Source: Podarcis cretensis (lineage: Eukaryota). Taken from it: a stretch of 64,000 bases of DNA. Shown here piece by piece: positions 1-64,000 of this stretch. The DNA lies in the NCBI GenBank assembly GCA_951804945.1, contig OX638161.1:48422001-48486000 (forward strand), in the 5' to 3' direction. A program made the translations under genes and the position numbers. How positions within the stretch are numbered: position 1 is the stretch's first letter; every line of letters starts with the position of its first letter. Under the pieces are notes generated by a model. That model saw only the letters and a program-made list of their open reading frames with translations. It had not been told where the DNA came from and ran no database searches.

Positions 1-270
1 TGATGTGATTTCATGAGGGGAGATAATAAATAATGGTGTTGCATTTGGGAGGGTGGTGGACATTCCAGGGGTGGAAGAAGGGTCCACTGGGGTTTGACTA
101 TAAAGATGGAACTTATATCTTCCATTTTCTTTTATTTACTTAAAATTCCACTTCTCCAGGTTGCCATAGCAGAGCTCCCTCCCATCACATTTTTTTAACA
201 AGCTACATTTGAAATTATAATTGTATCACACCAGCATCATCTCTATAGTTGCGTGGGGAAGGGAGGCAGA

Positions 271-277
271 AATAATG

Positions 278-315
<38 letters not shown>
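271..315. repeat. (AAT)n microsatellite
   Basis: Tandem AAT run seen directly. Confidence 0.9.
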
Positions 316-316
<1 letters not shown>

Positions 317-713
317 CCAGTCCCTTGAACTTTCCACAACAACCAGCAGTTTTAAAGTATAAAGGTAGAATGCATCCCCAGTTCAATAATATCTTCCAAA
401 CCTTGCTCCAACACCAACGTCTTTGATTGAATTTTGCATTCCATCTATGCCCCCCCATTAGAACTCCACCCTGTGTGCATTTGCATGTGTGTGTTTGTGT
501 GTGCAGGGGACAAAGAGGAAACCAGCAGCAAATCCTGATTCCCCAAACGGCTTTTATCTGCCTCATGTGCCTCACTGGGGAGGTCTCATGTAAATACCAC
601 CAGGAGGTTGGGAGTAGTTTCGGATGAAAAGCCCTGAATATAAAATCTTCACTTGCTTCCCAGCCCAGAGTCTCCTCTTTCCTGTATCTCTAGCACATTC
701 ATTCATCAACATT

Positions 714-1161
714 ATGGAGCTCTTGTTGCTCTTGTTTTCTTTGGTGGTGTTTTCTAAAGGTAAGGGAAGTTCTGCAGTATTAATATACTTCATGTGGCAA
801 TTTGATGGCGAACAACCATTCATTGCCCTCTTTTCTCTTTCCAAGGGGTCTCCTCAGACATTCAACTTGTATCATCTGGGCCACAAATAGCGAGGCCAGG
901 AGAGAATCTCAACCTGCTTTGTAAAGTCACAGGTTTCTCCATCTCTACCCGATACTATACATGGCATTGGATTCGTCAAGCTCCTGGGAAAGGTCTGGAG
1001 TGGATTGCACAGATATACCCCTATGATGGAGGGAAAGAATATGCCCCTTCTCTGAAGAGCAGAGCAAGCATTTCTTCAGATGACTCAAAGAACGAGTTCT
1101 CCCTCCAGCTGAACTCCCTGACAGCTGCAGACTCCGCTGTGTATTTCTGTGCCCGAGATGA
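714..1161 (+). CDS. IGHV: IGHV segment VH1 (clan II-like; DIQLVSSGP...CAR), apparently intact
   Basis: Leader exon 714-759 ([15 protein letters not shown]), GT-AG intron, open V exon 846-1161 with conserved Cys, [12 protein letters not shown] and YFCAR. RSS: CACAGTA 1162-1168, 23-nt spacer, TCAAAAAGT 1192-1200. Octamer variant ATGTAAAT 588-595. Confidence 0.92.
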
Positions 1162-1634
1162 CACAGTAAGACAAAGCCTACTGGGCCCCTTTCAAAAAGT
1201 AGAAGTCCTGCTTCTATAAACAAATACACTGTGAAAGTTTTGACAGAGCAATTCTACATTCCACAGATGATGCGGAACAACATCCAGACTGCCTGCCTCT
1301 TCAATCTGTAACTTAATGCAGAAATGATTATACTGATGGACACCTGCAGAAGTGACACACAATGGAAGTAGACCAATGTGGATCAGTACAGCACTGTACA
1401 AAGTGATGCTGCTGCAGCACTTTTTCAGTATCATCAAAAATCAATATCCAGTTTTGTAAATAGATAATTATTTGTGTTTTGTCTGCTCTTACCTCTGAGT
1501 TGTGCTTAAGGCTGCTTGCAACAGACCTCAAGTAGAAATGTGGACTTTTAACAAAATTGTGAATTTGCCATTGTGCCTTTCTTCACCATCCCATAGTCCC
1601 TTGGAATGGCATGAAACCTCCTCTGCAGCACATA

Positions 1635-1865
1635 GAGCCTGGGAAACCCGGCTTGAAATCCGTACTTGTCCATGAAGCTCACTAGATGACCTTGGGTCAG
1701 TCACGGCCTCTCAGCCTAAGCTACCTTACTGGAGTGTTGTGAAGAATATATGAGAGGGGAATATTGGAGTGTTGTGAGGATATGAGGAGGGAGATATAAT
1801 GTATAGCACCTTGAATTCTTTGAGGGAAAAGCTGGGATAAAATACAATGAATAAATAAAATAAAT
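1635..1865 (+). mobile_element. Degenerate tRNA-derived SINE (Squam3/MIR-like)
   Basis: B-box-like head, gaccttgggtcagtcac...ctctcagcct core, (TAAA)n tail. Family assignment is from memory. Confidence 0.55.
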
Positions 1866-2957
1866 TCCATGTGTTTATGTGCATGCATGAATGCATACCA
1901 CAGTCAAGTTGGTGGAGCTGATCAGATTAGTCATGTCCACACACTTACCTCTCCATTGTGGTGAGGAGAAGAATCACATTTGGAAAACATACGGTTTGAC
2001 AGGTATGTTCAGCAATGGTGTGTTCTTTGGTATGTTAACAGGCAACCCCAGAGTCTGTCAAGACTGGCCCGTATGGGCAGGGGTACCTTTACCTTTACCT
2101 TTAATACTTGAAATGTGTTTTTGGTGCAACTACATGTTCGGTGCTGCTTTGCTCTTCCCAATGTCACTAAAAGCTACTCCCAGAAATCTATGCCAAATGT
2201 TATTTTGAAAATTAATCTTCCAGGCAGAAACCAAGAGACATATTCCACCTCTTCCTGCTGCCCACAAGGGGGCAGCCATGGTGTGAAGAACAGAAAAATC
2301 TATCTGTAATGACTGGAATGGCAATAGGTTTCCCCACCTCTGTCCAAAGGCAAATGCTGGTGAGGAGGACTTCTTTTTAATTCACCTAGACAACCTCCAC
2401 ACTCCTGCTACATCCTGGGCCACAACCCTTGTGTGCTTATGACTTCTTGTCAGTCAACCCCGCACCAAGCAAAAGGGAGAGGGGTGGGTGGAATTGGCTC
2501 AACTTTGTCTCTTTCCATTGACTATGAAATAATAAATAAAGAAATAATAAATAAATGCCAGACCCTTGAACTTTCCACCACAACCAACAGTTTTAAAGTA
2601 TAAAAGAAGAATCCATCCCCAATACATTAAGCTATTCCGAACCTTTCTCCAACACCAACATCTTTGATTGAATTTTGCATTCCATCTATACCCCCTCCAT
2701 TAGAACTCCACTCTGTGTGCATTTGTCTTTGTGTGTTTGTGTTTGTGCAGGGGACAAAGAGGAAGCCAGGAGCAAACCTTGATCCCCCAAACTGCTTTTA
2801 TCTGCCTCATGTGCCTCACGGGGGAGGTCTCATGTAAATGCCACCAGGAAGTTGGGAGTAGTTTCGGATGAAAAGCTCTGAATATAAAATCTTCACTTGC
2901 TTCCCAGCCCAGAGTCCCCTCTTTCCTGTATCTCTAGCACATTCATTCATCAACATT

Positions 2958-3354
2958 ATGGAGCTCTTGTTGCTCTTCTTTTCTTTGGTGGTGTTTTCTA
3001 AAGGTAAGGGAAGTTCTGCAATGTTTATTTGGTTCATGTGACAGTTAGATGACGAACAACCATTCATTGCCATCTTTTCTCTTTCCAAGAGGTCTCCTCA
3101 GACATTCAGCTTGTATCATCTGGACCAGGAATAGTGAGACCGGGAGAGAATCTCAACCTGCTTTGTAAAGTCACAGGTTTCTCTATGTCTACTCAGTACT
3201 ATGAGTGGAGTTGGATCCGTCAAGCTCCTGGCGGAAAATCACATGCCCCTTCTCTAAAGAGTCGAGCAAGCATTTCTTCAGATGCCTCAAAGAATGAGTT
3301 CTCCCTCCAGCTGAACTCCCTGACAGCTGCAGTGTATTTCTGTGTCCGAGATGA
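2958..3354 (+). pseudogene. IGHV: IGHV VH2, paralog of VH1 with in-frame FR2-CDR2 deletion and broken RSS heptamer
   Basis: Leader 2958-3003, V exon 3090-3354. Lacks 14 codons (KGLEW...YDG) and 3 FR3 codons relative to VH1. Heptamer reads AACAGTG (3355-3361). Confidence 0.88.
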
Positions 3355-3514
3355 AACAGTGAGACAAAGCCTAATGGGCCCTGTTCAAAAAGTAGAAGTC
3401 CTGCTTCTATAAACAAATGCACTGTGAAATGTTTGTCAGAGCAATTCTACATTCCACAGATAATGTTGAAAAACATCCAAACTGCCTGCCTCTTCAATCT
3501 ATAACCAGGGTAAT

Positions 3515-3710
3515 GCACGAAAATGCCATTTACCTTCCTGCCGGAGCGCTATCTACTTGCACTTTTTGGCATGCTTTCGAACTGCTGGGTTGGCAGGAGC
3601 TGGGACTGAGAAATGGGAGCTCACCCCGTAGCAGGGATTCAAACCACTGACCTTTCTATCGCCAAGCCCAAGGCTCAGTGGTTTAGGCCAAAGTATCACC
3701 CGCATCCCTA
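3515..3710 (-). mobile_element. Sauria SINE fragment
   Basis: Matches the internal and head part of the copy at 29080-29430. Confidence 0.75.
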
Positions 3711-4220
3711 AAACTATTATTTTTTAACTGTTTCACAACATTCACCAGTGCAAACTAGATATATTCTCTGGTTTGGGCAAGATATTAAAGAACAACAATA
3801 GAGATTGGATTGATCTACATTTAATGTTTCCCCTTGATCAACTTCTTTGACCAATTTCAAAGTAATTTTGAATGAAATGTACCTTTAGGCACATACTTCA
3901 AACCCATTCCACCCCCCATTACTTTTATATCTGATGGTTTCCATCTTTGAAATCATGGAGCCTGTGTGCATGAGGGGGAAACACAAGTCCATCAAGGTTA
4001 AGAACTGTGCAAATTGTACAATGGCAAAGAAGCAGATTTTTGCAAGGTCACCATATGCTTCCAGTCGGACGTTGCCAAATGTCTCTGTTGGTGCTTTTAT
4101 CCTCATGTTTATGTAAATTTCAGAGAGAGCTTCCTCTTTAAAGCAGCCAAACACTCTCCCTATCCCTGCATACCAAGGACCACATTTTCGTCAAATCTCT
4201 CAAAGCACCAGGAAGGAAAA

Positions 4221-4661
4221 ATGATAGCTTTGCTTCAGCTTATTTTCTTTTCAGCAGCTTTAGGAGGTAAATTTTTCATACCAGTTATCGAAGGTTGGTA
4301 CATTCTGGGTGTTGTTAACATGCAGCAGACTTCTTAAAATGCTTTTCTTTCTAGGTGTCCAATCTGAGCTCCAGCTGGTGGAGTCTGGAGGAGACGTGAA
4401 AAGGCCTGGGGAATCCCTCCGCCTCTCCTGTAGAGCCTCTGGATTCAACTTTGGGGGCTATGGCATGCACTGGGTGAGACAGGCTCCTGGGAAGGGCCTG
4501 GAATGGGTGTCCTACATAAACTTCAATTCAGGTACAATTTCCTACTTGGATAAAGTGAAGGGAAGATTCACCACCTCCAGAGACAATTCCAACAGCCTCC
4601 TCTATCTGCAAATGAACAGCCTTAAACCTGAAGACACGGCAGTTTATTTCTGTGCAAGAGG
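4221..4661 (+). CDS. IGHV: IGHV segment VH3 (clan III-like; ELQLVESGG...YFCAR), intact
   Basis: Leader 4221-4266, open V exon 4355-4661. RSS: CACAGTG 4662-4668, 23 nt, ACAGAAACT 4692-4700. Octamer variant ATGTAAAT 4111-4118. Confidence 0.95.
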
Positions 4662-5858
4662 CACAGTGTGAGGAAGTGAATCTGAAGCCAGACAGAAACT
4701 CTCCTTTAATCAAGACAAAGGAGTTGAATTCCCTCCAACATTCCACATCAAAACAGGGACATTATATCAGCTGCAAGAGAACAACGAAACCTGTTAAGAT
4801 AATTTTCACCGATCGTCTGCCACCTCATTTCCCCTGGTCCCTATTCACACAGAGACAGCCAGTCTGTACACCTGGGGCTCTCGCTGGGCAAATTATAATA
4901 ATTTATTAGTGTTGTTATTATGAATTTGTCAGTTCCTTTATCTGGCCCAGGGCAATCCAATGAGACTTACAACCAAAGAGACAAAATACCCCTTTAATCT
5001 TTAATTTTTTTCCAGTCTCCTTCCGCCTATCACCAAATGGTAAAACTAGGTTTAATGGCATTGCATTATTGTGACAAAGATATGAACATTGCTGATTTGT
5101 TTTTAAAACACTTTGAGTATTGATAAACATGGGAAATGCTGTAAAGCAATTGGGAATGAATGAAAATGAAAAAATCAGAATGATCAAACGGTCTAAAGGA
5201 GAATTTAGCTTCACTGGAAGGAAAACCCATTAATCCTCTACCAAATGTCATTTGGCACATTAATCATCTAGTCAGAAAAGCAGACCTCTTCCGTCTCTTG
5301 TTTCTCACAAGGGCGCAGTCATGGTGCAAAGATGAGGAAAGGCCCCATCTGCCATGACAGAAATAAAATGCTGCTCAAAGTATGGTTGGTGATTTCATCT
5401 GTGAAGCAATTACTTTCTCAGATGTTTCCTGGTCAACCAACTTTCTATGAGCCCCCTGAGGCTTTGAGTTGCTGAGAAACTTTCAAGCAATTATCTCTGT
5501 GCTCTCAGCCCATTGGCAAAAGTTTGTGGGGAAGGAATCCATGCGCAATCTTCTTTTCTACAAATATGGATAGCCTATAGATTGAGGGCATGTGTAAACA
5601 AAATATTTGTAGTACAGCAGACCTTCCAATTGTCCTACTTTGAGCAGAACGTCCCAGATCTACAGAAGCCACCCTGGTTTCTGTTTAAATGTCCCACTTC
5701 TTCAGCCACCACCACAGTGAGGCCAAAGTCTCCTCCACAGCCACTGTGAAAAGTCATGACGGCTGATGTTCTTAACATTTTAACTATTTATTTATGTTTT
5801 TACATTGTATTTTAATTTGTGAACCATCCTGGAATTTAATGATGAAGATAAGCGATAT

Positions 5859-5861
<3 letters not shown>

Positions 5862-5891
<30 letters not shown>
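5862..5891. repeat. (ATC)n microsatellite
   Basis: Tandem ATC run seen directly. Confidence 0.85.
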
Positions 5892-6444
5892 TCTCTCCAA
5901 CTTCATTTCTTCACATTATTGCAGCCCGATTCTCCTTAAAGCATGTTCAGGAATTGCTCACTATCTTCCACAAAGTCAATCAATCAATCTTTATGACGGT
6001 CCAGAGACCCAACAAATCATTACAAATCAATCTTCCACAAAGTGCTTGGTATGCTCTGAGTGAAAGAGGGCTTGCCCACACTACTCTTATTCCTGTGTTT
6101 TCTTTTCTCCCATCATTTTCTCCGGGAAAAGCCATGGTTTAACACTGAATAGGAACAAAAATAAACCAAGTTTTCTGTGGATTGACATTTGTTCTGGTTC
6201 AGCAGAACCAGGGAAAAGCAACTGAACAAAAGAACATCCTGGACCCACAGGACAAAGGGAAGTGTTGATGAGCCCAGAGTTTCCATGTTGCTTGTGCATT
6301 CTAAGAGGGACACATGTCCACAGGTGTAAAGAGCTCTGCAAATGTCAAACAGTGTCGAAGAGACAGATTTTTGCAAAGTCCAGATGTGCCTCTAGTCATA
6401 CATTGTCCAAAGTCTCTGTTGGTGCATTTATCTTGATAGGTATG

Positions 6445-6854
6445 TGTCAGGGAACTGCCATCGGAAGGACAGGTGGTGAGAAGGCTTCAGCAGAATAGGA
6501 GAGCCTCTTCTTCAGGAGAAGAGGGAACCAGTAGGGGGAGTGCGGGAGCTCCAAAGGAAAGGGAGTCGGAGGGGAGGCTCTGGGATACTTCCAGTGAGAA
6601 CAGCGAGGAGGTATCAGAACAGCCCATAAGGACTCCCACCCCCCGCCGGAAGCTGTCACGCAGGGAATCCAGGAGGCGCATGTCTGTGAAACAGCTCTTA
6701 TGTTGGAAACGTTTCCGCAAACGCCCACTGTCAGATTCTACCAGCGACTGAGGGAGCCATGCTCAAGGGCTCTTCTCAAAGCAGGGTTTCACTACACAGA
6801 GTGAGCTCTGAGGGATCCAGCTTTAACGCACAAGCTGCTCATTATCCCACCACA
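6445..6854 (+). repeat. 5' LTR
   Basis: TGTCAGGG...CCACCACA; no differences from 11545-11954 seen by eye. Confidence 0.96.
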
Positions 6855-6899
6855 GCAATCTGACAGTCCCTGAAAGCAGCTTGTGCAAAGAGAGGCATC

Positions 6900-7913
6900 A
6901 TGAGCAACCCAGCCGGAGGCGGAGATGGGGGAGCAGCTGCAGCCGGTCCTAGCCTGGAAGAAAGGTACAGGATGTTGGAGGTACAGTTAGCTCTGCAAAC
7001 GGCGAGGCTGGAGGAGAGGAGGGCTCATGATGCAGAAAAGGGGAAAGCCGCCCAGCTCTCGAGGAAAGTGCCAGGACTGGTGCAGAAGTTTGGGGGTGAT
7101 CCCAGGAATTATCAAGCCTTCAGGACAGAGATGCAATATGCCCTCAATCTGCAGTTTGATGATTTTCCTGATGAGGATTCGAGGGTTGGTTTTGTGATTG
7201 GGCATCTCGAAGGCACAGCCCGAGATTGGGTGAGACCACTAATGGCAGCCAATAATGAAGCCCTAAGGGACACAAGGAAGTTTTTTCGCGCCATGGATCT
7301 GATGTTTTCCAGCGAGATTGAGCAGGGAGTGGCGCGCAGGCAGTTAATGGCGTGTAAACAAGGGAACCGATCTGTCCGTGAGTACTGGACTGAGTTCACC
7401 ATGTTGATCCATAAATTAGGATGGGATTTGTCAGCGGAACCGATACAAATGCTGTTCGAAGAAGGACTATCTTCGGCAGTGAAAGACGAACTTTCCCGGG
7501 GGCCCAGGGCGGAGTCTATGGACCTTCTGACTAAATCAGCGCTGGCCATAGGCTCACGCCAGGAGGCCAGAGCCTTGGAGAAGCGGGAAGGGAAAGGGGA
7601 GCGTTGGAGGGATTTCCGCATTCCAGAGATGCCAGAGCAGCCTTCTCTGCCAGCAGAGCCGATGGAAATCGGAACAGCGCGCGCGCGCGCAATTTCAAAC
7701 CCCAGTGAAGGGAGGAAGAAGGAGGGGAAAGGCGCCAAGAAATGTTTTCTCTGCCAACAGCCAGGTCATTTTGCCAGAGTTTGTCCGCAAAGAAAGGAAT
7801 GGCAAGGAATGGCGGGAGCTGTTGGGGAGGAGGGAGAAGGAGCTAAGGAGCAAGTAAAAGCCAACGCCTGGCTGCCACCGACGGGGCACAGCAGCCAGGC
7901 CAAGGAACAGTAA
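6900..7913 (+). CDS. gag: Gag polyprotein (retrotransposon capsid plus CCHC zinc knuckle)
   Basis: 337-aa ORF with KFGGDP, KQGNRSVREY capsid motif, EPMEIG and CFLCQQPGHFARVC knuckle. Confidence 0.93.
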   Translation: MSNPAGGGDGGAAAAGPSLEERYRMLEVQLALQTARLEERRAHDAEKGKAAQLSRKVPGLVQKFGGDPRNYQAFRTEMQYALNLQFDDFPDEDSRVGFVIGHLEGTARDWVRPLMAANNEALRDTRKFFRAMDLMFSSEIEQGVARRQLMACKQGNRSVREYWTEFTMLIHKLGWDLSAEPIQMLFEEGLSSAVKDELSRGPRAESMDLLTKSALAIGSRQEARALEKREGKGERWRDFRIPEMPEQPSLPAEPMEIGTARARAISNPSEGRKKEGKGAKKCFLCQQPGHFARVCPQRKEWQGMAGAVGEEGEGAKEQVKANAWLPPTGHSSQAKEQ

Positions 7914-10900
7914 ATGTGCCCACGCCAGAACCCCCAAGACCAGCTCTTGTAATAGAGGTATTGCTGGAGCTGGCAAACGGACACCCACTAAAAGTGAAGG
8001 CGCTATTAGACTCAGGCAGCTCCTGCAACTTTATGAGTAAGGAGTTTGCAGCCGCCCATCAGATACAAACCATTCCTTTAAAAAATCCCCTGCAGGTGAC
8101 CACGATTGATGGGAGGGCGCTGTTGGGGGGAGAAGTAGACCAGCAGACGGTCCCCATGACAATGAGGGTGGCAAGACACACGGAACGGATAGCGTTTAAT
8201 ATAGCCACGTTGGGAGGAGCGCCCATCATTTTGGGGATGAGCTGGCTAGCGCTGCATGATCCGCTTGTGGGATGGCATCAGAGAGTGGTTTCCTTTGGGT
8301 CAGCACATTGTATGGGACACTGCACAGAAAAAGGGGGCCAAGCAGGCACTCAGGCCACGTTAGCAAAGATAGAAGCAATGGAACAAGGTAGGGTACCACG
8401 ACAATATGCAGATTTTGCCGACGTCTTCAGCGAAAGGGAAGCAGATAAACTACCCCCGCACAGAGCCTTTGACTGCCAAATCAACTTACTTCCAGGAGCG
8501 CAATTGCCAGTGGGCAAGGTGTATGCAATGTCTGACAGAGAGATGCAGGAGCTAAGGGAGTTTATTGACAAAAACCTCAAGCGTGGGTTCATCAGGGAGT
8601 CACGAGCGGTGGGGGGTAGCCCAGTGTTCTTTGTAGACAAAAAAAACTCGGACAAACCGAGATTAATTGTGGATTTCAGGGCCCTAAACGCAGTGTCCGA
8701 ACCCGTGACCTTCCCTATGCCCAGAATCGATGACATTTTGACCCGGGTGAGAAAAGGGAAGATTTTTACCAAGCTGGACCTGAGGGGGGCGTATAACTTG
8801 ATACGTATGAGAAAGGGAGATGAGTGGAAAACCACTATGTTCACCCCCTTGGGGGCATTTGAGTACTGCGTTATGCCTTTCGGCCTCCAGGCGGGTTCCG
8901 CAGTATTTCAATCATTTATTAATCACGTACTAGGACCATTGCTGTACAAGAACTGCGCTGCGTTCTTGGACGATGTGCTGGTGTACTCAGAGGATGAAGA
9001 GCAGCATGTGCGAGATGTAAGAGAAGTACTGAGCAAACTGCAAGAAAACCAGCTGTGGGTGAAACTGGAGAAGTGTCAGTTTCACGCCAGGGAGGTGGAA
9101 TTCCTTGGGTACCGGTTGTCGGACAAGGGGCTGGCCATGGATCCTAGCAAGGTGCAAGCAGTGCTGGAATGGAGGCCACCGAAAACTAAGAAAGATGTGC
9201 AGAGGTTTTTGGGGTTCGGAAACTTCTATCGGAAGTTCATCAAGAACTTCGCCCATTTAACAGCCCCCATCACGGATTGTCTCAGCAGTAAGAAGAAATT
9301 TGTCTGGACGGAAGAAGCGCAGCGAGCTTTCGAAAGTTTAAAGAGGGCGTTTGCTTCGGAAGAACAACTTTTACACGTGGATCTGCAGCAGCCGATGAGG
9401 GTGGAAACCGACGCGTCTGACAGAGCGGTGGGGGCCGTGCTTCTGCAGCCAGGAGCGAATACGTCGGAATGGAAGCCGTGTGCCTTCTTCTCGAGGAAAT
9501 TGAACAAGTCTGAGAGGAATTATACAGTGTACGACAGAGAATTACTCGCTGTCCACGAAGCGTTCAAGAGATGGAGACACCTGTTGATTGGAGCGCAACA
9601 CAAGGTTCAAGTACGGACAGACCACAAAAATCTAGAATACTGGAGAACAGCCCGAGTGTTGAACCAGAGACAAGTAAGATGGGCGCAAGAGTTCTCCAAG
9701 TTCAATTTTGAGATTCGCTACGTGCCAGGGGCTGAGAATGTCAGGGCGGACGCTCTCTCCAGAAAACCTGAGTACTTGGAGGGGGAAGGAGGGGCGGAAG
9801 AAAGACATATCATCTCAGAGGACCACTGGGTTTGTGGGGCGGCATTGGTGGGGCAAAGAGAACTGGCAGAGGGTATTGAAAACGATGAATATGCCCAAGA
9901 GAAACTTAGGGAACTCAGGGAGACAGGTGAAAACGCAGGGGGGTTTGAGGAAAAGAACGGAAAACTATATTACAAAGGGGCGCTCTACATACCAGGTGGG
10001 GAACTAAGAGGGCGAGTGCTTAAGCAGTTGCATGACAGCCCCACGGCCGGGCACTTCGGGCAGCACAAAACCATGTGGTTGGTTACCAGGGAGTTTTGGT
10101 GGCCCAAGGTGCGGGAGGACGTGCGGGAGTATGTCAGGGGATGCGACAGGTGCCAAAGAGCAAAGGGAGAGAGGTTGGCGCCAGCGGGGTTATTGGAACC
10201 CTTACCCACCCCAGAAAGGCCATGGGAGATGGTATCCATAGACTTCATGACCGATCTACCGAGATCCAAAGGGAAAACCGCGGTCATGGTGGTGGTAGAT
10301 CTACTAACTAAGATGTGCCACTTTATAGCTTGTTCACATGCAGTGACAGCGGAAGAAACCGCAAGGTTGTTTGTGGAGCACATTTTTAGGTTGCATGGCG
10401 CCCCCTTGAGGGTTTTGAGCGACAGAGGAAAACAATTTACTTCTAGGTTCTGGAGGAAACTAATGAGCATGTTGCATGTGGAGGTAAGTTTTTCCACCGC
10501 CAGGCACCCAGAAACAAATGGGCAAGCAGAAAGGGCAAACGGGGTTTTGCAACAATATCTGAGGTGTTATGTAAAGGACAGAGAAACTGATTGGGTGGAC
10601 TGGTTACCTCTGGCAGAATTTGCCTACAACAACGCGGAGAACGCGTCCACAGGGATGAGTCCCTTTTTAGCCAATTATGGGTGTCATCCTCGGGCGTTTC
10701 CAGGAGAGGGCGGGGAAAGGTGGAGTGTACCTGCAGCGGAAAATTTTGTTGAAGAGATGGAAGCGATCCACCGTCAGCTCCAACTCAACTTAGAGAAAGC
10801 CAAAGAAGAATATAAGAAGCAAGCTGACAGAAATAGGAGGGAAGGCGAAACCATAAGGGTGGGTAACCGGGTGTGGCTATCCACCCAAGGACTGCCGTTC

Positions 10901-11851
10901 AAGGGAGGGTGTAAGAAATTGAGACCCAAACGGTTGGGACCCTTTGAGGTCATACAGCAGGTCAACCCAGTAGCATTCAAACTCCGATTGCCCAGTCACA
11001 TGAAATTGCACCCAGTATTTCACAGGTCATTACTGTCGCCCTACAGAGAGGGGTGTGAGTGGGGGGAACGTGAGAGGGAGGTCACCCGAACACCCGTCAT
11101 AGAAGAGAGAGAACGCAACATGGATGTGGCAGGGATCATTGATTCCAGGTGGAAGGGGAATCAGGTGGAATACTTGGTAGAATGGGAGGGGGAGGAAGAG
11201 TCAGAAAACGCATGGGTACCGGCAGAGGAAGTCAAGGACGAGATTTTAATAGAAACGTTTCATCGGCGTTTCCCAAGTAAACCACAACCAGTGGCAAGGT
11301 TTAGGAGGGAACACTTCGGGACTACAGATGAGGAAGGGGAATTTGAAGGGTTCCCAGAGTCGGAAGTGGAGGTGGAAACAGATTCCGACGAAGGAGAGGA
11401 AGAGGGGGAAAGAGGCGGTAGGCCGTGGTTAGAAGTGTTTGAATCCTCGGAGGATGAGGGGAGTTCCTTCCAGGGATTTCCGTCCTCGCCGCCAGTAGGA
11501 GAAGAGGCGGGAGGGGGTGAAGGGGGCCCTGGGGGGGAGGTGGATGTCAGGGAACTGCCATCGGAAGGACAGGTGGTGAGAAGGCTTCAGCAGAATAGGA
11601 GAGCCTCTTCTTCAGGAGAAGAGGGAACCAGTAGGGGGAGTGCGGGAGCTCCAAAGGAAAGGGAGTCGGAGGGGAGGCTCTGGGATACTTCCAGTGAGAA
11701 CAGCGAGGAGGTATCAGAACAGCCCATAAGGACTCCCACCCCCCGCCGGAAGCTGTCACGCAGGGAATCCAGGAGGCGCATGTCTGTGAAACAGCTCTTA
11801 TGTTGGAAACGTTTCCGCAAACGCCCACTGTCAGATTCTACCAGCGACTGA
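7847..11851 (+). CDS. pol: Pol polyprotein (protease, RT, RNase H, integrase, chromodomain, acidic tail) in the -1 frame relative to gag
   Basis: LLDSGS protease, FLDD RT, TDAS RNase H, HHCC/DDE integrase, GPF motif, YLVEWEG chromodomain. The frame is open from 7847 (after TAA 7844-7846) and runs into the 3' LTR. Confidence 0.95.
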   Translation, partial: GASKSQRLAATDGAQQPGQGTVNVPTPEPPRPALVIEVLLELANGHPLKVKALLDSGSSCNFMSKEFAAAHQIQTIPLKNPLQVTTIDGRALLGGEVDQQTVPMTMRVARHTERIAFNIATLGGAPIILGMSWLALHDPLVGWHQRVVSFGSAHCMGHCTEKGGQAGTQATLAKIEAMEQGRVPRQYADFADVFSEREADKLPPHRAFDCQINLLPGAQLPVGKVYAMSDREMQELREFIDKNLKRGFIRESRAVGGSPVFFVDKKNSDKPRLIVDFRALNAVSEPVTFPMPRIDDILTRVRKGKIFTKLDLRGAYNLIRMRKGDEWKTTMFTPLGAFEYCVMPFGLQAGSAVFQSFINHVLGPLLYKNCAAFLDDVLVYSEDEEQHVRDVREVLSKLQENQLWVKLEKCQFHAREVEFLGYRLSDKGLAMDPSKVQAVLEWRPPKTKKDVQRFLGFGNFYRKFIKNFAHLTAPITDCLSSKKKFVWTEEAQRAFESLKRAFASEEQLLHVDLQQPMRVETDASDRAVGAVLLQPGANTSEWKPCAFFSRKLNKSERNYTVYDRELLAVHEAFKRWRHLLIGAQHKVQVRTDHKNLEYWRTARVLNQRQVRWAQEFSKFNFEIRYVPGAENVRADALSRKPEYLEGEGGAEERHIISEDHWVCGAALVGQRELAEGIENDEYAQEKLRELRETGENAGGFEEKNGKLYYKGALYIPGGELRGRVLKQLHDSPTAGHFGQHKTMWLVTREFWWPKVREDVREYVRGCDRCQRAKGERLAPAGLLEPLPTPERPWEMVSIDFMTDLPRSKGKTAVMVVVDLLTKMCHFIACSHAVTAEETARLFVEHIFRLHGAPLRVLSDRGKQFTSRFWRKLMSMLHVEVSFSTARHPETNGQAERANGVLQQYLRCYVKDRETDWVDWLPLAEFAYNNAENASTGMSPFLANYGCHPRAFPGEGGERWSVPAAENFVEEMEAIHRQLQLNLEKAKEEYKKQADRNRREGETIRVGNRVWLSTQGLPFKGGCKKLRPKRLGPFEVIQQVNPVAFKLRLPSHMKLHPVFHRSLLSPYREGCEWGEREREVTRTPVIEERERNMDVAGIIDSRWKGNQVEYLVEWEGEEESENAWVPAEEVKDEILIETFHRRFPSKPQPVARFRREHFGTTDEEGEFEGFPESEVEVETDSDEGEEEGERGGRPWLEVFESSEDEGSSFQGFPSSPPVGEEAGGGEGGPGGEVDVRELPSEGQVVRRLQQNRRASSSGEEGTSRGSAGAPKERESEGRLWDTSSENSEEVSEQPIRTPTPRRKLSRRESRRRMSVKQLLCWKRFRKRPLSDSTSD

Positions 11852-11954
11852 GGGAGCCATGCTCAAGGGCTCTTCTCAAAGCAGGGTTTCACTACACAGA
11901 GTGAGCTCTGAGGGATCCAGCTTTAACGCACAAGCTGCTCATTATCCCACCACA
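11545..11954 (+). repeat. 3' LTR
   Basis: Direct repeat of 6445-6854, preceded by the purine-rich tract GGGGGGGAGGTGGA. Confidence 0.96.
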
Positions 11955-11956
11955 GT

Positions 11957-11964
11957 ATGCAAAT
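11957..11964 (+). promoter_or_regulatory. Ig octamer ATGCAAAT of the VH4 promoter, overlapping the retrotransposon TSD
   Basis: Canonical octamer about 105 nt upstream of the leader ATG at 12068, the same position as in the paralogous VH3 and VH5 promoters. Confidence 0.9.
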
Positions 11965-12067
11965 TTTCAGCGAAAGCTTCCCCTTTAAAGCAGTCACACA
12001 GCCTCCCTTCCTCTGCATATTTGGGACCAAATTTTGCTCAACACTCTCACAGGATTAGACAAGTAAA

Positions 12068-12506
12068 ATGATAGTTTTGCTTCAACTAGTTTTCCTTTCG
12101 GTAGCTTTTGGAGGTAAATCCATCCTTTCAGTTAAAGATGGTTGGGGTACTCTGGGAGTTAATAACATGCAGCAGAATTCTAAAAATGCCCTTCTTTCTA
12201 GGTGTCCAATCAGAGGTCCAGCTGGTGGAGTCTGGAGGAGATGTGAAAAAGCCTGGAGACTCCCTCCACCTCTCCTGTCGAGCCTCTGGATTCAACTTTG
12301 GGGACTCTGGCATGCACTGGATGAGACAGGCTCCTGGGAAGGGCCTGGAATGGGTGGCCTACATAAACCACAATTCAGCTACAATTTACTACTTGGATAA
12401 AGTGAAGGGAATATTCACCATCTCCAGGGACAATTCCAACAGCCTCCTCTATCTGCAAATGAACAGCCTTAAACCCGAGGACACGGCTGTGTATTACTGT
12501 GCAAGA
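12068..12506 (+). CDS. IGHV: IGHV segment VH4 (clan III-like); coding intact, promoter split by the LTR element
   Basis: Leader 12068-12113, open V exon 12202-12506 (EVQLVESGG...YYCAR). RSS: CACAGTC 12507-12513, 23 nt, ACAAAAACC 12537-12545. Confidence 0.92.
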
Positions 12507-13273
12507 CACAGTCAGAGGAAGTGAATCTGAAGTCAGACAAAAACCCTCCTTTAATCAAAACAGAGAAGTTGCATTCCCTCCAACATTCCACATGAAAATA
12601 GGGACATTCTATTAGCTGCCAGAGACCAAAGAAAGCTGTTAAAATAATTTAGACAGATTGTCTTCCCATTCAAACGGAGACAGCCAGCTAGTCATGCAGC
12701 TGTACACCTGGAGCTTTCCCTAGGCAAACTATAATCATTTATTAGTGTTATTATTATGAATTTATCAGTTCCTTAATCTTGCCCAGGGCAATCCAATGAA
12801 ACAACCAAAGAAACAATAAACCCCACATAGATATGTTAAAACCAAGAGGAAAGAAGAATACATTAAAAACAATTCACCCACTTGTAAGAGACCACAAATA
12901 GTTATAGGCCAAAGGCCTGGTTATAGAGGAAAGTTTTTGCTTGGTGCCTACAGATGTATAATGATGGTTCCAGGCAATCCTCACTGGGGAGAGCATTCCA
13001 CAAACAGGGATACATTTCAGAAATGGCTCCTTCTCATTTTGACACCCTCCAGACCTCTTGTGGAGGAGGACCATAAAAAACGTCCTCAAATTATGATTTC
13101 AGGTTTTTAAAATGTGATTCAGTGCTCTTTTTCATTTACTCCAAGGGCCATCAAACATTCTATACTGGGCACTACACACACACACCACAACCAGCTACAT
13201 GCCACAACTTGATCTATTGGCTACACTAAAGAGCATCCTTGAAAACAAAATTTCCATTGAGGAGAGAGGATAC

Positions 13274-14045
13274 TGTCAGAAATGAATTCACCCTCTTGGG
13301 TGGGCGTCATTGTTGGCTGGCATTCCCTTGCATGCCAGGATCTGACTTGGGATTCCCAGGCATCAAAGGAAGGCTCTCAGCCAAACTTGTTGCTTGAGTA
13401 AATTGCCCTGTCCACTTGCCTAATCAGTGAATTGGGAGCAAACATGGGCAACCAAGTTAAAGCTCTTTCCTCCAGTATATAATACAGGCCCATGGCTTGT
13501 TCTGCAGCCACTTTTTGTTGGATTCCCACCCACCCACCCACATTACATATTCCTGCTGCATGTTGTTCTGCTCCACCTTGCTATGGCATAGACGATCACC
13601 GTGTTGGGGACCAGGTTGAAATTTTCCCACTCAGCCCTCTGCTTTTTGCCACCCTCATTGCAAATGTCACAGCTTTTCTCAGTTTAGGCATTGGATAGGC
13701 AAAGTTGTGTTCTGAGGGGAGGTTCTAGCCTCTGCCTTTGAAATGGAGTATCCCATTAAAGGGATCGTGGGGAGATACTTCTGTTGGGATACCCAGGCAG
13801 GGGTGAGGAGCCACAGCACTCCCCAGGTGCAATCCAGTGGAGGAGATACCCCTTTATTGACTCCTTCATTTTTTGTTATCCCCAAAACACATGTTCTTTT
13901 GCCAGAAAGGGGAGGGGTATACCCAATATCTATGCCAAAATTTGTTGTCAATAAAGTTCTGGCCTGATTTCACCCAAGTATTGGTTGGTGTGTCTTTTAT
14001 TCTTGGTATGGTGGAGGACCAAAGAATAGGGAGGATGCCTTGACA
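13274..14045 (+). mobile_element. Putative solo LTR
   Basis: TGTCA...TGACA termini, internal TATATAA (~13477) and AATAAA (~13950); no clean TSD. Confidence 0.4.
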
Positions 14046-14771
14046 AACAAATAGTGAATGTTACTGAACCTGCATATATACGCACTCATGAGCTCCATAT
14101 TAGTGACACCCCCCCCCATGTAAACACAGCTTTTATATTTCTCATTTATATATTACAAATACAGGATTCCCTGTGCTTTGAGGAGAGCAAGAACAAGGAG
14201 CTGTGAGAATGTTATGTCATGTGCTCTACTATTCAACATTAAGACGGGATTCTTATACATATGCTATTCATATATATTTTTATTTAAAGCCTTTAAGAGA
14301 GAACATTCCACAGACATTTCATTTCTTTGCTGAGCTGTGATTTACAGTGTTACTTCATATTTAATCTAAATTTTCTTCTACTTCATTTGACCATATCCTT
14401 CCAGCCCAATTCCTCTCCATATTTATGGTAAGAAATTGTTCCCCACCTTCAACGGTACATATACTGGGCATGCTGAAAGTGATGGAATTTCTGAAAACCT
14501 GTGTTGCTTCCCCCCCCCCCCTGAGAGTTATACATCAAAGCATCACTGTAAAGACCTGTACAAACTGTGCAGCAGCAAAGAAGGAGATTTCTGACAACGT
14601 GCAGTCATGACTCTTGTCCCTCACTGCCCAGATTCTCTGTTGGTGCTTTTATACCGATGGGTATGTAAATCTTCAGATACAGCTTCCTCTTTAAAGCAGT
14701 CAGAGAACCTCCCTTCCCATGCACATGTGGGACCCCTTCTTGCTTAACTCTCAAAGAATCAGACCAGGAAA

Positions 14772-15212
14772 ATGATAGTTTTCCTTCAACTGGTTTTCTT
14801 TTCAGCAGCTTTTGAAGGTAAATTCATTCTTCCAGTTAAAGAAAGCTGGTACATTCTAGGTGTTCATAACATGGATCTTGTCTCTCAATATGCCTTTCTT
14901 TCTAGGTGTCCAATCGGAGGTCCAGCTGGTTGAGACTGGGGGAGATGCATAAAGGCCTGGGGAGTCCCTCCACCTCTCCTGCCGAGCCTCCGGGTTCAAC
15001 TTTGGGAATGCTTACATGGCATGGGTGAGACAGGCTCCTGGAAAGGGCCTGGAATGGGTAGCCTACATATATCCTCAATCTGATTACATTTACTACTTGG
15101 ATAAAGTCAAGGGACGATTCACCATCTCCAGGGATAATTCCAACAGTCTCCTCTATCTGCAAATGAACAACCTGAAACCTGAGGACACCGCTGTATATTA
15201 CTGTGCAAGAGA
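14772..15212 (+). pseudogene. IGHV: IGHV VH5 (clan III-like) pseudogene with a single nonsense codon
   Basis: Leader 14772-14817, V exon 14906-15212 with TAA at 14950-14952 in FR1. Perfect RSS CACAGTG-23-ACAAAAACC at 15213-15251. Confidence 0.92.
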
Positions 15213-15665
15213 CACAGTGAGAGGAAGTGAATCTGAAGCCAGACAAAAACCTTCCTTTTCACATGGCTGCTCTCAATTACAATCTCAAGGAACAAACATT
15301 GCAACTTATAGTTTAAAGGAATATTTTCACATCAACATTCACCATCCCATTTTACAATGAGATCCCAAAACACATTCCAAGTTATGGTTTTACACAGGTT
15401 CAAGCAGCTCTCAGAGGCTCCAGCTATTTTCACTATACTTCACATTGCTCTTCCTTGAAGCACTCAGGTAGACACTGGACCAGGGAAAGGGTGAGATATC
15501 TATTGCTTGACAGTGTTTGATCCTGACTTCAACACCTTCCTATATATGATTATATTCTTGTTTCTATTACTGTTTTTCATGGGCTATGTAACACGTGATG
15601 CTCACTCTACATTTCTTTGGGTGACCAGCTTCAGATCATGCAGAACAAAAGAAGCAATTCCTTAC

Positions 15666-15881
15666 TCTGGTACATCAAACAGGTTCTGAGAAGGATGCTT
15701 CTTGAAGGACAATTCATGAGGATTGTAAACTATCTGAGAAACAATTCCACCAATGAAAAAGAGCTCCTGGCTGCAACCACTCATGTGGAACAGTGTGGGG
15801 GTCATATGCAGGACACTCCACAGTATCGACTTTGGACACCATAGCAGTCAGCAAAGGTAAGAGTGTCAGAAGGCAAAGCAT
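15666..15881 (-). pseudogene. Orphan V2R exon 1 (frameshifted copy of 25230-25444)
   Basis: Near-identical to V2R-A exon 1 but 216 vs 215 nt (extra A near 15755); no downstream V2R exons before VH5. Confidence 0.85.
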
Positions 15882-16042
15882 CCTGTCAGTGAAACTTCCC
15901 TCTAGATTGAGGCTCTGCTCTGTTCATCAGCAGATACTGCAAGATTTAACAGACTACATTGGTTGGTAGCTAATTCTTGCAATACCTCTCTTAAGAGAAA
16001 TAGATCAGTCATGCCTTTGAGATACAAATGCATGCCTTGAAT

Positions 16043-17379
16043 GTTGTTGTTGTTTAGTCGTTTAGTCGTGTCCGACTCTTCGTGACCCCATGGACCAGAG
16101 AACGCCAGGCACTCCTGTCCTCCACTGCCCCCCGCAGCTTGGTCAGACTCATGCTGGTAACCTCGAAAACACTATCCAACCATCTCGTCCTCTGTCGCCC
16201 CCTTCTCCTTGTGCCCTCCATCTTTCCCAACATCAGGGTCTTCTCCAGGGAGTCTTCTCTTCTCATGAGGTGGCCAAAGTACTGGAGCCTCAGCTTCACA
16301 ATCTGTCCTTCCAGTGAGCACTCAGGGCTGATTTCCTTCAGAATGGAGAGGTTTGATCTTCTTGCAGTCCATGGGACTCTCAAGAGTCTCCTCCAGCACC
16401 ATAATTCAAAAGCATCAATTCTTTGGCGATCAGCCTTCTTTATGGTCCAGCTCTCACTTCCATACATCACTACTGGGAAAACCATAGCTTTAACTATACG
16501 GACCTTTGTTGGCAAGGTGATGTCTCTACTTCTCAAGATGCTGTCTAGGCCTGTCATTGCCCTTCTCCTAAGAAGCAGGTGTCTTTTAATTTCGTGGCTG
16601 CTGTCACCATCTGCAGTGATCATGGAGCCCAAGAAAGTAAAATCTCTCACTGCCTCCATTTCTTCCCCTTCTATTTGCCAGGAGGTGATGGGACCAGTAG
16701 CCATGATCTTCGTTTTTTTGATGTTGAGCTTCAGACCATATTTTGCACTCTCCTCTTTCACCCTCAATAAAAGGTTCTTTAATTCCTCCTCACTTTCTGC
16801 CATCAAGGTTGTGTCATCTGCATATCTGAGGTTGTTGATATTTCTTCCAGCAATCTTAATTCCGGCTAGGGATTCATCCAGCCCAGCCTTTCACATGATG
16901 AATTCTGCATATAAGTTAAATAAGCAGGGAGACAAAATGCAGCCTTGTCGTACTCCTTTCCCAATTTTGAACCAGTCAGTTGTTCCATATCCAGTTCTAA
17001 CTGTAGCTTCTTGTCCCACATAGAGATTTCTCAGGAGACAGATGAGGTGATCAGGCACTCCCATTTCTTTAAGAACTTGCCATAGTTTGCCATGGTCGAC
17101 ACAGTCAAAGGCTTTTGCATAGTCAATGAAGCAGAAGTAAATGTCTTTCTGGAACTCTCTAGCTTTCTCCATAATCCAGCGCATGTTTGCAATTTGGTCT
17201 CTGGTTCCTCTGCCTCTTCTAAATCCAGCTTGCACTTCTGGGAGTTCTCGGTCCACATACTGCTTGAGCCTTCCTTGTAGAATTTTAAGCATAACCTTGC
17301 TAGCGTGAGAAATTAGTGCAATTGTGCGATAGTTGGAGCATTCTTTGGCACTGCCCTTCTTTGGGATTGGGATGTAGAC
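16043..17379 (-). mobile_element. 5'-truncated BovB (RTE-clade) LINE with RT coding region
   Basis: RT motifs (GVRQGCILSP, LRYADD) and BovB-type C-terminus (...HGVTKSRTRLND), (CAA)n tail, 10-bp TSD TGCCTTGAAT (16033-16042 and 17380-17389), one in-frame TGA at 16891-16893. Confidence 0.93.
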
Positions 17380-19231
17380 TGCCTTGAATACTAGTAGATA
17401 TTTCCAAAAGCTTTTGGGACTTGGGGCAGGCAAACAAATAATAAGGGTTTCCAAGATCCCAGTGGTCCATAATTGGTACTTTGGCATTTGGCTCCTGAGT
17501 GGCATTCCTCCCCCCACGCCCACCCCATAGTCAATATGTTAGTTCATTTTCCAGATCTGCTAATAAGTCTGCACTGTTCCTTGTGGCACAAAGAACAGCA
17601 GGTGGCATGAAGTTCCCTGTAGGAATTGAACACTAGGAAGGAACAGTGTTTCACAGTGATACTCAAAAATGTTTAAGCTGTCCCCTGATCTAGGATAGTG
17701 GGAGGATGGCATGACCTCAAGTTTAGTCACCACTAAAAGCCCTCCTCAGAAAAACAGAGAGATACTGCGTGGAACACAAGCTTGACATCGGTGCTGTTTC
17801 TACATTCTTTGTAAGAGAATTGTATGAAATCCAACCCAGAATCAACTGTGAAGGCCAGAGCTTTTGCCAATGTAATGTAGGAATCATTTTCTAGCCCATG
17901 GTCTGCCAGCAGGTTCTTAACAGGTTTGCAGCCTGGCAAACAAACCCTGGAGGCCAGCATGGGAAAAAATTCCCAAGCATGAGGCTTTAAGTTAAGGGCA
18001 AGTCAGACCTGCATTCTCCAATTCCTGGAATGGCTTATTACCAATCTGTGAGGCACAGCCCTTAAGAGCAGACCAAGAGCAGGACCATCAGTTAGGAGAA
18101 CTTTCAGGAGCAGATAGTAAAAAGTTTGAGCTATGCCACTAGAAATCAGATGCCTAGAAATGTAATGGTGTCAGATTCCTACTGCCTGCCTTCCTGCCTG
18201 CCTGCCTGTGTATTGGGCTCAGCAAGTCCCTATATTATTCCCCTTTGACACCTGGCAAAGAAAGGAAGACCAAATGGGAGCCACTATTTTAATTCATTCT
18301 GAATCCCCATAAGGTAATCTCACAGTAGAACAACATGACACAGTCGACACTGATTATTATTGTGATTCTCAGTGATATAAAAGAATCCTCACTTATTCCC
18401 AGAATGCATGTTGTATTAATAGACAGTGATCTGTACACTTTTATTGATTCATAGCTGACTTTATTATTTGAATCCAAGTAGCTTTAAAGCCTCCAAGACC
18501 TTTACTGAACAATAAGTCAACACTTGCGCAACTGCTATACAATCATAGGACTCAGCTACATTAGTGAAGAAACAGCAATTTGAATGCACTATAACATGCA
18601 ACAACAGATGGCGGCAGAGAGCAGGAATTTTATTTCCATAGAGACTTTTTTTCTATAGTTTTAATGATCCAATTTATGACTTATTTACGGTGTTTCTTTT
18701 CTTGTGTTTAGATCCACCCATAGACTCACATGTCATTTTTAACATCATTAAGCAACTTAACTTATTATTATTATTAATCATTTATGTATACTCCGCCCAC
18801 CTGGAATAGTATTATTAATAATACAAAAGCAATAAAATATCAAATATTAAAAATTTTCTAAATAAGGCTGCCTTCAGATACCTGGGTGTTTTGTTTTGAC
18901 AAGAGGACCCAAAAGATTATTTGCCCCTGAGCTGCAGCTGGCTCAGTTCATATGCAAATCTGTCACTGAGTTCAACAAGCAAGGGAGCCATTTTCTCATG
19001 TTGACATTTGTCCTCTTTTTCCAAAACAGGTTCTCTTTTTCTGGGCTAAAATTTCTTTTGGGGTGGATTTTTGATATTGCCAAAATGTATCTTGCTATAC
19101 CTTCTGGATAAGACATAGGTATATCTGGTGGCTGCCCCTCACCTACTCATCAAACCAAAATTAATACTTTAGGAATCTCTGTACCTTGCTATCACAGTCA
19201 TAGAGTAGAAGAAAACAACAAGGCAGAATCT

Positions 19232-20299
19232 TCAAAACCTTCTCCGAATTAGTTGTTCTCTGTTGTTCAGCTGGGGCTTGAGCACAATGATGTAGCATTT
19301 AGGGGTGAAGATGCAGCCCAGTAACCCAGCACTGGAGGACAAGATGGAGAAGATCTCCACAGCCACCATGTATTCCCCTCTTGTGCTCAGGTAGGTTGGA
19401 ACAAAAGACAACCAAACACTGCAAAAGACTAACATGCTGAAGGTGATGAACTTGGCTTCATTAAAACTATCTGGTAACTTGCGGGCTAGAAATGCCACAG
19501 TGAAGCTGGAAATGGCCAAGAAGCCCATGAAACCCAAGACACAGTAAAACATGGCGACTGACCCTTCATTACATTGCACAAGGATTTCTCCAGTTACTGA
19601 GTGCATGTCTAAATCAGGGAAAGCGGGAGAGGTTGCCAACCACAAGGTACAAATACTTGCTTGTATGAGGGAACAGGAAAGAACCACAGACTGTCCCTGT
19701 CTTTTCCCCATCCACTTCCTCATGCTGGATCCTGGCTTTGTGGCCATGAAAGCTATCACTACAGTGGTGGTTTTGGCCAATACACAAGAAACAGCAACTG
19801 AGAAGATGATACCAAAAACTGTTTGTCGGAGAAGGCAGGTCACTTTTCCAGGTTTGCCAAGAAATAGGAAGGAAGATAGGAAGCAGAGCTGGAGGGAAAT
19901 GAGGAGGGTATAGGTGAGGCCTCGGTTGTTGGCTTTGACAATGGGTGTATCCCTGTGCTTAATGAAAATTGTTAACACCAAGACTGCAATAATGGAAAGA
20001 AAAACAGCAGCGAAGGCTAAAGTGATTCCTAAAGGTTCTTCATAAGAAAGAAAGGTTAAAACTTTTGGCATACATTCATCTTTGTCCTTACTTGGAAATT
20101 TCTCTTCTGGGCATGTGAAACAGTCAGTCATATCTAAAAAAAAAAGTAAATTTATCATTCAGTATTATCTGTTACATATGGACTCTTCTCCACACTACCT
20201 CTCATACATCAGTTATAAGTCATATAACTTTTGCTTGAAGGTTCCAGCCATATCTAAAAATTGAAAATTTCTCATTTCAGTATCTATTACCTATGTGGG

Positions 20300-20348
<49 letters not shown>

Positions 20349-21223
20349 TCCAATGCTATTCTCTGGACTCAATCCTGAAGATAGGAATGGCACCACTGTA
20401 ATAAAGTGCATGTAATTCTCACTCCCCAGAGAGCTGATCCAGGAGGATACCATGGTTGATGGTATCAAAAGCAGGTGAAAGATCCAGAAACAGGAGCAAG
20501 GTCACATTCCCCTTTCCTACTCTCAGCAGAGGTGATCCATCAGGGCAAACAAGGCTGACTCAGTTCCATTGCCAAGACTGAACCCAGAATAGAATGGCTA
20601 GAAAGTTTGGTTACCCTTGGAAGTAACTGGGAGGTACATTCCCTTCTGCCTTCTGCATACTGATGTTGATTTAGCTAATCAAATTTCCACTTGTGAATAG
20701 AAATCTTATATAACTTCTTCAATTTGCTTTGTGTGGTGGAAACATTGGGGTACTACATAACCTACCCATCTTATTGGAAATCTTCCCTTCTGGACAGGGA
20801 GTACAATCATAGCAGCAAAATTTCTCCCCTTCCTTCCTTTTCTTCTGGTTACCAGGATAGCAGTAGTCATTACACAAAGAAATGGGCATCACCTATCCAT
20901 AACCATGAAAGGCGTTACACAGGGAAATTCAGTTAGATAGACAGAGATATACCGTACATCTGTTGTTTATCTTGACTGATACCTCAGATCTTTTAAGCAC
21001 CTAGCTGTACTTAACTGGGCAGACAAGGAAACACCTCTGGGAATACCAATAGTTGAACCAGCAGAGAATTCACAAAGATGAACCACAAAGGCATTTGAAT
21101 ATAGTGAGTTAGTCACTATTGTTTCAATTTCCTCATGTGCATACAGAAAAGATGGCAAAGACGATGAGCTAATATGAAACCCTTACTATTATGTGTGTGT
21201 GTGTGTCATTCATATATATCTAG

Positions 21224-21284
<61 letters not shown>

Positions 21285-24200
21285 GGGGGTACCTTGGTTT
21301 ATGAACATAATCCATTCCGGAAGTCTGTTCTTAAACCAAGGCATGCTTTCCCTAATGAGGCCTCCCACTGCTGGTGCCCTTCCACAGTTCAGAGTCCATT
21401 CTTAGACCTAGGTAAAGTTCTCAAACCAAGACACTATTTCCAGTTTTGCGGAGTTTGTAAACCAAATTGTTCTTAAACCGGACTGTTCTTAAACCGAGGT
21501 ACCACTTTATATAAAAAGAAAAAATGAAAATGAACCAAGAAATCCCTTCTCCAAGTAATTTTTGTGCTGGTGTAAAGTTATCTCTGTCACCAGAGCTATT
21601 TCAAAAATTCCAGACATAGTTGTCACATCAATCTTTGTCGAAAAATATAAAGTGTTCTATCTGCATTATTTTTCTCATGACGTGATTGGCCAGAATACTG
21701 CCTGGAAAAGCAGCAAGGCAATTCTAGGCTATAAGGACATTGAATGCAGCACCTTCCAGCTCCTCTGTACCACAATTCATACCTGGTTGAAACCACTGTG
21801 CCAAACAATTAGATCTTCATGAATGATGAGTTCTTCTCCTTCAGGAGCCTCTGGGTCAATCCAACCAATTTTCTCTCTCTGGAAAGAGTTGTTTGGAAAT
21901 ATGACCATATTTATGATGTCAAAGCCGCCTCCCATTTCCCATTTGTCATTAAAGGAAATGGTTTCCCCAGCTGAGTTGTTAAATGAAATCTTGTGAAGAA
22001 CGTGATAGAGCTAAGATAGAAGGAATACAAAAAAGAATGTGGCATGTAAACAAATTGAAGAGTTCATCTTATGTCAGGTAGTGCCTTCAAAAGTTGTTGG
22101 ACTACAATTCTCATCAAGCATTCAGCTTGACTAAATGTCAGGGATTATGTGAATTCATCCTGCATTGCATATTCAGACTCCAGTGACTTCAACAACAACC
22201 ACAACAAGAATCTATAAAATACATTCAACCAATACAATGTCCAACTCCATATCCTCAGTGATTAATGCAGGAGAAAGCTGAATATAACATCACTTTGTAC
22301 TCATTTGTTTATTGAAATAAAAATACTTCTTTGTAGGGACATTACCTGCCAGGGCTGAACATCTTGAAGATCAGTATTGAAACCTTTCTCATTGGCTTTC
22401 TGCTTGGATCGAGACAAGCCCATAACATGCAAAGAATGAGCCACAGCATAAACACCATTATAGATACTATAACTGTGGCCAGTCATGAGGAACTCAAAGT
22501 GTGGCCCAGAAAGACTCTCCAGCCTCTCCTCCCCAGTACATATTTCATCAACATCCATTGTGGCATTGGGGTTAGGAACTAGACAGTCAAAGGCTTGCTC
22601 CCAAAAGTTCTTCAGAAAACCATCTATCTGGGGCCCATAAGGTTTTATGGTCTGAATAAATTCTGTAAACCCTGCAATCTCTTTGGAGTGGATTGTAAAG
22701 GAAATTGCACCTTGGAACATCTGAAGACCCCAGCCCTTTTGAATGCCAGTCAATATGAAATCTATCTGGGTTGTCGTAATCCACACCTTTCTGAGTGATG
22801 TATTCTCCTTCATTCCGGTGTGTCGTATAAATATAATAGTTCTCAGCCATGATATAGTCAATGATTCTCCATATATAATAAAGGTAGTCACTTTATTATT
22901 TGTGTATTGTATATAAACCTCTGTGGCTATATTACCAAGTTCCTCCAAGCTATCCCAGTGGGCTATTTGTGGTATTCTTTCTGTGAATGCTGAACAGATC
23001 GCATACTGGGAAAATAATGGCTCCAGCGTCTGTAAGAAATGTTTGCCACTGCTATTATCAACTGGAAGAAGCCCAACCCATGTCCATTTGAAATATTGGA
23101 GTAACCGGATTATACCTATATACTGCTGAGTTTCATTTGGGACGAGGCGAAAAAAGGATGGCTCTTGAGTGATATGATTCTCTTGTGGGGCAAATGAGCC
23201 ATATGTGAGCTGAAAGAAAATGGACAGATATTGCAAGGAAAAGTTAGGAGTGACTATGTTCCTGATTATACAACTACTATATCTTGAAACAGTCTGGAAA
23301 CCTAGAGTTACAGATAACACTTGAAGTCGAATTTCCCAAGGATATAGAATGTATTGTTATTATAATAAATTAATTATTTGATTTATTGGTTGCTTTGTTA
23401 CGAAGGTAACTCAAAATGCATTCCATTATATAAACAAACATGTTCATTAAAACCACCATAAAAGAAAAACAAAGATAAAAGGCAACATTGGTGGTGGGGT
23501 TTTAAAAAGAAGAAAGCAGGATTAAAACACCCCACCCACTAATGGAAGCCATAGATAATTAAGAGTCAAAGGATTTGCATAAATAAATGTTAAATAACAA
23601 TTGAAGAATAAATACAATATAATGGGTAAATTTAGAAGGATTTTTCTTTTTCTTTTGGTCAGTCCCTGCTTTTGTCAACTCCCTCCTTTTGAACTAGAAA
23701 ATAAAGCTTAGCATAAGAAAGAAGAGCCTGAATCACTCTCACACAAATTTAAATATACAGAGAGAATTCCTACCTGTGGAACCTTATAGGAACCTATAAT
23801 ATCTGCCATGAGGTTAGAGGTATCAGATCCAAGTCCCCCAATGATAGCCATGAGTTTTTTCTGTCTGTCACACTGGTAGTTGGGAACAAATCTATGTGAT
23901 TTGAAGAGCACCTCCAAAGTGGTACGATAAGTCATCCTTGCATCGTAGTAGCTATCATAGATGTGGAATCCAAGTGTGACATTAGGTAGCATCTTAGGAT
24001 TCTCGTTGATTTCGTTCACAGCAAATGCCAAGGCAAGGATGTGTTGGTAGAATTTTGTCACCATTCTGCATATAGAGGTAGAATTCGGTCATCCCTTTCT
24101 ATATTAAGGATGATTACTGCTGTCATGTCATATTGAATTTTGTGTTAGAGTGACATGGATTCTAACAAAAACATTTTGGTTCCACCAGGAAGGCAGCTGC

Positions 24201-25444
24201 AAAAACAGGGGGGGGGGGGTTGGAGGAATCCTTTGTCCAACTTTCAGTAATTTTCTCTTTGAATAAATACATTTGGTTATATTTTGTATTAGAGCAACTT
24301 ATATTGTAATAAAAATATTATTCAGCTCATGTGAATGAGCTTGGGTTTCTTTCAGTGCCAAGCAAAAACTTTTAGAAATGGCTTGGGAGTTTTAAATGTA
24401 CCGTATATCTTTCTCCTGTTGGTTTCAATGTATCTATATGGGAGTGGGGGCTGTCTGTGTGCTTGTAAATTTTGTTGGGTTACCCTATATAAAATAAAGT
24501 GACATATACCGATTCAATAAAGAAGAAGAAGAAGAAGAAGAAGAAGAAGAAGAAGAAGAAGAAGAAGAAGAAGAAGATATTTATGGTGATTTGTGATGCA
24601 CCACAATGATACTATTTTTGGTCTCTATTTCAAAATCCAGAATATATTATGAGTTATGAAGGAGCAAGATCTGAAGTTGACAATTTCATGAACAAAATCA
24701 AGTAAAATGCTAAGGTGCTGAAAAGTTGAAGAATGACAAGAACATCATGCATATGAGATAGCACAAATCAAGTAATCTAACATACCTCTCCTTGTAAAAT
24801 GATGCAGTGGAAGAACTACAATAAAATAGAGGAAAATGCAGAATCTGACCATGAATGAGAATTTTTTAGGTAAGGCAAACTAAACGCACTATTGGAGCTC
24901 TCTTATGAATGCAGCAATACAAGTGCAACTTTAAGTTAAGGAGTAAGTTGTTTCCTGCAGACAAGGTGTGCATCTGCCTACATGGAAATTTGGTCAAATT
25001 AAAGAAAAATGCAATCTCTTAACCCAAACCTCATGTCACATTACACAATGGAAAGAGGTATCACTGCAAAAAGAGAATAAAAGAATAACACAATGGAAAA
25101 GAATTTGGATGTGATTGGGGTTGGCAACACGTACCCTTTTTTTGGGGGGGGGGCATTCTGTCACTTAGAGAGATTTGTATGTGTGTGACCAGCTTCAGAA
25201 CATGCAGAACAAAAGAAGCAATTCCTTACTCTGGAACATCAAACAGGTTCTGAGAAGGATGCTCCTTGAAGACAAATTCATGAGGATGGTAAACTATCTG
25301 AGAAACAATTGCCCCAATGACAAGAGCTCCTGGCTGCAACCACTCATGTGGAACAGTGTGGGGGTCATACACAGGACACTCCACAGTATCGACTTTGGAC
25401 ACCATAGCAGTCAGCAAAGGTAGGAGCACCAGAAGGCAAAGCAT
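19232..25444 (-). CDS. Vomeronasal type-2 receptor V2R-A (class C GPCR), intact 6-exon gene, 875 aa
   Basis: Exons 25444-25230, 24065-23774, 23209-22346, 22010-21783, 20892-20766 (cysteine-rich domain) and 20133-19232 (7[18 protein letters not shown]). All GT-AG, phases consistent, total 2628 nt. Confidence 0.93.
20301..20348. repeat. (AAT)n microsatellite
   Basis: Seen directly. Confidence 0.9.
21284..21508. mobile_element. Tc1/mariner-like MITE in V2R-A intron 4
   Basis: Inverted termini GGTACCTTGGTTTA...TAAACCGAGGTACC; a related end lies at ~27250-27270. Confidence 0.6.
24520..24577. repeat. (GAA)n microsatellite
   Basis: Seen directly. Confidence 0.9.
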
Positions 25445-27076
25445 CCTGTCAGCAAAGCTTCTCTCTAGATTGAGACTCTGCTCTGTTCATCAGCAGACAC
25501 TGCCAGATTTAACAGACTACATTGGTTGGTAGCTAATTCTCACAGTACCTATCTTAAGAGAAATAGATCGGTCATGCCTTTGAGATACAAATACATGCCT
25601 TGACTACTAGTAGATATTTTCAAAAGCCTTTGGGACTTGGGGCAGGTGAACAAAGAATAAGGGTTTCCATGATCCCAGTGGCCCATAATTGGTGCTTTAG
25701 CATTTGGCTCCTGAGTGACATTCCTCCTCACTCACTCCATAGTCAATATGTTAGTTCATTTTCCAGATCTGCTAATAAGTCTCCACTGTTCCTTGTGGCA
25801 AAAGAACAGCAGGTGGCATGGAGAACCCCCTAGGAACTGAATACCAGGAAGGAACAGTGTTCGACAGTGATACTCAAAAATGTTTAAGCTGTTATTCTTC
25901 AAGTGTAGGATAGTGGAGCTGGCTCCAGCGAGGCCTGAGAGAGCCCATTTTGGTGCTGAGCTAGGCTCCCAGAGAAGCTATACTTCTGGGAAGCTCCTTA
26001 TGCCTCTCTCATAGATACTCAACAGTTAAGGCAGAAAGGAATAAGAGCCTTTAAAATGCTTATGCATCCCGATGCTTGCTCGGAATGGGGCGCAGAGCCT
26101 ATCTCTGTTGCCCTGCTTCTCTGCTCTACAGCAGTTGAGGCAGGAAGCTCAGCCCAGGGACTTCCTGGGCTTTCCACCTGAAAAGTGCTGGAGCTGCTCT
26201 CCACACAATTCAGCTGAAAAAAAGCCCTGGTCCCTTCTATATTTTTGTCTAATTGACTTTGACAGTGTGTGCAATTGTGTGTTTCAATTTTGGGGTATCA
26301 TGTACCAGGCTTCCCCCCCCCACCAGGTTGCAGTTCCATCACCTCTCCCCATGTGACGCCTCTGGCTCATGAGAAGACCATCTCCAGAGAACCTTAAGGA
26401 GCAGATTGTAAAAAGTTTGAGCTATGCTGCTAAGAAAGTTTAGTCTCCAGGAAAAGCACCTAGTCAAATTCCTGAGAACAGGAAGCTGAACTTTAGGTCT
26501 CTCAGAGAACCCTTGTTAACCAGGAACCCAGACATTCCTCTTTATTATTGTGATTCTCAGTGATATAAAGAATCCTCCCTTGTTCCCAGAGTGCATGTTG
26601 CAATAACATACAGTGATATGTACACTTTTATTGATTCATAGCTGACTTTATTATTTGATTCCAAGTAGCTTTAAAGCCTCCACAATCTTTACTAAACATT
26701 AAGTATGCACTTGTGCAACTGCTATACAATCATAGGACTCAGCTACATTAGTAAAGAAACAGCAATTTGAATGCACTATGAACATGCAACACCAGATGGC
26801 ACCAGATAGCAAGAAATTATAAAACGCTATTTTCCATAGAGAATTTTTTCTTTGGTTATAATGATCTAAATTGTGACTTATTTAAAGTGCCACCCCCCAG
26901 TGTTTAAATCCACCCATAGACTTATATGTCACATTTTTAACATTGTTAAGCAACTGCACTTACTTCTACCACTACTACTATTTTAGTTCTTCAGTTCATG
27001 TACCACCCATTATCCAAAGATCACATCCATTTTGCAAAAGTCAGCTGCTGACAATATATAATGTACCTTCTCTGGG

Positions 27077-27078
<2 letters not shown>

Positions 27079-27133
<55 letters not shown>
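27079..27133. repeat. (TTTC)n microsatellite
   Basis: Seen directly. Confidence 0.9.
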
Positions 27134-27625
27134 TTGGTAACTGTGGAAGCTGCATCGGATTTTTGGCTTCCAAAAAACATTTGCAAACCGGACCACTCAC
27201 TTAAGGTTTTGCGGCTTTCAGGAGCCGATTTGTTCGGGAGCCAAGCCATTCGACAACCAAGGTACCACTTGGTATGTGTTAATTTTAAATATTTACTGAA
27301 GCAGAAGGCCAATGGTATTATTCGGGTGAGGTTTTCACATTCATCAATTCTGTTACACTGTAACATCATGAAACAGATCATGGACTCTTCAAAGTCCTAA
27401 GTGATTATGTTTACTCTTTTTCTTCTTCTTCTTTTTGGCAAGCAATGCTGCATATGAAAGCTTGAAGTAACAGGATCCTCATTTGAGCAGTGACATTTTC
27501 TCTACCCAAGTCCTTCCTGGAGACCTGTGGCCATTTTTTCAACCCCCACACCTATCCAAAAGAATGTAGAGATCTCTCTGTACCACTGAGAAGATGTTAG
27601 GTATCCAGAAATTAGTGTGTAGGGA

Positions 27626-28007
27626 CAGGGCCATCTTAAGCATATCCGGTGCCGTGGTGCAAAGATCCCTCTGGTGCCTCCACCCCCCCTCCTTTCCCAG
27701 AGTTGCCAACCTTTTTTAGGTACTGCCACTTTGCGGGGCTGGAGGTGGTGGGCAGCAGCTGGAGGGCAGTTCCTCTGGTGGGGAAGAGGCGGAGTCTGGC
27801 CGCAGTGGCTCCCGGCTCAGCTGACCGCTTCGTGCCATGGTGGCATGGCAGGTAGAGACTCCGGGCACCGCACTGCTTCGGCACGGCATGGCGGAGGTGG
27901 GTGAGGGCGGCAAAGAGGGTGGCAAAGAGTGCCTCTTCCCTGGCTCCCTCCAGAACTTGGCGCCTTGGCACCGTGCACCACTAGCCTCTGTGGGTAAGAC
28001 GCCCCTG
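27626..28007. mobile_element. GC-rich non-autonomous hAT-like DNA transposon
   Basis: TIRs CAGGGCCATCTTA / TAAGACGCCCCTG; 8-bp TSD TGTAGGGA / TGCAGGGA. Confidence 0.7.
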
Positions 28008-28674
28008 TGCAGGGAGGAGACTCTCACTCTGCAATAATGACCCTTGCTGCCATTTATGTCTAGTAGTGATTTCCACTGTTGTTTGATGACAGTTACCAAG
28101 CATTCAACATGGCTAATAGAGATTATGGGAATTTGCCCTGAATTGAATATTCAGACTCCAGTTAGAGGACCCAGGAGGGACTATCTGGGAAGCAGGAAAT
28201 GGAAAGGCAACCAACAGGAAGCCTTTCCCCCACCCTAGGCTGAAGAGCCAGCTCTCTTTTATGGCTGTGTGTGTGTGGCTTTTTAGCGGTGCTGGGCTTG
28301 ATAGGAGCCTTGATGGGAGCCAGGAAAGCTGAAATTGGGTCACTGCACAGAAGCAGAAAGATGCCACATCAGAGCAAACTGCTGCACCTCATGACCAGCT
28401 AGGAGCTGGCCAATTCAAGACCATGCGACCAGACCACTGGCTGGAGTGTTGAATCACCCTGAGCATCTGTGGAGGAATCCAAACAACCTTGATGTCACCT
28501 TCATCCTGGGAAAAACCGGCAGGTTATGGAGGAGTGCCCATCACCACTGGGAGGGCTGAAGAACTCGAGAGAGAGTGAGAAGTCTGTGTTGTGAGAAACA
28601 CCCAGGTTTTCCAAAGGAGCCCCCACCAGAATGCTTCCCACCCATCTGATCTCTTCCAGCATCCAGATTTTATC

Positions 28675-28870
28675 TTCAAATATCTAAGGGGTTGTCAGTG
28701 ACACATGGATGGAGCAAGCCTGTTTTCTCCTGCTCCAAAGGTTAAGAAGTCAACCAATAGATACAAGTTAGAAGAAATAAGATACTGGCTAAACATCAGT
28801 AGGAGTTATTCAATAGTAGAATGGACTGCCTTGGAAGGTGGTGGACTCTCCTTCCTTGGTGGTTTTTAAT
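28675..28870 (+). mobile_element. CR1 LINE 3' fragment
   Basis: ttcaaatatctaaggggttgtc...gtggtggactctccttccttgg is typical of CR1 3' ends. Confidence 0.6.
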
Positions 28871-29079
28871 TATTGGATCTGGTGTAATTTATGCCATCTT
28901 AATTTGCACTGGTCTGATTTATGCCAGTTTCTTGTGTACAGAATTGCTCCCTTCCACTTAGTATTTGTGAGGTGAAGTTAATACACAGGGAGGGCAGTCC
29001 TATGCACAAGAAGGTGGGATAAAGTTATTCTAAGCTGAGATGAAGTATGCCTGATCTTTCTTTAAGCAGTATGACAGGT

Positions 29080-29430
29080 AAAAGGTAAAGGGACCTCTAC
29101 CATTAGGTCCAGTCGCGGACGACTCTGGGGTTGCAGTGCTCATTTTGCTTTACCTGCTGAGGCAGCCAGCGTATAGCTTCCTGGTCATGTGGCCAGCATG
29201 ACTAAGCCACTTCTGGCGAACCAGAACAGCACAAGGAAATGCCGTTCACCTTACCGCCAGAATGGTACCTATTTATCTACTTGCACTTTGATGTGCTTTC
29301 GAACTGCTAGGTTGGCAGGAGCAGGGACTGAGCAATGGAAGCTCACCCCATCATGGGGACTCGAACCACGACCTCCCGATCAGCAAGCCCTAGGCTCTGT
29401 GGTTTAGACCACAGCGCCACCCGTGTCCAA
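29080..29430 (-). mobile_element. Near full-length Sauria SINE
   Basis: (ACCTTT)n tail on the minus strand, tRNA-like head, 12-bp TSD AGTATGACAGGT (29068-29079 and 29431-29442). Confidence 0.85.
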
Positions 29431-30733
29431 AGTATGACAGGTTGTTTGGTGTAATTCTCCAAAAGGGGGAATTCTGGGGGTATGGTATGTTCGGGTGAAT
29501 ATAAATAAATCAGTCCAGAGACAGATTGGTTCTTATCTCTAGAAGCGTTTATTTACAAGCCATAAATCAGTCTCTTTCCATCGGAAACCTCCGCCATTCC
29601 GACATCTCTCTGTGCTTCCAAAAGCACACAGATTCACAGCCTCTCCGTTGAGCTGTGTCTCTCAGTCAGAAGTGAAAGCAACTCTGCTCACAGACTGTGA
29701 CGCACTTCTCTGCCTCAAGCTCCTTCCAGATACAGGACGCCATGGAGTTTTAACCCTGTCAGTTCCAAACTCCACATGGTAAGGGCAGGACCAGGGTGGG
29801 GAGACCTTCACTGTAGCCTAAGCCAGTTTTCCAAAGGCTAGTTTCCCCTCTGCCAGGCCGATGCAGAGCATCAAAAAGCTTTGGGTTTTGTGAAACTTTA
29901 AGCTGCCTTAATTTACACTGGCTTGCTTTATGCCAGCTTCTTGTGTGTAGGAGTGGTTCCTATGAGTGCAATTCTATCACAATTGACCTGGGAGTATTCC
30001 TCATTGAATGCAATACTTCTGAATAGACATGGTTAGAGTCATGTGAAGTGAATTGGTAGGTCCAGGGATTGTGTACTCATGGGGATGGTAGATGGTTGAA
30101 GGAGCGCCCTAGGTGGGAAACAGGGAAATGTCAGTCTCCCAGGGTGAGAGGTTGGAAGGAGAAAGGCAGAATTCCAGGTGAAAGCTGGAAGGGGCTGCTG
30201 CCTTCTGTGGGATGTGGGGGCTGATAATTGCCTTTAGGAGAAACTCCCTACCCTGTATTTTCCTGTAGTTTTAAATATCATTATCTTGTGGAAAATTTTT
30301 AATAAAATATTATAATAAAAAATAAGGCGTGCAAAGAACTAAGATTTGCTATTGTGGGTAGTCACTTCAATGGCATGTGATGAAGAATAATTATCTCTCG
30401 GGAAATATTGAAATCACTATAATTTGTTCATCTGCCAAAAGCTCGAACAGTTTTTCCAAAAGACAATAAAAAAATTCTAACCAAGCAAGTTTAGAAGTGG
30501 TAATAAATAACTCCCTGTGCCATAGACTGCTGGGAGAAAGGGCAAGAGGCACGTAGGGTCTGCCTCAACTTGAAATTATAATGTTGACAATGTCTGCTAT
30601 ACCTCAAAGCATTTGTTTCCCAGGGATACTGAAGGCTGAGTGAGGTACCAACCAATGTGGTTTGCTTAAGTCAAGCAGTTACTGAAAATGAGCAGAGGAG
30701 AGTCTGTGTTAAGGGCAAGGCTTTGCTGACTGG

Positions 30734-33718
30734 ATGTTTCTGTTTATGTTCCTGCTTCTGCTGCCTCACACAGTGTACAAAGTGGCTAGTATGGTGTGCC
30801 CCACAAATGAACCCATCCCTGTTCCCCATGAGTGGCACCAGCCAGGAGGCCTCATCATTGGTGGAATTGCTTCTCAGATCATTTACCATTCTCTGGAAAT
30901 TGACTTCAAAGAACCGCCTTCTCAGAAACTGTTTCAAGATCCAGAGTAGGGAATTGCAATTTTCTCCCACCCCTCTACTCGTTTTGTCATTGGCAAGATC
31001 ACAAAGAAATGTTTAAGTAGGACACACCCACACATCCACACACAATTACAACAATTTTTTTCATGCTGATAAGTTTTTAGGGAAAGCAAAATAATTTAAA
31101 TGAAGACTTGAAGGAATCTGCACAAGCAACTACAAAAATATATCTGTGAATAATTTTGTTTTTGTTTGCTTCTTATTTTTTATAAAAAAAATAAAAATAA
31201 AGCCCAGTGATGAATGTGGTCAGGTATATTTTGAGGGTGTCAAATTCATTTTAAATACCTGATAATAGCAAAACAATAATACTAATAATAATACTACTAC
31301 TACTAATAATAATAATAAGCCCAGTCCCATTTTATTGATCAGCACACAATGTTCTTGAGGCTAGAGGTGATTCCTCTTCTCGTAAGACACTTCATTTAAG
31401 TTGTCATTTCTTATTTCTTATTTCTTTGGTTTTTATTTCTACTTTTCAAATATATACATGTCATTAGTTTTACAATCAATTTAACATTTCAAGATTTGAC
31501 TTCCACCTCCCCCTTTCTGCAGTTCCTTAAATTTATTTTTAAAATATCTTTTTCATATCCAGGTTCATTTAACTTGCTCATTTAATTATCTACTGTAAAT
31601 ATATACGCGTATAAAACTGCAGGTTATTACAATAATCCTGCTAATGTTTATATCTGTTTACAATTTATCTGTAAATATTCAATAAACCATTTCCATTCTT
31701 TTATTTTTAAAAAATTGGTATCTTGATTTCTTATTCTTCAGGTAAGTTTCGCCATTTCTGCACATTCCATAAGTCTTTGTATCCATTCTTCCTTTGCTGG
31801 GACTTCTGCTTCTTTCCACTTTGGGGCAAGTAACATTCTTGCTGCTGCAGTAGCTTACATAAATAATTTTCTATACAATTTAGAAAGTTCTGACCCTATA
31901 ATTCCCAAAAGAAATTGGGCAATTAGGTTGTAATTCCTGTGAAACTCAAATCCACATCTAGGTTTCCACATTTTTCTTTATTTATTCTGACAGTTGGCAG
32001 AACAAAGTCCTATGCAGAGAGAAATAAAAGGATATGCTTATTATAACTGAAGTAAGAAACACAGAGAAATTTCTGGTATGGTGATATAACAACTTCAGGC
32101 ATTGTAATAAATGCCTTCTCTTTGCAGAATGATAACGAAATTTTACCAGCACATCCTTTCTTTGGCATTTGCTGTGGATGAGATCAACAAGAACCCGACA
32201 CTCTTGCCCAATGTCACACTTGGCTTCCACATCTATGACAGCTACTATAATGCAATGGCAACTTATCGTACCACCTTAGACCTCCTCTTCAAGTCACATA
32301 AATTTGTTCCCAATTACATATGTGACACAAGGAAAAATGTCATAGCTGTCATTGGTGGTCTTGGCTCTGATATTTCTTCCTTAATGGCAGACATTTTAGG
32401 TTTCTATAAGATTCCACAGGTAGGAATTCTCTCTGTCTCTGTCTGTCTGTCTGTCTGTCTATGCATGTATGTTTTAAAGCTCTGTTTGGGGACTGTATAG
32501 CAAGATGAATTGAAGTGATTTATGGGCCCTCACCCGTTTACTTAAAACACAACAAACCAAGATTTTTCAGGGCTGTCATTCTGCACTATATTCTATATCT
32601 CTGCACTATATTCCTTATTTAATTCTAGGTTTCTTTAGATTTAAGCCCTAAAGATATCCAAGAACAGTGATTTCCTGTTTAAGTTGCAAAAAAAGAGAGC
32701 TGGAAATCTAGGCCCCATTATTTCCTGTAAATTAGCTGCCGAGAGAACAGTGCTAGCAGCAGCAGTAATATTTTTGTTGCGAGTCTCTACAGCATACTGA
32801 GCAACACATTTAGGATGAGAACACACAACAACAAGAAGAAAAAACAACAAGAAGAAGCAGATATGCACTCATTAAAGTGGGATGGAAGAAATATGAGAAG
32901 TGAACAGAGAGAGGAAATGTAGAGAATGACAAAGTTGCAATTAGACTTGAAAGCAAAATAATGCCATTTGAGGCAAATTATCAGAAGTGTCTTGGGCTTT
33001 CTGAAGGACTCATGAGGCATATTCTCTAAAACAGAGTTGAATTTTGACTCTGAACATCCCCAAGCTTCCATGATATGCTGCCCACCACTTAAAGGAAATA
33101 ATCTGTAACAGTTCAAGATGCAGTATTTTTTTAAAAATCTCCTCTGCTTCAATAAAAACTTCCAGAGCACTTCAGAACTCTGCAGGCCTGTAAAAGCTAG
33201 ACCACAAATATCCAACCAGTGTTACAAAATATACAAGCCAGAAAACATATCAACCACCTTACCTCTTAACTTGTTTAAGGTAAGGAGGAGACAGCCCCCT
33301 GCTTCAACTGCTCCATAAGAGTTTATAAAGCAAATCCCATTTCCTCCCGTAACACCTAGATCTATTTTTGTTTAATGTGGCATGCTAATCCAATGTGCAG
33401 GGTCTCCTGTATATGGAATTTCCATGCCATATGGCTAAAAATAGGGGGAGAGAATTATAACCTTTTTTTTTTTCAATTCTACATTATAGTGGAAGGGTGA
33501 ACATAGACCTTCACATCAAACACAGTGGCTTGGAACAGATCAAAATGGAGAGAGCAACGGAAAACTCAGAAACATTGTTCATATTTATTTATTTGTTTGT
33601 TTTAAGCCCAGTTACAGATATTAGGAGATTTTGGAGCACACACACACACACACACAGTTGTAGTAAATTACACTCTTCTGAGCCCGGCTTCGGCTGGGGA
33701 GGGCGGGATATAAATAAA

Positions 33719-33763
<45 letters not shown>

Positions 33764-36700
33764 GTCATGCTGTGAGAAATTGCATGGTTCAGAAAGAGGG
33801 AATAATAGTAATGACAATTAATAAATCCCAGAAAATGGATCATATCCTGATAACCAGGAAAAGAAAAATTCCAGCAGAAGCACTGTTCCCTTTAACTTCC
33901 AGCAGAACCACAAATTGCTTCAATAAATCTTTGTTGCATGAGCAAAAAAAATGTACAAAAAACCATTCATTCTCCCTAACTTTTCTCCAGAAACAACTAC
34001 AGGTGTGCACATGTAAATTAGTTCTAGTTTTATTGATGCTAGTATATTTGGTTTTAACTTTTTTTTTTTTTTGCTGTTGCTCTTTTTTGACCTGTAAATC
34101 ACTTCGAAACACTTCACTGTAAAAACTGATGAATAAATGTCATTGACAATGATATTTGATAATAATTTTCTTTTAGCTTACGTATGGCTCATTTCCCCAC
34201 AAGGATATGCTTATCAGTCAGCTTCCCTCCCTTTATTGCATGGTTCCAAATGAAAGACTTCAATATATGGGGATTGTCCAGTTACTTCAGTATTTTGGAT
34301 GGACATGGGTAGGACTTATTCCTGTGGATAACAACAGTGGGGAACTTTTCTTACAGACCCTGGAGCCTTTGCTTTCCCAGCACGAAATCTGTTCAGCCTT
34401 CACACAAAGAATCCCACAAATTTCTCATTTTGATAACTTGGATAAAATAACTGATATAGTCGCAAATCTTCATCTACGTTTCGCAGATAATAACGTGACT
34501 GCACTTCTTGTTTATGGAGAATCATTAACGATTTCATGGCTCAGAACTATTATTCTTTTTCATGTATTTAGAAAAACAGAAAATGCATCATTTAGCAAGG
34601 TGTGGATTACGACAACCCAGATTGATTTCATATTAACAGGCTTTCAAAGGGGGTGGGGACTCCAGCAGTTTCATGGTGCCATTTCCTTTGCAATTCACTC
34701 AAAAGAGCTTTTGGGATTCCAAGAATTTCTTCAGCACATAAGACCCTATGGGATGCAAAAAGATGCTTTTCTCAATGACTTTTGGGAGCAAGCATTTAAC
34801 TGTGAACTTCAAGATCCCAGTGAGGCAATGGAGGTTGATAGGGCATGTACTGGGGAGGAAAAGATGGAGAATCTTCCTGCACCCTATTATGAAGTGCCCA
34901 TGACTGGCCAAAGCTATAGTATCTACAATGGGGTTTATGCTGTGGCTCATGCATTGCATGCAATGGTCTCTTCTCAATCCTGCCAAAGAGGGTTCATTTC
35001 AAGGGTTAACCAACTGGTTCTTCAAGATTTGCAGCCTTGGCAGGTAATGTCTCCACATTAGATTTTTTTTATTATCAGTGAGCAGATCAGTATGAATTGA
35101 GAAAAATCCACTCCATTTCTACTCCATTAAAAATTGATGAGATGGGATTGTATATATTATGCATGGAACTGATTTACTGGCTTACATTCCCCCCCCCCCC
35201 CAGTAACTGTAGCCTGAAAATACAATGCATTATATATCCCCCTATTACCTAACTCTTGGTCATTCAGAGTGGGGCTGGTTACAAAGGTAGGCAACAATCT
35301 GGAGGACAACAAATTTGCTATGCCTGCCTTAAACCATAATAGTCGGTAAAAAATGAATTCTCTCATTTGTTTCAAACCGCCCTCCCCCATTTGTTTCCCT
35401 CCTTTCAAGTGCCTTCATTTCTTTCTCCCTTTCAATTAGCTCCATCCTTTTCTTCAAGCCAATTCCTTTAACAATTCAGCTGGAGAAACTGTGTCCTTTA
35501 ATGATAAGCGGGAAACAGAGGGTGGATTCGACATCATGAATATTATAACATTTCCAAATGAGACCTACCAGAAAGTGAAAGTTGGTAGGATGGATCCCAA
35601 TGCACCTGAAGGAAGAGAATTAATAATTAATGAATATATAATTGTGTGGTATGAAGATTTAAACAAGGTATGGATTCTGCTATGGCCAGATTAAGGACAA
35701 ACTATCTCAATTGGCACCACAACATTCTAAAGTGAGGGTTGCCACATTACTTGTTTAGCAGGGATTTTTGTGTATTCTAGGTATTGTAGCTGGTGCCCAT
35801 CTGCACCATTGTCACCCCTGATGCTAAGATTTCTCTAGCCCTTGTGCCACCCAGGAGACAGTGCAAAAGGTCTTAAAACATTGGCAGTCCATATCGCTTC
35901 TCCACAGAAAACTGAAATGAATCTATCCATGTATCCATCAATGTACTGTACTTTTCCAATTGTAATTCCTTTCATGTCTATGGATAGACTCTCCCCCTTT
36001 CCATGTGCAATGACCACTGCCAGCCTGGTAGTCAGAAGAAAAGGAAGGAAGCACAAAAGTTTTGCTGCTACGATTGCATTCCTTGTGCAGAAGGGAAGAT
36101 TTCGAACAAGAAGGGTAATACACTTTCTCTCTTTTTTCAACAGTGCAAATATTTATTCCTTTGATTTGAATATTATCATCTGGGTAGTAAGTTATTAAGG
36201 GCAGACATGGAGGCAATAGGCAATAGGCAATAGGCAATAGGCAACTCTTGAGGCAATAGGTAAAATGAATGAATGAGTCTCATTCATGCATTGCTATAAG
36301 AATCAATGATTAGGAGAGTAAATGGATATCAAATATTGTATACAAATCCATTCTTTCATTTCTACTTTCCAGTAAACACAAGCACATGCAGCAGACTATT
36401 GCCTTGCTATCCCACTTAAAGTAACAGAAACACTTATATGAGGCACATATTATAATATTGCCTCCAAAGTAGATATCCAATAAGCCTAATATGTGTCCAG
36501 TCTAATGCCCAGTGTCAGGATTGCAGGAAGACTTCAAATGTTACTGTAGTAGCTAATTTAATAAGACAAAAGTATATATATATAAAAAACCAAGATATTT
36601 GCATCTGGATCTCTATTTGAAATGAATGGGAAAGTTAGCCATATGAGGGATAAACTTCTGATGGTCAATTCCCTTCATGGTTACAGATAACCTGTACATT

Positions 36701-38505
36701 CCATGTGAAAGCATGAATGTTATAAGCAAATCATTTAATACATAATCATGCTATCTTGCATCCCTGCTTGCAGTGGAATAAAAATATTCCTTCATGACTA
36801 TAGAGCATGAGAAGGTGAAATCTACTGAAAAAAATACAGCAGAACTAAAACAGGTGATAAAAATATAGATTGTGATGATGGTAATCTTAACTAAATGGTT
36901 TTTTTTAAGAAATAACAATTATTTCATAATTAATTGCAAAAATATGTATGTACCACCCTCTTGCATTCCCGCAGCGTGGTGTACAGCAACATTAAAACAT
37001 TTAAAAACAATACAAAACAATTATTAAATGTAAAGGTAAAGTAACCCTGACAATTAGGTCCAGTCGTGGATGACTCTGGGGTTGTGGCGCTCATCTCTCT
37101 CTGTAGGTGGGAGGGCCAGCATTTGTCCACAGACAGTTTCCAGGTCATGTGGCCAGCATGACTAAGGCACTTCTGGTGAACCACAGCAGCACATGAAAAT
37201 GCCATTTACCTTCCCGCCGGAGCGGTACCTATTTATCTGCCTGCAGGTGATTGCCTACTCATGGACATTCTAAACAACTGCATAGGCCCATTGGAATAAA
37301 GGGAATTCTAAGCTGTCCTGCTTAATGGGACCTCACTGAATGCCCAACATCTGGTTGAGGCCAGTCAAGCCTCTATAACATACTGGGGAAATGAAGAGTG
37401 GAAATATTACATATGCATATTACATTATTCCTGCATTGCAAGGGGGGGGGGGTTGGGCAAGATTTCACTCAGGGTCCCTTCCAACTCTACAATTTTGTGA
37501 TCCAATGAAACAATATAATCTCAAAATGGGAGGCGGAGAAGAGAACAGCGTGTAGTTTAACATGTGACTTGGCACTAAAAGGTGGTTTCTTTCTATTCTT
37601 CAGATGTGGCTGACTGCTTCCAGTGCCCAGAAGATGAATTTCCAAACAAGGACAGAACTGAATGCATCACTAAAGTTATAAGTTTTCTGTCTTTTGATGA
37701 ACCCTTAGGGATCACTTTGACCTCAGTTGCTCTCTTTTTTTGCCTGATCACAGCCACAGTGCTAGGAATTTTTATTAGGCACAAAGACACACCCATTGTC
37801 AAGGCCAATAACAGGGACCTCACTTACGCACTCCTGGTCTCCCTCCTGCTCTGCTTCCATTCTTCTTTACTGTTCCTCGGACAACCAGGGAAGGTCTCCT
37901 GCCTCCTCCGACAACCCACTTTTGGCACCATCTTCTCAGTGGCTATTTCATGTGTGCTGGCAAAAACCATCACCGTAGTTCTAGCTTTCATGGCCACCAA
38001 ACCTGGGTCCAGCATGAGGAAATGGGTGGGGAAAGGACTATCCAATTCTATTGTCCTTTGTTTTGCTCTTATTCAAGCATGTATTTGTATTGTGTGGTTA
38101 GCAACCTCTCCCCCATTCCCTGATTTTGACAATCACTCAGCAACTGAAGAAATCATTCTGCAATGTAATGAAGGGTCAGTTGCCATGTTTTACTGTGTCC
38201 TTGGTTACATGGGCCTCTTGGCCATTGCCAGCTTCACTGTGGCATTCCTAGCCCGCAAGTTACCGGATAGTTTTAATGAAGCAAAGTTCATTACATTCAG
38301 CATGTTGGCCTTCTGCAGTGTGTGGGTGTCCTTTGTTCCAACTTATATGAGCACAAAAGGAAAACACATGGTGGCTGTGGAGATCTTCTCTATCTTGGCC
38401 TCTAGCGCTGGGTTATTGGGTTGCATCTTCTCCCCTAAATGTTACATTATTGTGCTGAAGCCTGAATTGAACAACAGGGAGCAAATAGTAAGGAGAAAGA
38501 TGTAA
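30734..38505 (+). CDS. Vomeronasal type-2 receptor V2R-B (class C GPCR), intact 6-exon gene, 875 aa
   Basis: Exons 30734-30945, 32128-32419, 34177-35043, 35440-35667, 35988-36114 and 37604-38505. GT-AG, phases consistent, total 2628 nt, with Venus-flytrap, CRD and 7TM motifs. Confidence 0.93.
31430..31915 (-). mobile_element. L1-like LINE 3' fragment in V2R-B intron 1
   Basis: The minus strand encodes an FLLGI...[12 protein letters not shown]-like L1 ORF2 C-terminus followed by an A-rich 3' region. Confidence 0.55.
33720..33763. repeat. (TTA)n microsatellite, possibly the tail of a short retroposon fragment
   Basis: Seen directly. Confidence 0.85.
37030..37240 (-). mobile_element. Truncated Sauria SINE
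   Basis: aaggtaaag...ttaggtccagtc...gactctggggttg matches the 29080 copy. Confidence 0.8.
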
Positions 38506-38929
38506 AGAATCCATCTGGCTTTTCTATTGATACATTGCTGCCTCTGTAGTAAAAAGGTTTCATCAGCAAATGGGCTACTGCAACATAAATTACATAGGAG
38601 ACAAGTCCTAGGGACTGAGGTCCCTTCAATACCCCCATTAAATATTTGAGGGGGCAGGGCCCCCCAAAGGAAATGGGCATTGCCATTCTAATGTTGTGTG
38701 CATGTCAGTTCTTGTGATCAATTATGTGGGACGGTGCTAATCTCTCCCTGAATATTTTATTCAAGTTGGTACCCCCTTGTTAATTAGATCTTCAGCATTG
38801 TATCTGTTTCACAGTTTAAATATTTATCTATATCACATCCTTCCAGTGCCTATGAAGTTCTCAGCTTGGCTAAGAAGAATTAAAATGAAGCATAAAGTAC
38901 AATAACATAAAATAAAACTACCTGAATTT

Positions 38930-39760
38930 TTATTATTATTATTTGTGAAATTTGTATACTGCCCTTCATCCATAGATCGCAGAGTGATTCACAACATAAC
39001 AATGCAAGATAATAAACACACACAAAAAATATATAACAATAACAAACCAATAACCCACCATCCCACCCCCACCCCAAAACACATTAAAAGACATTAAAAG
39101 CGTATTGGATGTTAATCAGCCAAAGGCCTAGTTGAAGAGAAACATTTGTGCCCGGCACGTAAGGTGCATAATGAAAGTGTCAGCAAAATGTTCCTGGGGA
39201 GAGTATTCAGCAAGTGAAGAGCCGCTGCTGAAAAACGCCGTTCTTGTGTTGCCACTCTCTGGTCCTCATGTGGAGGAGGCATATGAAGAAGGGCCTCAGA
39301 TGATGAATACAAGGTCCAGGAAGGTTCGTATGTGGAGAGGTGATCCTTAAAGTATTGCAGTCATGAGCCAAATTCTGCACCAGTTGCAGCCCTACATATA
39401 ACATCTTGCACTAATCTAACCTAGTAGATACCAGAGCACAGACAACAGGTTAGGCTACCCCTGTCCAGATATGGGTACAGCTCAGCCACCCGTTGATGAT
39501 GGAAGGCACTCCATGCCACCTAGAACTAAAGCAACAGGAAAGGATCCAGAACTATCCTCAAGCTGTGTTCCTGCTCCTTCAGAGGGAATGTAACTCTGTC
39601 AAGAGCAGGCAACCTCCCATCCATCTAGTCTTGGGAAGTGCCCACTAGCACTACCTCCTTCTTATAAGGATTGAGCTTCAGGTTGTTGGTTCTCATCCAG
39701 TCCATTACCAAGGCAAGACAGAGGTCCAGCACATCCACTGCTACACCTGCAGATGTAAAC
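38930..39760 (-). mobile_element. Degenerate L2-like LINE 3' region
   Basis: The minus strand has LQLVQN... and FSAAAxxLxNxLP motifs and a (AAT)n-like tail. Confidence 0.5.
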
Positions 39761-39994
39761 GAGAAGTTGAGTTTGCCAAAGTCCATTCTGTGATTTCAGA
39801 GGTTGACATTCTTTAGAGTTATCAGTAAAGTATTTTATAAAACGATGCCATATTTCAACAAAATTGTCCATAATATTTGTATTATGGAATGCATGTAATC
39901 TCCCCGTTATTTTTTTCCGATAGACCATACATGCTGTTTCCAATCAGAGATACAGATATTTTCCTATGCTTTCCAATTCTGTGCCACTAATTGG

Positions 39995-40140
39995 TGTGCT
40001 GTACCGGGAAAAAATGGTATGCACCTCCTCTGAAAAGCCAAGCAATCATTTTTTCAGACACTTCCAAGAACAAGTTCTCCCTCCAGCTGAACTCCCTGAC
40101 AGCTGCCGACACTGCTGTGTATATCTGTGCCTGAGAACCA
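39995..40140 (+). pseudogene. IGHV: IGHV 3' relic (CDR2-FR3 only)
   Basis: [22 protein letters not shown] followed by RSS CACTGTG 40141-40147 and ACAAAAAGA 40172-40180. Confidence 0.85.
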
Positions 40141-40367
40141 CACTGTGAGACAACGTCAATTGGGGATATGTACAAAAAGAGGAAATTCAATCCGAACACA
40201 AATCTCTGGCTCTACTCTGTGCCACCTCCAACACAGAGGAATTTATACCCATCATGCAAAGAGAGAAAGCAGATATCTTTAATGTTCAGGCCTATTCAGC
40301 ATGAATGAATGAAACCTTATATGGCCTGCAATCAGTTTGGTACTTTAATACTGTCCTTCTCTACATC

Positions 40368-40626
40368 CACTGGTGGAGGAAAGTGGGGGCGGGAGAGCTC
40401 ACCAACCCTGGCACCATCGGGGAGGGGGGTATCATCACAACCGCCCCCTGGACACGCGCCACTCACACCCCCACCGCTCCAGGCGCCATGCCCCTGTGGG
40501 CAGCGTACCACTCCCCGGGACACATGCCATGCCCCCGCAGCAATACACCACACCCCCAGGACGCACGTCAGCCACACTCCCACCTGCCTTCTGCCCCCAG
40601 TGTCAGAGCATGCAGCTTCACCACTG
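40368..40626. mobile_element. Non-autonomous hAT-like element
   Basis: TIRs CACTGGTGGAG / CTTCACCACTG, 8-bp TSD TCTACATC / TATACATC; the empty site is visible in the paralogous flank at ~42835-42842. Confidence 0.75.
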
Positions 40627-40715
40627 TATACATCAGCAGATTAATGCAAAGCCAATACTTTTTTCACTTTCTCTCAAAACTCTCAAAACCTTTCACCTCA
40701 CATAGCCTTCCCACT

Positions 40716-41162
40716 ATGCCAGTATTCATTGCACTGGCTGCTTCCTCCTTTGGTGTGTTGGGATTTATAGTCTATTGCGCCACTAGAACTGTATCCCAGA
40801 TGATAACCAGCGGCTTCTGTTTCTATTTATATTATTTCTTCTCCCCCCATTCCAGTTCCAGATGTACTTTCCCAGATAGTTCTGACTCAGTCATCAGAAC
40901 CAGTCATGAAAAAACCTGGAGAATTCCATAAATGAACCTGTAGCACCTCTGGATTTGAGATTTACAGCAACACTATGTGGCAGGTCAGACAGGAACCTGG
41001 TGAAGGTCTGGAATTCATTATTCAGCATAATAATGTTCAGAGCAAATATGACACCACTATAGTCTGAGGGCGATTCACAGCCTCAAAAAGCAGCCCCAAC
41101 TTCTATCTGCAGATGAACAAAATGGAAGAAGGAAATACAGCCATGTATTACTGTGCAAGAGA
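40716..41162 (+). pseudogene. IGHV: IGHV pseudogene of a distinct family (QIVLTQSSEPVMKKPGE...GRFTASKS)
   Basis: Short putative leader 40716-40752, V exon 40862-41162 with two TGA stops and YYCAR; RSS heptamer CACAGTG 41163-41169. Confidence 0.85.
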
Positions 41163-42146
41163 CACAGTGAGAGAGATCCGAATAGACCTCAGGAAAAAAA
41201 CCTTATCACTAAATTAGATTTAGCAAAGACCTACCAGAGGGGGCAGAAGAGAACCACAAATGAGACAAGAAGATATAACAATGAAGGATATTATAGAAGA
41301 GCTATTAAGAACAGCTGCTATTCTTTGGCCCATTCCAACATGATGTGTAGCTCCAGGGTCATTCTGATCACTATGAATTCTCTGACAAACTCATTTTAAG
41401 GGAAATGAATACAAAATGCCAATTGTTCAAATGTGAAATCTTGTGCAGTTGATTATTATTATTATTATCATTGGAAAGAGCATAGAAGGTTCTTCTGACA
41501 GTGAGACATACTGGAAATATTATGATTTGTCTATCCTGAATTCCAGGAGCTCGGATGCACTTAGGTGATGGAATTTGAAGAAAGTATCAGGAAATTTCAG
41601 AAGGGATTTCATGTTCCTGTGAAAGTTCTGGCTGTGTTCAACTTTACTGGCTGAAACACAAGCTGGATAGAAGAGCCTTAGCGTAGAATAGAACTTGAAC
41701 TGCAATCCTAGAAAGTGATATTATAAAGCCTGTTTTATGTGAAACCCTGAAAGGTAAATGAATGGACTTTTCTTTTTGAAGTAAAAACAGTTCACATTAA
41801 AATGCAGCTTAGAAAATGGTTCAGAATGTAAGGCAGATATCCAGATCATGATTTCTTGAAAGTTATGTTCTTCATAATCTATAATACTGACTTTACAGTA
41901 AAAATGTGTGTTCACATATTGAAAACACGCTTGGAAGGTAAAGCAGGCCAACCCTGACCTGTGCCCAGTTTACCACAGTCTCTTTATATAACATAACTTA
42001 CTATTGGAAGAACACATGCAAATCACTCAAGAAGGCTGGAGGCAGTCTTGAGGAACCCTCTGTCCCCTCAATATAAACTCCTGACTTTTTTCCAGGCCCA
42101 AACCCTCCTTTTTCCTGCCTCACTAGGACAGTTCTTTGTTAACAAC

Positions 42147-42613
42147 ATGAGGTTTCTGCTGTTGTTTTCTTTGGTGGCCTTTCAAAAATGTAAGTGTATA
42201 TTCTATGGGAAGTTCAAAAATATAGGTTTATTTCATGCAGTGATTAGATGATGTTCAGTAGATGATGCTCAATTCATTATAGTTATCTCTTTCAAGGGGT
42301 CCTTTCTGATGTTCAGCTCGTATCTTCTGGTCCAGGAACAGTGAGGCCTGGAGAGAACCTTCGTCTGCTCTGTAAAGTTACTGGTGTCTCCATCACTGAT
42401 TCAAGTTCTGTTTGGAACTGGATCCGTCAGCCTTCTGGCAAAGTTCTGGAGTGGATTGCAAGAATATACTCCCATGATGGGGGGAAATGGTTTGCTGCTT
42501 CTCTTCAGAGTCGTGTGACCATTTCTTCAGACAACTCCAAGAATGAGTTTTCCCTCCAACTGAACTCCCTGACAGCTGCTGACACTGCTGTGTATTTCTG
42601 TGCCCGAGAACCA
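42147..42613 (+). CDS. IGHV: IGHV segment VH6 (clan II-like), coding intact
   Basis: Octamer 42016-42023, leader 42147-42189, open V exon 42297-42613. RSS CACAGTG 42614-42620, with nonamer ACAAAAAAG after 24 nt. Confidence 0.92.
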
Positions 42614-43673
42614 CACAGTGAGACAAGGCCGATTGGGCATTTGTACAAAAAAGAAGGAAATTCAGTCTGAACACAAGTTTCTGTCTCTACTCCATGCCAC
42701 CTCCAACACAGAGAAATTTATACCCATCTTGCAAAGAGAGAAAGCAGATGTCTTTAACATTCAGGCCTATTCAGGATGAATGAATGAAACCTTATCTTGG
42801 CTGCAATCAGTTTGGTATATTAATACTGTCCTCCTCTACATCTGCAGATTTATCCAAAGCTAATACTTTTTTCCCTTCCTACCTCAACTCTCAAAACTCT
42901 CAAAACCTTCACCTCACACAGCCTTCCAGCCTTCCAGGGATTTCATCTTCCTGTGAAAGTTCTGGCTGTGTTCAACTGTACCGGCTGAAACACAGGCAGG
43001 ATAGAAGAGCCTTATCCTTCAATTCATTCAGAGTAGACTGAAATCCTGGAAAGTGATATTATAAAGCCTGTATTATGTGAAACACTGAAACTTAATTGGT
43101 TGCACTTTTCTTTTTGAAGTAAACAGAGTTCACATTAAAATGTAGCTTAGAAAATGGTTCAGAATGTAAGGCAGCTATCCAAATCATGATTTCTTGAAAG
43201 TTATGCTCAGTGTTTTTTTTTCTGGGGGCAGGGGTGCAAGAAGACACATACCTCTAAACATTTTTTTGAAGCTTTGTACTTTTGTCCATTTATTGTATTT
43301 ATTTTTCCAGATTTGAACTATAAAATGGTGATTTTCATGAGTCAAAATGAGAGTTACCCTAAACTTTTTTTTGAAGAAAAAATCACTGGTTATGCTTCCC
43401 ATAATCTATAATACTGACTTAACAGTAAACATCTTAGCTTATATATTGAAAACACACTTTGAAGGCAAAGCAGGTCAACCCTGACTTCAGCCCAGTTTCC
43501 CACAGTCTCTTTATATATCATAGCTCACCATTGCAAGGACACATGCAAATCACTCAGGAAGGTTGGAGGTAGTCTTGAGGAACCTTCTGCCCCCTCAATA
43601 TAAATTCCTAACTTTCTTCCAGGTCCAGGTCCTCCTTTTTTCTGCCTCACTAAGACACTTCTTTGTTAAAACC

Positions 43674-44148
43674 ATAAAGTTCCTGCTGTTCTTGTTTTCT
43701 TTGGTGGCCTTTCAAAAATGTAAGTGTATATTCTATGGGAAGATCAAAAATATAGGTTTATTTTATGCAGTGATTAGAGGATGTTCATTAGATGATGCTC
43801 AATTCAATTCATTAGAGTTCTCTCTTTTCAAGGGGTCCTTTCTGATGTTCAGCTTGTATCTTCTGGGCCCAGAACAGTGAGACCTGGAGAGAACCTCAGT
43901 CTGCTCTGTAAAGTTACTGGTGTCTCCATCACTGATTCAAGCTATATTTGGAACTGGGTCCGTCAGCCTGCCGGCAAAGGTCTAGAGTGGGTTGCAAGAA
44001 TATACCCCCATGATGGGAGAAAATGGTTTCCTGCTTCTCTTCAGAGCCGTGTGACCATTTCTTCAGACAACTCCAAGAATGAGTTCTCTCTCCAGCTGAA
44101 CTCCCTGACAGCTGCTGACTCAGCCGTGTACTTCTGTGCCCGGGAATA
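43674..44148 (+). pseudogene. IGHV: IGHV VH7 with start codon lost (ATG to ATA); V exon open
   Basis: ACCATAAAG at 43671-43679 where paralogs have ACCATGAAG. V exon 43833-44148; RSS 44149-44187 with 23-nt spacer; octamer 43543-43550. Confidence 0.85.
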
Positions 44149-45281
44149 CACAGTGACACAGGGTAATTGGGACTCCGAACAAAAAGAAGAAACTGACTCT
44201 GAATGAAGAAAGTTGGTTCTATTCAATCACAATGCACAAATTACTTTGCAAACACAATGCAAAAGAATTCAATGATAAAAATGAAGTACCGAGTCATTTT
44301 TTAGGTAAAGGTTCTCATGTTCTTTTCTGTATGTATGCAGGTAATCATGATGGTGGACGCGATTCCCATGTCAGTCTATTCCAGTTGTATGTTTTTGTGA
44401 AACCAAGCAAATATCTTGGTTTTGCTTCCTCAGCAAAGAGGAAACTGCATGAGATGCTTCCATACTGGAACCAATATTTTCTGTGAAAATTCTTTACAGT
44501 GGCACTTGCAGACTAGGCAAGGGCCAGGACACACATATCCAGCCCCTCCCAGTTGTGATGGTTGTGTAGATGTATCTGCAGTTTCTTAATTGTGCAGGAG
44601 TTCTGATGGGAAAACTACCATTCTCAATACCATGCCTCTTCTTAGATTTGAAGAGGGATAGATGACTTTAGCACTTAGCAAGATATATGTATTAATGTAA
44701 CATGAATCTCAAAGCTCTTTTCCAGAACTCAGTTCATCCCTTGTTACCGCACAAACATCTCTTGGTAAAGCCAGGCCTCAGAAACTCCTGCTGTTACTGC
44801 TTCTCCTCAAAGGATGGCAGCAGAGTATAAAGAGAATACATTTGACCATTAGCCAGGAGGGAAATGAAACTGACATCTGAAAGTATTAGTTTGTGGTTTC
44901 AAATGTAAAGCTGACTAATTCTACAACCGTTTACCCCCAAACCAGTGTTGTGTAATCTCTCAGGAGTTTGACTCCCCAAGAGATTTCCCTATGATTTATT
45001 CTTGAAACCTGACACAGCCAGACTCCTCACTTTCCGGCCTAAGGAGTGAACAAAAAAATGCTCAGCTTGCCTTGACTTAGGTGTTCATGCTTGTTTATTA
45101 ATTACATAGCCAGACTGTGTTCAGTGGAGAAAACCTGGTGGGATCCAAGCAGATTCTGCACATGGAACCCAAGTAAAAGTCTTGTCATTCTATATGGTCA
45201 AGTTACCATAATGGAAGGAATGTGAATTGAGAGAGCCTGCAAATTAGCAGAAAGAACTCAGAAATTAAGAATTGAACAAGG

Positions 45282-45431
45282 AATATACCCCCATGATGGG
45301 AGAAAATGGTTTGCTACTTCTCTTCAGATCCGTGTAACCATTTCTACAGACAACTCCAAGAATGAGTTCTCCCTCCAGCTGAACTCCCTGAAAGCTGCTG
45401 ACAGTGCTGTGTATTTCTGTGCTCGGGATAG
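45282..45431 (+). pseudogene. IGHV: IGHV 3' relic (CDR2-FR3) with intact RSS
   Basis: [18 protein letters not shown]...YFCARDS; CACAGTG 45432-45438, 23 nt, ACAAAAAGA 45462-45470. Confidence 0.87.
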
Positions 45432-46378
45432 CACAGTGAGAGACGGCAACTGGGACTGTGAACAAAAAGAAGAAACTCAGCACACACAAACACAATATAT
45501 TTGTCAACCATAGGATAAGGTTAACTAGACTCCCTCCCCACTTATTCCTGATGCAGATCTTTATTCCTCATTTGTTCCCAGTGCAGATCTTTATCTCCTC
45601 CACCAGTTCTGGGCAAAACAGTTTAAGAGGGATGTTGATAAGATAGAATGTGTGCACAGGAAGGTGAACAAAATGATAACATTAATCTTGCCACTTTCTA
45701 AAATTTATTTATTTATTGGATGTGTTTGTTTGTTTTTGTAAATCTATCAAAGAATAAAATAAAAATGGGATTAAGGGGCCTTCTCATGACAGTAGAGGGT
45801 GGGTCTTCTGTGTGGTATCCCTGGCTGTTCTTCTGATAGTAAATGCATGGCATAGGAGAGAATAAAAAGGGGGTCAAGGAGGGTCAGTTGTGGGGGGTGG
45901 GGAGTGATGAATGTCCTTATTTTCATCTGAGGAATCTTGGAAGTTATGCAATCATATACTCTGGGCTTTCAGGAGCTTCACCCTCTCTCTCTATTTATGC
46001 AGTCCCAACAGGCAGGATAAAGAGGAGGGATTTGGAGCCACCCCTATTTCTGCTGAGTCACGTTTGTGGGACAGAACCTTTGCAGACATGCCTGAACAAA
46101 TGCCCAGAGCAGTGATGTACCAAAGAGCAAGTGCTGGGGAGGGGAAACAATATGTCTGTCCAGGCATTCTCAATGACAAATAAGGAAGACCTGGAAAAGC
46201 CTGCACCATTCTGCTTGTAAGAGCCCATTTATATTCCATCTGTCATTGGAGGAGGGGCTCATGTAAATATGGGGGCGGGCAGAATTCCTCTTCAAAAGGA
46301 AACTCACCACATTAAAGACCCTGACCTTTTCTCCATTTCAAAAGATCATCTTTCCTCAATAGGCTACCTATACAAATT

Positions 46379-46838
46379 ATGAAGTTCATTCTGTTCTTGT
46401 TTTCTTTTGCTGCTGTTCCAGGATGTAAGCATACCTTCTGCGGAGGATTAAGATATCTCTGTTTACTTAATGTATGAATTAGATGGTGTCTGATGCTCAT
46501 TGCAATCTTCTCTCTTTCCTAAGGGGCCTTTTCGGACATTCAGCTTGCACCTTCTGGACCAGGAACAGTGAGACCAGAAGAGAATCTGAGCTTAGTCTGT
46601 AAAGTGACAAGTTTCTCTATTTCTACTTCTGGTTACGCTTGGGACTGGATCCGTCAGCCTCCTGGGAAAGTTTTAGAATGGATTGCAGCAATAAATCACA
46701 ACTCAGGGGGGAAATGGTATGCCCCTTCTCTGCAAAGCCGAACAACCATTTCTTCAGATGCCTCCAAGAACGAGTTCTCTCTCCAGCTGAACTCCCTGAT
46801 GGCTGCCGACTCCGCTGTGTATTTCTGTGCCCGAAGCA
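46379..46838 (+). CDS. IGHV: IGHV segment VH8 (clan II-like), coding intact
   Basis: ATGTAAAT 46261-46268, leader 46379-46424, open V exon 46524-46838. RSS CACAGTG 46839-46845, with ACAAAAAGA after 24 nt. Confidence 0.92.
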
Positions 46839-49246
46839 CACAGTGAGAGAAGATCAATGAGGGATGTGTACAAAAAGAGGAAACTGATTTTGAACACACA
46901 TTTCTGTCTCTACTCCATAAACATAAAGATGTTATATTGCAAAGAGAGGAAGCTGATCTCTTGAACATTGAGTTCCATTCAGCCTAACCTCCTGATTAAT
47001 CAGTCTTCATGGCAACCTGGGTGATATATATGAAGATAGATGTATCTCAGGAATTCTCAAACATTATATATGTTTGGACATTCTATTGGGCTTATGACAT
47101 TGATGAGGAGGATTAACCATAGAACACGTTTTGCAAGCAGAATGTACCCTCCTCATTCTGCAGGACCTCCAATGAAAGGGGGAACCAATTTCCTGTTACT
47201 GTAGCTTTCTTTCCATGAACGTGCTTGACAGACTACTATCCTGACACCCCCAATTTATTTTTGTTTGTCCCTCTATCTAGTGAATGCCCCATTTTAATGT
47301 TTGTTTCAATTTGATATATGTTACCAAGGTGATGCCTCACTACTGATCTAGCGGAGCTTTCCGTCCTCATTCTCCATGTCCAGTGAAAGGTTCATTTAAG
47401 AGCAGATGTAAAAAAGCTCCAGCTGAGACTCAGGCGAACCATTGCCTGTCACAATCCAGTGGGTCTACTCTGAGTATTTCTAACATCATACACAATGACC
47501 ATAAATATATTGCATACTTACATCTTTATATAAGGGGAAACAATTGCCTATCACTGAAGCCGACACTCCTTGTCTCTGCCCCAAGGTGAGGACTGATCCT
47601 GGAGTGGAGGCTGCAGCCAGGCATGAGGAAACTCTCTCGGCAGCTCCCTCTTGCGTTGCAGCACAGCCAAGGAGAGGGGTGGCGAAGCTGCTGTCTATTT
47701 TCCTCCACTTTCCCCCTGGGTCAGTGCGTGGTGTCAGCATGCCCCAGAGCATGTGTGCATGGTATACTTAAACTGGGTGGTCCCGACCCTCTCAGTCGTG
47801 GGGCAAAGCAGTGTGCTTGGTCGCAAATATGTATTTTGTGCAATCTTGAATATTTGTTATTTGTTCCACAGAACAAAATGCAAGCCTTCATCACTCACCA
47901 TTCCCTTCTTGTGAAGCTCACAGGGAAATTCCCTTTCCATTTGGGGTCTCTTTATCCCTAAGAGAAACTACTTAGGGGAGGGGAAAGCATTTTTCTTGAT
48001 TCTGTGAGGCTTCCATACATAACAATGATGGTGAATAAATGAACAACAACAAAAAGCATTTATGGTTAGAAAGGTTCATATGATCAATGCATCCATGGTT
48101 GACATGCTCTTCAAACCACCTTTGTAGACAGGCAATAAATCCAACTTGATAAATCCACTGCCCTTGGCATATGTGCAGAAGCACTGCTGAGAGGTTTGAA
48201 GGTCATACATGCAGATCAGACCATGATGGCTCAAGCACAAGCAACAGGATTGAGATCCCTGTCTGAACTTCCTGGGGTGGCTCCAACTTCATGTCTTGCA
48301 TTGAAGGAAGGGCTGAGCTATGCAAGCATGGATGAAGCCTCCACCCCCCAAGCCGGCATGCAGATTCCAAGAGGAGATGGAGAAGAAGATTCCTCTGTCC
48401 CCATCCCTGTCCTCCTTCCCCTGGTGAATAATTGGTTTCTATTCTCTGCATGGCCAATGATCAAGCATGACATGACACTGCAGAGAATGTGTGGTGTAGT
48501 GGTTTGAATGATGGACTAGGTCTAGGAGACCAGAGTTCCAATCAGCCATGAAGGTCATTGGGATTTAAGCAGCACTGAGGCAGCTTTCCTGCCACTTCCA
48601 TTAGGTGCCACATAAGGCAGATGCCTCACCCCTAGTCATTGGTGGGCTGGCTCTTTGGACCGGAAAACTTATGCAGAGAAGGGTTTAGGCAGTCTGAGAG
48701 GGATTTCATGTTCCTGTGAAAGTTATGAGTGTCTTCATCTTTACCAGCTGAAACACAGGCCGGATAGAAGAGCCTTATCCTTCAATTAATTCAGAGTGGA
48801 CCTTTGACTGAGATCCTTCTAAGTGATCTCATAACGCCCCTTCTTTGGTCAAACCTTGATACTGAATTAGCTGGACAGTTGACATTAAAAGAACTGTAGC
48901 TAAAGAAAATGGTTCAGAAAGCAAGGCAGATATCCAAAGCATGGTTTCTTGAAAATTTTGTACTTCAAAATCTATAATACTGAATTTACAGTAAACATGT
49001 TTGTTAACATATTGGATACACACCTGAGGGGAAAGCAGGGCAGCCCTGACCTCAGCCCAGTTTCTCACAGTCTCTTTATATAGCATATCTTGCTAAGGAA
49101 GGGCACATGCAAATCACTCAAGAAGGCTGGAGGTGGTCTTGCGGAACTCTCAGCAAAAGAGGTCCCCTCAGTATAAATTACTGACATTCTCCCATGTCCA
49201 AATCCTCCTTTTTCCCGCCTCACTAGGACACTTCTTTGTTAAAACC

Positions 49247-49720
49247 ATGAAGTTCCCGCTGTTCTTGTTTTCTTTGGTGGCCTTTCAAAAATGTAAGTAT
49301 ATTCTATGGGAAGTTCAAAAATACAGGTTGATTTCATGCAGTGATTAGATGATGTTCATTAAATGATGGTCAATTCAATTCATTATATTTCTCTTTTTTT
49401 CAAGGGGTCCTTTCCGATGTTCAGCTTGTTTCTTCTGGGCCAGGAACAGTGAGACCTGGAGAGAACCTCCGTCTGCTCTGTAAAGTTACTGGTGTCTCTA
49501 TCACTGATTCAAGTTCTGTTTGGAACTGGATCCGTCAGCCTGCTGGCAAAGGTCTAGAGTGGGTTGCAAGAATATACCCCTATGATGGGAGAAAATGGTT
49601 TGCTGCTTCTCTTCAGAGCCGTGTAACAATTTCTTCAGACAACTCCAAGAACGAGTTCTCCCTCCAACTGAACTCCCTGACAGCTGCAGACTCAGCCGTG
49701 TATTTCTGTGCTCGAGATAG
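49247..49720 (+). CDS. IGHV: IGHV segment VH9 (clan II-like), intact
   Basis: Octamer 49107-49114, leader 49247-49292, V exon 49405-49720; RSS CACAGTG-23-ACAAAAAGA 49721-49759. Confidence 0.94.
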
Positions 49721-50159
49721 CACAGTGACACATGGCAATTGGGACTCTGAACAAAAAGAAGAAACTGATTCTGAATGCAGAAAGTTGGTTCTATTCAATC
49801 GGAATGCATAAATTACTTTGCAAACGCAATGCAAAATAATTCAAGTAGAAAACTAAAGAAGTACTGAGGCATTTTTTAGGTAAAGGTTCTCATGTTCTTT
49901 TCTGTATTTAGGCAGGTAATCATGATGGTGGACTTGATTCCCGTGTCAGTCTATTCCAGCTATATGTTTCTGTGCATCCAGCCAAATATCATGGTTTTGC
50001 TTCCTTAGCAAAGATGAAAATGTATGAGATGCTTCCATGCTGGAACCTATCATTTCTGTGAAAAGATAGTTTGTTCTATTCAATCACAATAAATAAATAA
50101 GCTTGCAAACCCATTGGTAATTAAGAATTCAATGAGAATAATAAAGAGGTACTGCAAAA

Positions 50160-50840
50160 ATTGAGCAAAAGCATTCCCTGGGGGAAAGGTTTTCATGTTT
50201 CCCTATGCATGTATGAAGGTAAACATCAACTGGGGTGATGGATTAGATTCTGTACAGTTATGAGAGAAGTAATATCCTCTTCAGGTGTCAATGTTGTGAG
50301 CCCCTCCATCACAGGCTCAGGTTGTATATATGTTTAAATAAACCATATATCATAAAGACAACATAGTCTCTATAGTGCCTCATTTTCAAAAAGGAAATAC
50401 AGACCCTCCATGAGTGCCTGGAACCCTCGGAATCTTGCACCACTCAGAGATTGGGGTGCTGTGTAACAGTATTTTGGTCATCTCTGATAAATAAATTTGC
50501 AAGCCCAAAGGAAATTAAGAATTCAATGCAAAAAATGAGCAAAAACATTCACTGGGGAAAGGTTCTCGTGTTCCCCTATGCATGTATGAAGCTAAACATC
50601 AACTGGTATGATGGATTAGTTTCCGTACAGTTATGGGAGAAGTAATATTCTCTTCAGGTGTCAATGTTATGAGCCCCTCCATCACAGGCTCAGGTTGTAT
50701 GTATGTTTAAATAAACTATATATCATAAAGACAACATAACCTCTGTAGTGCCTCAATTCCCAAAGGAAATATGGACCCTGCGTGAGTGCCTGAAACCCTT
50801 GAAATCTTACACCACTCAGAGATTGGGGTGCTGTGTAACT
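50160..50840. repeat. Local tandem duplication (~50160-50470 and ~50530-50840)
   Basis: Two near-identical ~310-nt blocks; the paralog at ~61145-61455 is single-copy. Confidence 0.8.
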
Positions 50841-51204
50841 GTATGTTGGTGTGTGTTTTCTTCCACAAAGACAATTGTTTTTTCCTCTGCTTCATTTATA
50901 CTGGTCCCCTGAGAGTTTGACTCCTTAAGAGATTTCCCCACAATTCTGGAAACCACTTGTGAACATGCAAATTGAGCAGAGAAGTGTCAGATGCTTTGCG
51001 GCATCAGTTGAAAGCCTAATAACATCTCTGAATGACTTTACAAAACAACAATTCAAGTGTGAAAACAATCCAGGGAGCCCTTTGCTGCTGGTTTGATAAG
51101 GAATGCAGAGATCTCAAAGCACACATCCGGAATATCTCCTGACAAAACTGTAAGGAAGAGGCTACCACCCTACCCCTAGAATATTTCAGGACGAAAAAGC
51201 TTAC

Positions 51205-51295
51205 TGTAAAAGTAAAGGGACCCCTGACCATTAGGTCCAGTCATGGCCGACTCTGGGATTGCAGTGCTCATCTCACTTTATTGGCCAAGGTAGCC
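51205..51295 (-). mobile_element. Short Sauria SINE 3' fragment
   Basis: aaagtaaagggacccctgaccattaggtccag; absent from the paralog at ~61640-61650. Confidence 0.8.
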
Positions 51296-51299
51296 ACTG

Positions 51300-52230
51300 T
51301 AGCATCTTATAAAAAAGAGAGAGATCTGAACCTACCAACAAACAATGGGAACAACTCCACTATTCCATAACTTCAATGAAAAGAATTCTGTTCCTTAATT
51401 TCTGGGGCATTTAACTCCAATGACCTCTCCTCTCCACCTGTTTCACCTAGTGGTTGGTGCCTTTACTTTTCAAGTGCCTTGCAGGAAGATCTTTCCAGTG
51501 GGACAGCTTGTCATCATTCTACGTAAATCGATGCCCCCAAGTGGCCTCCAGTTTCATGAGATGAAATAAAAAGGTTAATAGGCCAGTTAAAGTAAGTGAA
51601 AGCCACTGGCCCAGATGGCACAAGTCCCAGTGTTCTTCAACTAGACCCTGATTGCTGGGCTCTCTTGCTGCCCAACCTATTTACAAAGGTAGATATGTCT
51701 GGACTTATGCCAGAGGCATGGACAAGCGCAATCACTGTTCCAATATACAAAAAGGGAGAGTGCACATTATCATCCAACTACAGACCAATAAGCCCCCTCT
51801 CCATATTGGGGAAGCGTTTTAGCCCTGAATTTATTCAACCTTTTCTAAAATGACCTTGCACCCTGTTTACACAGGGTGGATGGCCATTGGCTGAAGCTCA
51901 GCTCCATCCACATTTTCTCTTACTATATGCCAACGACACAGTCATCCTGTCTTGCAAAAGGGTTGGTTGGCTTGAAGTGGCTCCTGTGCTGCTGCAGGGA
52001 ATATTGTATAGCCAATATTGTTTTCTCAAGATCTTGGAAGCCTCATAGATGGGAAATCAGTGGAAACCAGTTGCAATAGGTTAAAAACTTTAAATACCTA
52101 GGCATCTGCCTCCAATATAACACTTCCTGGAAATACAATTGTAACCTTGCACCTAACGGAGCGGATACTCTAGCTCTGGCTATCACCCGTTTCTTCTTTA
52201 ACAGAGGGAATCTTTTTGTCCCAGCTGCAC
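51300..52230 (+). mobile_element. Degenerate non-LTR retrotransposon (RTE-X-like) RT fragment
   Basis: KATGPDG, PIYKKG, NYRPIS, YADD-like and KYLGI motifs with frameshifts. Confidence 0.7.
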
Positions 52231-52875
52231 TACAGGTTTGTTTGCAATATTTTATTTGTCCTCATGAAACGTTTTCAGCATCTTGGTGCAATTTTTCTCC
52301 AATATATATATTTATGTATGCAATTTAACCTAAATGCAAAGTGTTTCCCCTTAAAATAACCATTATGACACAAGCTATCCCCAGATAAATGCATTTCTGG
52401 ATATATCAGAGGATAGGGAGCTTAGAGTGGTCCTTGTGAGGTGACACGTGTTTGATGTATGTGATAGTGTCTCCTCAACATTGGTTTGACCCCTGGGTCG
52501 ATCATCCAGCAGTCAGGCAAGATCTTATTGGTTGAAACCCAGTACCTTTGCCAAACCTCTTAAAGTTGCATTCAATAAGGTTGTCACCTAATTTGAACCA
52601 TACAATGTCGTCCTGAGTGGTCTTTTGGTCAGCGGTGACCAGTAGGGCTCTGGGGACACAGCACCTCTATATGCAAATTGCTCGTCTTCTCTTCTGTGGC
52701 CCTTTAGCTGGGAAAGAATTGTGAATTAAGAGTTCAGAGGAAAGGAGGTTATTATATGAAGCACATGCAAATCAGTTGAACCACTTCACTGCCTTAAAAC
52801 CTGCCCTTTCCAATTCAGTCCTGAAACTTCCAGCCAGATAAGACTGAGCCAGTCAAGAAGGTGATCCAAACAAAC

Positions 52876-52921
52876 ATGATTCTTTGGTTAAACCTCCTTC
52901 TCTTCTTGACAGCTCTCCCAG
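52876..52921 (+). pseudogene. Orphan IGHV leader exon with dual-octamer promoter
   Basis: MILWLNLLLFLTALP followed by a GT donor; octamers 52671-52678 and 52765-52772; no V exon of its own. Confidence 0.85.
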
Positions 52922-53508
52922 GTAATCTTTCTCTCACTGGAAACTCTGGAGACTTGCATACTTTTCTACACAGGTCTTATAAAATAGGGGATGGAGCCAG
53001 CAGTGGCCAGGCAGTCCACTCAGGAGCTTCACCCATGTGTTTCTATATGTCTTTTTTTACCATTATGACGCAATTTCTGGATATATGGGGGGGGGTAGGA
53101 CCATAGCACTTCTTGAGTTGGTGGTTCTTGTGAAGAACCACCAACTCAAGAACCACCAACCCCTGCGTTGATCAACTAGCAGTCAGGCCCATTACAGTTG
53201 CATTCAATAATGTTGTCACCTAATTAGAACCATACACTGTAGTCTTGAGTGGTCTTTTGGTCAGCCGTGACCTGCAGGGCTATGGGGACACAGCACCTCT
53301 GCATGCAAATTGCTCCTCTTCTTCTCTGTGGCCCTTTAGCTGGGAAAGAATTGTGAATTAAGAGTTCAGAGGAAAGGAGGTTATTATACGAAGCACATGC
53401 AAATCAGTTGAACCACATCACGGCCTTAAAAGCTGCCCTTTCCAATTCAGTCTTGCCACCTCCAGCCAGATAAGACTGAGCCAGTTGAGAAGGTGACCCA
53501 AACAAACA

Positions 53509-53941
53509 ATGATTCTTTGGTTAAACCTCCTTCTCTTCTTGACAGCTCTCCCAGGTAATATTTCTCTCACAGGAAATCCTGGAGACTTGCACACTTTTCT
53601 ACACAGGTATCCCCTGATTAACTTTCTTCTATTTTTTAGATTGTCACTCAGTTGGTGGAGACTGGAGGAGGTCGTGTAGCTCCTGGAGGCTCCCTCTGCC
53701 TCTCCTGCAAGGCTTCAGGATTCAACTTTACTGATTATGAAATCCACTGGATTCGTCAGGCTCCCGGGAAAGGACTGGAGTGGGTGGCTTTAGTTAGCCG
53801 ACCTTCAGGAAGCAAACAATTCTATAATTCCAAAGTTCAAGGACGATTCACCATCTCCAGAGACAATTCTCAAACTTCAGCCTATCTTCAAATGAGCAGC
53901 TTGAAGCCTGAGGACTCTGCCTTGTATTACTGTGCAAGAGA
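53509..53941 (+). pseudogene. IGHV: IGHV VH10 (divergent clan III-like), frameshifted at the start of the V exon
   Basis: Leader 53509-53554. The acceptor at 53638-53639 puts LVETGGG out of frame. RSS CACAGTG-23-ACAAAAAGC 53942-53980; octamers 53303-53310 and 53397-53404. Confidence 0.8.
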
Positions 53942-54378
53942 CACAGTGACAACTTCTGCTTTCCTGCTTGTACAAAAAGCCCTGCTTTGCAGCATTTGCA
54001 GCTGGAATGCAGGTGCTAGAGAAGGATGTATTGTTAAAAAGGGGGGTAGAAAATCAAACAGGGACCCAGTGGGGCAACTCCCATGTGAACTGCACAATAC
54101 ATCACAGTGCCACTCCAAGGCTTCATTCAAACAGCCTTATATTCCATTCTTCCAATGTTTCCTTACCTCATGGTTTCTGTCTCTGGTGAGATCTCTCTTT
54201 CACATGACACAAAAGCTACATCTGTAAATCTAGTGTAATCCCGTGGAACCTTAGCGCTCATTTCCATGATGATGTATTCCAGAAAAACATCCATTTGGAA
54301 TTCCATCATCCTGGATTTTTGTGCTTGCTGTAATTTTGCCACAGCTTTCAGGAATCACACCATGTGACAACATTTGAG

Positions 54379-54576
54379 CACTGGTGGAGGAAGAGGAGTA
54401 TGGGGGGAACACCCCACCCCTGGCAGCGCAATTCTGGTGGGTGCCATCACGGCTGCCAAGTCCCCACAGGCGGCATACCAGGGCCCCAGAATGCACGTCT
54501 AGCCGTTGCGGGTGGCACACCATGCCCTCAGGATGTAAGCCAGCCCTGCCCCCACCTAAACTCCGCCTCACCAGTG
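54379..54576. mobile_element. hAT-like MITE related to the 40368 element
   Basis: Inverted termini CACTGGTGGAGG / GCCTCACCAGTG; GC-rich body. Confidence 0.55.
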
Positions 54577-55214
54577 CTGGAGCACGAAGCTTTGCCACTG
54601 CTTTTGAGGTGCTATTCAGGCATACAGTTCTTCTGGGATACGGTCCTGTATCTTGATTTCAGTTGCAAACCTCCATTTTTATAGGGAGTTGTCCTTTGTT
54701 CTGAAGCGCAGCGGTAGAGCAAGCCAATTGGGCACATGCAGCGGTGCACGTGTCCTGTGCCCAGCGGTGGAGTGAGCCGGGGCAGGATACTCCATGGGGC
54801 CTCTGAGGACACTGCCTGCCTCCTCCCACTCAGCCGCCCTACAGCTGAGGGGGAGGCAGTGGGTGGACCGTTTGTGGCAATACGGAGCCTGCGGGCACCC
54901 AAGCCACCGCGTCACTCCCAGGAGAGACGTGTGGCTTGTGCACTGCAGGCCCCATGGTGAGTGCCTCCCAGCATTTTGTCACCCTCCTCAGTGGTGACAC
55001 CTAGGGCGGCCTGCCCCCACCACATCGCCCTTGCTCTGTCCTTGCTCAAGCCACCATAGAAGTAAGGTTTCCTAATGATGTATCTCCAGGAGAGAAAAGC
55101 CTCAGGCTGGAATTCAGGCTAATGGAGTCTGAGTCTATTCAAGTGGTGTCAGTTTTTATTCATTCTATTATTTCCAGATGCCAATAACATTATTTCCCCA
55201 TCTTTAAGAAAGAC

Positions 55215-55269
55215 GAAAAGAAAAGAAAAGAAAAGAAAAGAAAAGAAAAGAAAAGAAAAGAAAAGAAAG
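55215..55269. repeat. (AAAAG)n microsatellite
   Basis: Seen directly. Confidence 0.9.
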
Positions 55270-55574
55270 ATGGCAACTTAATTACCCAAGCCCCATTTTG
55301 CTCTTTGATCCTGAGAGGAATATACAAACCTACTGTGGTAACAACTGCTAAATTGGACACTGGAAAATAATAGCTTGTTATATAGACTAGGCTTGCCTTC
55401 AGAACAATAGTTTGCCCAACAGCTGTAGTGGTGCTTTTACCTTACTACATATGCAAATTATTGGAGAGCGCTTCCTCCTTAAATCCACAAGACACCCTCC
55501 CTTCCTCTATCACAGGACCCTGAATACGTGAGGCCAGAATTTGCTCAAACCTCTCCAGTCATTAGATGGAAAAA

Positions 55575-56012
55575 ATGATAGTTTTGCTTCAGCTTGTTTT
55601 CTTTTCAGCATTTTTAGAGGTAAATCCATCCTTTCAAATAAACAAGAGTTGGACAGTCAGACTGCTAATAATATGCAGAAGAGATAATTGATATCTCTTT
55701 TTTTCTAGGCATCCAATCGGAGATCCAGCTGGTAGAGTCTGGAGGCGATGCAAAAAAGCCTGGAGAGTCCCTCCGCCTTACCTGTCGAGCCTCCGGGTTC
55801 ACCTTCAGCAGCTATGGCATGTCATGGGTGAGACAAGCACCAGGAAAAGGCTTGGAATGGGTGGCATATATATCTCCTGCTTCATCTGTTTACTACTTGG
55901 ATAAAGTGAAGGGGCGCTTCACCATCTCCAGGGACAATTCAAACAGCCTGCTCTATCTGCAAATGAACAGCCTGGCAGCAGAAGACACAGCCATGTATTA
56001 CTGTGCAAGAGA
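55575..56012 (+). pseudogene. IGHV: IGHV VH11 (clan III-like); V exon open but leader exon 1 nt short
   Basis: Leader 55575-55619 is 45 nt (paralogs 46). V exon 55709-56012; RSS CACAGTG-23-ACAAAAACT 56013-56051; octamer 55451-55458. The defect could be a homopolymer assembly error. Confidence 0.75.
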
Positions 56013-57361
56013 CACAGTGAGAGATTTCCCATTAGACCTTAGACAAAAACTCTTCATTGCATTCCATTAGTGAAGTTTCCAGAGGGGGCACCAAAGCACC
56101 ACAAATCAGAATCTCTCAGAGCAGAGCAGAAAAAAACAATGGAATAACAATAGCTTTTACTACAGGGAACATCTGTTCTTCTTTGGCCCATCTCTAGCCT
56201 ATTGGGAGTTTTCCCATGATCATCTTGTTCCAACCCAGTAAACCCATTCAAAGCAAATTCATCCTGCCCATTCCTTTCTTTCTCTCACAGGGCTTCATTA
56301 TTCCCTCACAATTTCTGTTCTTTCACAAATTCTGATTACAGTGGAAGATATTCAGGAGCAGCTTCTGCCGCCAGCATGTTGTGATCCTCCTGGACTGGGA
56401 ATAAAGTAATTGTGAAATACTATGTTCATTTATTGAAATTCAGAGAAACTTATGTTTTCGCCTAGATAAGTAAAACAACAGCAAATTACAGTTCTTTCCC
56501 CATCACAACACAATGCCCAGGACTGCTACATTGTTCCTTCCAGCTTGATCCACATAGGTTAGGCAGGTAAGCCTCCTCACATCCCAGCTACTTTCCCCGT
56601 GCAGCTAAGGTTCTTCCTTTTCAAGTGTGGTGCCGCACAACTGAGCACCCAAATCAGCAGCCTCCCTGCCTGCATCACCTGCAATAAAAGCTGGTTTTAG
56701 TGAGTGGGGCTTCCACAAAGGCAGAGTCCCAAGGGCAGGGGCCTAGGGATGAAGACTGTGGGCTTGACTAGCAAAGCCAGTCAACAAGTGAAGAACCATC
56801 AACACTTCCAAAATACTAGCGCCAACTTGTCTCTTCATAAAACTTTCTTCTTTCTGCTTCTTAGCTGGCACCATTGAAAGGCTGGGGCTGATGGGCATTA
56901 TCATTCCCAATGATAATGGGGACCAGGTTGATGGATGTTGATCTAAGTCTACATTTTGCTACATTATGCCCAAGGCTGGTATTTTAATTATCCATCATGG
57001 GCATTGACTTTCAATCCATTCTTTGGTTCAAAGCACCAAGAGTGGATATTCTGCTACCAATTTCCTTCCGAGCTTGATTCAGTTGAATTTTAACTTCAAT
57101 ATCTTGAGACAACTGCCCTGTTCCTCACCATGGGTGTTGCCAGACAGTTTTGACTGTCCATAGTCACATGTATGCCTATGAGATGGGGTTGTCGGGCTGC
57201 TCTGTTATCCTCACAGATATGCAAATACTTAAACAGCTTCCTGTTAAAATATGGCATATATTATTCCTGAGCAAACAAAAACCCAAGTACACAACCTTTG
57301 TGTGTCCCTGCCTGGGTTGCTATTTTTTACTTGATTACTGTCCCATTAAAAATAAGTGGAA

Positions 57362-57797
57362 ATGACATCTTGGCTTCACTGTGTTTTACTTTTAGTGGTA
57401 TTTGAAGGTAATCCTTCTTTCAGATAAAGGTGGCTGTTACATTGTAGTTGTAAATTAGCCTGCAGTCTAACCCTAAGTCTATCTTTTCAGGTGTCCAGTC
57501 AGCAATCCAGCTCACGGAATCAGGAGGAGACATTAAAAGGCCTGGAGAGTCTCTCTGCCTCTCCTGCAGAGCCTCCGGGTTCACCTTCAGCAGCTCTTAC
57601 ATGAACTGGGTGAGACAAGCACCAGGAAAAGGCTTGGAATGGGTGGCACAAATATCTGGTGCTTCAGCTGACATTCGCTACTTGGACAAAGTGAAGGGGC
57701 GCTTCACCATTTCCAGGGACAATTCAAACAGCCTGCTCTATCTGTAAATGAACAGCCTGGCAGCAGAAGACACAGCAATGTATTACTGTGCAAGATA
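57362..57797 (+). pseudogene. IGHV: IGHV VH12 (clan III-like) with a nonsense codon in FR3
   Basis: Octamer 57219-57226, leader 57362-57407, V exon 57491-57797 with TAA 57745-57747; perfect RSS 57798-57836. Confidence 0.9.
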
Positions 57798-58666
57798 CAC
57801 AGTGAGAGGCTACCCATTAGACCTTAGACAAAAACCCTTCATTGCATTTCTTTAGTGAGGATTCCAGAGGGGGCATCAAAGCACCACAAACCAGAATCTA
57901 TCAGGACAGAGCAGACAAAACAAGGGAACAACATTAGCTGTTACTAGAGGGAACATCTGATCTTCTTTGGCCCATCTCTAGCCTGTTGGGGGTTGTCCCA
58001 TAATCATCTTGTTCCAACAAAGTAAGCCCGTTCAAAGCAAATTCATCCTGCCCATTCCTTTATTTCTCTCCCAGGCCTTTATACTTCCCTTCAAGATTTC
58101 TGTTCTTTCATGAATTCTGATTACAGTGGAAAATATTCAGGAGCAGCTTCTGCCACCAGCATGTTGTGGTCCTCCTGGACTGGGAATAAAGTAATCTGGA
58201 AATGCTATGCTCAACCTCTGTGTGGTAGCCCTGGCTGTTCTTCTGTCAGGAAATGCACTACATAGGGGAGAATAAAAAGGGGGTCAAGGAGGGTCAGTTG
58301 TAGGGTTGGGGAGTGATGAATGTCATTATTTTCATCTGAGGAATCTTGGAGGTTATGCAATCATATACTCTGGGCTTCCAGGAGCTTCACCCTCTCTCTC
58401 TATTTATGCAGTCCCAGCAGGCAGGATAAAGAGGAGGGATTTGGAGCCACCCCTCTGTCTGCTGTCAGTTTTGTGGGACAGAACATTTGCAGGCATGCCT
58501 GAACAAATGTCCAGAGTAGTGATGTACCAAAGAGCAAGTGCTGGGGAGAGGAAACCATCTCTCTGTCCAGGCATTCTCAATGACAAATAAGGAAGTCCTG
58601 GAAAAGCGTACACCATTCTGCTTGTAAGAGCCACTTTATATTCCATCTGTCATTGGAGGAGGGGTC

Positions 58667-58674
58667 ATGCAAAT
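58667..58674 (+). promoter_or_regulatory. Orphan VH promoter octamer (gene deleted)
   Basis: ATGCAAAT in the copy of the VH8 promoter; homology jumps from ~46380 to ~47750 at ~58790-58810. Confidence 0.75.
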
Positions 58675-60254
58675 ATGGAGGCAGGCAGAATTCCTCTTCG
58701 AAAGGAAACTTAACACATTAAAAATCCTGACCTTTTCTCCCATTCAAAAGATCATCTTTCCTCAATAAGCTACCTATACAAATTATACCTATACAAATTA
58801 TAAATTTATGCGTGCATGGTGTACTTAAACTGGGTGACCTCGGCCCTCTCAGTCATGGGGACAAAGCAGTGTCCTTGGTCGCAAATATGTATTTTGTGCA
58901 ATATTGAATATTTGTTATTTGTTCCACAGAACTAAATACAAGCCTTCATCACTAACCACTCCTTTCTTGAGCAGCTGACAGGGAAATTCCCTTTCCACAT
59001 GGGGTCTCTTTATCCCTAAGAGAAACTACTTAGGGGAGGGGGAAGGATTTTTCTTGATTCTGTGAGGTTTCCTTACATAACAATGTATGTATGTATGTAT
59101 GTATGTATGTATGTTCCATATATAATAGTGATGGTAGATAAATGAACAACAAAAACAATTATGGTAATAAAGGTTCATATGGTCAATGCTTCCATGTTTG
59201 ACATGCTCTTCAAACCATCTTTGCAGATAGGCAATAAATCCAGCTTGATAAATCCACTGTCCTTGGCATGCGGACAGAAGCACTGCTGAGAGGTTTGAAG
59301 GTCATACATGCATTTCAGACCATGATGGCTCAAGCACAAGAAACAGGATTGAGATCCCTGTCTGAACTTCCAGGGGTGGCTCCAGCTTCATGTCTTGCAT
59401 TGAAGGAAGGGCTGAGCTGAGCTATCCAAGCATGGATGAAGCCCCCACCACCCAAGCCGGCATGCAGATTCCAAGAGGAGATGCAGAAGAAGGATCCTAT
59501 GTCCCCATCCCTCTCCTCCTTCCCCTGGTGAATAATTGGTTTCTTTTCTCTGAATGGCCAATGATCAGGGATGACATGACACTGCAGAGAATGTGTGGTG
59601 TAGTGGTTAGAATGATGGACTAGGGTCTAGGTGACCTGAGTGCCAATCAGCCGTGAAGGTCATTGAGGTTTAAGCAGTACTGAGGCAGCTTTCCTACCAC
59701 TTCCATTAGGTGCCACCCAAGGCAGAGGTGGGCTGGCTCTTTGGACCAGAAAACTTATGCAGAGAAGGGTTTAGGCAGTCTTAGAGGGATCTCATGTTCC
59801 TGTGAAAATTATGAGTGTGTTCAACTTTATCAGCTGAAACACAGGCCGGATAGAAGAGCCTTATCCTTCAATTCATTCAGAGTGGACCTTTGACTGAGAT
59901 CCTTCTAAGTGATCTCATAAAGCCCCCTTTTTGGTGAAACCTTGATATCAAATTGGCTGGACTACTCTTTTGAAGTAAGGACACAGTTAACATTAGAAAA
60001 TATATAGCTTAGGAAATGGTTCAGAAAGCAAAGCAGATATCCAAAGCATGATTTCTTGAAAAATATGTTCTCACAGGATCTCACAGTCTCTTTATATATC
60101 ATAGGTTACCATTGGAAGGACAAATGCAAATCACTCAGGAAGGCTGGAGGTGGTCTTGAGGAACCTTCTGCCCCCTCAATATAAACTCCTGAATTTGTCC
60201 CAGGTCCAAGTCCTCCTTTTTCCCGCCTCACTGGGACACTTCTTTGTTAAAACC

Positions 60255-60729
60255 ATGAAGTTCCCGCTGTTCTTGTTTTCTTTGGTGGCCTTTCAAAAAT
60301 GTAAGTGTATATTCTATGGTAAGTTCAAAAATATAGGTTGATTTCATGCAGTGATTAGATGATGTTCATTAGATGATGCTCAATTACATTCATTATAGTT
60401 CTCTCTTTTCAAGGGGTCCTTTCCGATGTTCAGCTTGTTTCTTCTGGGCCAAGAACAGTGAGACCTGGAGAGAACCTCAGTCTGCTCTGTAAAGTTACTG
60501 CTGTCTCCATCACTGATAGACGTTATGCTTGGAACTGGATCCGTCAGCCTGCTGGCAAAGGTCTAAAGTGGGTTGCAAGAATATTCCCCTTTGATGGGAC
60601 AAAATGGTTTGCTGCTTCTCTTCAGAGCCGTGTAACAATTTCTTCAGACAACTCCAGGAACGAGTTCTCCCTCCAACTGAACTCCCTGACAGCTGCCGAC
60701 TCAGCCATGTATTTTTGTGCTCGAGATAG
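60255..60729 (+). CDS. IGHV: IGHV segment VH13 (paralog of VH9), intact
   Basis: Octamer 60124-60131, leader 60255-60300, V exon 60414-60729; RSS CACAGTG-23-ACAAAAAGA 60730-60768. Confidence 0.93.
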
Positions 60730-61649
60730 CACAGTGACACACGACAATTTGGACTCTGAACAAAAAGAAGAAACTGATTCTGAATGCAGAAAGTTGGTTC
60801 TATTCAATCTCAATGCATAAATTACTTTGCAAACGCAATGCAAAAGAATTCAATGAGAAAATTAAAGAAGTACTGAGGCATTTTTTAGGTAAAGGTTTTC
60901 ATGTTCTTTTCTGTATTTAGGCAGGTAATCATGATGGTGGACTCGATTCCCGTGTCAGTCTATTCCAGCTATATGTTTCTGTGCATCCAGCCAATTATCA
61001 TGGTTTTGCTTCCTTAGCAAATATGAAAATGTATGAGATGCTTCCATGCTGGAACCTATCATTTCTGTGAAAGATAGTTCATTCTATTCCATCACAATAA
61101 ATAAATAAATTTGCAAGCCCAATGGAAATTAAGAATTCAATGCAAACAATGAGCAAAAACATTCACTGGGGAAAGGTTCTCGTGTTCCCCTATGCATGTA
61201 TGAAGCTAAACATCAACTGGTATGATGGATTAGTTTCCGTACAGTTATGGGAGAAGTAATATTCTCTTCAGGTGTCAATGCTGTGAGCCCCTCCATCACA
61301 GGCTCAGGTTGTATATATGTTTAAATAAACCATATATCATAAAGACAACATAACCTCTGTAGTGCCTCAATTCCCAAAGGAAATATGGACCCTGTGTGAG
61401 TGCCTGGAACCCTTGAAATCTTGCACCACTCAGAGATTGGGGTGCTGTGTAACAGTATTTTGGTCATCTCTGAATGACTTTACAAAACAACAATTCAAAG
61501 TGTGAAAACAATCCAGGGAGCCCTTTGCTGCTGGTTTGATAAGGAATGCAGAGATCTCAAAGCACACATCCGGAATATCTCCTGACAACACTGTAAGGAA
61601 GAGGCTGCCGCCCTACCCCTAGAATATTTCAGAACTAAAAACTTACTGT

Positions 61650-63220
61650 AGCATCTTATAAAAAAGAGAGAGATCCAAACCTACCAACAAACAATAGGAA
61701 CAACTCCACTATGCCATAACCTCAAAGAAAAAAATCCTGGTCCTTGGTTTCTGGGGCATTTAACACCAATGACCTCTCTTCTCCACCTATTTCGCCAAGT
61801 GGTTAGTTCCTTTGCTTTTCAAGTGCCTTGCAGGAAGATCTTTCCAGTGGGACAGCTTTTCATCATTCTATGCAAATCGATGCCCCCGAGTGGCCTCTAG
61901 TTTCATGAGATGAAATAAAAATGTTAATAGATGTTAAACTAGACCCTGATTGCTGGGCTTTTTTGCTGCCCAACCTATTCACAAAGGTAGATATGTCTGG
62001 ACTTATGCCACACACAGGCATGGACAAGTGCAATCATCGTTCCAATGTACAAAAAGGGAGAGTGCACATTACCATCCAACTACAGACCAATAAGCCTCCT
62101 CTCCATATTGGGGAAGCTATATGCTAAACAACTTCTGGGAAAGCTTACCCAGTGGATGTCCCAATTTGCGTTACCAGGCCTTGAGCAGGTGGGCTTTTTC
62201 CAGGGCAAAACCACCTTGCATCATTGTGTCATACTTTCCCACCTAGTGAATAAATACTCTAGTGTTCTTAATCAAAAACTTTGTACAGCGTTTCTGGACC
62301 TAAAAGGAGTCTTTGACTCAATCCTGAGGGAGCTGCTCTGGAACAAACTGTCCATATTGAACATCAATGAAAGGTTACTCTTTCTCATCTGAAAAGTATA
62401 CACCTCAATGTTCTGTCAGGTGAGATGCTCCCAATAAGGCAGGCTCACCCCCGAAAATCATTGCCAACAAAGGCAAATTACTCCTCTTCTTCTCTATGGA
62501 CATTTAGCTGGGGAAGAATCATGAATTAAGAGTTCAGAGAAAAGGAGGTTATTATATGAAGCACATACAAATCAGCTGAATCACTTCACTGCCTTAAAAG
62601 CTGCCCTTTCCAATTCAGCCAGCTAAGACTGAGCCAGTCAAGAAGGTGATCCAAGCAAACATGATTCTTTGGTTAAACCTCCTGCTCTTCTTGACAGCTC
62701 TCCCAGGTAATCTTTCTCTCACTGGAAATCCTGGGCTCACCACCCAAATCATTGGCTCACCACCCAAATCATTGCCAACAAAGGGGCAAAACAGGATTGC
62801 ATCTTAGCCCTGAATTTATTCAACCTTTTCATAAATGACCTTGCACCCTGTTTACACAGGGTGGATGGCCATTGGCTGAAGCTCAGCTCCATCCACCTTT
62901 TCTCTTACTATATGCTGACGACACAGTCATCTTGTCTTGCAAAAGGGTTGGTTGGCTTGAAGTGGCTCCTGTGCTGCTGCCAGGAATATCGTATAGCCAA
63001 TATTGTTTTCTCAAGCTCTTGGAAGCCTCATAGATGGCAAACCAGTGGAAACCAGTTGGAATAGGTTAAAAACTTTAAATACCTAGGCATCTGCCTCCAA
63101 TATAACACTTCCTGAAAATACAATTGTAACCTTGCACCTAACGGAGCGGATACTCTAACTCTGGCTATCACCCGTTTCTTCTTTAACAGAGGGAATCTGT
63201 TTGTCCCAGCTGCACTACAG
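61650..63220 (+). mobile_element. Degenerate RTE-X-like LINE RT fragment (longer copy of 51300-52230)
   Basis: NYRPISLLSILGKLY, AFLDLKGVFDS, KQDCILAPxLFNLFINDL-like and YADD motifs. Confidence 0.75.
62661..62706 (+). pseudogene. Orphan IGHV leader exon inserted inside the LINE fragment
   Basis: MILWLNLLLFLTALP followed by GT; flanked on both sides by LINE sequence. Confidence 0.83.
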
Positions 63221-63349
63221 GTTTGTTTGCAATATTTTATTTGTCCTCATGAAACGTTTTCAGCATCTTGGTGCAATTTTTCTCCAATATATACATTTAT
63301 GTATGCAATTTAACCTAAATGCAAAGTGTTCCCCCTTAAAATAATGTGT

Positions 63350-63381
<32 letters not shown>

Positions 63382-63924
63382 CATTATGACACAAGCTATC
63401 CCCAGATAAATGCATTTCTGGATATATCAGAGGATGGGGGGGGGGGGGCTTAGAGCCATAGGACTTTTTCTGTTGGTGGTGCTTGTGAGGCTACACGTAT
63501 TTGATGTATGTGATAGTGTCTCCTCAACATTGGTTTAACCCCTGGGTCAATCATCCAGCAGTCAGGCCAGATCTTATTGGTTGAAACCCAATGCCTTTGC
63601 CAAACCTCTTACACTTGCATTCAATAAGGTTGTTGCCTAATTTGAACCATACAGTGTCATCTTGAGTGGTCTTTTGGTCAGCGGTGACCTCCAGGGCTAT
63701 GGGGACACAGCACCTCTACATGCAAATTGCTCCTCTTCTCCTCTGTGGCCCTTTAGCTGGGGAAAAATTGTGAATTAAGAGTTCAGAGGAAAGGAGGTTA
63801 TTATATGAAGCACATGCAAATCAGTTGAACCACTTCACGGCCTTAAAAGCTGCCCTTTCCAATTCAGTACTGAAACTTCCAGCCAGCTAAGACTGAGCCA
63901 GTCAAGAAGGTGATCCAAACAAAC

Positions 63925-63970
63925 ATGATTCTTTGGTTAAACCTCCTTCTCTTCTTGACAGCTCTCCCAG
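63925..63970 (+). CDS. IGHV: IGHV leader exon; its V exon, if any, lies beyond the window end
   Basis: Same leader family; octamers 63720-63727 and 63814-63821. Confidence 0.7.
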
Positions 63971-64000
63971 GTAATATTTCTCTCACTGGAAACTCTGGGA

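Follow-up and report, generated by a model that had tools for sequence, protein, structure and literature searches.

A chromovirus within a VH promoter

The window, that is, the whole stretch of 64,000 nucleotides of Podarcis cretensis DNA that was analysed, contains an intact immunoglobulin VH gene, VH4, whose promoter is interrupted by a Ty3/gypsy chromovirus of 5,510 bp (positions are those of the window, and all features discussed lie on the + strand). VH4 (12068-12545) has an open frame, with a leader (12068-12113) and a V exon (12202-12506) joined through a GT-AG intron, and a recombination signal sequence (RSS) made of CACAGTC, 23 nt and ACAAAAACC. Its promoter holds an intact octamer, ATGCAAAT (11957-11964), and, 19 nt past it, a TATA-like TTTAAA (11984-11989) common to two neighbouring VH promoters. 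A study on human genes names octamer and TATA as the two elements of VH promoters, describes an octamer-19 bp-TATA spacing for VH1 genes and reports the upstream heptamer as missing from most human VH families (PMC2212390). Octamer, TATA-like box, leader, intron, open V exon and 23-spacer RSS together suggest, at the sequence level, a functional Ig VH gene. The two neighbouring VH promoters carry ATGTAAAT rather than a perfect octamer, and VH4 is the only VH gene with the perfect motif in the three-gene cluster.

A further promoter component of the VH clan, the conserved block TCTGTTGGTGCATTTAT, was recognized at 6415-6431 by alignment with four paralogous promoters. Its counterparts lie directly upstream of the octamer-like site in the two neighbours of VH4, two other VH genes align less closely, and the block itself is now 5.5 kb from VH4, as the preliminary description of this DNA had proposed.

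The element itself shows the organization of a Ty3/gypsy LTR retrotransposon: a left target site duplication (TSD), GTATG (6440-6444), a 5' LTR (6445-6854), a primer-binding site (PBS) 2 nt past it (6857-6867), a polypurine tract (11531-11544), a 3' LTR on the VH4 strand (11545-11954) and a right GTATG copy (11955-11959) that is continuous with native downstream sequence. The LTRs, with TG...CA ends and a start of TGTCAGG, measure 410 bp each and show 0 differences. The target, in which purines and pyrimidines alternate and flexible YR steps occur, extends over the octamer's first three bases, an overlap that had been described; the sense orientation of the 3' LTR likewise holds, while its distance from the VH4 ATG (12068), formerly put at about 114 nt, is corrected to 113 nt.

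Gag (6900-7913) comprises 337 aa, with Retrotrans_gag and Ty3 capsid matches and a CCHC knuckle. Pol (7847-11851) comprises 1334 aa in a frame that is shifted by -1 with respect to gag and overlaps it by 67 nt; no canonical slippery heptamer was found by eye. It runs from protease through reverse transcriptase, RNase H, integrase, an SH3 domain and a chromodomain to an acidic tail, and the catalytic motifs of the four enzymes are all present. The last ~101 codons of pol are encoded by the 3' LTR, which leaves no room for a third gene, and no env frame is present in the element. With identical LTRs and open gag and pol, the insertion is very recent and intact, in agreement with the young age first assigned to it.

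An exact 11-nt complement of the PBS is found at nt 283 of the LTR (6727-6737). By analogy with Tf1, this self-primer is predicted to mark the start of the element RNA, and the corresponding start in the 3' LTR would be at 11827. The self-primer/PBS duplex is paired in both the minimum-free-energy and the centroid folds. In the three-duplex "pretzel" fold the central duplex forms and the flanking duplexes are indistinct (z -1.47; 15 of 200 shuffles are equally stable). An octamer, a TATA and 19 poly(A)-type hexamers were searched for in the LTR sequence, and none is present.

Filled and empty alleles and the expected effect on VH4

The insertion, suspected from the outset to be possibly polymorphic, is so as judged from contig geometry, with filled and empty contigs in two samples and only empty contigs in two others. 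X1 and X4 both have filled junction contigs, which show 0 differences. In X1, the second-haplotype contig overshoots the site by 25 nt, exactly the prediction for a heterozygote; contigs of X3 and X5 extend 117 nt beyond the site without LTR, and that of X3 is identical to the window over 107 nt, as far as the site itself. Half-depth haplotypes join upstream at about double depth (34.7 versus 69.5). By our reading, two samples are filled/empty heterozygotes, and a third sample and a related species show the empty state alone, allele calls that follow from contig geometry, with junction contigs reaching 23 nt into the LTR, short of the 31-letter bridging rule. The filled allele looks to segregate beside an empty version of apparently the same haplotype.

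It is most improbable that an assembly artefact, or a paralogous VH promoter posing as the "empty" contigs, makes a fixed insertion appear polymorphic. Such a reading could draw on the empty contigs being known past the site by extent and not by their letters, and on the short reach of the junctions into the LTR; the clean TSD and identical junctions in two runs, the 107-nt identity of X3 to the exact site, the predicted overhang in X1 and the upstream merging of half-depth haplotypes all speak against it.

Regarding the consequences for the gene, VH4 would retain its core promoter (octamer, TATA-like box and leader) and could still rearrange and be expressed, at a level perhaps altered by loss of the upstream block or by silencing of the neighbouring LTR. 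The filled allele is probably near neutral, because the array has many VH genes. Six sequencing runs presumed to be RNA contained a fraction of 0.07-0.11 of the sequence words, which speaks neither for nor against expression.

The sense 3' LTR might instead act as a promoter or read-through source that raises germ-line transcription and usage of VH4, whatever the way in which the site was chosen, although we hold this to be improbable. The LTR lies on the same strand and is predicted to start transcripts at 11827, 241 nt before the VH ATG, it has no canonical poly(A) hexamer, so that read-through from the element is possible, and transcription of Amn-san elements has been reported from tissues of frogs (PMC4131045). 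However, the LTR has neither octamer nor TATA, and the first ATG past the predicted start, within the LTR, opens an upstream ORF of 70 codons (11859-12071) that is out of frame with VH4 and whose stop overlaps the VH4 ATG. This ORF is relevant only if transcripts start in the 3' LTR; such transcripts would be largely non-coding for VH, because the out-of-frame upstream ATG is met first. Additionally, young LTRs are commonly silenced.

This clean and intact copy, which segregates, shows that the family has moved very recently. A heterozygote, moreover, offers a natural allele-specific comparison for the clan-conserved upstream block in a reptile VH promoter, and bears as well on whether an adjacent young LTR shifts V usage.

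Choice of the insertion site

In our preferred reading, to which we assign a probability of about 0.7, this is a chance insertion by an active, high-copy lacertid family of Tf1/sushi-type (Amn-san-like) chromoviruses, with the octamer surviving through the geometry of the TSD; the landing in a VH promoter is probably fortuitous. The family would recently have made a new germ-line insertion through ordinary integrase action, giving the 5-bp duplication, with an element RNA that would start at LTR nt 283 and prime its own reverse transcription. The 5' edge of the VH octamer would have been hit by happenstance, with at most a weak local preference for a YR-rich target.

The preliminary description stressed that the TSD regenerates the octamer. 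An intact octamer is indeed present, but TSD geometry suffices to account for it and nothing special is indicated. Any motif that starts within the target stays whole downstream, and the octamer would therefore survive; because its first bases belong to the target, nothing interrupts the native sequence on the gene side, and no lucky restoration took place. Among the 12 possible overlaps between target and octamer, 10 leave an octamer whole, 5 of them on the gene side.

As to family size, three runs gave 400, 890 and 2,250 LTRs, that is, from hundreds to about 2,000 per haploid genome, rough depth ratios that give an order of magnitude only and not copy numbers. If one insertion falls anywhere in the 58,485 bases of host DNA in the window, its 5-bp target has a probability of 0.25% of overlapping one of the 12 VH-promoter octamers, so that the hit is individually rare, and the insertion has a probability of 5% of lying no more than 250 bp upstream of the ATG of a VH gene; these odds should be read as those of a single event (n=1) picked after the fact. 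Genome-wide, chance alone would place about 0.3-1.8 family copies on some ATGCAAAT, the background level of octamer overlap being ~0.1%, and 0.0002-0.005 per haploid genome on any V-promoter octamer, assuming 1.5 Gb and 100-300 V genes.

The fit of the target to RYRYR is weak because such 5-mers make up 2.4% of host positions. YR steps favour integrase access (PMC6673722); an RYRYR motif for Ty3 targets was looked for in two Ty3 papers and not found. A junction contig ending 23 nt into the LTR implies a further copy sharing the same 7 flanking bases; with 400-4,500 copies assumed, this has a probability of 0.016-0.16 for random targets and of 0.42-0.011 under a strict rule that the target ends in ATG, and does not discriminate between them. 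None of the 24 loose contig ends listed (285 further ones being unlisted) falls at an LTR terminus, where the flanks of other copies would show. Neither metagenome contigs nor viral contigs contained a 24-nt pattern from the LTR start (0 matches in each).

The overlap of the target with the first three octamer bases, in the only VH gene of the cluster with a perfect motif, together with the low chance per insertion (0.25%), could point to integration guided by the octamer, through tethering by a POU protein (Oct1, or a class V POU factor of the germ line or embryo) or through an integrase that itself reads the motif, with insertion at ATGCAAAT across the genome in both cases; a chromodomain without its aromatic cage would be free for such protein contacts. 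We regard this guidance as very unlikely: it rests on one case, chosen after the fact, and one of the two cuts falls in the ATGC half-site, which would be covered if a POU protein were bound. In the case of Ty3, the DNA is reported to be bent and cut next to the factor that tethers the element, at the start site. Among the titles and abstract openings surveyed, none reports POU tethering of a retrotransposon.

The chromodomain (11126-11269), at the integrase's C-terminus (Pfam Chromo, E 2.8e-8; HP1/CBX5 match, E 1e-5), bears on a second possibility. Group I chromodomains (MAGGY-like, H3K9me-reading) have an aromatic cage, Y24/W45/Y48 (PMC3350952), at whose positions the element has M, W and E, keeping the middle W alone. 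Of the 8 close Podarcis matches, P0004 is left out of the count; the other 7 have a recognizable chromodomain, and all 7 have lost the cage, as has the P. cretensis protein. Of the 112 further matches, 19 have no chromodomain match and are likewise left out; in 90 of the remaining 93 the cage is complete. Lineages of Anolis and Podarcis that keep it are represented by P0013 and P0016. The cage-less Podarcis proteins form one clade (support 1.0), and the central W is also lost in four relatives. Non-canonical chromodomains of this cage-less kind steer Ty3 and Tf1 to sites bound by transcription factors, as stated in the literature.

Given the clade-specific cage loss, a bias of the lacertid family towards promoters is a live possibility, and a general preference for promoters or open chromatin is a tentative alternative that we rate as unlikely. 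In that reading the chromodomain without its cage, or else the acidic tail at the C-terminus, would guide integration to promoter DNA that is poor in nucleosomes or bound by factors, as in Tf1, with the octamer incidental. The site, 113 nt upstream of the VH4 ATG, would suit it. Against it, there is one event, with a 5% chance of so promoter-proximal a position (within 250 bp); cage loss is equally explicable as plain decay, given the four relatives that also miss the central W, and the Tf1 bias depends on the fission-yeast factors Sap1 and Atf1. Furthermore, VH promoters belong to B cells, and one would not expect to find them open in germ cells or early embryos. Target choice differs within the group, Tf1 going to Pol II promoters, Tj1 to Pol III genes and the MAGGY chromodomain to H3K9me; with Tj1 at Pol III genes and Tf1 relying on Sap1 and Atf1, the target is therefore not a fixed trait of the group.

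A bolder proposal combines both ideas: the lacertid lineage might, like Ty3 and Tf1, have swapped its methyl-lysine-reading cage for a transcription-factor contact and be tethered by POU proteins to octamers in the germ line or early embryo, making Ig V promoters recurrent targets and segregating insertions a means of tuning V-gene usage. We consider this highly doubtful, and the titles and abstract openings surveyed mention no vertebrate LTR retrotransposon that is targeted by a transcription factor. Were targeting of octamers or promoters to prove true, factor tethering in the style of Tf1 and Ty3 would reach vertebrates and a mobile element would be tied to variation in the antibody repertoire; without targeting, the insertion is an ordinary polymorphic one. 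The clade-wide cage loss makes the target preference of a vertebrate chromovirus a question that an assembly could readily answer.

Relationship to known elements

The chance insertion favoured above is attributed to a family that shares with the Tf1/sushi group (sushi-ichi, Amn-san) the PR-RT-RH-IN order, SH3 domain, chromodomain, CCHC Gag, -1 pol frame, 11-nt self-primer, 5-bp TSD, TG...CA LTRs, length of about 5.5 kb and high copy number. The hallmark of the group is a self-primer, about 11 nt of the 5' LTR that can pair with the PBS, and a -1 frameshift between gag and pol is usual outside fission yeasts; the element departs from the group in the extension of pol into the 3' LTR and, by eye, shows no canonical slippery heptamer. 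The Sushi 5' motif TGTYANR (PMC3601003) fits its LTR start, whereas the Sushi LTR model carries AATAAA (PMC3601003), which its LTR does not, and vertebrate elements are described as group I with a classical chromodomain (PMC3350952), of whose three cage residues it has one.

Among solved structures, the best match was that of Ty3 from Saccharomyces cerevisiae (7q5b, E 7e-140), which also shares the 5-bp TSD and a vestigial chromodomain but targets Pol III start sites via TFIIIB. Reverse transcription of Ty3 is primed by a tRNA. Tf1 from Schizosaccharomyces pombe, to which the element had been related from the start, a link that self-primer and chromodomain bear out, resembles it in self-priming, in its non-canonical chromodomain and, as far as the present site goes, in a position just upstream of a Pol II gene; it differs in having a single ORF and no CCHC motif, and its promoter bias was shown on many insertions and depends on Sap1 and Atf1, as opposed to the one insertion considered here.

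The closest proteins are those of Podarcis muralis Gypsy elements, with 82-91% identity over the region searched. In a tree of 26 sequences, which did not include sushi-ichi, Amn-san or Tf1, the element groups with Podarcis (support 1.0), then with Anolis and Gekko and then with amphibian elements (0.7-0.99 at the deeper nodes). Three P. muralis elements, P0001-P0003, are on record under automatic names only (UniRef "Gypsy retrotransposon integrase-like protein 1"). They are 9-14% diverged (86-91% identity over Pol residues 200-1150), share with our element the FLDD motif of the reverse transcriptase, the cage-less chromodomain and the LTR-encoded tail, and form its sister group with a support of 1.0.

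Structure and identity of the inserted element

The element inserted in the VH4 promoter is bounded by two LTRs of 410 bp each (6445-6854 and 11545-11954), which start with TG and end with CA, are identical at 410/410 sites and are both flanked by the target site duplication GTATG (6440-6444 and 11955-11959); a polypurine tract lies directly before the 3' LTR. A motif search locates a perfect octamer ATGCAAAT at 11957-11964, and the neighbouring VH genes carry ATGTAAAT at this site. In an alignment with these neighbours, the left flank corresponds to the upstream part of their promoter and the right flank to the stretch from octamer to leader, which makes the two flanks halves of one promoter. 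Elsewhere in the 64-kb window, neither the LTR nor the internal region occurs again.

The element encodes (i) a gag of 337 aa, with capsid and CCHC matches, and (ii) a pol of 1334 aa, in the -1 frame with a 67-nt overlap with gag, comprising protease, reverse transcriptase, RNase H, integrase, SH3 and chromodomain. Both frames are open and the pol catalytic motifs are present, which, together with the LTR identity, bears out the preliminary description of an intact and very recent copy. The LTRs, GTATG copies and octamer also lie at the positions first given. The closest proteins among the 120 matches listed are Podarcis muralis Gypsy proteins (82-91% identity), which suggests a lacertid host, and in a 26-sequence tree the element clusters with them with a support of 1.0, other lizard and amphibian elements coming next.

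Starting 2 nt past the 5' LTR, a stretch of 11 nt is exactly complementary to LTR nt 283-293, and this duplex is paired in both predicted RNA structures; the RNA segment containing it is not unusually stable overall (z -1.47). Self-priming is described as a signature of the Tf1/sushi group in PMC7175516, 10.1101/2022.12.06.519325 and PMC4600332, and, judged by its sequence, the element is placed with that group by this signature. The predicted RNA start would accordingly lie at 6727 in the 5' LTR and at 11827 in the 3' LTR. The element also resembles Amn-san, the vertebrate lineage of chromoviruses present in fish, amphibians and reptiles, which exceeds 700 copies in the genome of a frog (PMC4131045); since the named reference elements lie outside the 26-sequence tree, this label expresses resemblance only. 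The pol frame crosses the polypurine tract and then about 101 codons of the 3' LTR (11545-11851), beyond the predicted RNA start; such an LTR-encoded tail is also found in the Podarcis elements P0001-P0003, and P0005 appears to extend likewise.

Age, polymorphism and family size

LTR identity bounds the age only loosely, to under 0.7-3.7 million years with assumed rates. Polymorphism was read from the contigs of 4 of the 23 listed public runs over 5900-7100. In organism A, run X1 (sample S1) and run X4 (sample S3) both yield a contig equal to 6360-6467 with zero differences. It covers the flank, the target and the first 23 nt of the LTR, which is less than the 31-letter bridging rule, and such contigs show presence, not absence. 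A second X1 contig fits 6360-6444 with four differences and continues with 25 non-LTR letters; three of its variant letters recur in X4, at a depth comparable to that of the filled contig (7.9 versus 9.8). With 31-letter words (k = 31 assumed), the empty-allele contig of a heterozygote must overrun the site by exactly 25 letters, because the empty allele there merges with the right junction of the filled allele. Run X3 (organism A, S2) gives a single contig equal to the window over 107 nt to 6444 and then 117 non-LTR letters, with no break after 25; the same 117-letter overhang occurs in X5 (organism B).

From this contig geometry, and not from the overhang letters, we take S1 and S3 to be filled/empty heterozygotes and both S2 and organism B to have the empty site, S1 being possibly the window's own source and S1 and S3 possibly one animal or kin. 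The empty stretch of S2 is identical to the filled haplotype over 6247-6444, whereas 4 differences in 85 sites and 5 in 145 separate other haplotypes from it; the insertion is therefore probably younger than the split between the segregating haplotypes. Overall, the insertion is real, recent, intact and polymorphic, polymorphism having been named as a possibility in the preliminary description, and an artefact or a fixed insertion is the most improbable of the readings considered here.

Depth ratios suggest, as an order of magnitude only, that each haploid genome holds between some hundreds and about two thousand LTRs of this family. At least one sister LTR subfamily is suggested by many contigs, in 4/4 runs, that match LTR nt 1-34 (6445-6478) and then diverge in a common manner; a variant polypurine tract is also present among the run contigs. 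Additionally, in five other organisms (B-F), 0.25-0.31 of the words of 11400-13200 are present, approximately the element's share of that segment, which suggests near-identical family members across related species (contigs were mapped for B only).

VH4 and its neighbourhood

VH4 is intact, with a leader, a GT-AG intron, an open V exon and an RSS with a 23-nt spacer. Its ATG (12068) is indeed close to the LTR, at 113 nt rather than the approximately 114 nt first given. The octamer and, 19 nt further on, the TATA-like TTTAAA are still in place. According to PMC2212390, a spacing of 19 is that of most human VH1 genes, and octamer and TATA are the named human VH promoter elements, an upstream heptamer being restricted to two families. 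The block displaced to 6415-6431 is conserved within the VH clan.

The LTR (11545-11954) contains neither an octamer nor a TATA box, and a scan for 19 poly(A)-type hexamers found none in it, which makes read-through possible. An RNA predicted from 11827 first meets an ATG at 11859, which opens 70 codons out of frame with a stop on the VH4 ATG; since this ATG comes first, LTR-started VH4 RNA would be mostly sterile. Germ-line transcription or usage of VH4 may possibly be changed, up or down, an LTR-driven increase being unlikely. A near-neutral effect would be more likely than a regulatory change, because the window by itself already contains no fewer than 14 VH-like genes.

The reading frame of the downstream neighbour VH5 (14772-15212) is interrupted by a stop in framework 1. 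Elsewhere in the array, the VH at about 57.8 kb (57500-57800) has a stop in framework 3, and those ending at about 41.1 kb (41100-41150) and 45.4 kb (45200-45420) look broken. The array also holds a head-to-head pair of class C GPCR genes with ANF_receptor and 7tm_3 exons (19235-24088, minus strand; 32111-38502, plus strand), which may be V2R-like; among 15 literature titles, no mention of V2R genes interspersed with VH genes was found. Reverse-transcriptase fragments of other retroelements, in 3 of the 58 frames scanned and at two places (16057-17538, minus strand; 61991-62389, plus strand), indicate that other insertions have accumulated here.

Octamer coincidence and target choice

The duplication had been taken to regenerate the octamer. 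The octamer, however, begins at target base 3 and all sequence from 11955 on is native, so that regeneration is no evidence but mere geometry: among 12 placements of a 5-bp target over an 8-mer, only 2 destroy the motif, while 5 spare it on the downstream side and 5 on the upstream side. Viewed from VH4, the element simply entered 2 bp before the octamer begins. The hit itself is uncommon, with a chance per insertion of 0.25% for a target overlapping a VH-promoter octamer and 5% for landing in the 250 bp that precede a VH ATG, counting 12 promoter octamers, hand-picked from 14 VH-like genes, in 58,485 host bases and omitting two genes with weaker octamer variants. Genome-wide, 0.3-1.8 family copies are expected to overlap some ATGCAAAT by chance, but only 0.0002-0.005 any V-promoter octamer, under assumed values for genome size and number of V genes. 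The latter figure is low, but the event was selected post hoc, in a very large scan that would have noted an element at any motif it recognised.

Perfect octamers number 20 in the window versus 4.8 expected; extra ones (50965, 52671-53404, 58667, 61870, 63720-63821) lie upstream of or between VH genes, several inside duplicated blocks with spacings of about 632 bp and 11 kb.

We consider a chance landing with a weak local preference to explain the octamer site, with a probability of roughly 70%. In this regard, GTATG is an alternating purine/pyrimidine run, but so are 5-mers at 2.4% of positions. Guidance of integration by the octamer through a POU protein is highly improbable: a bound POU protein would cover the octamer half-site inside which one cut falls, and VH promoters are not expected to be open in germ cells. 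Integration 2 bp upstream of the VH4 octamer would most likely reflect chance, with at most a weak preference for YR steps, which ease integrase access (PMC6673722). Our literature search, covering titles and the openings of abstracts and thin on subscription journals, found no report of POU tethering of a retrotransposon, of the target preference of any vertebrate Tf1/sushi element or of the VH4 insertion itself.

A general promoter bias is a doubtful explanation, though less so than octamer guidance. The element's chromodomain (11126-11269) aligns with HP1-type domains and keeps only the middle of the three aromatic cage residues (Y24/W45/Y48). The full cage is absent in 7/7 close Podarcis relatives with a chromodomain match (8/8 counting the window) and present in 90/93 other relatives with a match; 19 further relatives gave none. 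In our analysis, this loss across the lacertid clade raises the odds of some target bias; plain decay could also account for it, the central W too being gone in four relatives. Tf1 is directed to Pol II promoters via Sap1 and Atf1 (PMC7175516) and Tj1 to Pol III genes; in MAGGY, methylated H3K9 is recognised by the chromodomain (PMC3350952, PMC4600332). Target choice thus varies within the Tf1/sushi group, and kinship with Tf1 predicts little about the target. The clade-wide cage loss is the lead left by our analysis, non-canonical chromodomains being described as mediating the targeting of both Ty3 and Tf1 (10.1101/2021.07.27.453949).

Follow-up and report, generated by a model that had tools for sequence, protein, structure and literature searches.

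Conserved tandem FxGF motifs on the integrase tail of a lizard chromovirus are a candidate mimic of host IBD-binding motifs

A young Gypsy chromovirus of Podarcis lizards carries on its integrase tail two copies of a short motif that resembles cellular IBM/TIM motifs: a hydrophobic segment ending in F, an acidic Ser/Thr-bearing linker, and FxGF. From their sequence and conservation, we consider it somewhat probable that these motifs are an IBM/TIM mimic that binds the IBD of LEDGF/HRP2 and that has replaced direct methyl-lysine reading. The element lies in a 64,000-nt stretch of the Podarcis cretensis genome (contig OX638161.1, positions 48,422,001 to 48,486,000), hereafter the window, in which all element coordinates are counted; its features lie on the plus strand, and the target-site duplications carry no strand.

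The preliminary description of this DNA reported two repeats of a hydrophobic segment ending in F, an 8–9-aa acidic Ser/Thr linker, and FxGF. Both repeats are exact: motif 1 runs from FRREHF to FEGF (11300–11353) with an 8-aa linker, and motif 2 runs from WLEVF to FQGF (11426–11479) with a Ser-rich 9-aa linker; each linker contains 4 acidic residues, and the CK2-type S/T-x-x-D/E sites claimed for each linker were located at four positions (T1159 and T1160; S1200 and S1201). The motifs are separated by an acidic spacer (11354–11425) that is variable in both length and sequence, and Pol has just one further FxGF, in its RT region. When the 74-aa insert was shuffled 200,000 times, two full motifs came up once and at least two FxGF 426 times; shuffling the 186-aa tail gave 1 and 104 such cases, respectively. 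As the pattern was defined after the sequence had been seen, conservation is a stronger test than these shuffles. In the predicted structure, the chain after the chromodomain has no secondary structure, a pLDDT of about 46–59 and a net charge of −19, and the motifs are thus predicted to sit in a disordered region.

The element itself is a complete, intact and recently active Gypsy chromovirus. It has all the parts of the Ty3/Gypsy chromovirus plan: LTRs, a target-site duplication, gag, the order PR-RT-RH-IN, and a C-terminal chromodomain. The left target-site duplication, GTATG (6440–6444), precedes a 5′ LTR of 410 bp with TG...CA ends (6445–6854), identical in sequence to the 3′ LTR (11545–11954). 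The primer-binding site (6857–6867) is complementary over 11 nt to the LTR at 6727–6737, and priming is presumably of the Tf1/sushi type, by self-priming with no tRNA primer. The gag gene (6900–7913), with capsid and a CCHC zinc knuckle, is followed in the −1 frame by a pol ORF of 1334 aa (7847–11851), which encodes protease, RT, RNase H, integrase, SH3 and chromodomain; the integrase zinc-binding and core domains occupy 10001–10510 (aa 719–888), a Tf2-1-like SH3 domain occupies 10862–11047 (aa 1006–1067), and the chromodomain, with an HP1/CBX-like fold, occupies 11117–11278. The pol ORF then crosses the purine-rich tract upstream of the 3′ LTR (11520–11544) and enters the LTR by ~300 bp (about 100 codons; 11545–11851), so that the first ~300 bp of the LTR encode the end of Pol, which is basic and NLS-like (net +11 across aa 1290–1334). 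In family B, which is free of the motif, Pol likewise reads into the LTR and has an Arg-rich end.

The right target-site duplication (11955–11959) overlaps an octamer (11957–11964) that precedes an IGHV segment. The element sits inside an IGHV array (11955–11964 and 12068–12544 of the window), and the octamer of the VH segment is intact on its right side; GTATG also stands directly 3′ of the 3′ LTR in 3/40 young copies. The family is young: all 40 scored matches, out of 567 candidates in the genome, are near-identical. Among sequencing runs, none identified as RNA was listed with the element; contigs from two runs that may be RNA, by a guess alone, span most of it and were not counted as expression, and four other runs cover the region.

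The host genome has motifs of the same architecture. Its zf-4CXXC_R1 genes, which we take to be CDCA7L and CDCA7, carry them upstream: the CDCA7L-like gene has LADIF-8aa-FLGF and LREIF-10aa-FEGF, and the CDCA7-like gene (L182:8300-8400, minus strand) has one IBM-like motif, IAKIF-8aa-FCGF. The corresponding stretches are LQEIF-9aa-FIGF in element family C and LQEVF-8aa-FEGF in family D. The preliminary description had recognized an IBM/TIM architecture, and that assignment is supported by this equality with the host's own motifs. The genome also contains LEDGF- and HRP2-like IBD exons; the LEDGF-like one was confirmed as PSIP1, and the second set is presumably HRP2. A comparison of codons by eye gave no clear signal that the element captured its motifs from the host CDCA7L/CDCA7 transcript.

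According to the accessible part of PMC9987994, a TIM consists of an obligate helix, an acidic linker of 8–16 aa that CK2 often phosphorylates and, optionally, FxGF; the helix and the acidic linker are common to all TIMs, many other TIMs lack FxGF, and FxGF has a unique role for LEDGF and HRP2. In the element, the Ser/Thr-bearing acidic linker falls within 8–16 aa and both F of FxGF are conserved, apart from the first F of motif 1 in P0001–P0003, where L or M replaces it in three Podarcis muralis subfamilies. Of the helix anchors (F/V/L/I), the terminal F is invariant and the remaining anchors vary; in motif 2 of family E, Gly precedes the F of the hydrophobic segment. The structure model has no helix at the motifs, but this is a low-confidence part of the model (pLDDT about 46–59). 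The preliminary description had listed LEDGF/p75, HRP2, TFIIS, ELOA and MED26 as partners; LEDGF and HRP2 stand, and the wider list is narrowed to them as the likely partners, given the unique role of FxGF there (PMC9987994, accessible part). Complex prediction for the Podarcis LEDGF IBD (P0063, aa 400–490) with a 36-aa motif-2 peptide scored 0.17 (mark 0.34), in a run without alignments or folded controls and with a tool untried on peptides, and therefore weighs on neither side.

The sample for conservation analysis comprised 120 parsed loci, which gave 91 unique copies and 17 clusters at 90% nucleotide identity; it favours intact copies, because most loci came from searches with a motif-containing query, and families C, D and E were first met through a plain Pfam chromodomain search. 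The motif is present in 15 clusters (78 copies) and absent in 2 (14 copies); of the 78 copies in the motif clusters, none is without an FxGF and 68 contain two. Counted by cluster, the key columns of motif 1 are F 15/15, F 15/15, G 15/15 and F 14/15, and those of motif 2 are W 14/14, F 12/13, F 13/14, G 14/14 and F 13/13, where the single miss in the 13/14 column comes from a family with one motif that was misaligned. Several residues occur at the x of FxGF, and each key F is encoded by both Phe codons among the copies. Parsimony on a tree of the 78 copies (15 subfamilies), with codons that occur once removed, assigned 0 amino-acid-changing and 28 synonymous steps to the eight key F/G columns; amino-acid steps per column were 3.0 for the x of FxGF, 2.3–2.9 for the linkers, 4.2 for the spacer and 2.4 for the chromodomain, and none of 200,000 random draws of eight columns from the 77 tail columns was equally low. 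Deviants found in single copies are FVGY, LKGF, FLDF, FVCF and FVRL, together with FEEF in P0183. This substitution pattern indicates that the motifs are kept by purifying selection while the spacer drifts, and the conservation of FxGF and of the upstream F against a variable acidic background, which the preliminary description had named as its test, holds across lizard families.

The combination of F, an 8–9-aa linker and FxGF is retained at 52–63% identity around the integrase, down to 52–55%, in families C, D and E of the same genome, in Podarcis proteins, and in the more distant P0246 and P0329, with one or two motifs retained per divergent family. Family C has the first motif only, and P0246 (an ENA record) has the second only; therefore, either motif copy can stand alone. 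A profile search of 1.84 billion representatives returned 7,729 matches, of which the best 150 were mostly multi-chromodomain proteins; among the 149 new proteins in these best 150, a scan flagged 4 with the acidic tail motif and a fifth, P0329, was recognized by eye; 4 of the 5 are from Podarcis muralis. P0329 and P0342, which belong to a distant family of Podarcis muralis, have F, 8 aa and FQGF with a Ser/Thr/Pro-rich, non-acidic linker that would be charged only if phosphorylated; the central chromodomain W is lost in them as well.

Every named carrier is from Podarcis. The motif is absent from the fish elements P0005 and P0046, from the amphisbaenian P0293 and from fungal-like elements, and carriers among fish or amphibian chromoviruses, where the preliminary description had also suggested looking, were not found in the protein collections searched; because these collections contain few reptile retroelement proteins, absence outside Lacertidae is weakly tested by them. 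A metagenome scan gave 20 loci, 9 of which were parsed, with the motif in 0/9; the ESM Atlas returned chromodomain clusters only, at ≤0.82, plus one unnamed cluster at 0.75; and a PDB sequence search with the motif stretch gave 0 matches.

A quick tree with 28 rows places all 14 rows that carry the motif on one side of a branch with an SH-aLRT support of 88, next to motif-less lizard families; an earlier tree of 48 rows did not settle the fork between motif-bearing and motif-less lizard families. At that support in the quick tree, the motif-bearing elements would be one clade with a single origin. The nearest motif-less relatives (L129:1500-1800 and L134:1500-1800) have an intact chromodomain cage and an acidic insert with a W-R-E-E word and no FxGF; this insert is possibly a precursor state.

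Carriers of the motif also differ from motif-less elements in the chromodomain. Alignment with HP1 places M, W and E of the element at the positions of HP1 Y, W and Y, with the fold kept in the model: the Y-W-Y cage of group I is missing, and the state is group II-like, with M and E in place of the aromatics at cage positions 1 and 3 and W retained. Neither flanking aromatic is present in any of the 84 motif-positive rows among 121 pattern rows of the genome, whereas both are present in 30 motif-less rows and only one in a single further row; the other 6 rows comprise four spurious hits of the pattern plus two motif-family copies that have decayed. The database proteins (n = 42) divide similarly: both aromatics occur in 33/34 motif-less and 0/8 motif-positive proteins, and 7/8 motif-positive proteins have none. 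The association of motif gain with cage loss is suggestive rather than statistical, because a single evolutionary event underlies it, on a branch with a support of 88 in the quick tree. Group II chromodomains are defined by this aromatic loss and, as of 2013, had been detected only in plants (PMC3605345, accessible part). Judged from these alignments, the vertebrate clade apparently lost its cage while gaining FxGF, and did so on its own; this does not mean that it descends from plant group II.

We compared 10-kb 3′ flanks in three sets of 40: young motif-positive copies, copies of family B, which lacks the motif, and random places. From each flank at most three candidate exons were scanned with Pfam (in total 57, 61 and 54, respectively), and one coiled-coil match and one retroviral integrase match were excluded from the gene count. 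Host-gene exons confirmed by Pfam occurred in 7/40 motif-positive, 4/40 family-B and 9/40 random flanks (motif-positive vs. random: Fisher p 0.78, odds ratio 0.73, 95% range 0.24–2.2), which disfavours more than an about twofold excess in odds for genes among surviving copies. CpG-island-like windows occurred in 12/40, 17/40 and 18/40 flanks in the same order, flank GC was 0.427, 0.445 and 0.437, and the crude exon scorer alone found the groups alike. The enrichment for promoters or exons that gene-directed tethering might have left is not seen in the 40 flanks, and these counts, a low-power, post-selection proxy without annotation, give no hint of targeting to promoters or, as in HIV, to gene bodies among surviving copies. 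Genes are antisense to the motif-positive element in 6/7 cases (p 0.125). A strand skew in the flanks of family A (27 negative vs. 13 positive, p 0.04, one of several tests) is only a hint. Flank repeat content is 37% and 40% in both retroelement families and 29% at random places (L190-L269 vs. L270-L309).

We propose that the tail motifs mimic host IBD-binding motifs and attach the integrase to LEDGF/p75 or HRP2 through the IBD of these proteins: the final F of the hydrophobic segment would enter the first IBD pocket; phosphorylation by CK2 would strengthen the contact of the acidic linker with a basic patch; FxGF would enter the second pocket; and the tandem copies would add avidity. The PWWP of LEDGF/HRP2 could then keep the integration complex on H3K36-methylated chromatin, replacing direct methyl-lysine reading, and what the element gains may be retention on chromatin and efficiency, not a sharp gene preference. 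The H3K36me2 domains read by LEDGF/HRP2 are broad and could also yield a near-random pattern. The flanks, which look random relative to genes, likewise suit a reading in which LEDGF/HRP2 is bound for something other than site choice or holding, such as integrase stabilisation, import or a decoy function. That reading shares the sequence evidence of a tether, and an FxGF-dependent partner is described as stabilising JIL-1 (10.1101/624023, accessible part); however, the methyl-lysine cage was lost together with the gain of the motifs, which points to a role in reading chromatin, and germline selection removes genic insertions, with 6/7 confirmed genes antisense, and we regard it as rather unlikely. 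It is less likely still that the motifs bind another TND protein (IWS1, TFIIS, ELOA, MED26 or PNUTS) and thereby link the integrase to the Pol II machinery: all TIMs share the helix and the acidic linker, and the copy in the window sits on a VH promoter octamer, but FxGF, the most conserved part here, has a role unique to LEDGF/HRP2 and is lacking in many other TIMs (PMC9987994, accessible part), and the flanks show no CpG-island enrichment.

The likeness to IBMs could also be a convergent form, with the motifs binding a non-TND partner or folding back within the element's protein, on its chromodomain or integrase. Spaced aromatics in an acidic stretch are a common design of interaction sites, motif 1 follows immediately on the last helix of the chromodomain, and an extra invariant W stands ahead of motif 2; yet the F-linker-FxGF grammar, with its free x and 8–9-aa spacing, occurs twice and equals the host motifs, so that we give this explanation only a small chance. 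Neutral filler, or a constraint at the nucleic-acid level beside the polypurine tract, seems very improbable: the stretch is purine-rich and lies just upstream of that tract, but the key columns have 28 synonymous and 0 amino-acid changes among shared states, a count by which this explanation is largely refuted, and motif-less relatives are entirely without the insert.

Integrase-tail motifs that bind host readers (MLV-BET) and LEDGF as a lentiviral tether are already known. In the titles and abstracts of the openly accessible literature searched, we found no FxGF/IBM motif for any LTR retrotransposon; the publications found on FxGF plus LEDGF concern cellular proteins, judged by title and abstract, the accessible part of PMC8149907 adds nothing further on such a motif in LTR elements, and the accessible part of PMC9987994 is free of the stem transpos- and in its viral-mimicry section treats lentiviral integrases only. 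If our reading is true, unrelated interfaces have on at least two occasions made LEDGF/HRP2 a tether for integration, and the element would be the first example in the literature searched of TIM mimicry by a mobile element with the full linear motif and would provide a group II-like chromodomain from a vertebrate. The fuller proposition is that this lineage swapped its own methyl-lysine cage for a mimic of the host FxGF motif, reaching HIV's tether via another interface and making its integrase the first of a mobile element on the cellular IBM surface; on the sequences in hand we rate it a real possibility, a little short of an even chance. One genome here holds two lineages, one with the cage and without the motif and one with the motif and without the cage, which constitute a natural test of a switch of targeting device; the youth and abundance of the family (567 candidates) lead us to expect polymorphic insertions that can be mapped.

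Compared with group I and group II chromoviruses, the element has the same full chromovirus anatomy, with cage positions 1 and 3 group II-like; group II was restricted to plants in the 2013 paper (PMC3605345, accessible part), whereas the present clade is vertebrate and carries FxGF motifs. Lentiviral integrase co-opts the H3K36me2/3 readers LEDGF/p75 or HRP2 as tethers, and we propose the same for the element; lentiviruses integrate strongly into active genes, whereas no such bias is seen in the 40 flanks of the element. Lentiviral integrase engages LEDGF by a folded surface, not by a linear FxGF motif, and the tail motifs of Ty5 (Sir4) and Ty1 (AC40) are similar in logic to those described here. 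In MLV integrase, a short conserved motif in the flexible C-terminal tail binds the ET domain of BET proteins (PMC5053271, accessible part): the tail-motif logic is alike, whereas the motif, the host domain and the target (enhancers and start sites for MLV) differ.

Pogo-type transposases are represented in the genome by 119 located matches, and at least nine clustered pogo-type DDE_1 ORFs of 530–750 aa (G000:C2:117.9-119.3 Mb) are perhaps a domesticated gene array; the terms IBM, LEDGF and integrase have 0 occurrences in the accessible main text of the pogo paper (PMC7386202). PogZ, a gene domesticated from a DNA transposase, does not belong to the LTR elements. The element shares with the cellular IBM/TIM motifs of JPO2/CDCA7L, PogZ, MLL1 and IWS1, and of fly JIL-1, the F-ended segment, the acidic linker with CK2 sites, and FxGF, and it has a tandem pair as does the CDCA7L-like gene; structures of LEDGF-IBM fusions have been solved (6emo, 6emp, 6emq, 6emr and 5yi9), whereas the candidate motif described here is carried by a multiplying retroelement.
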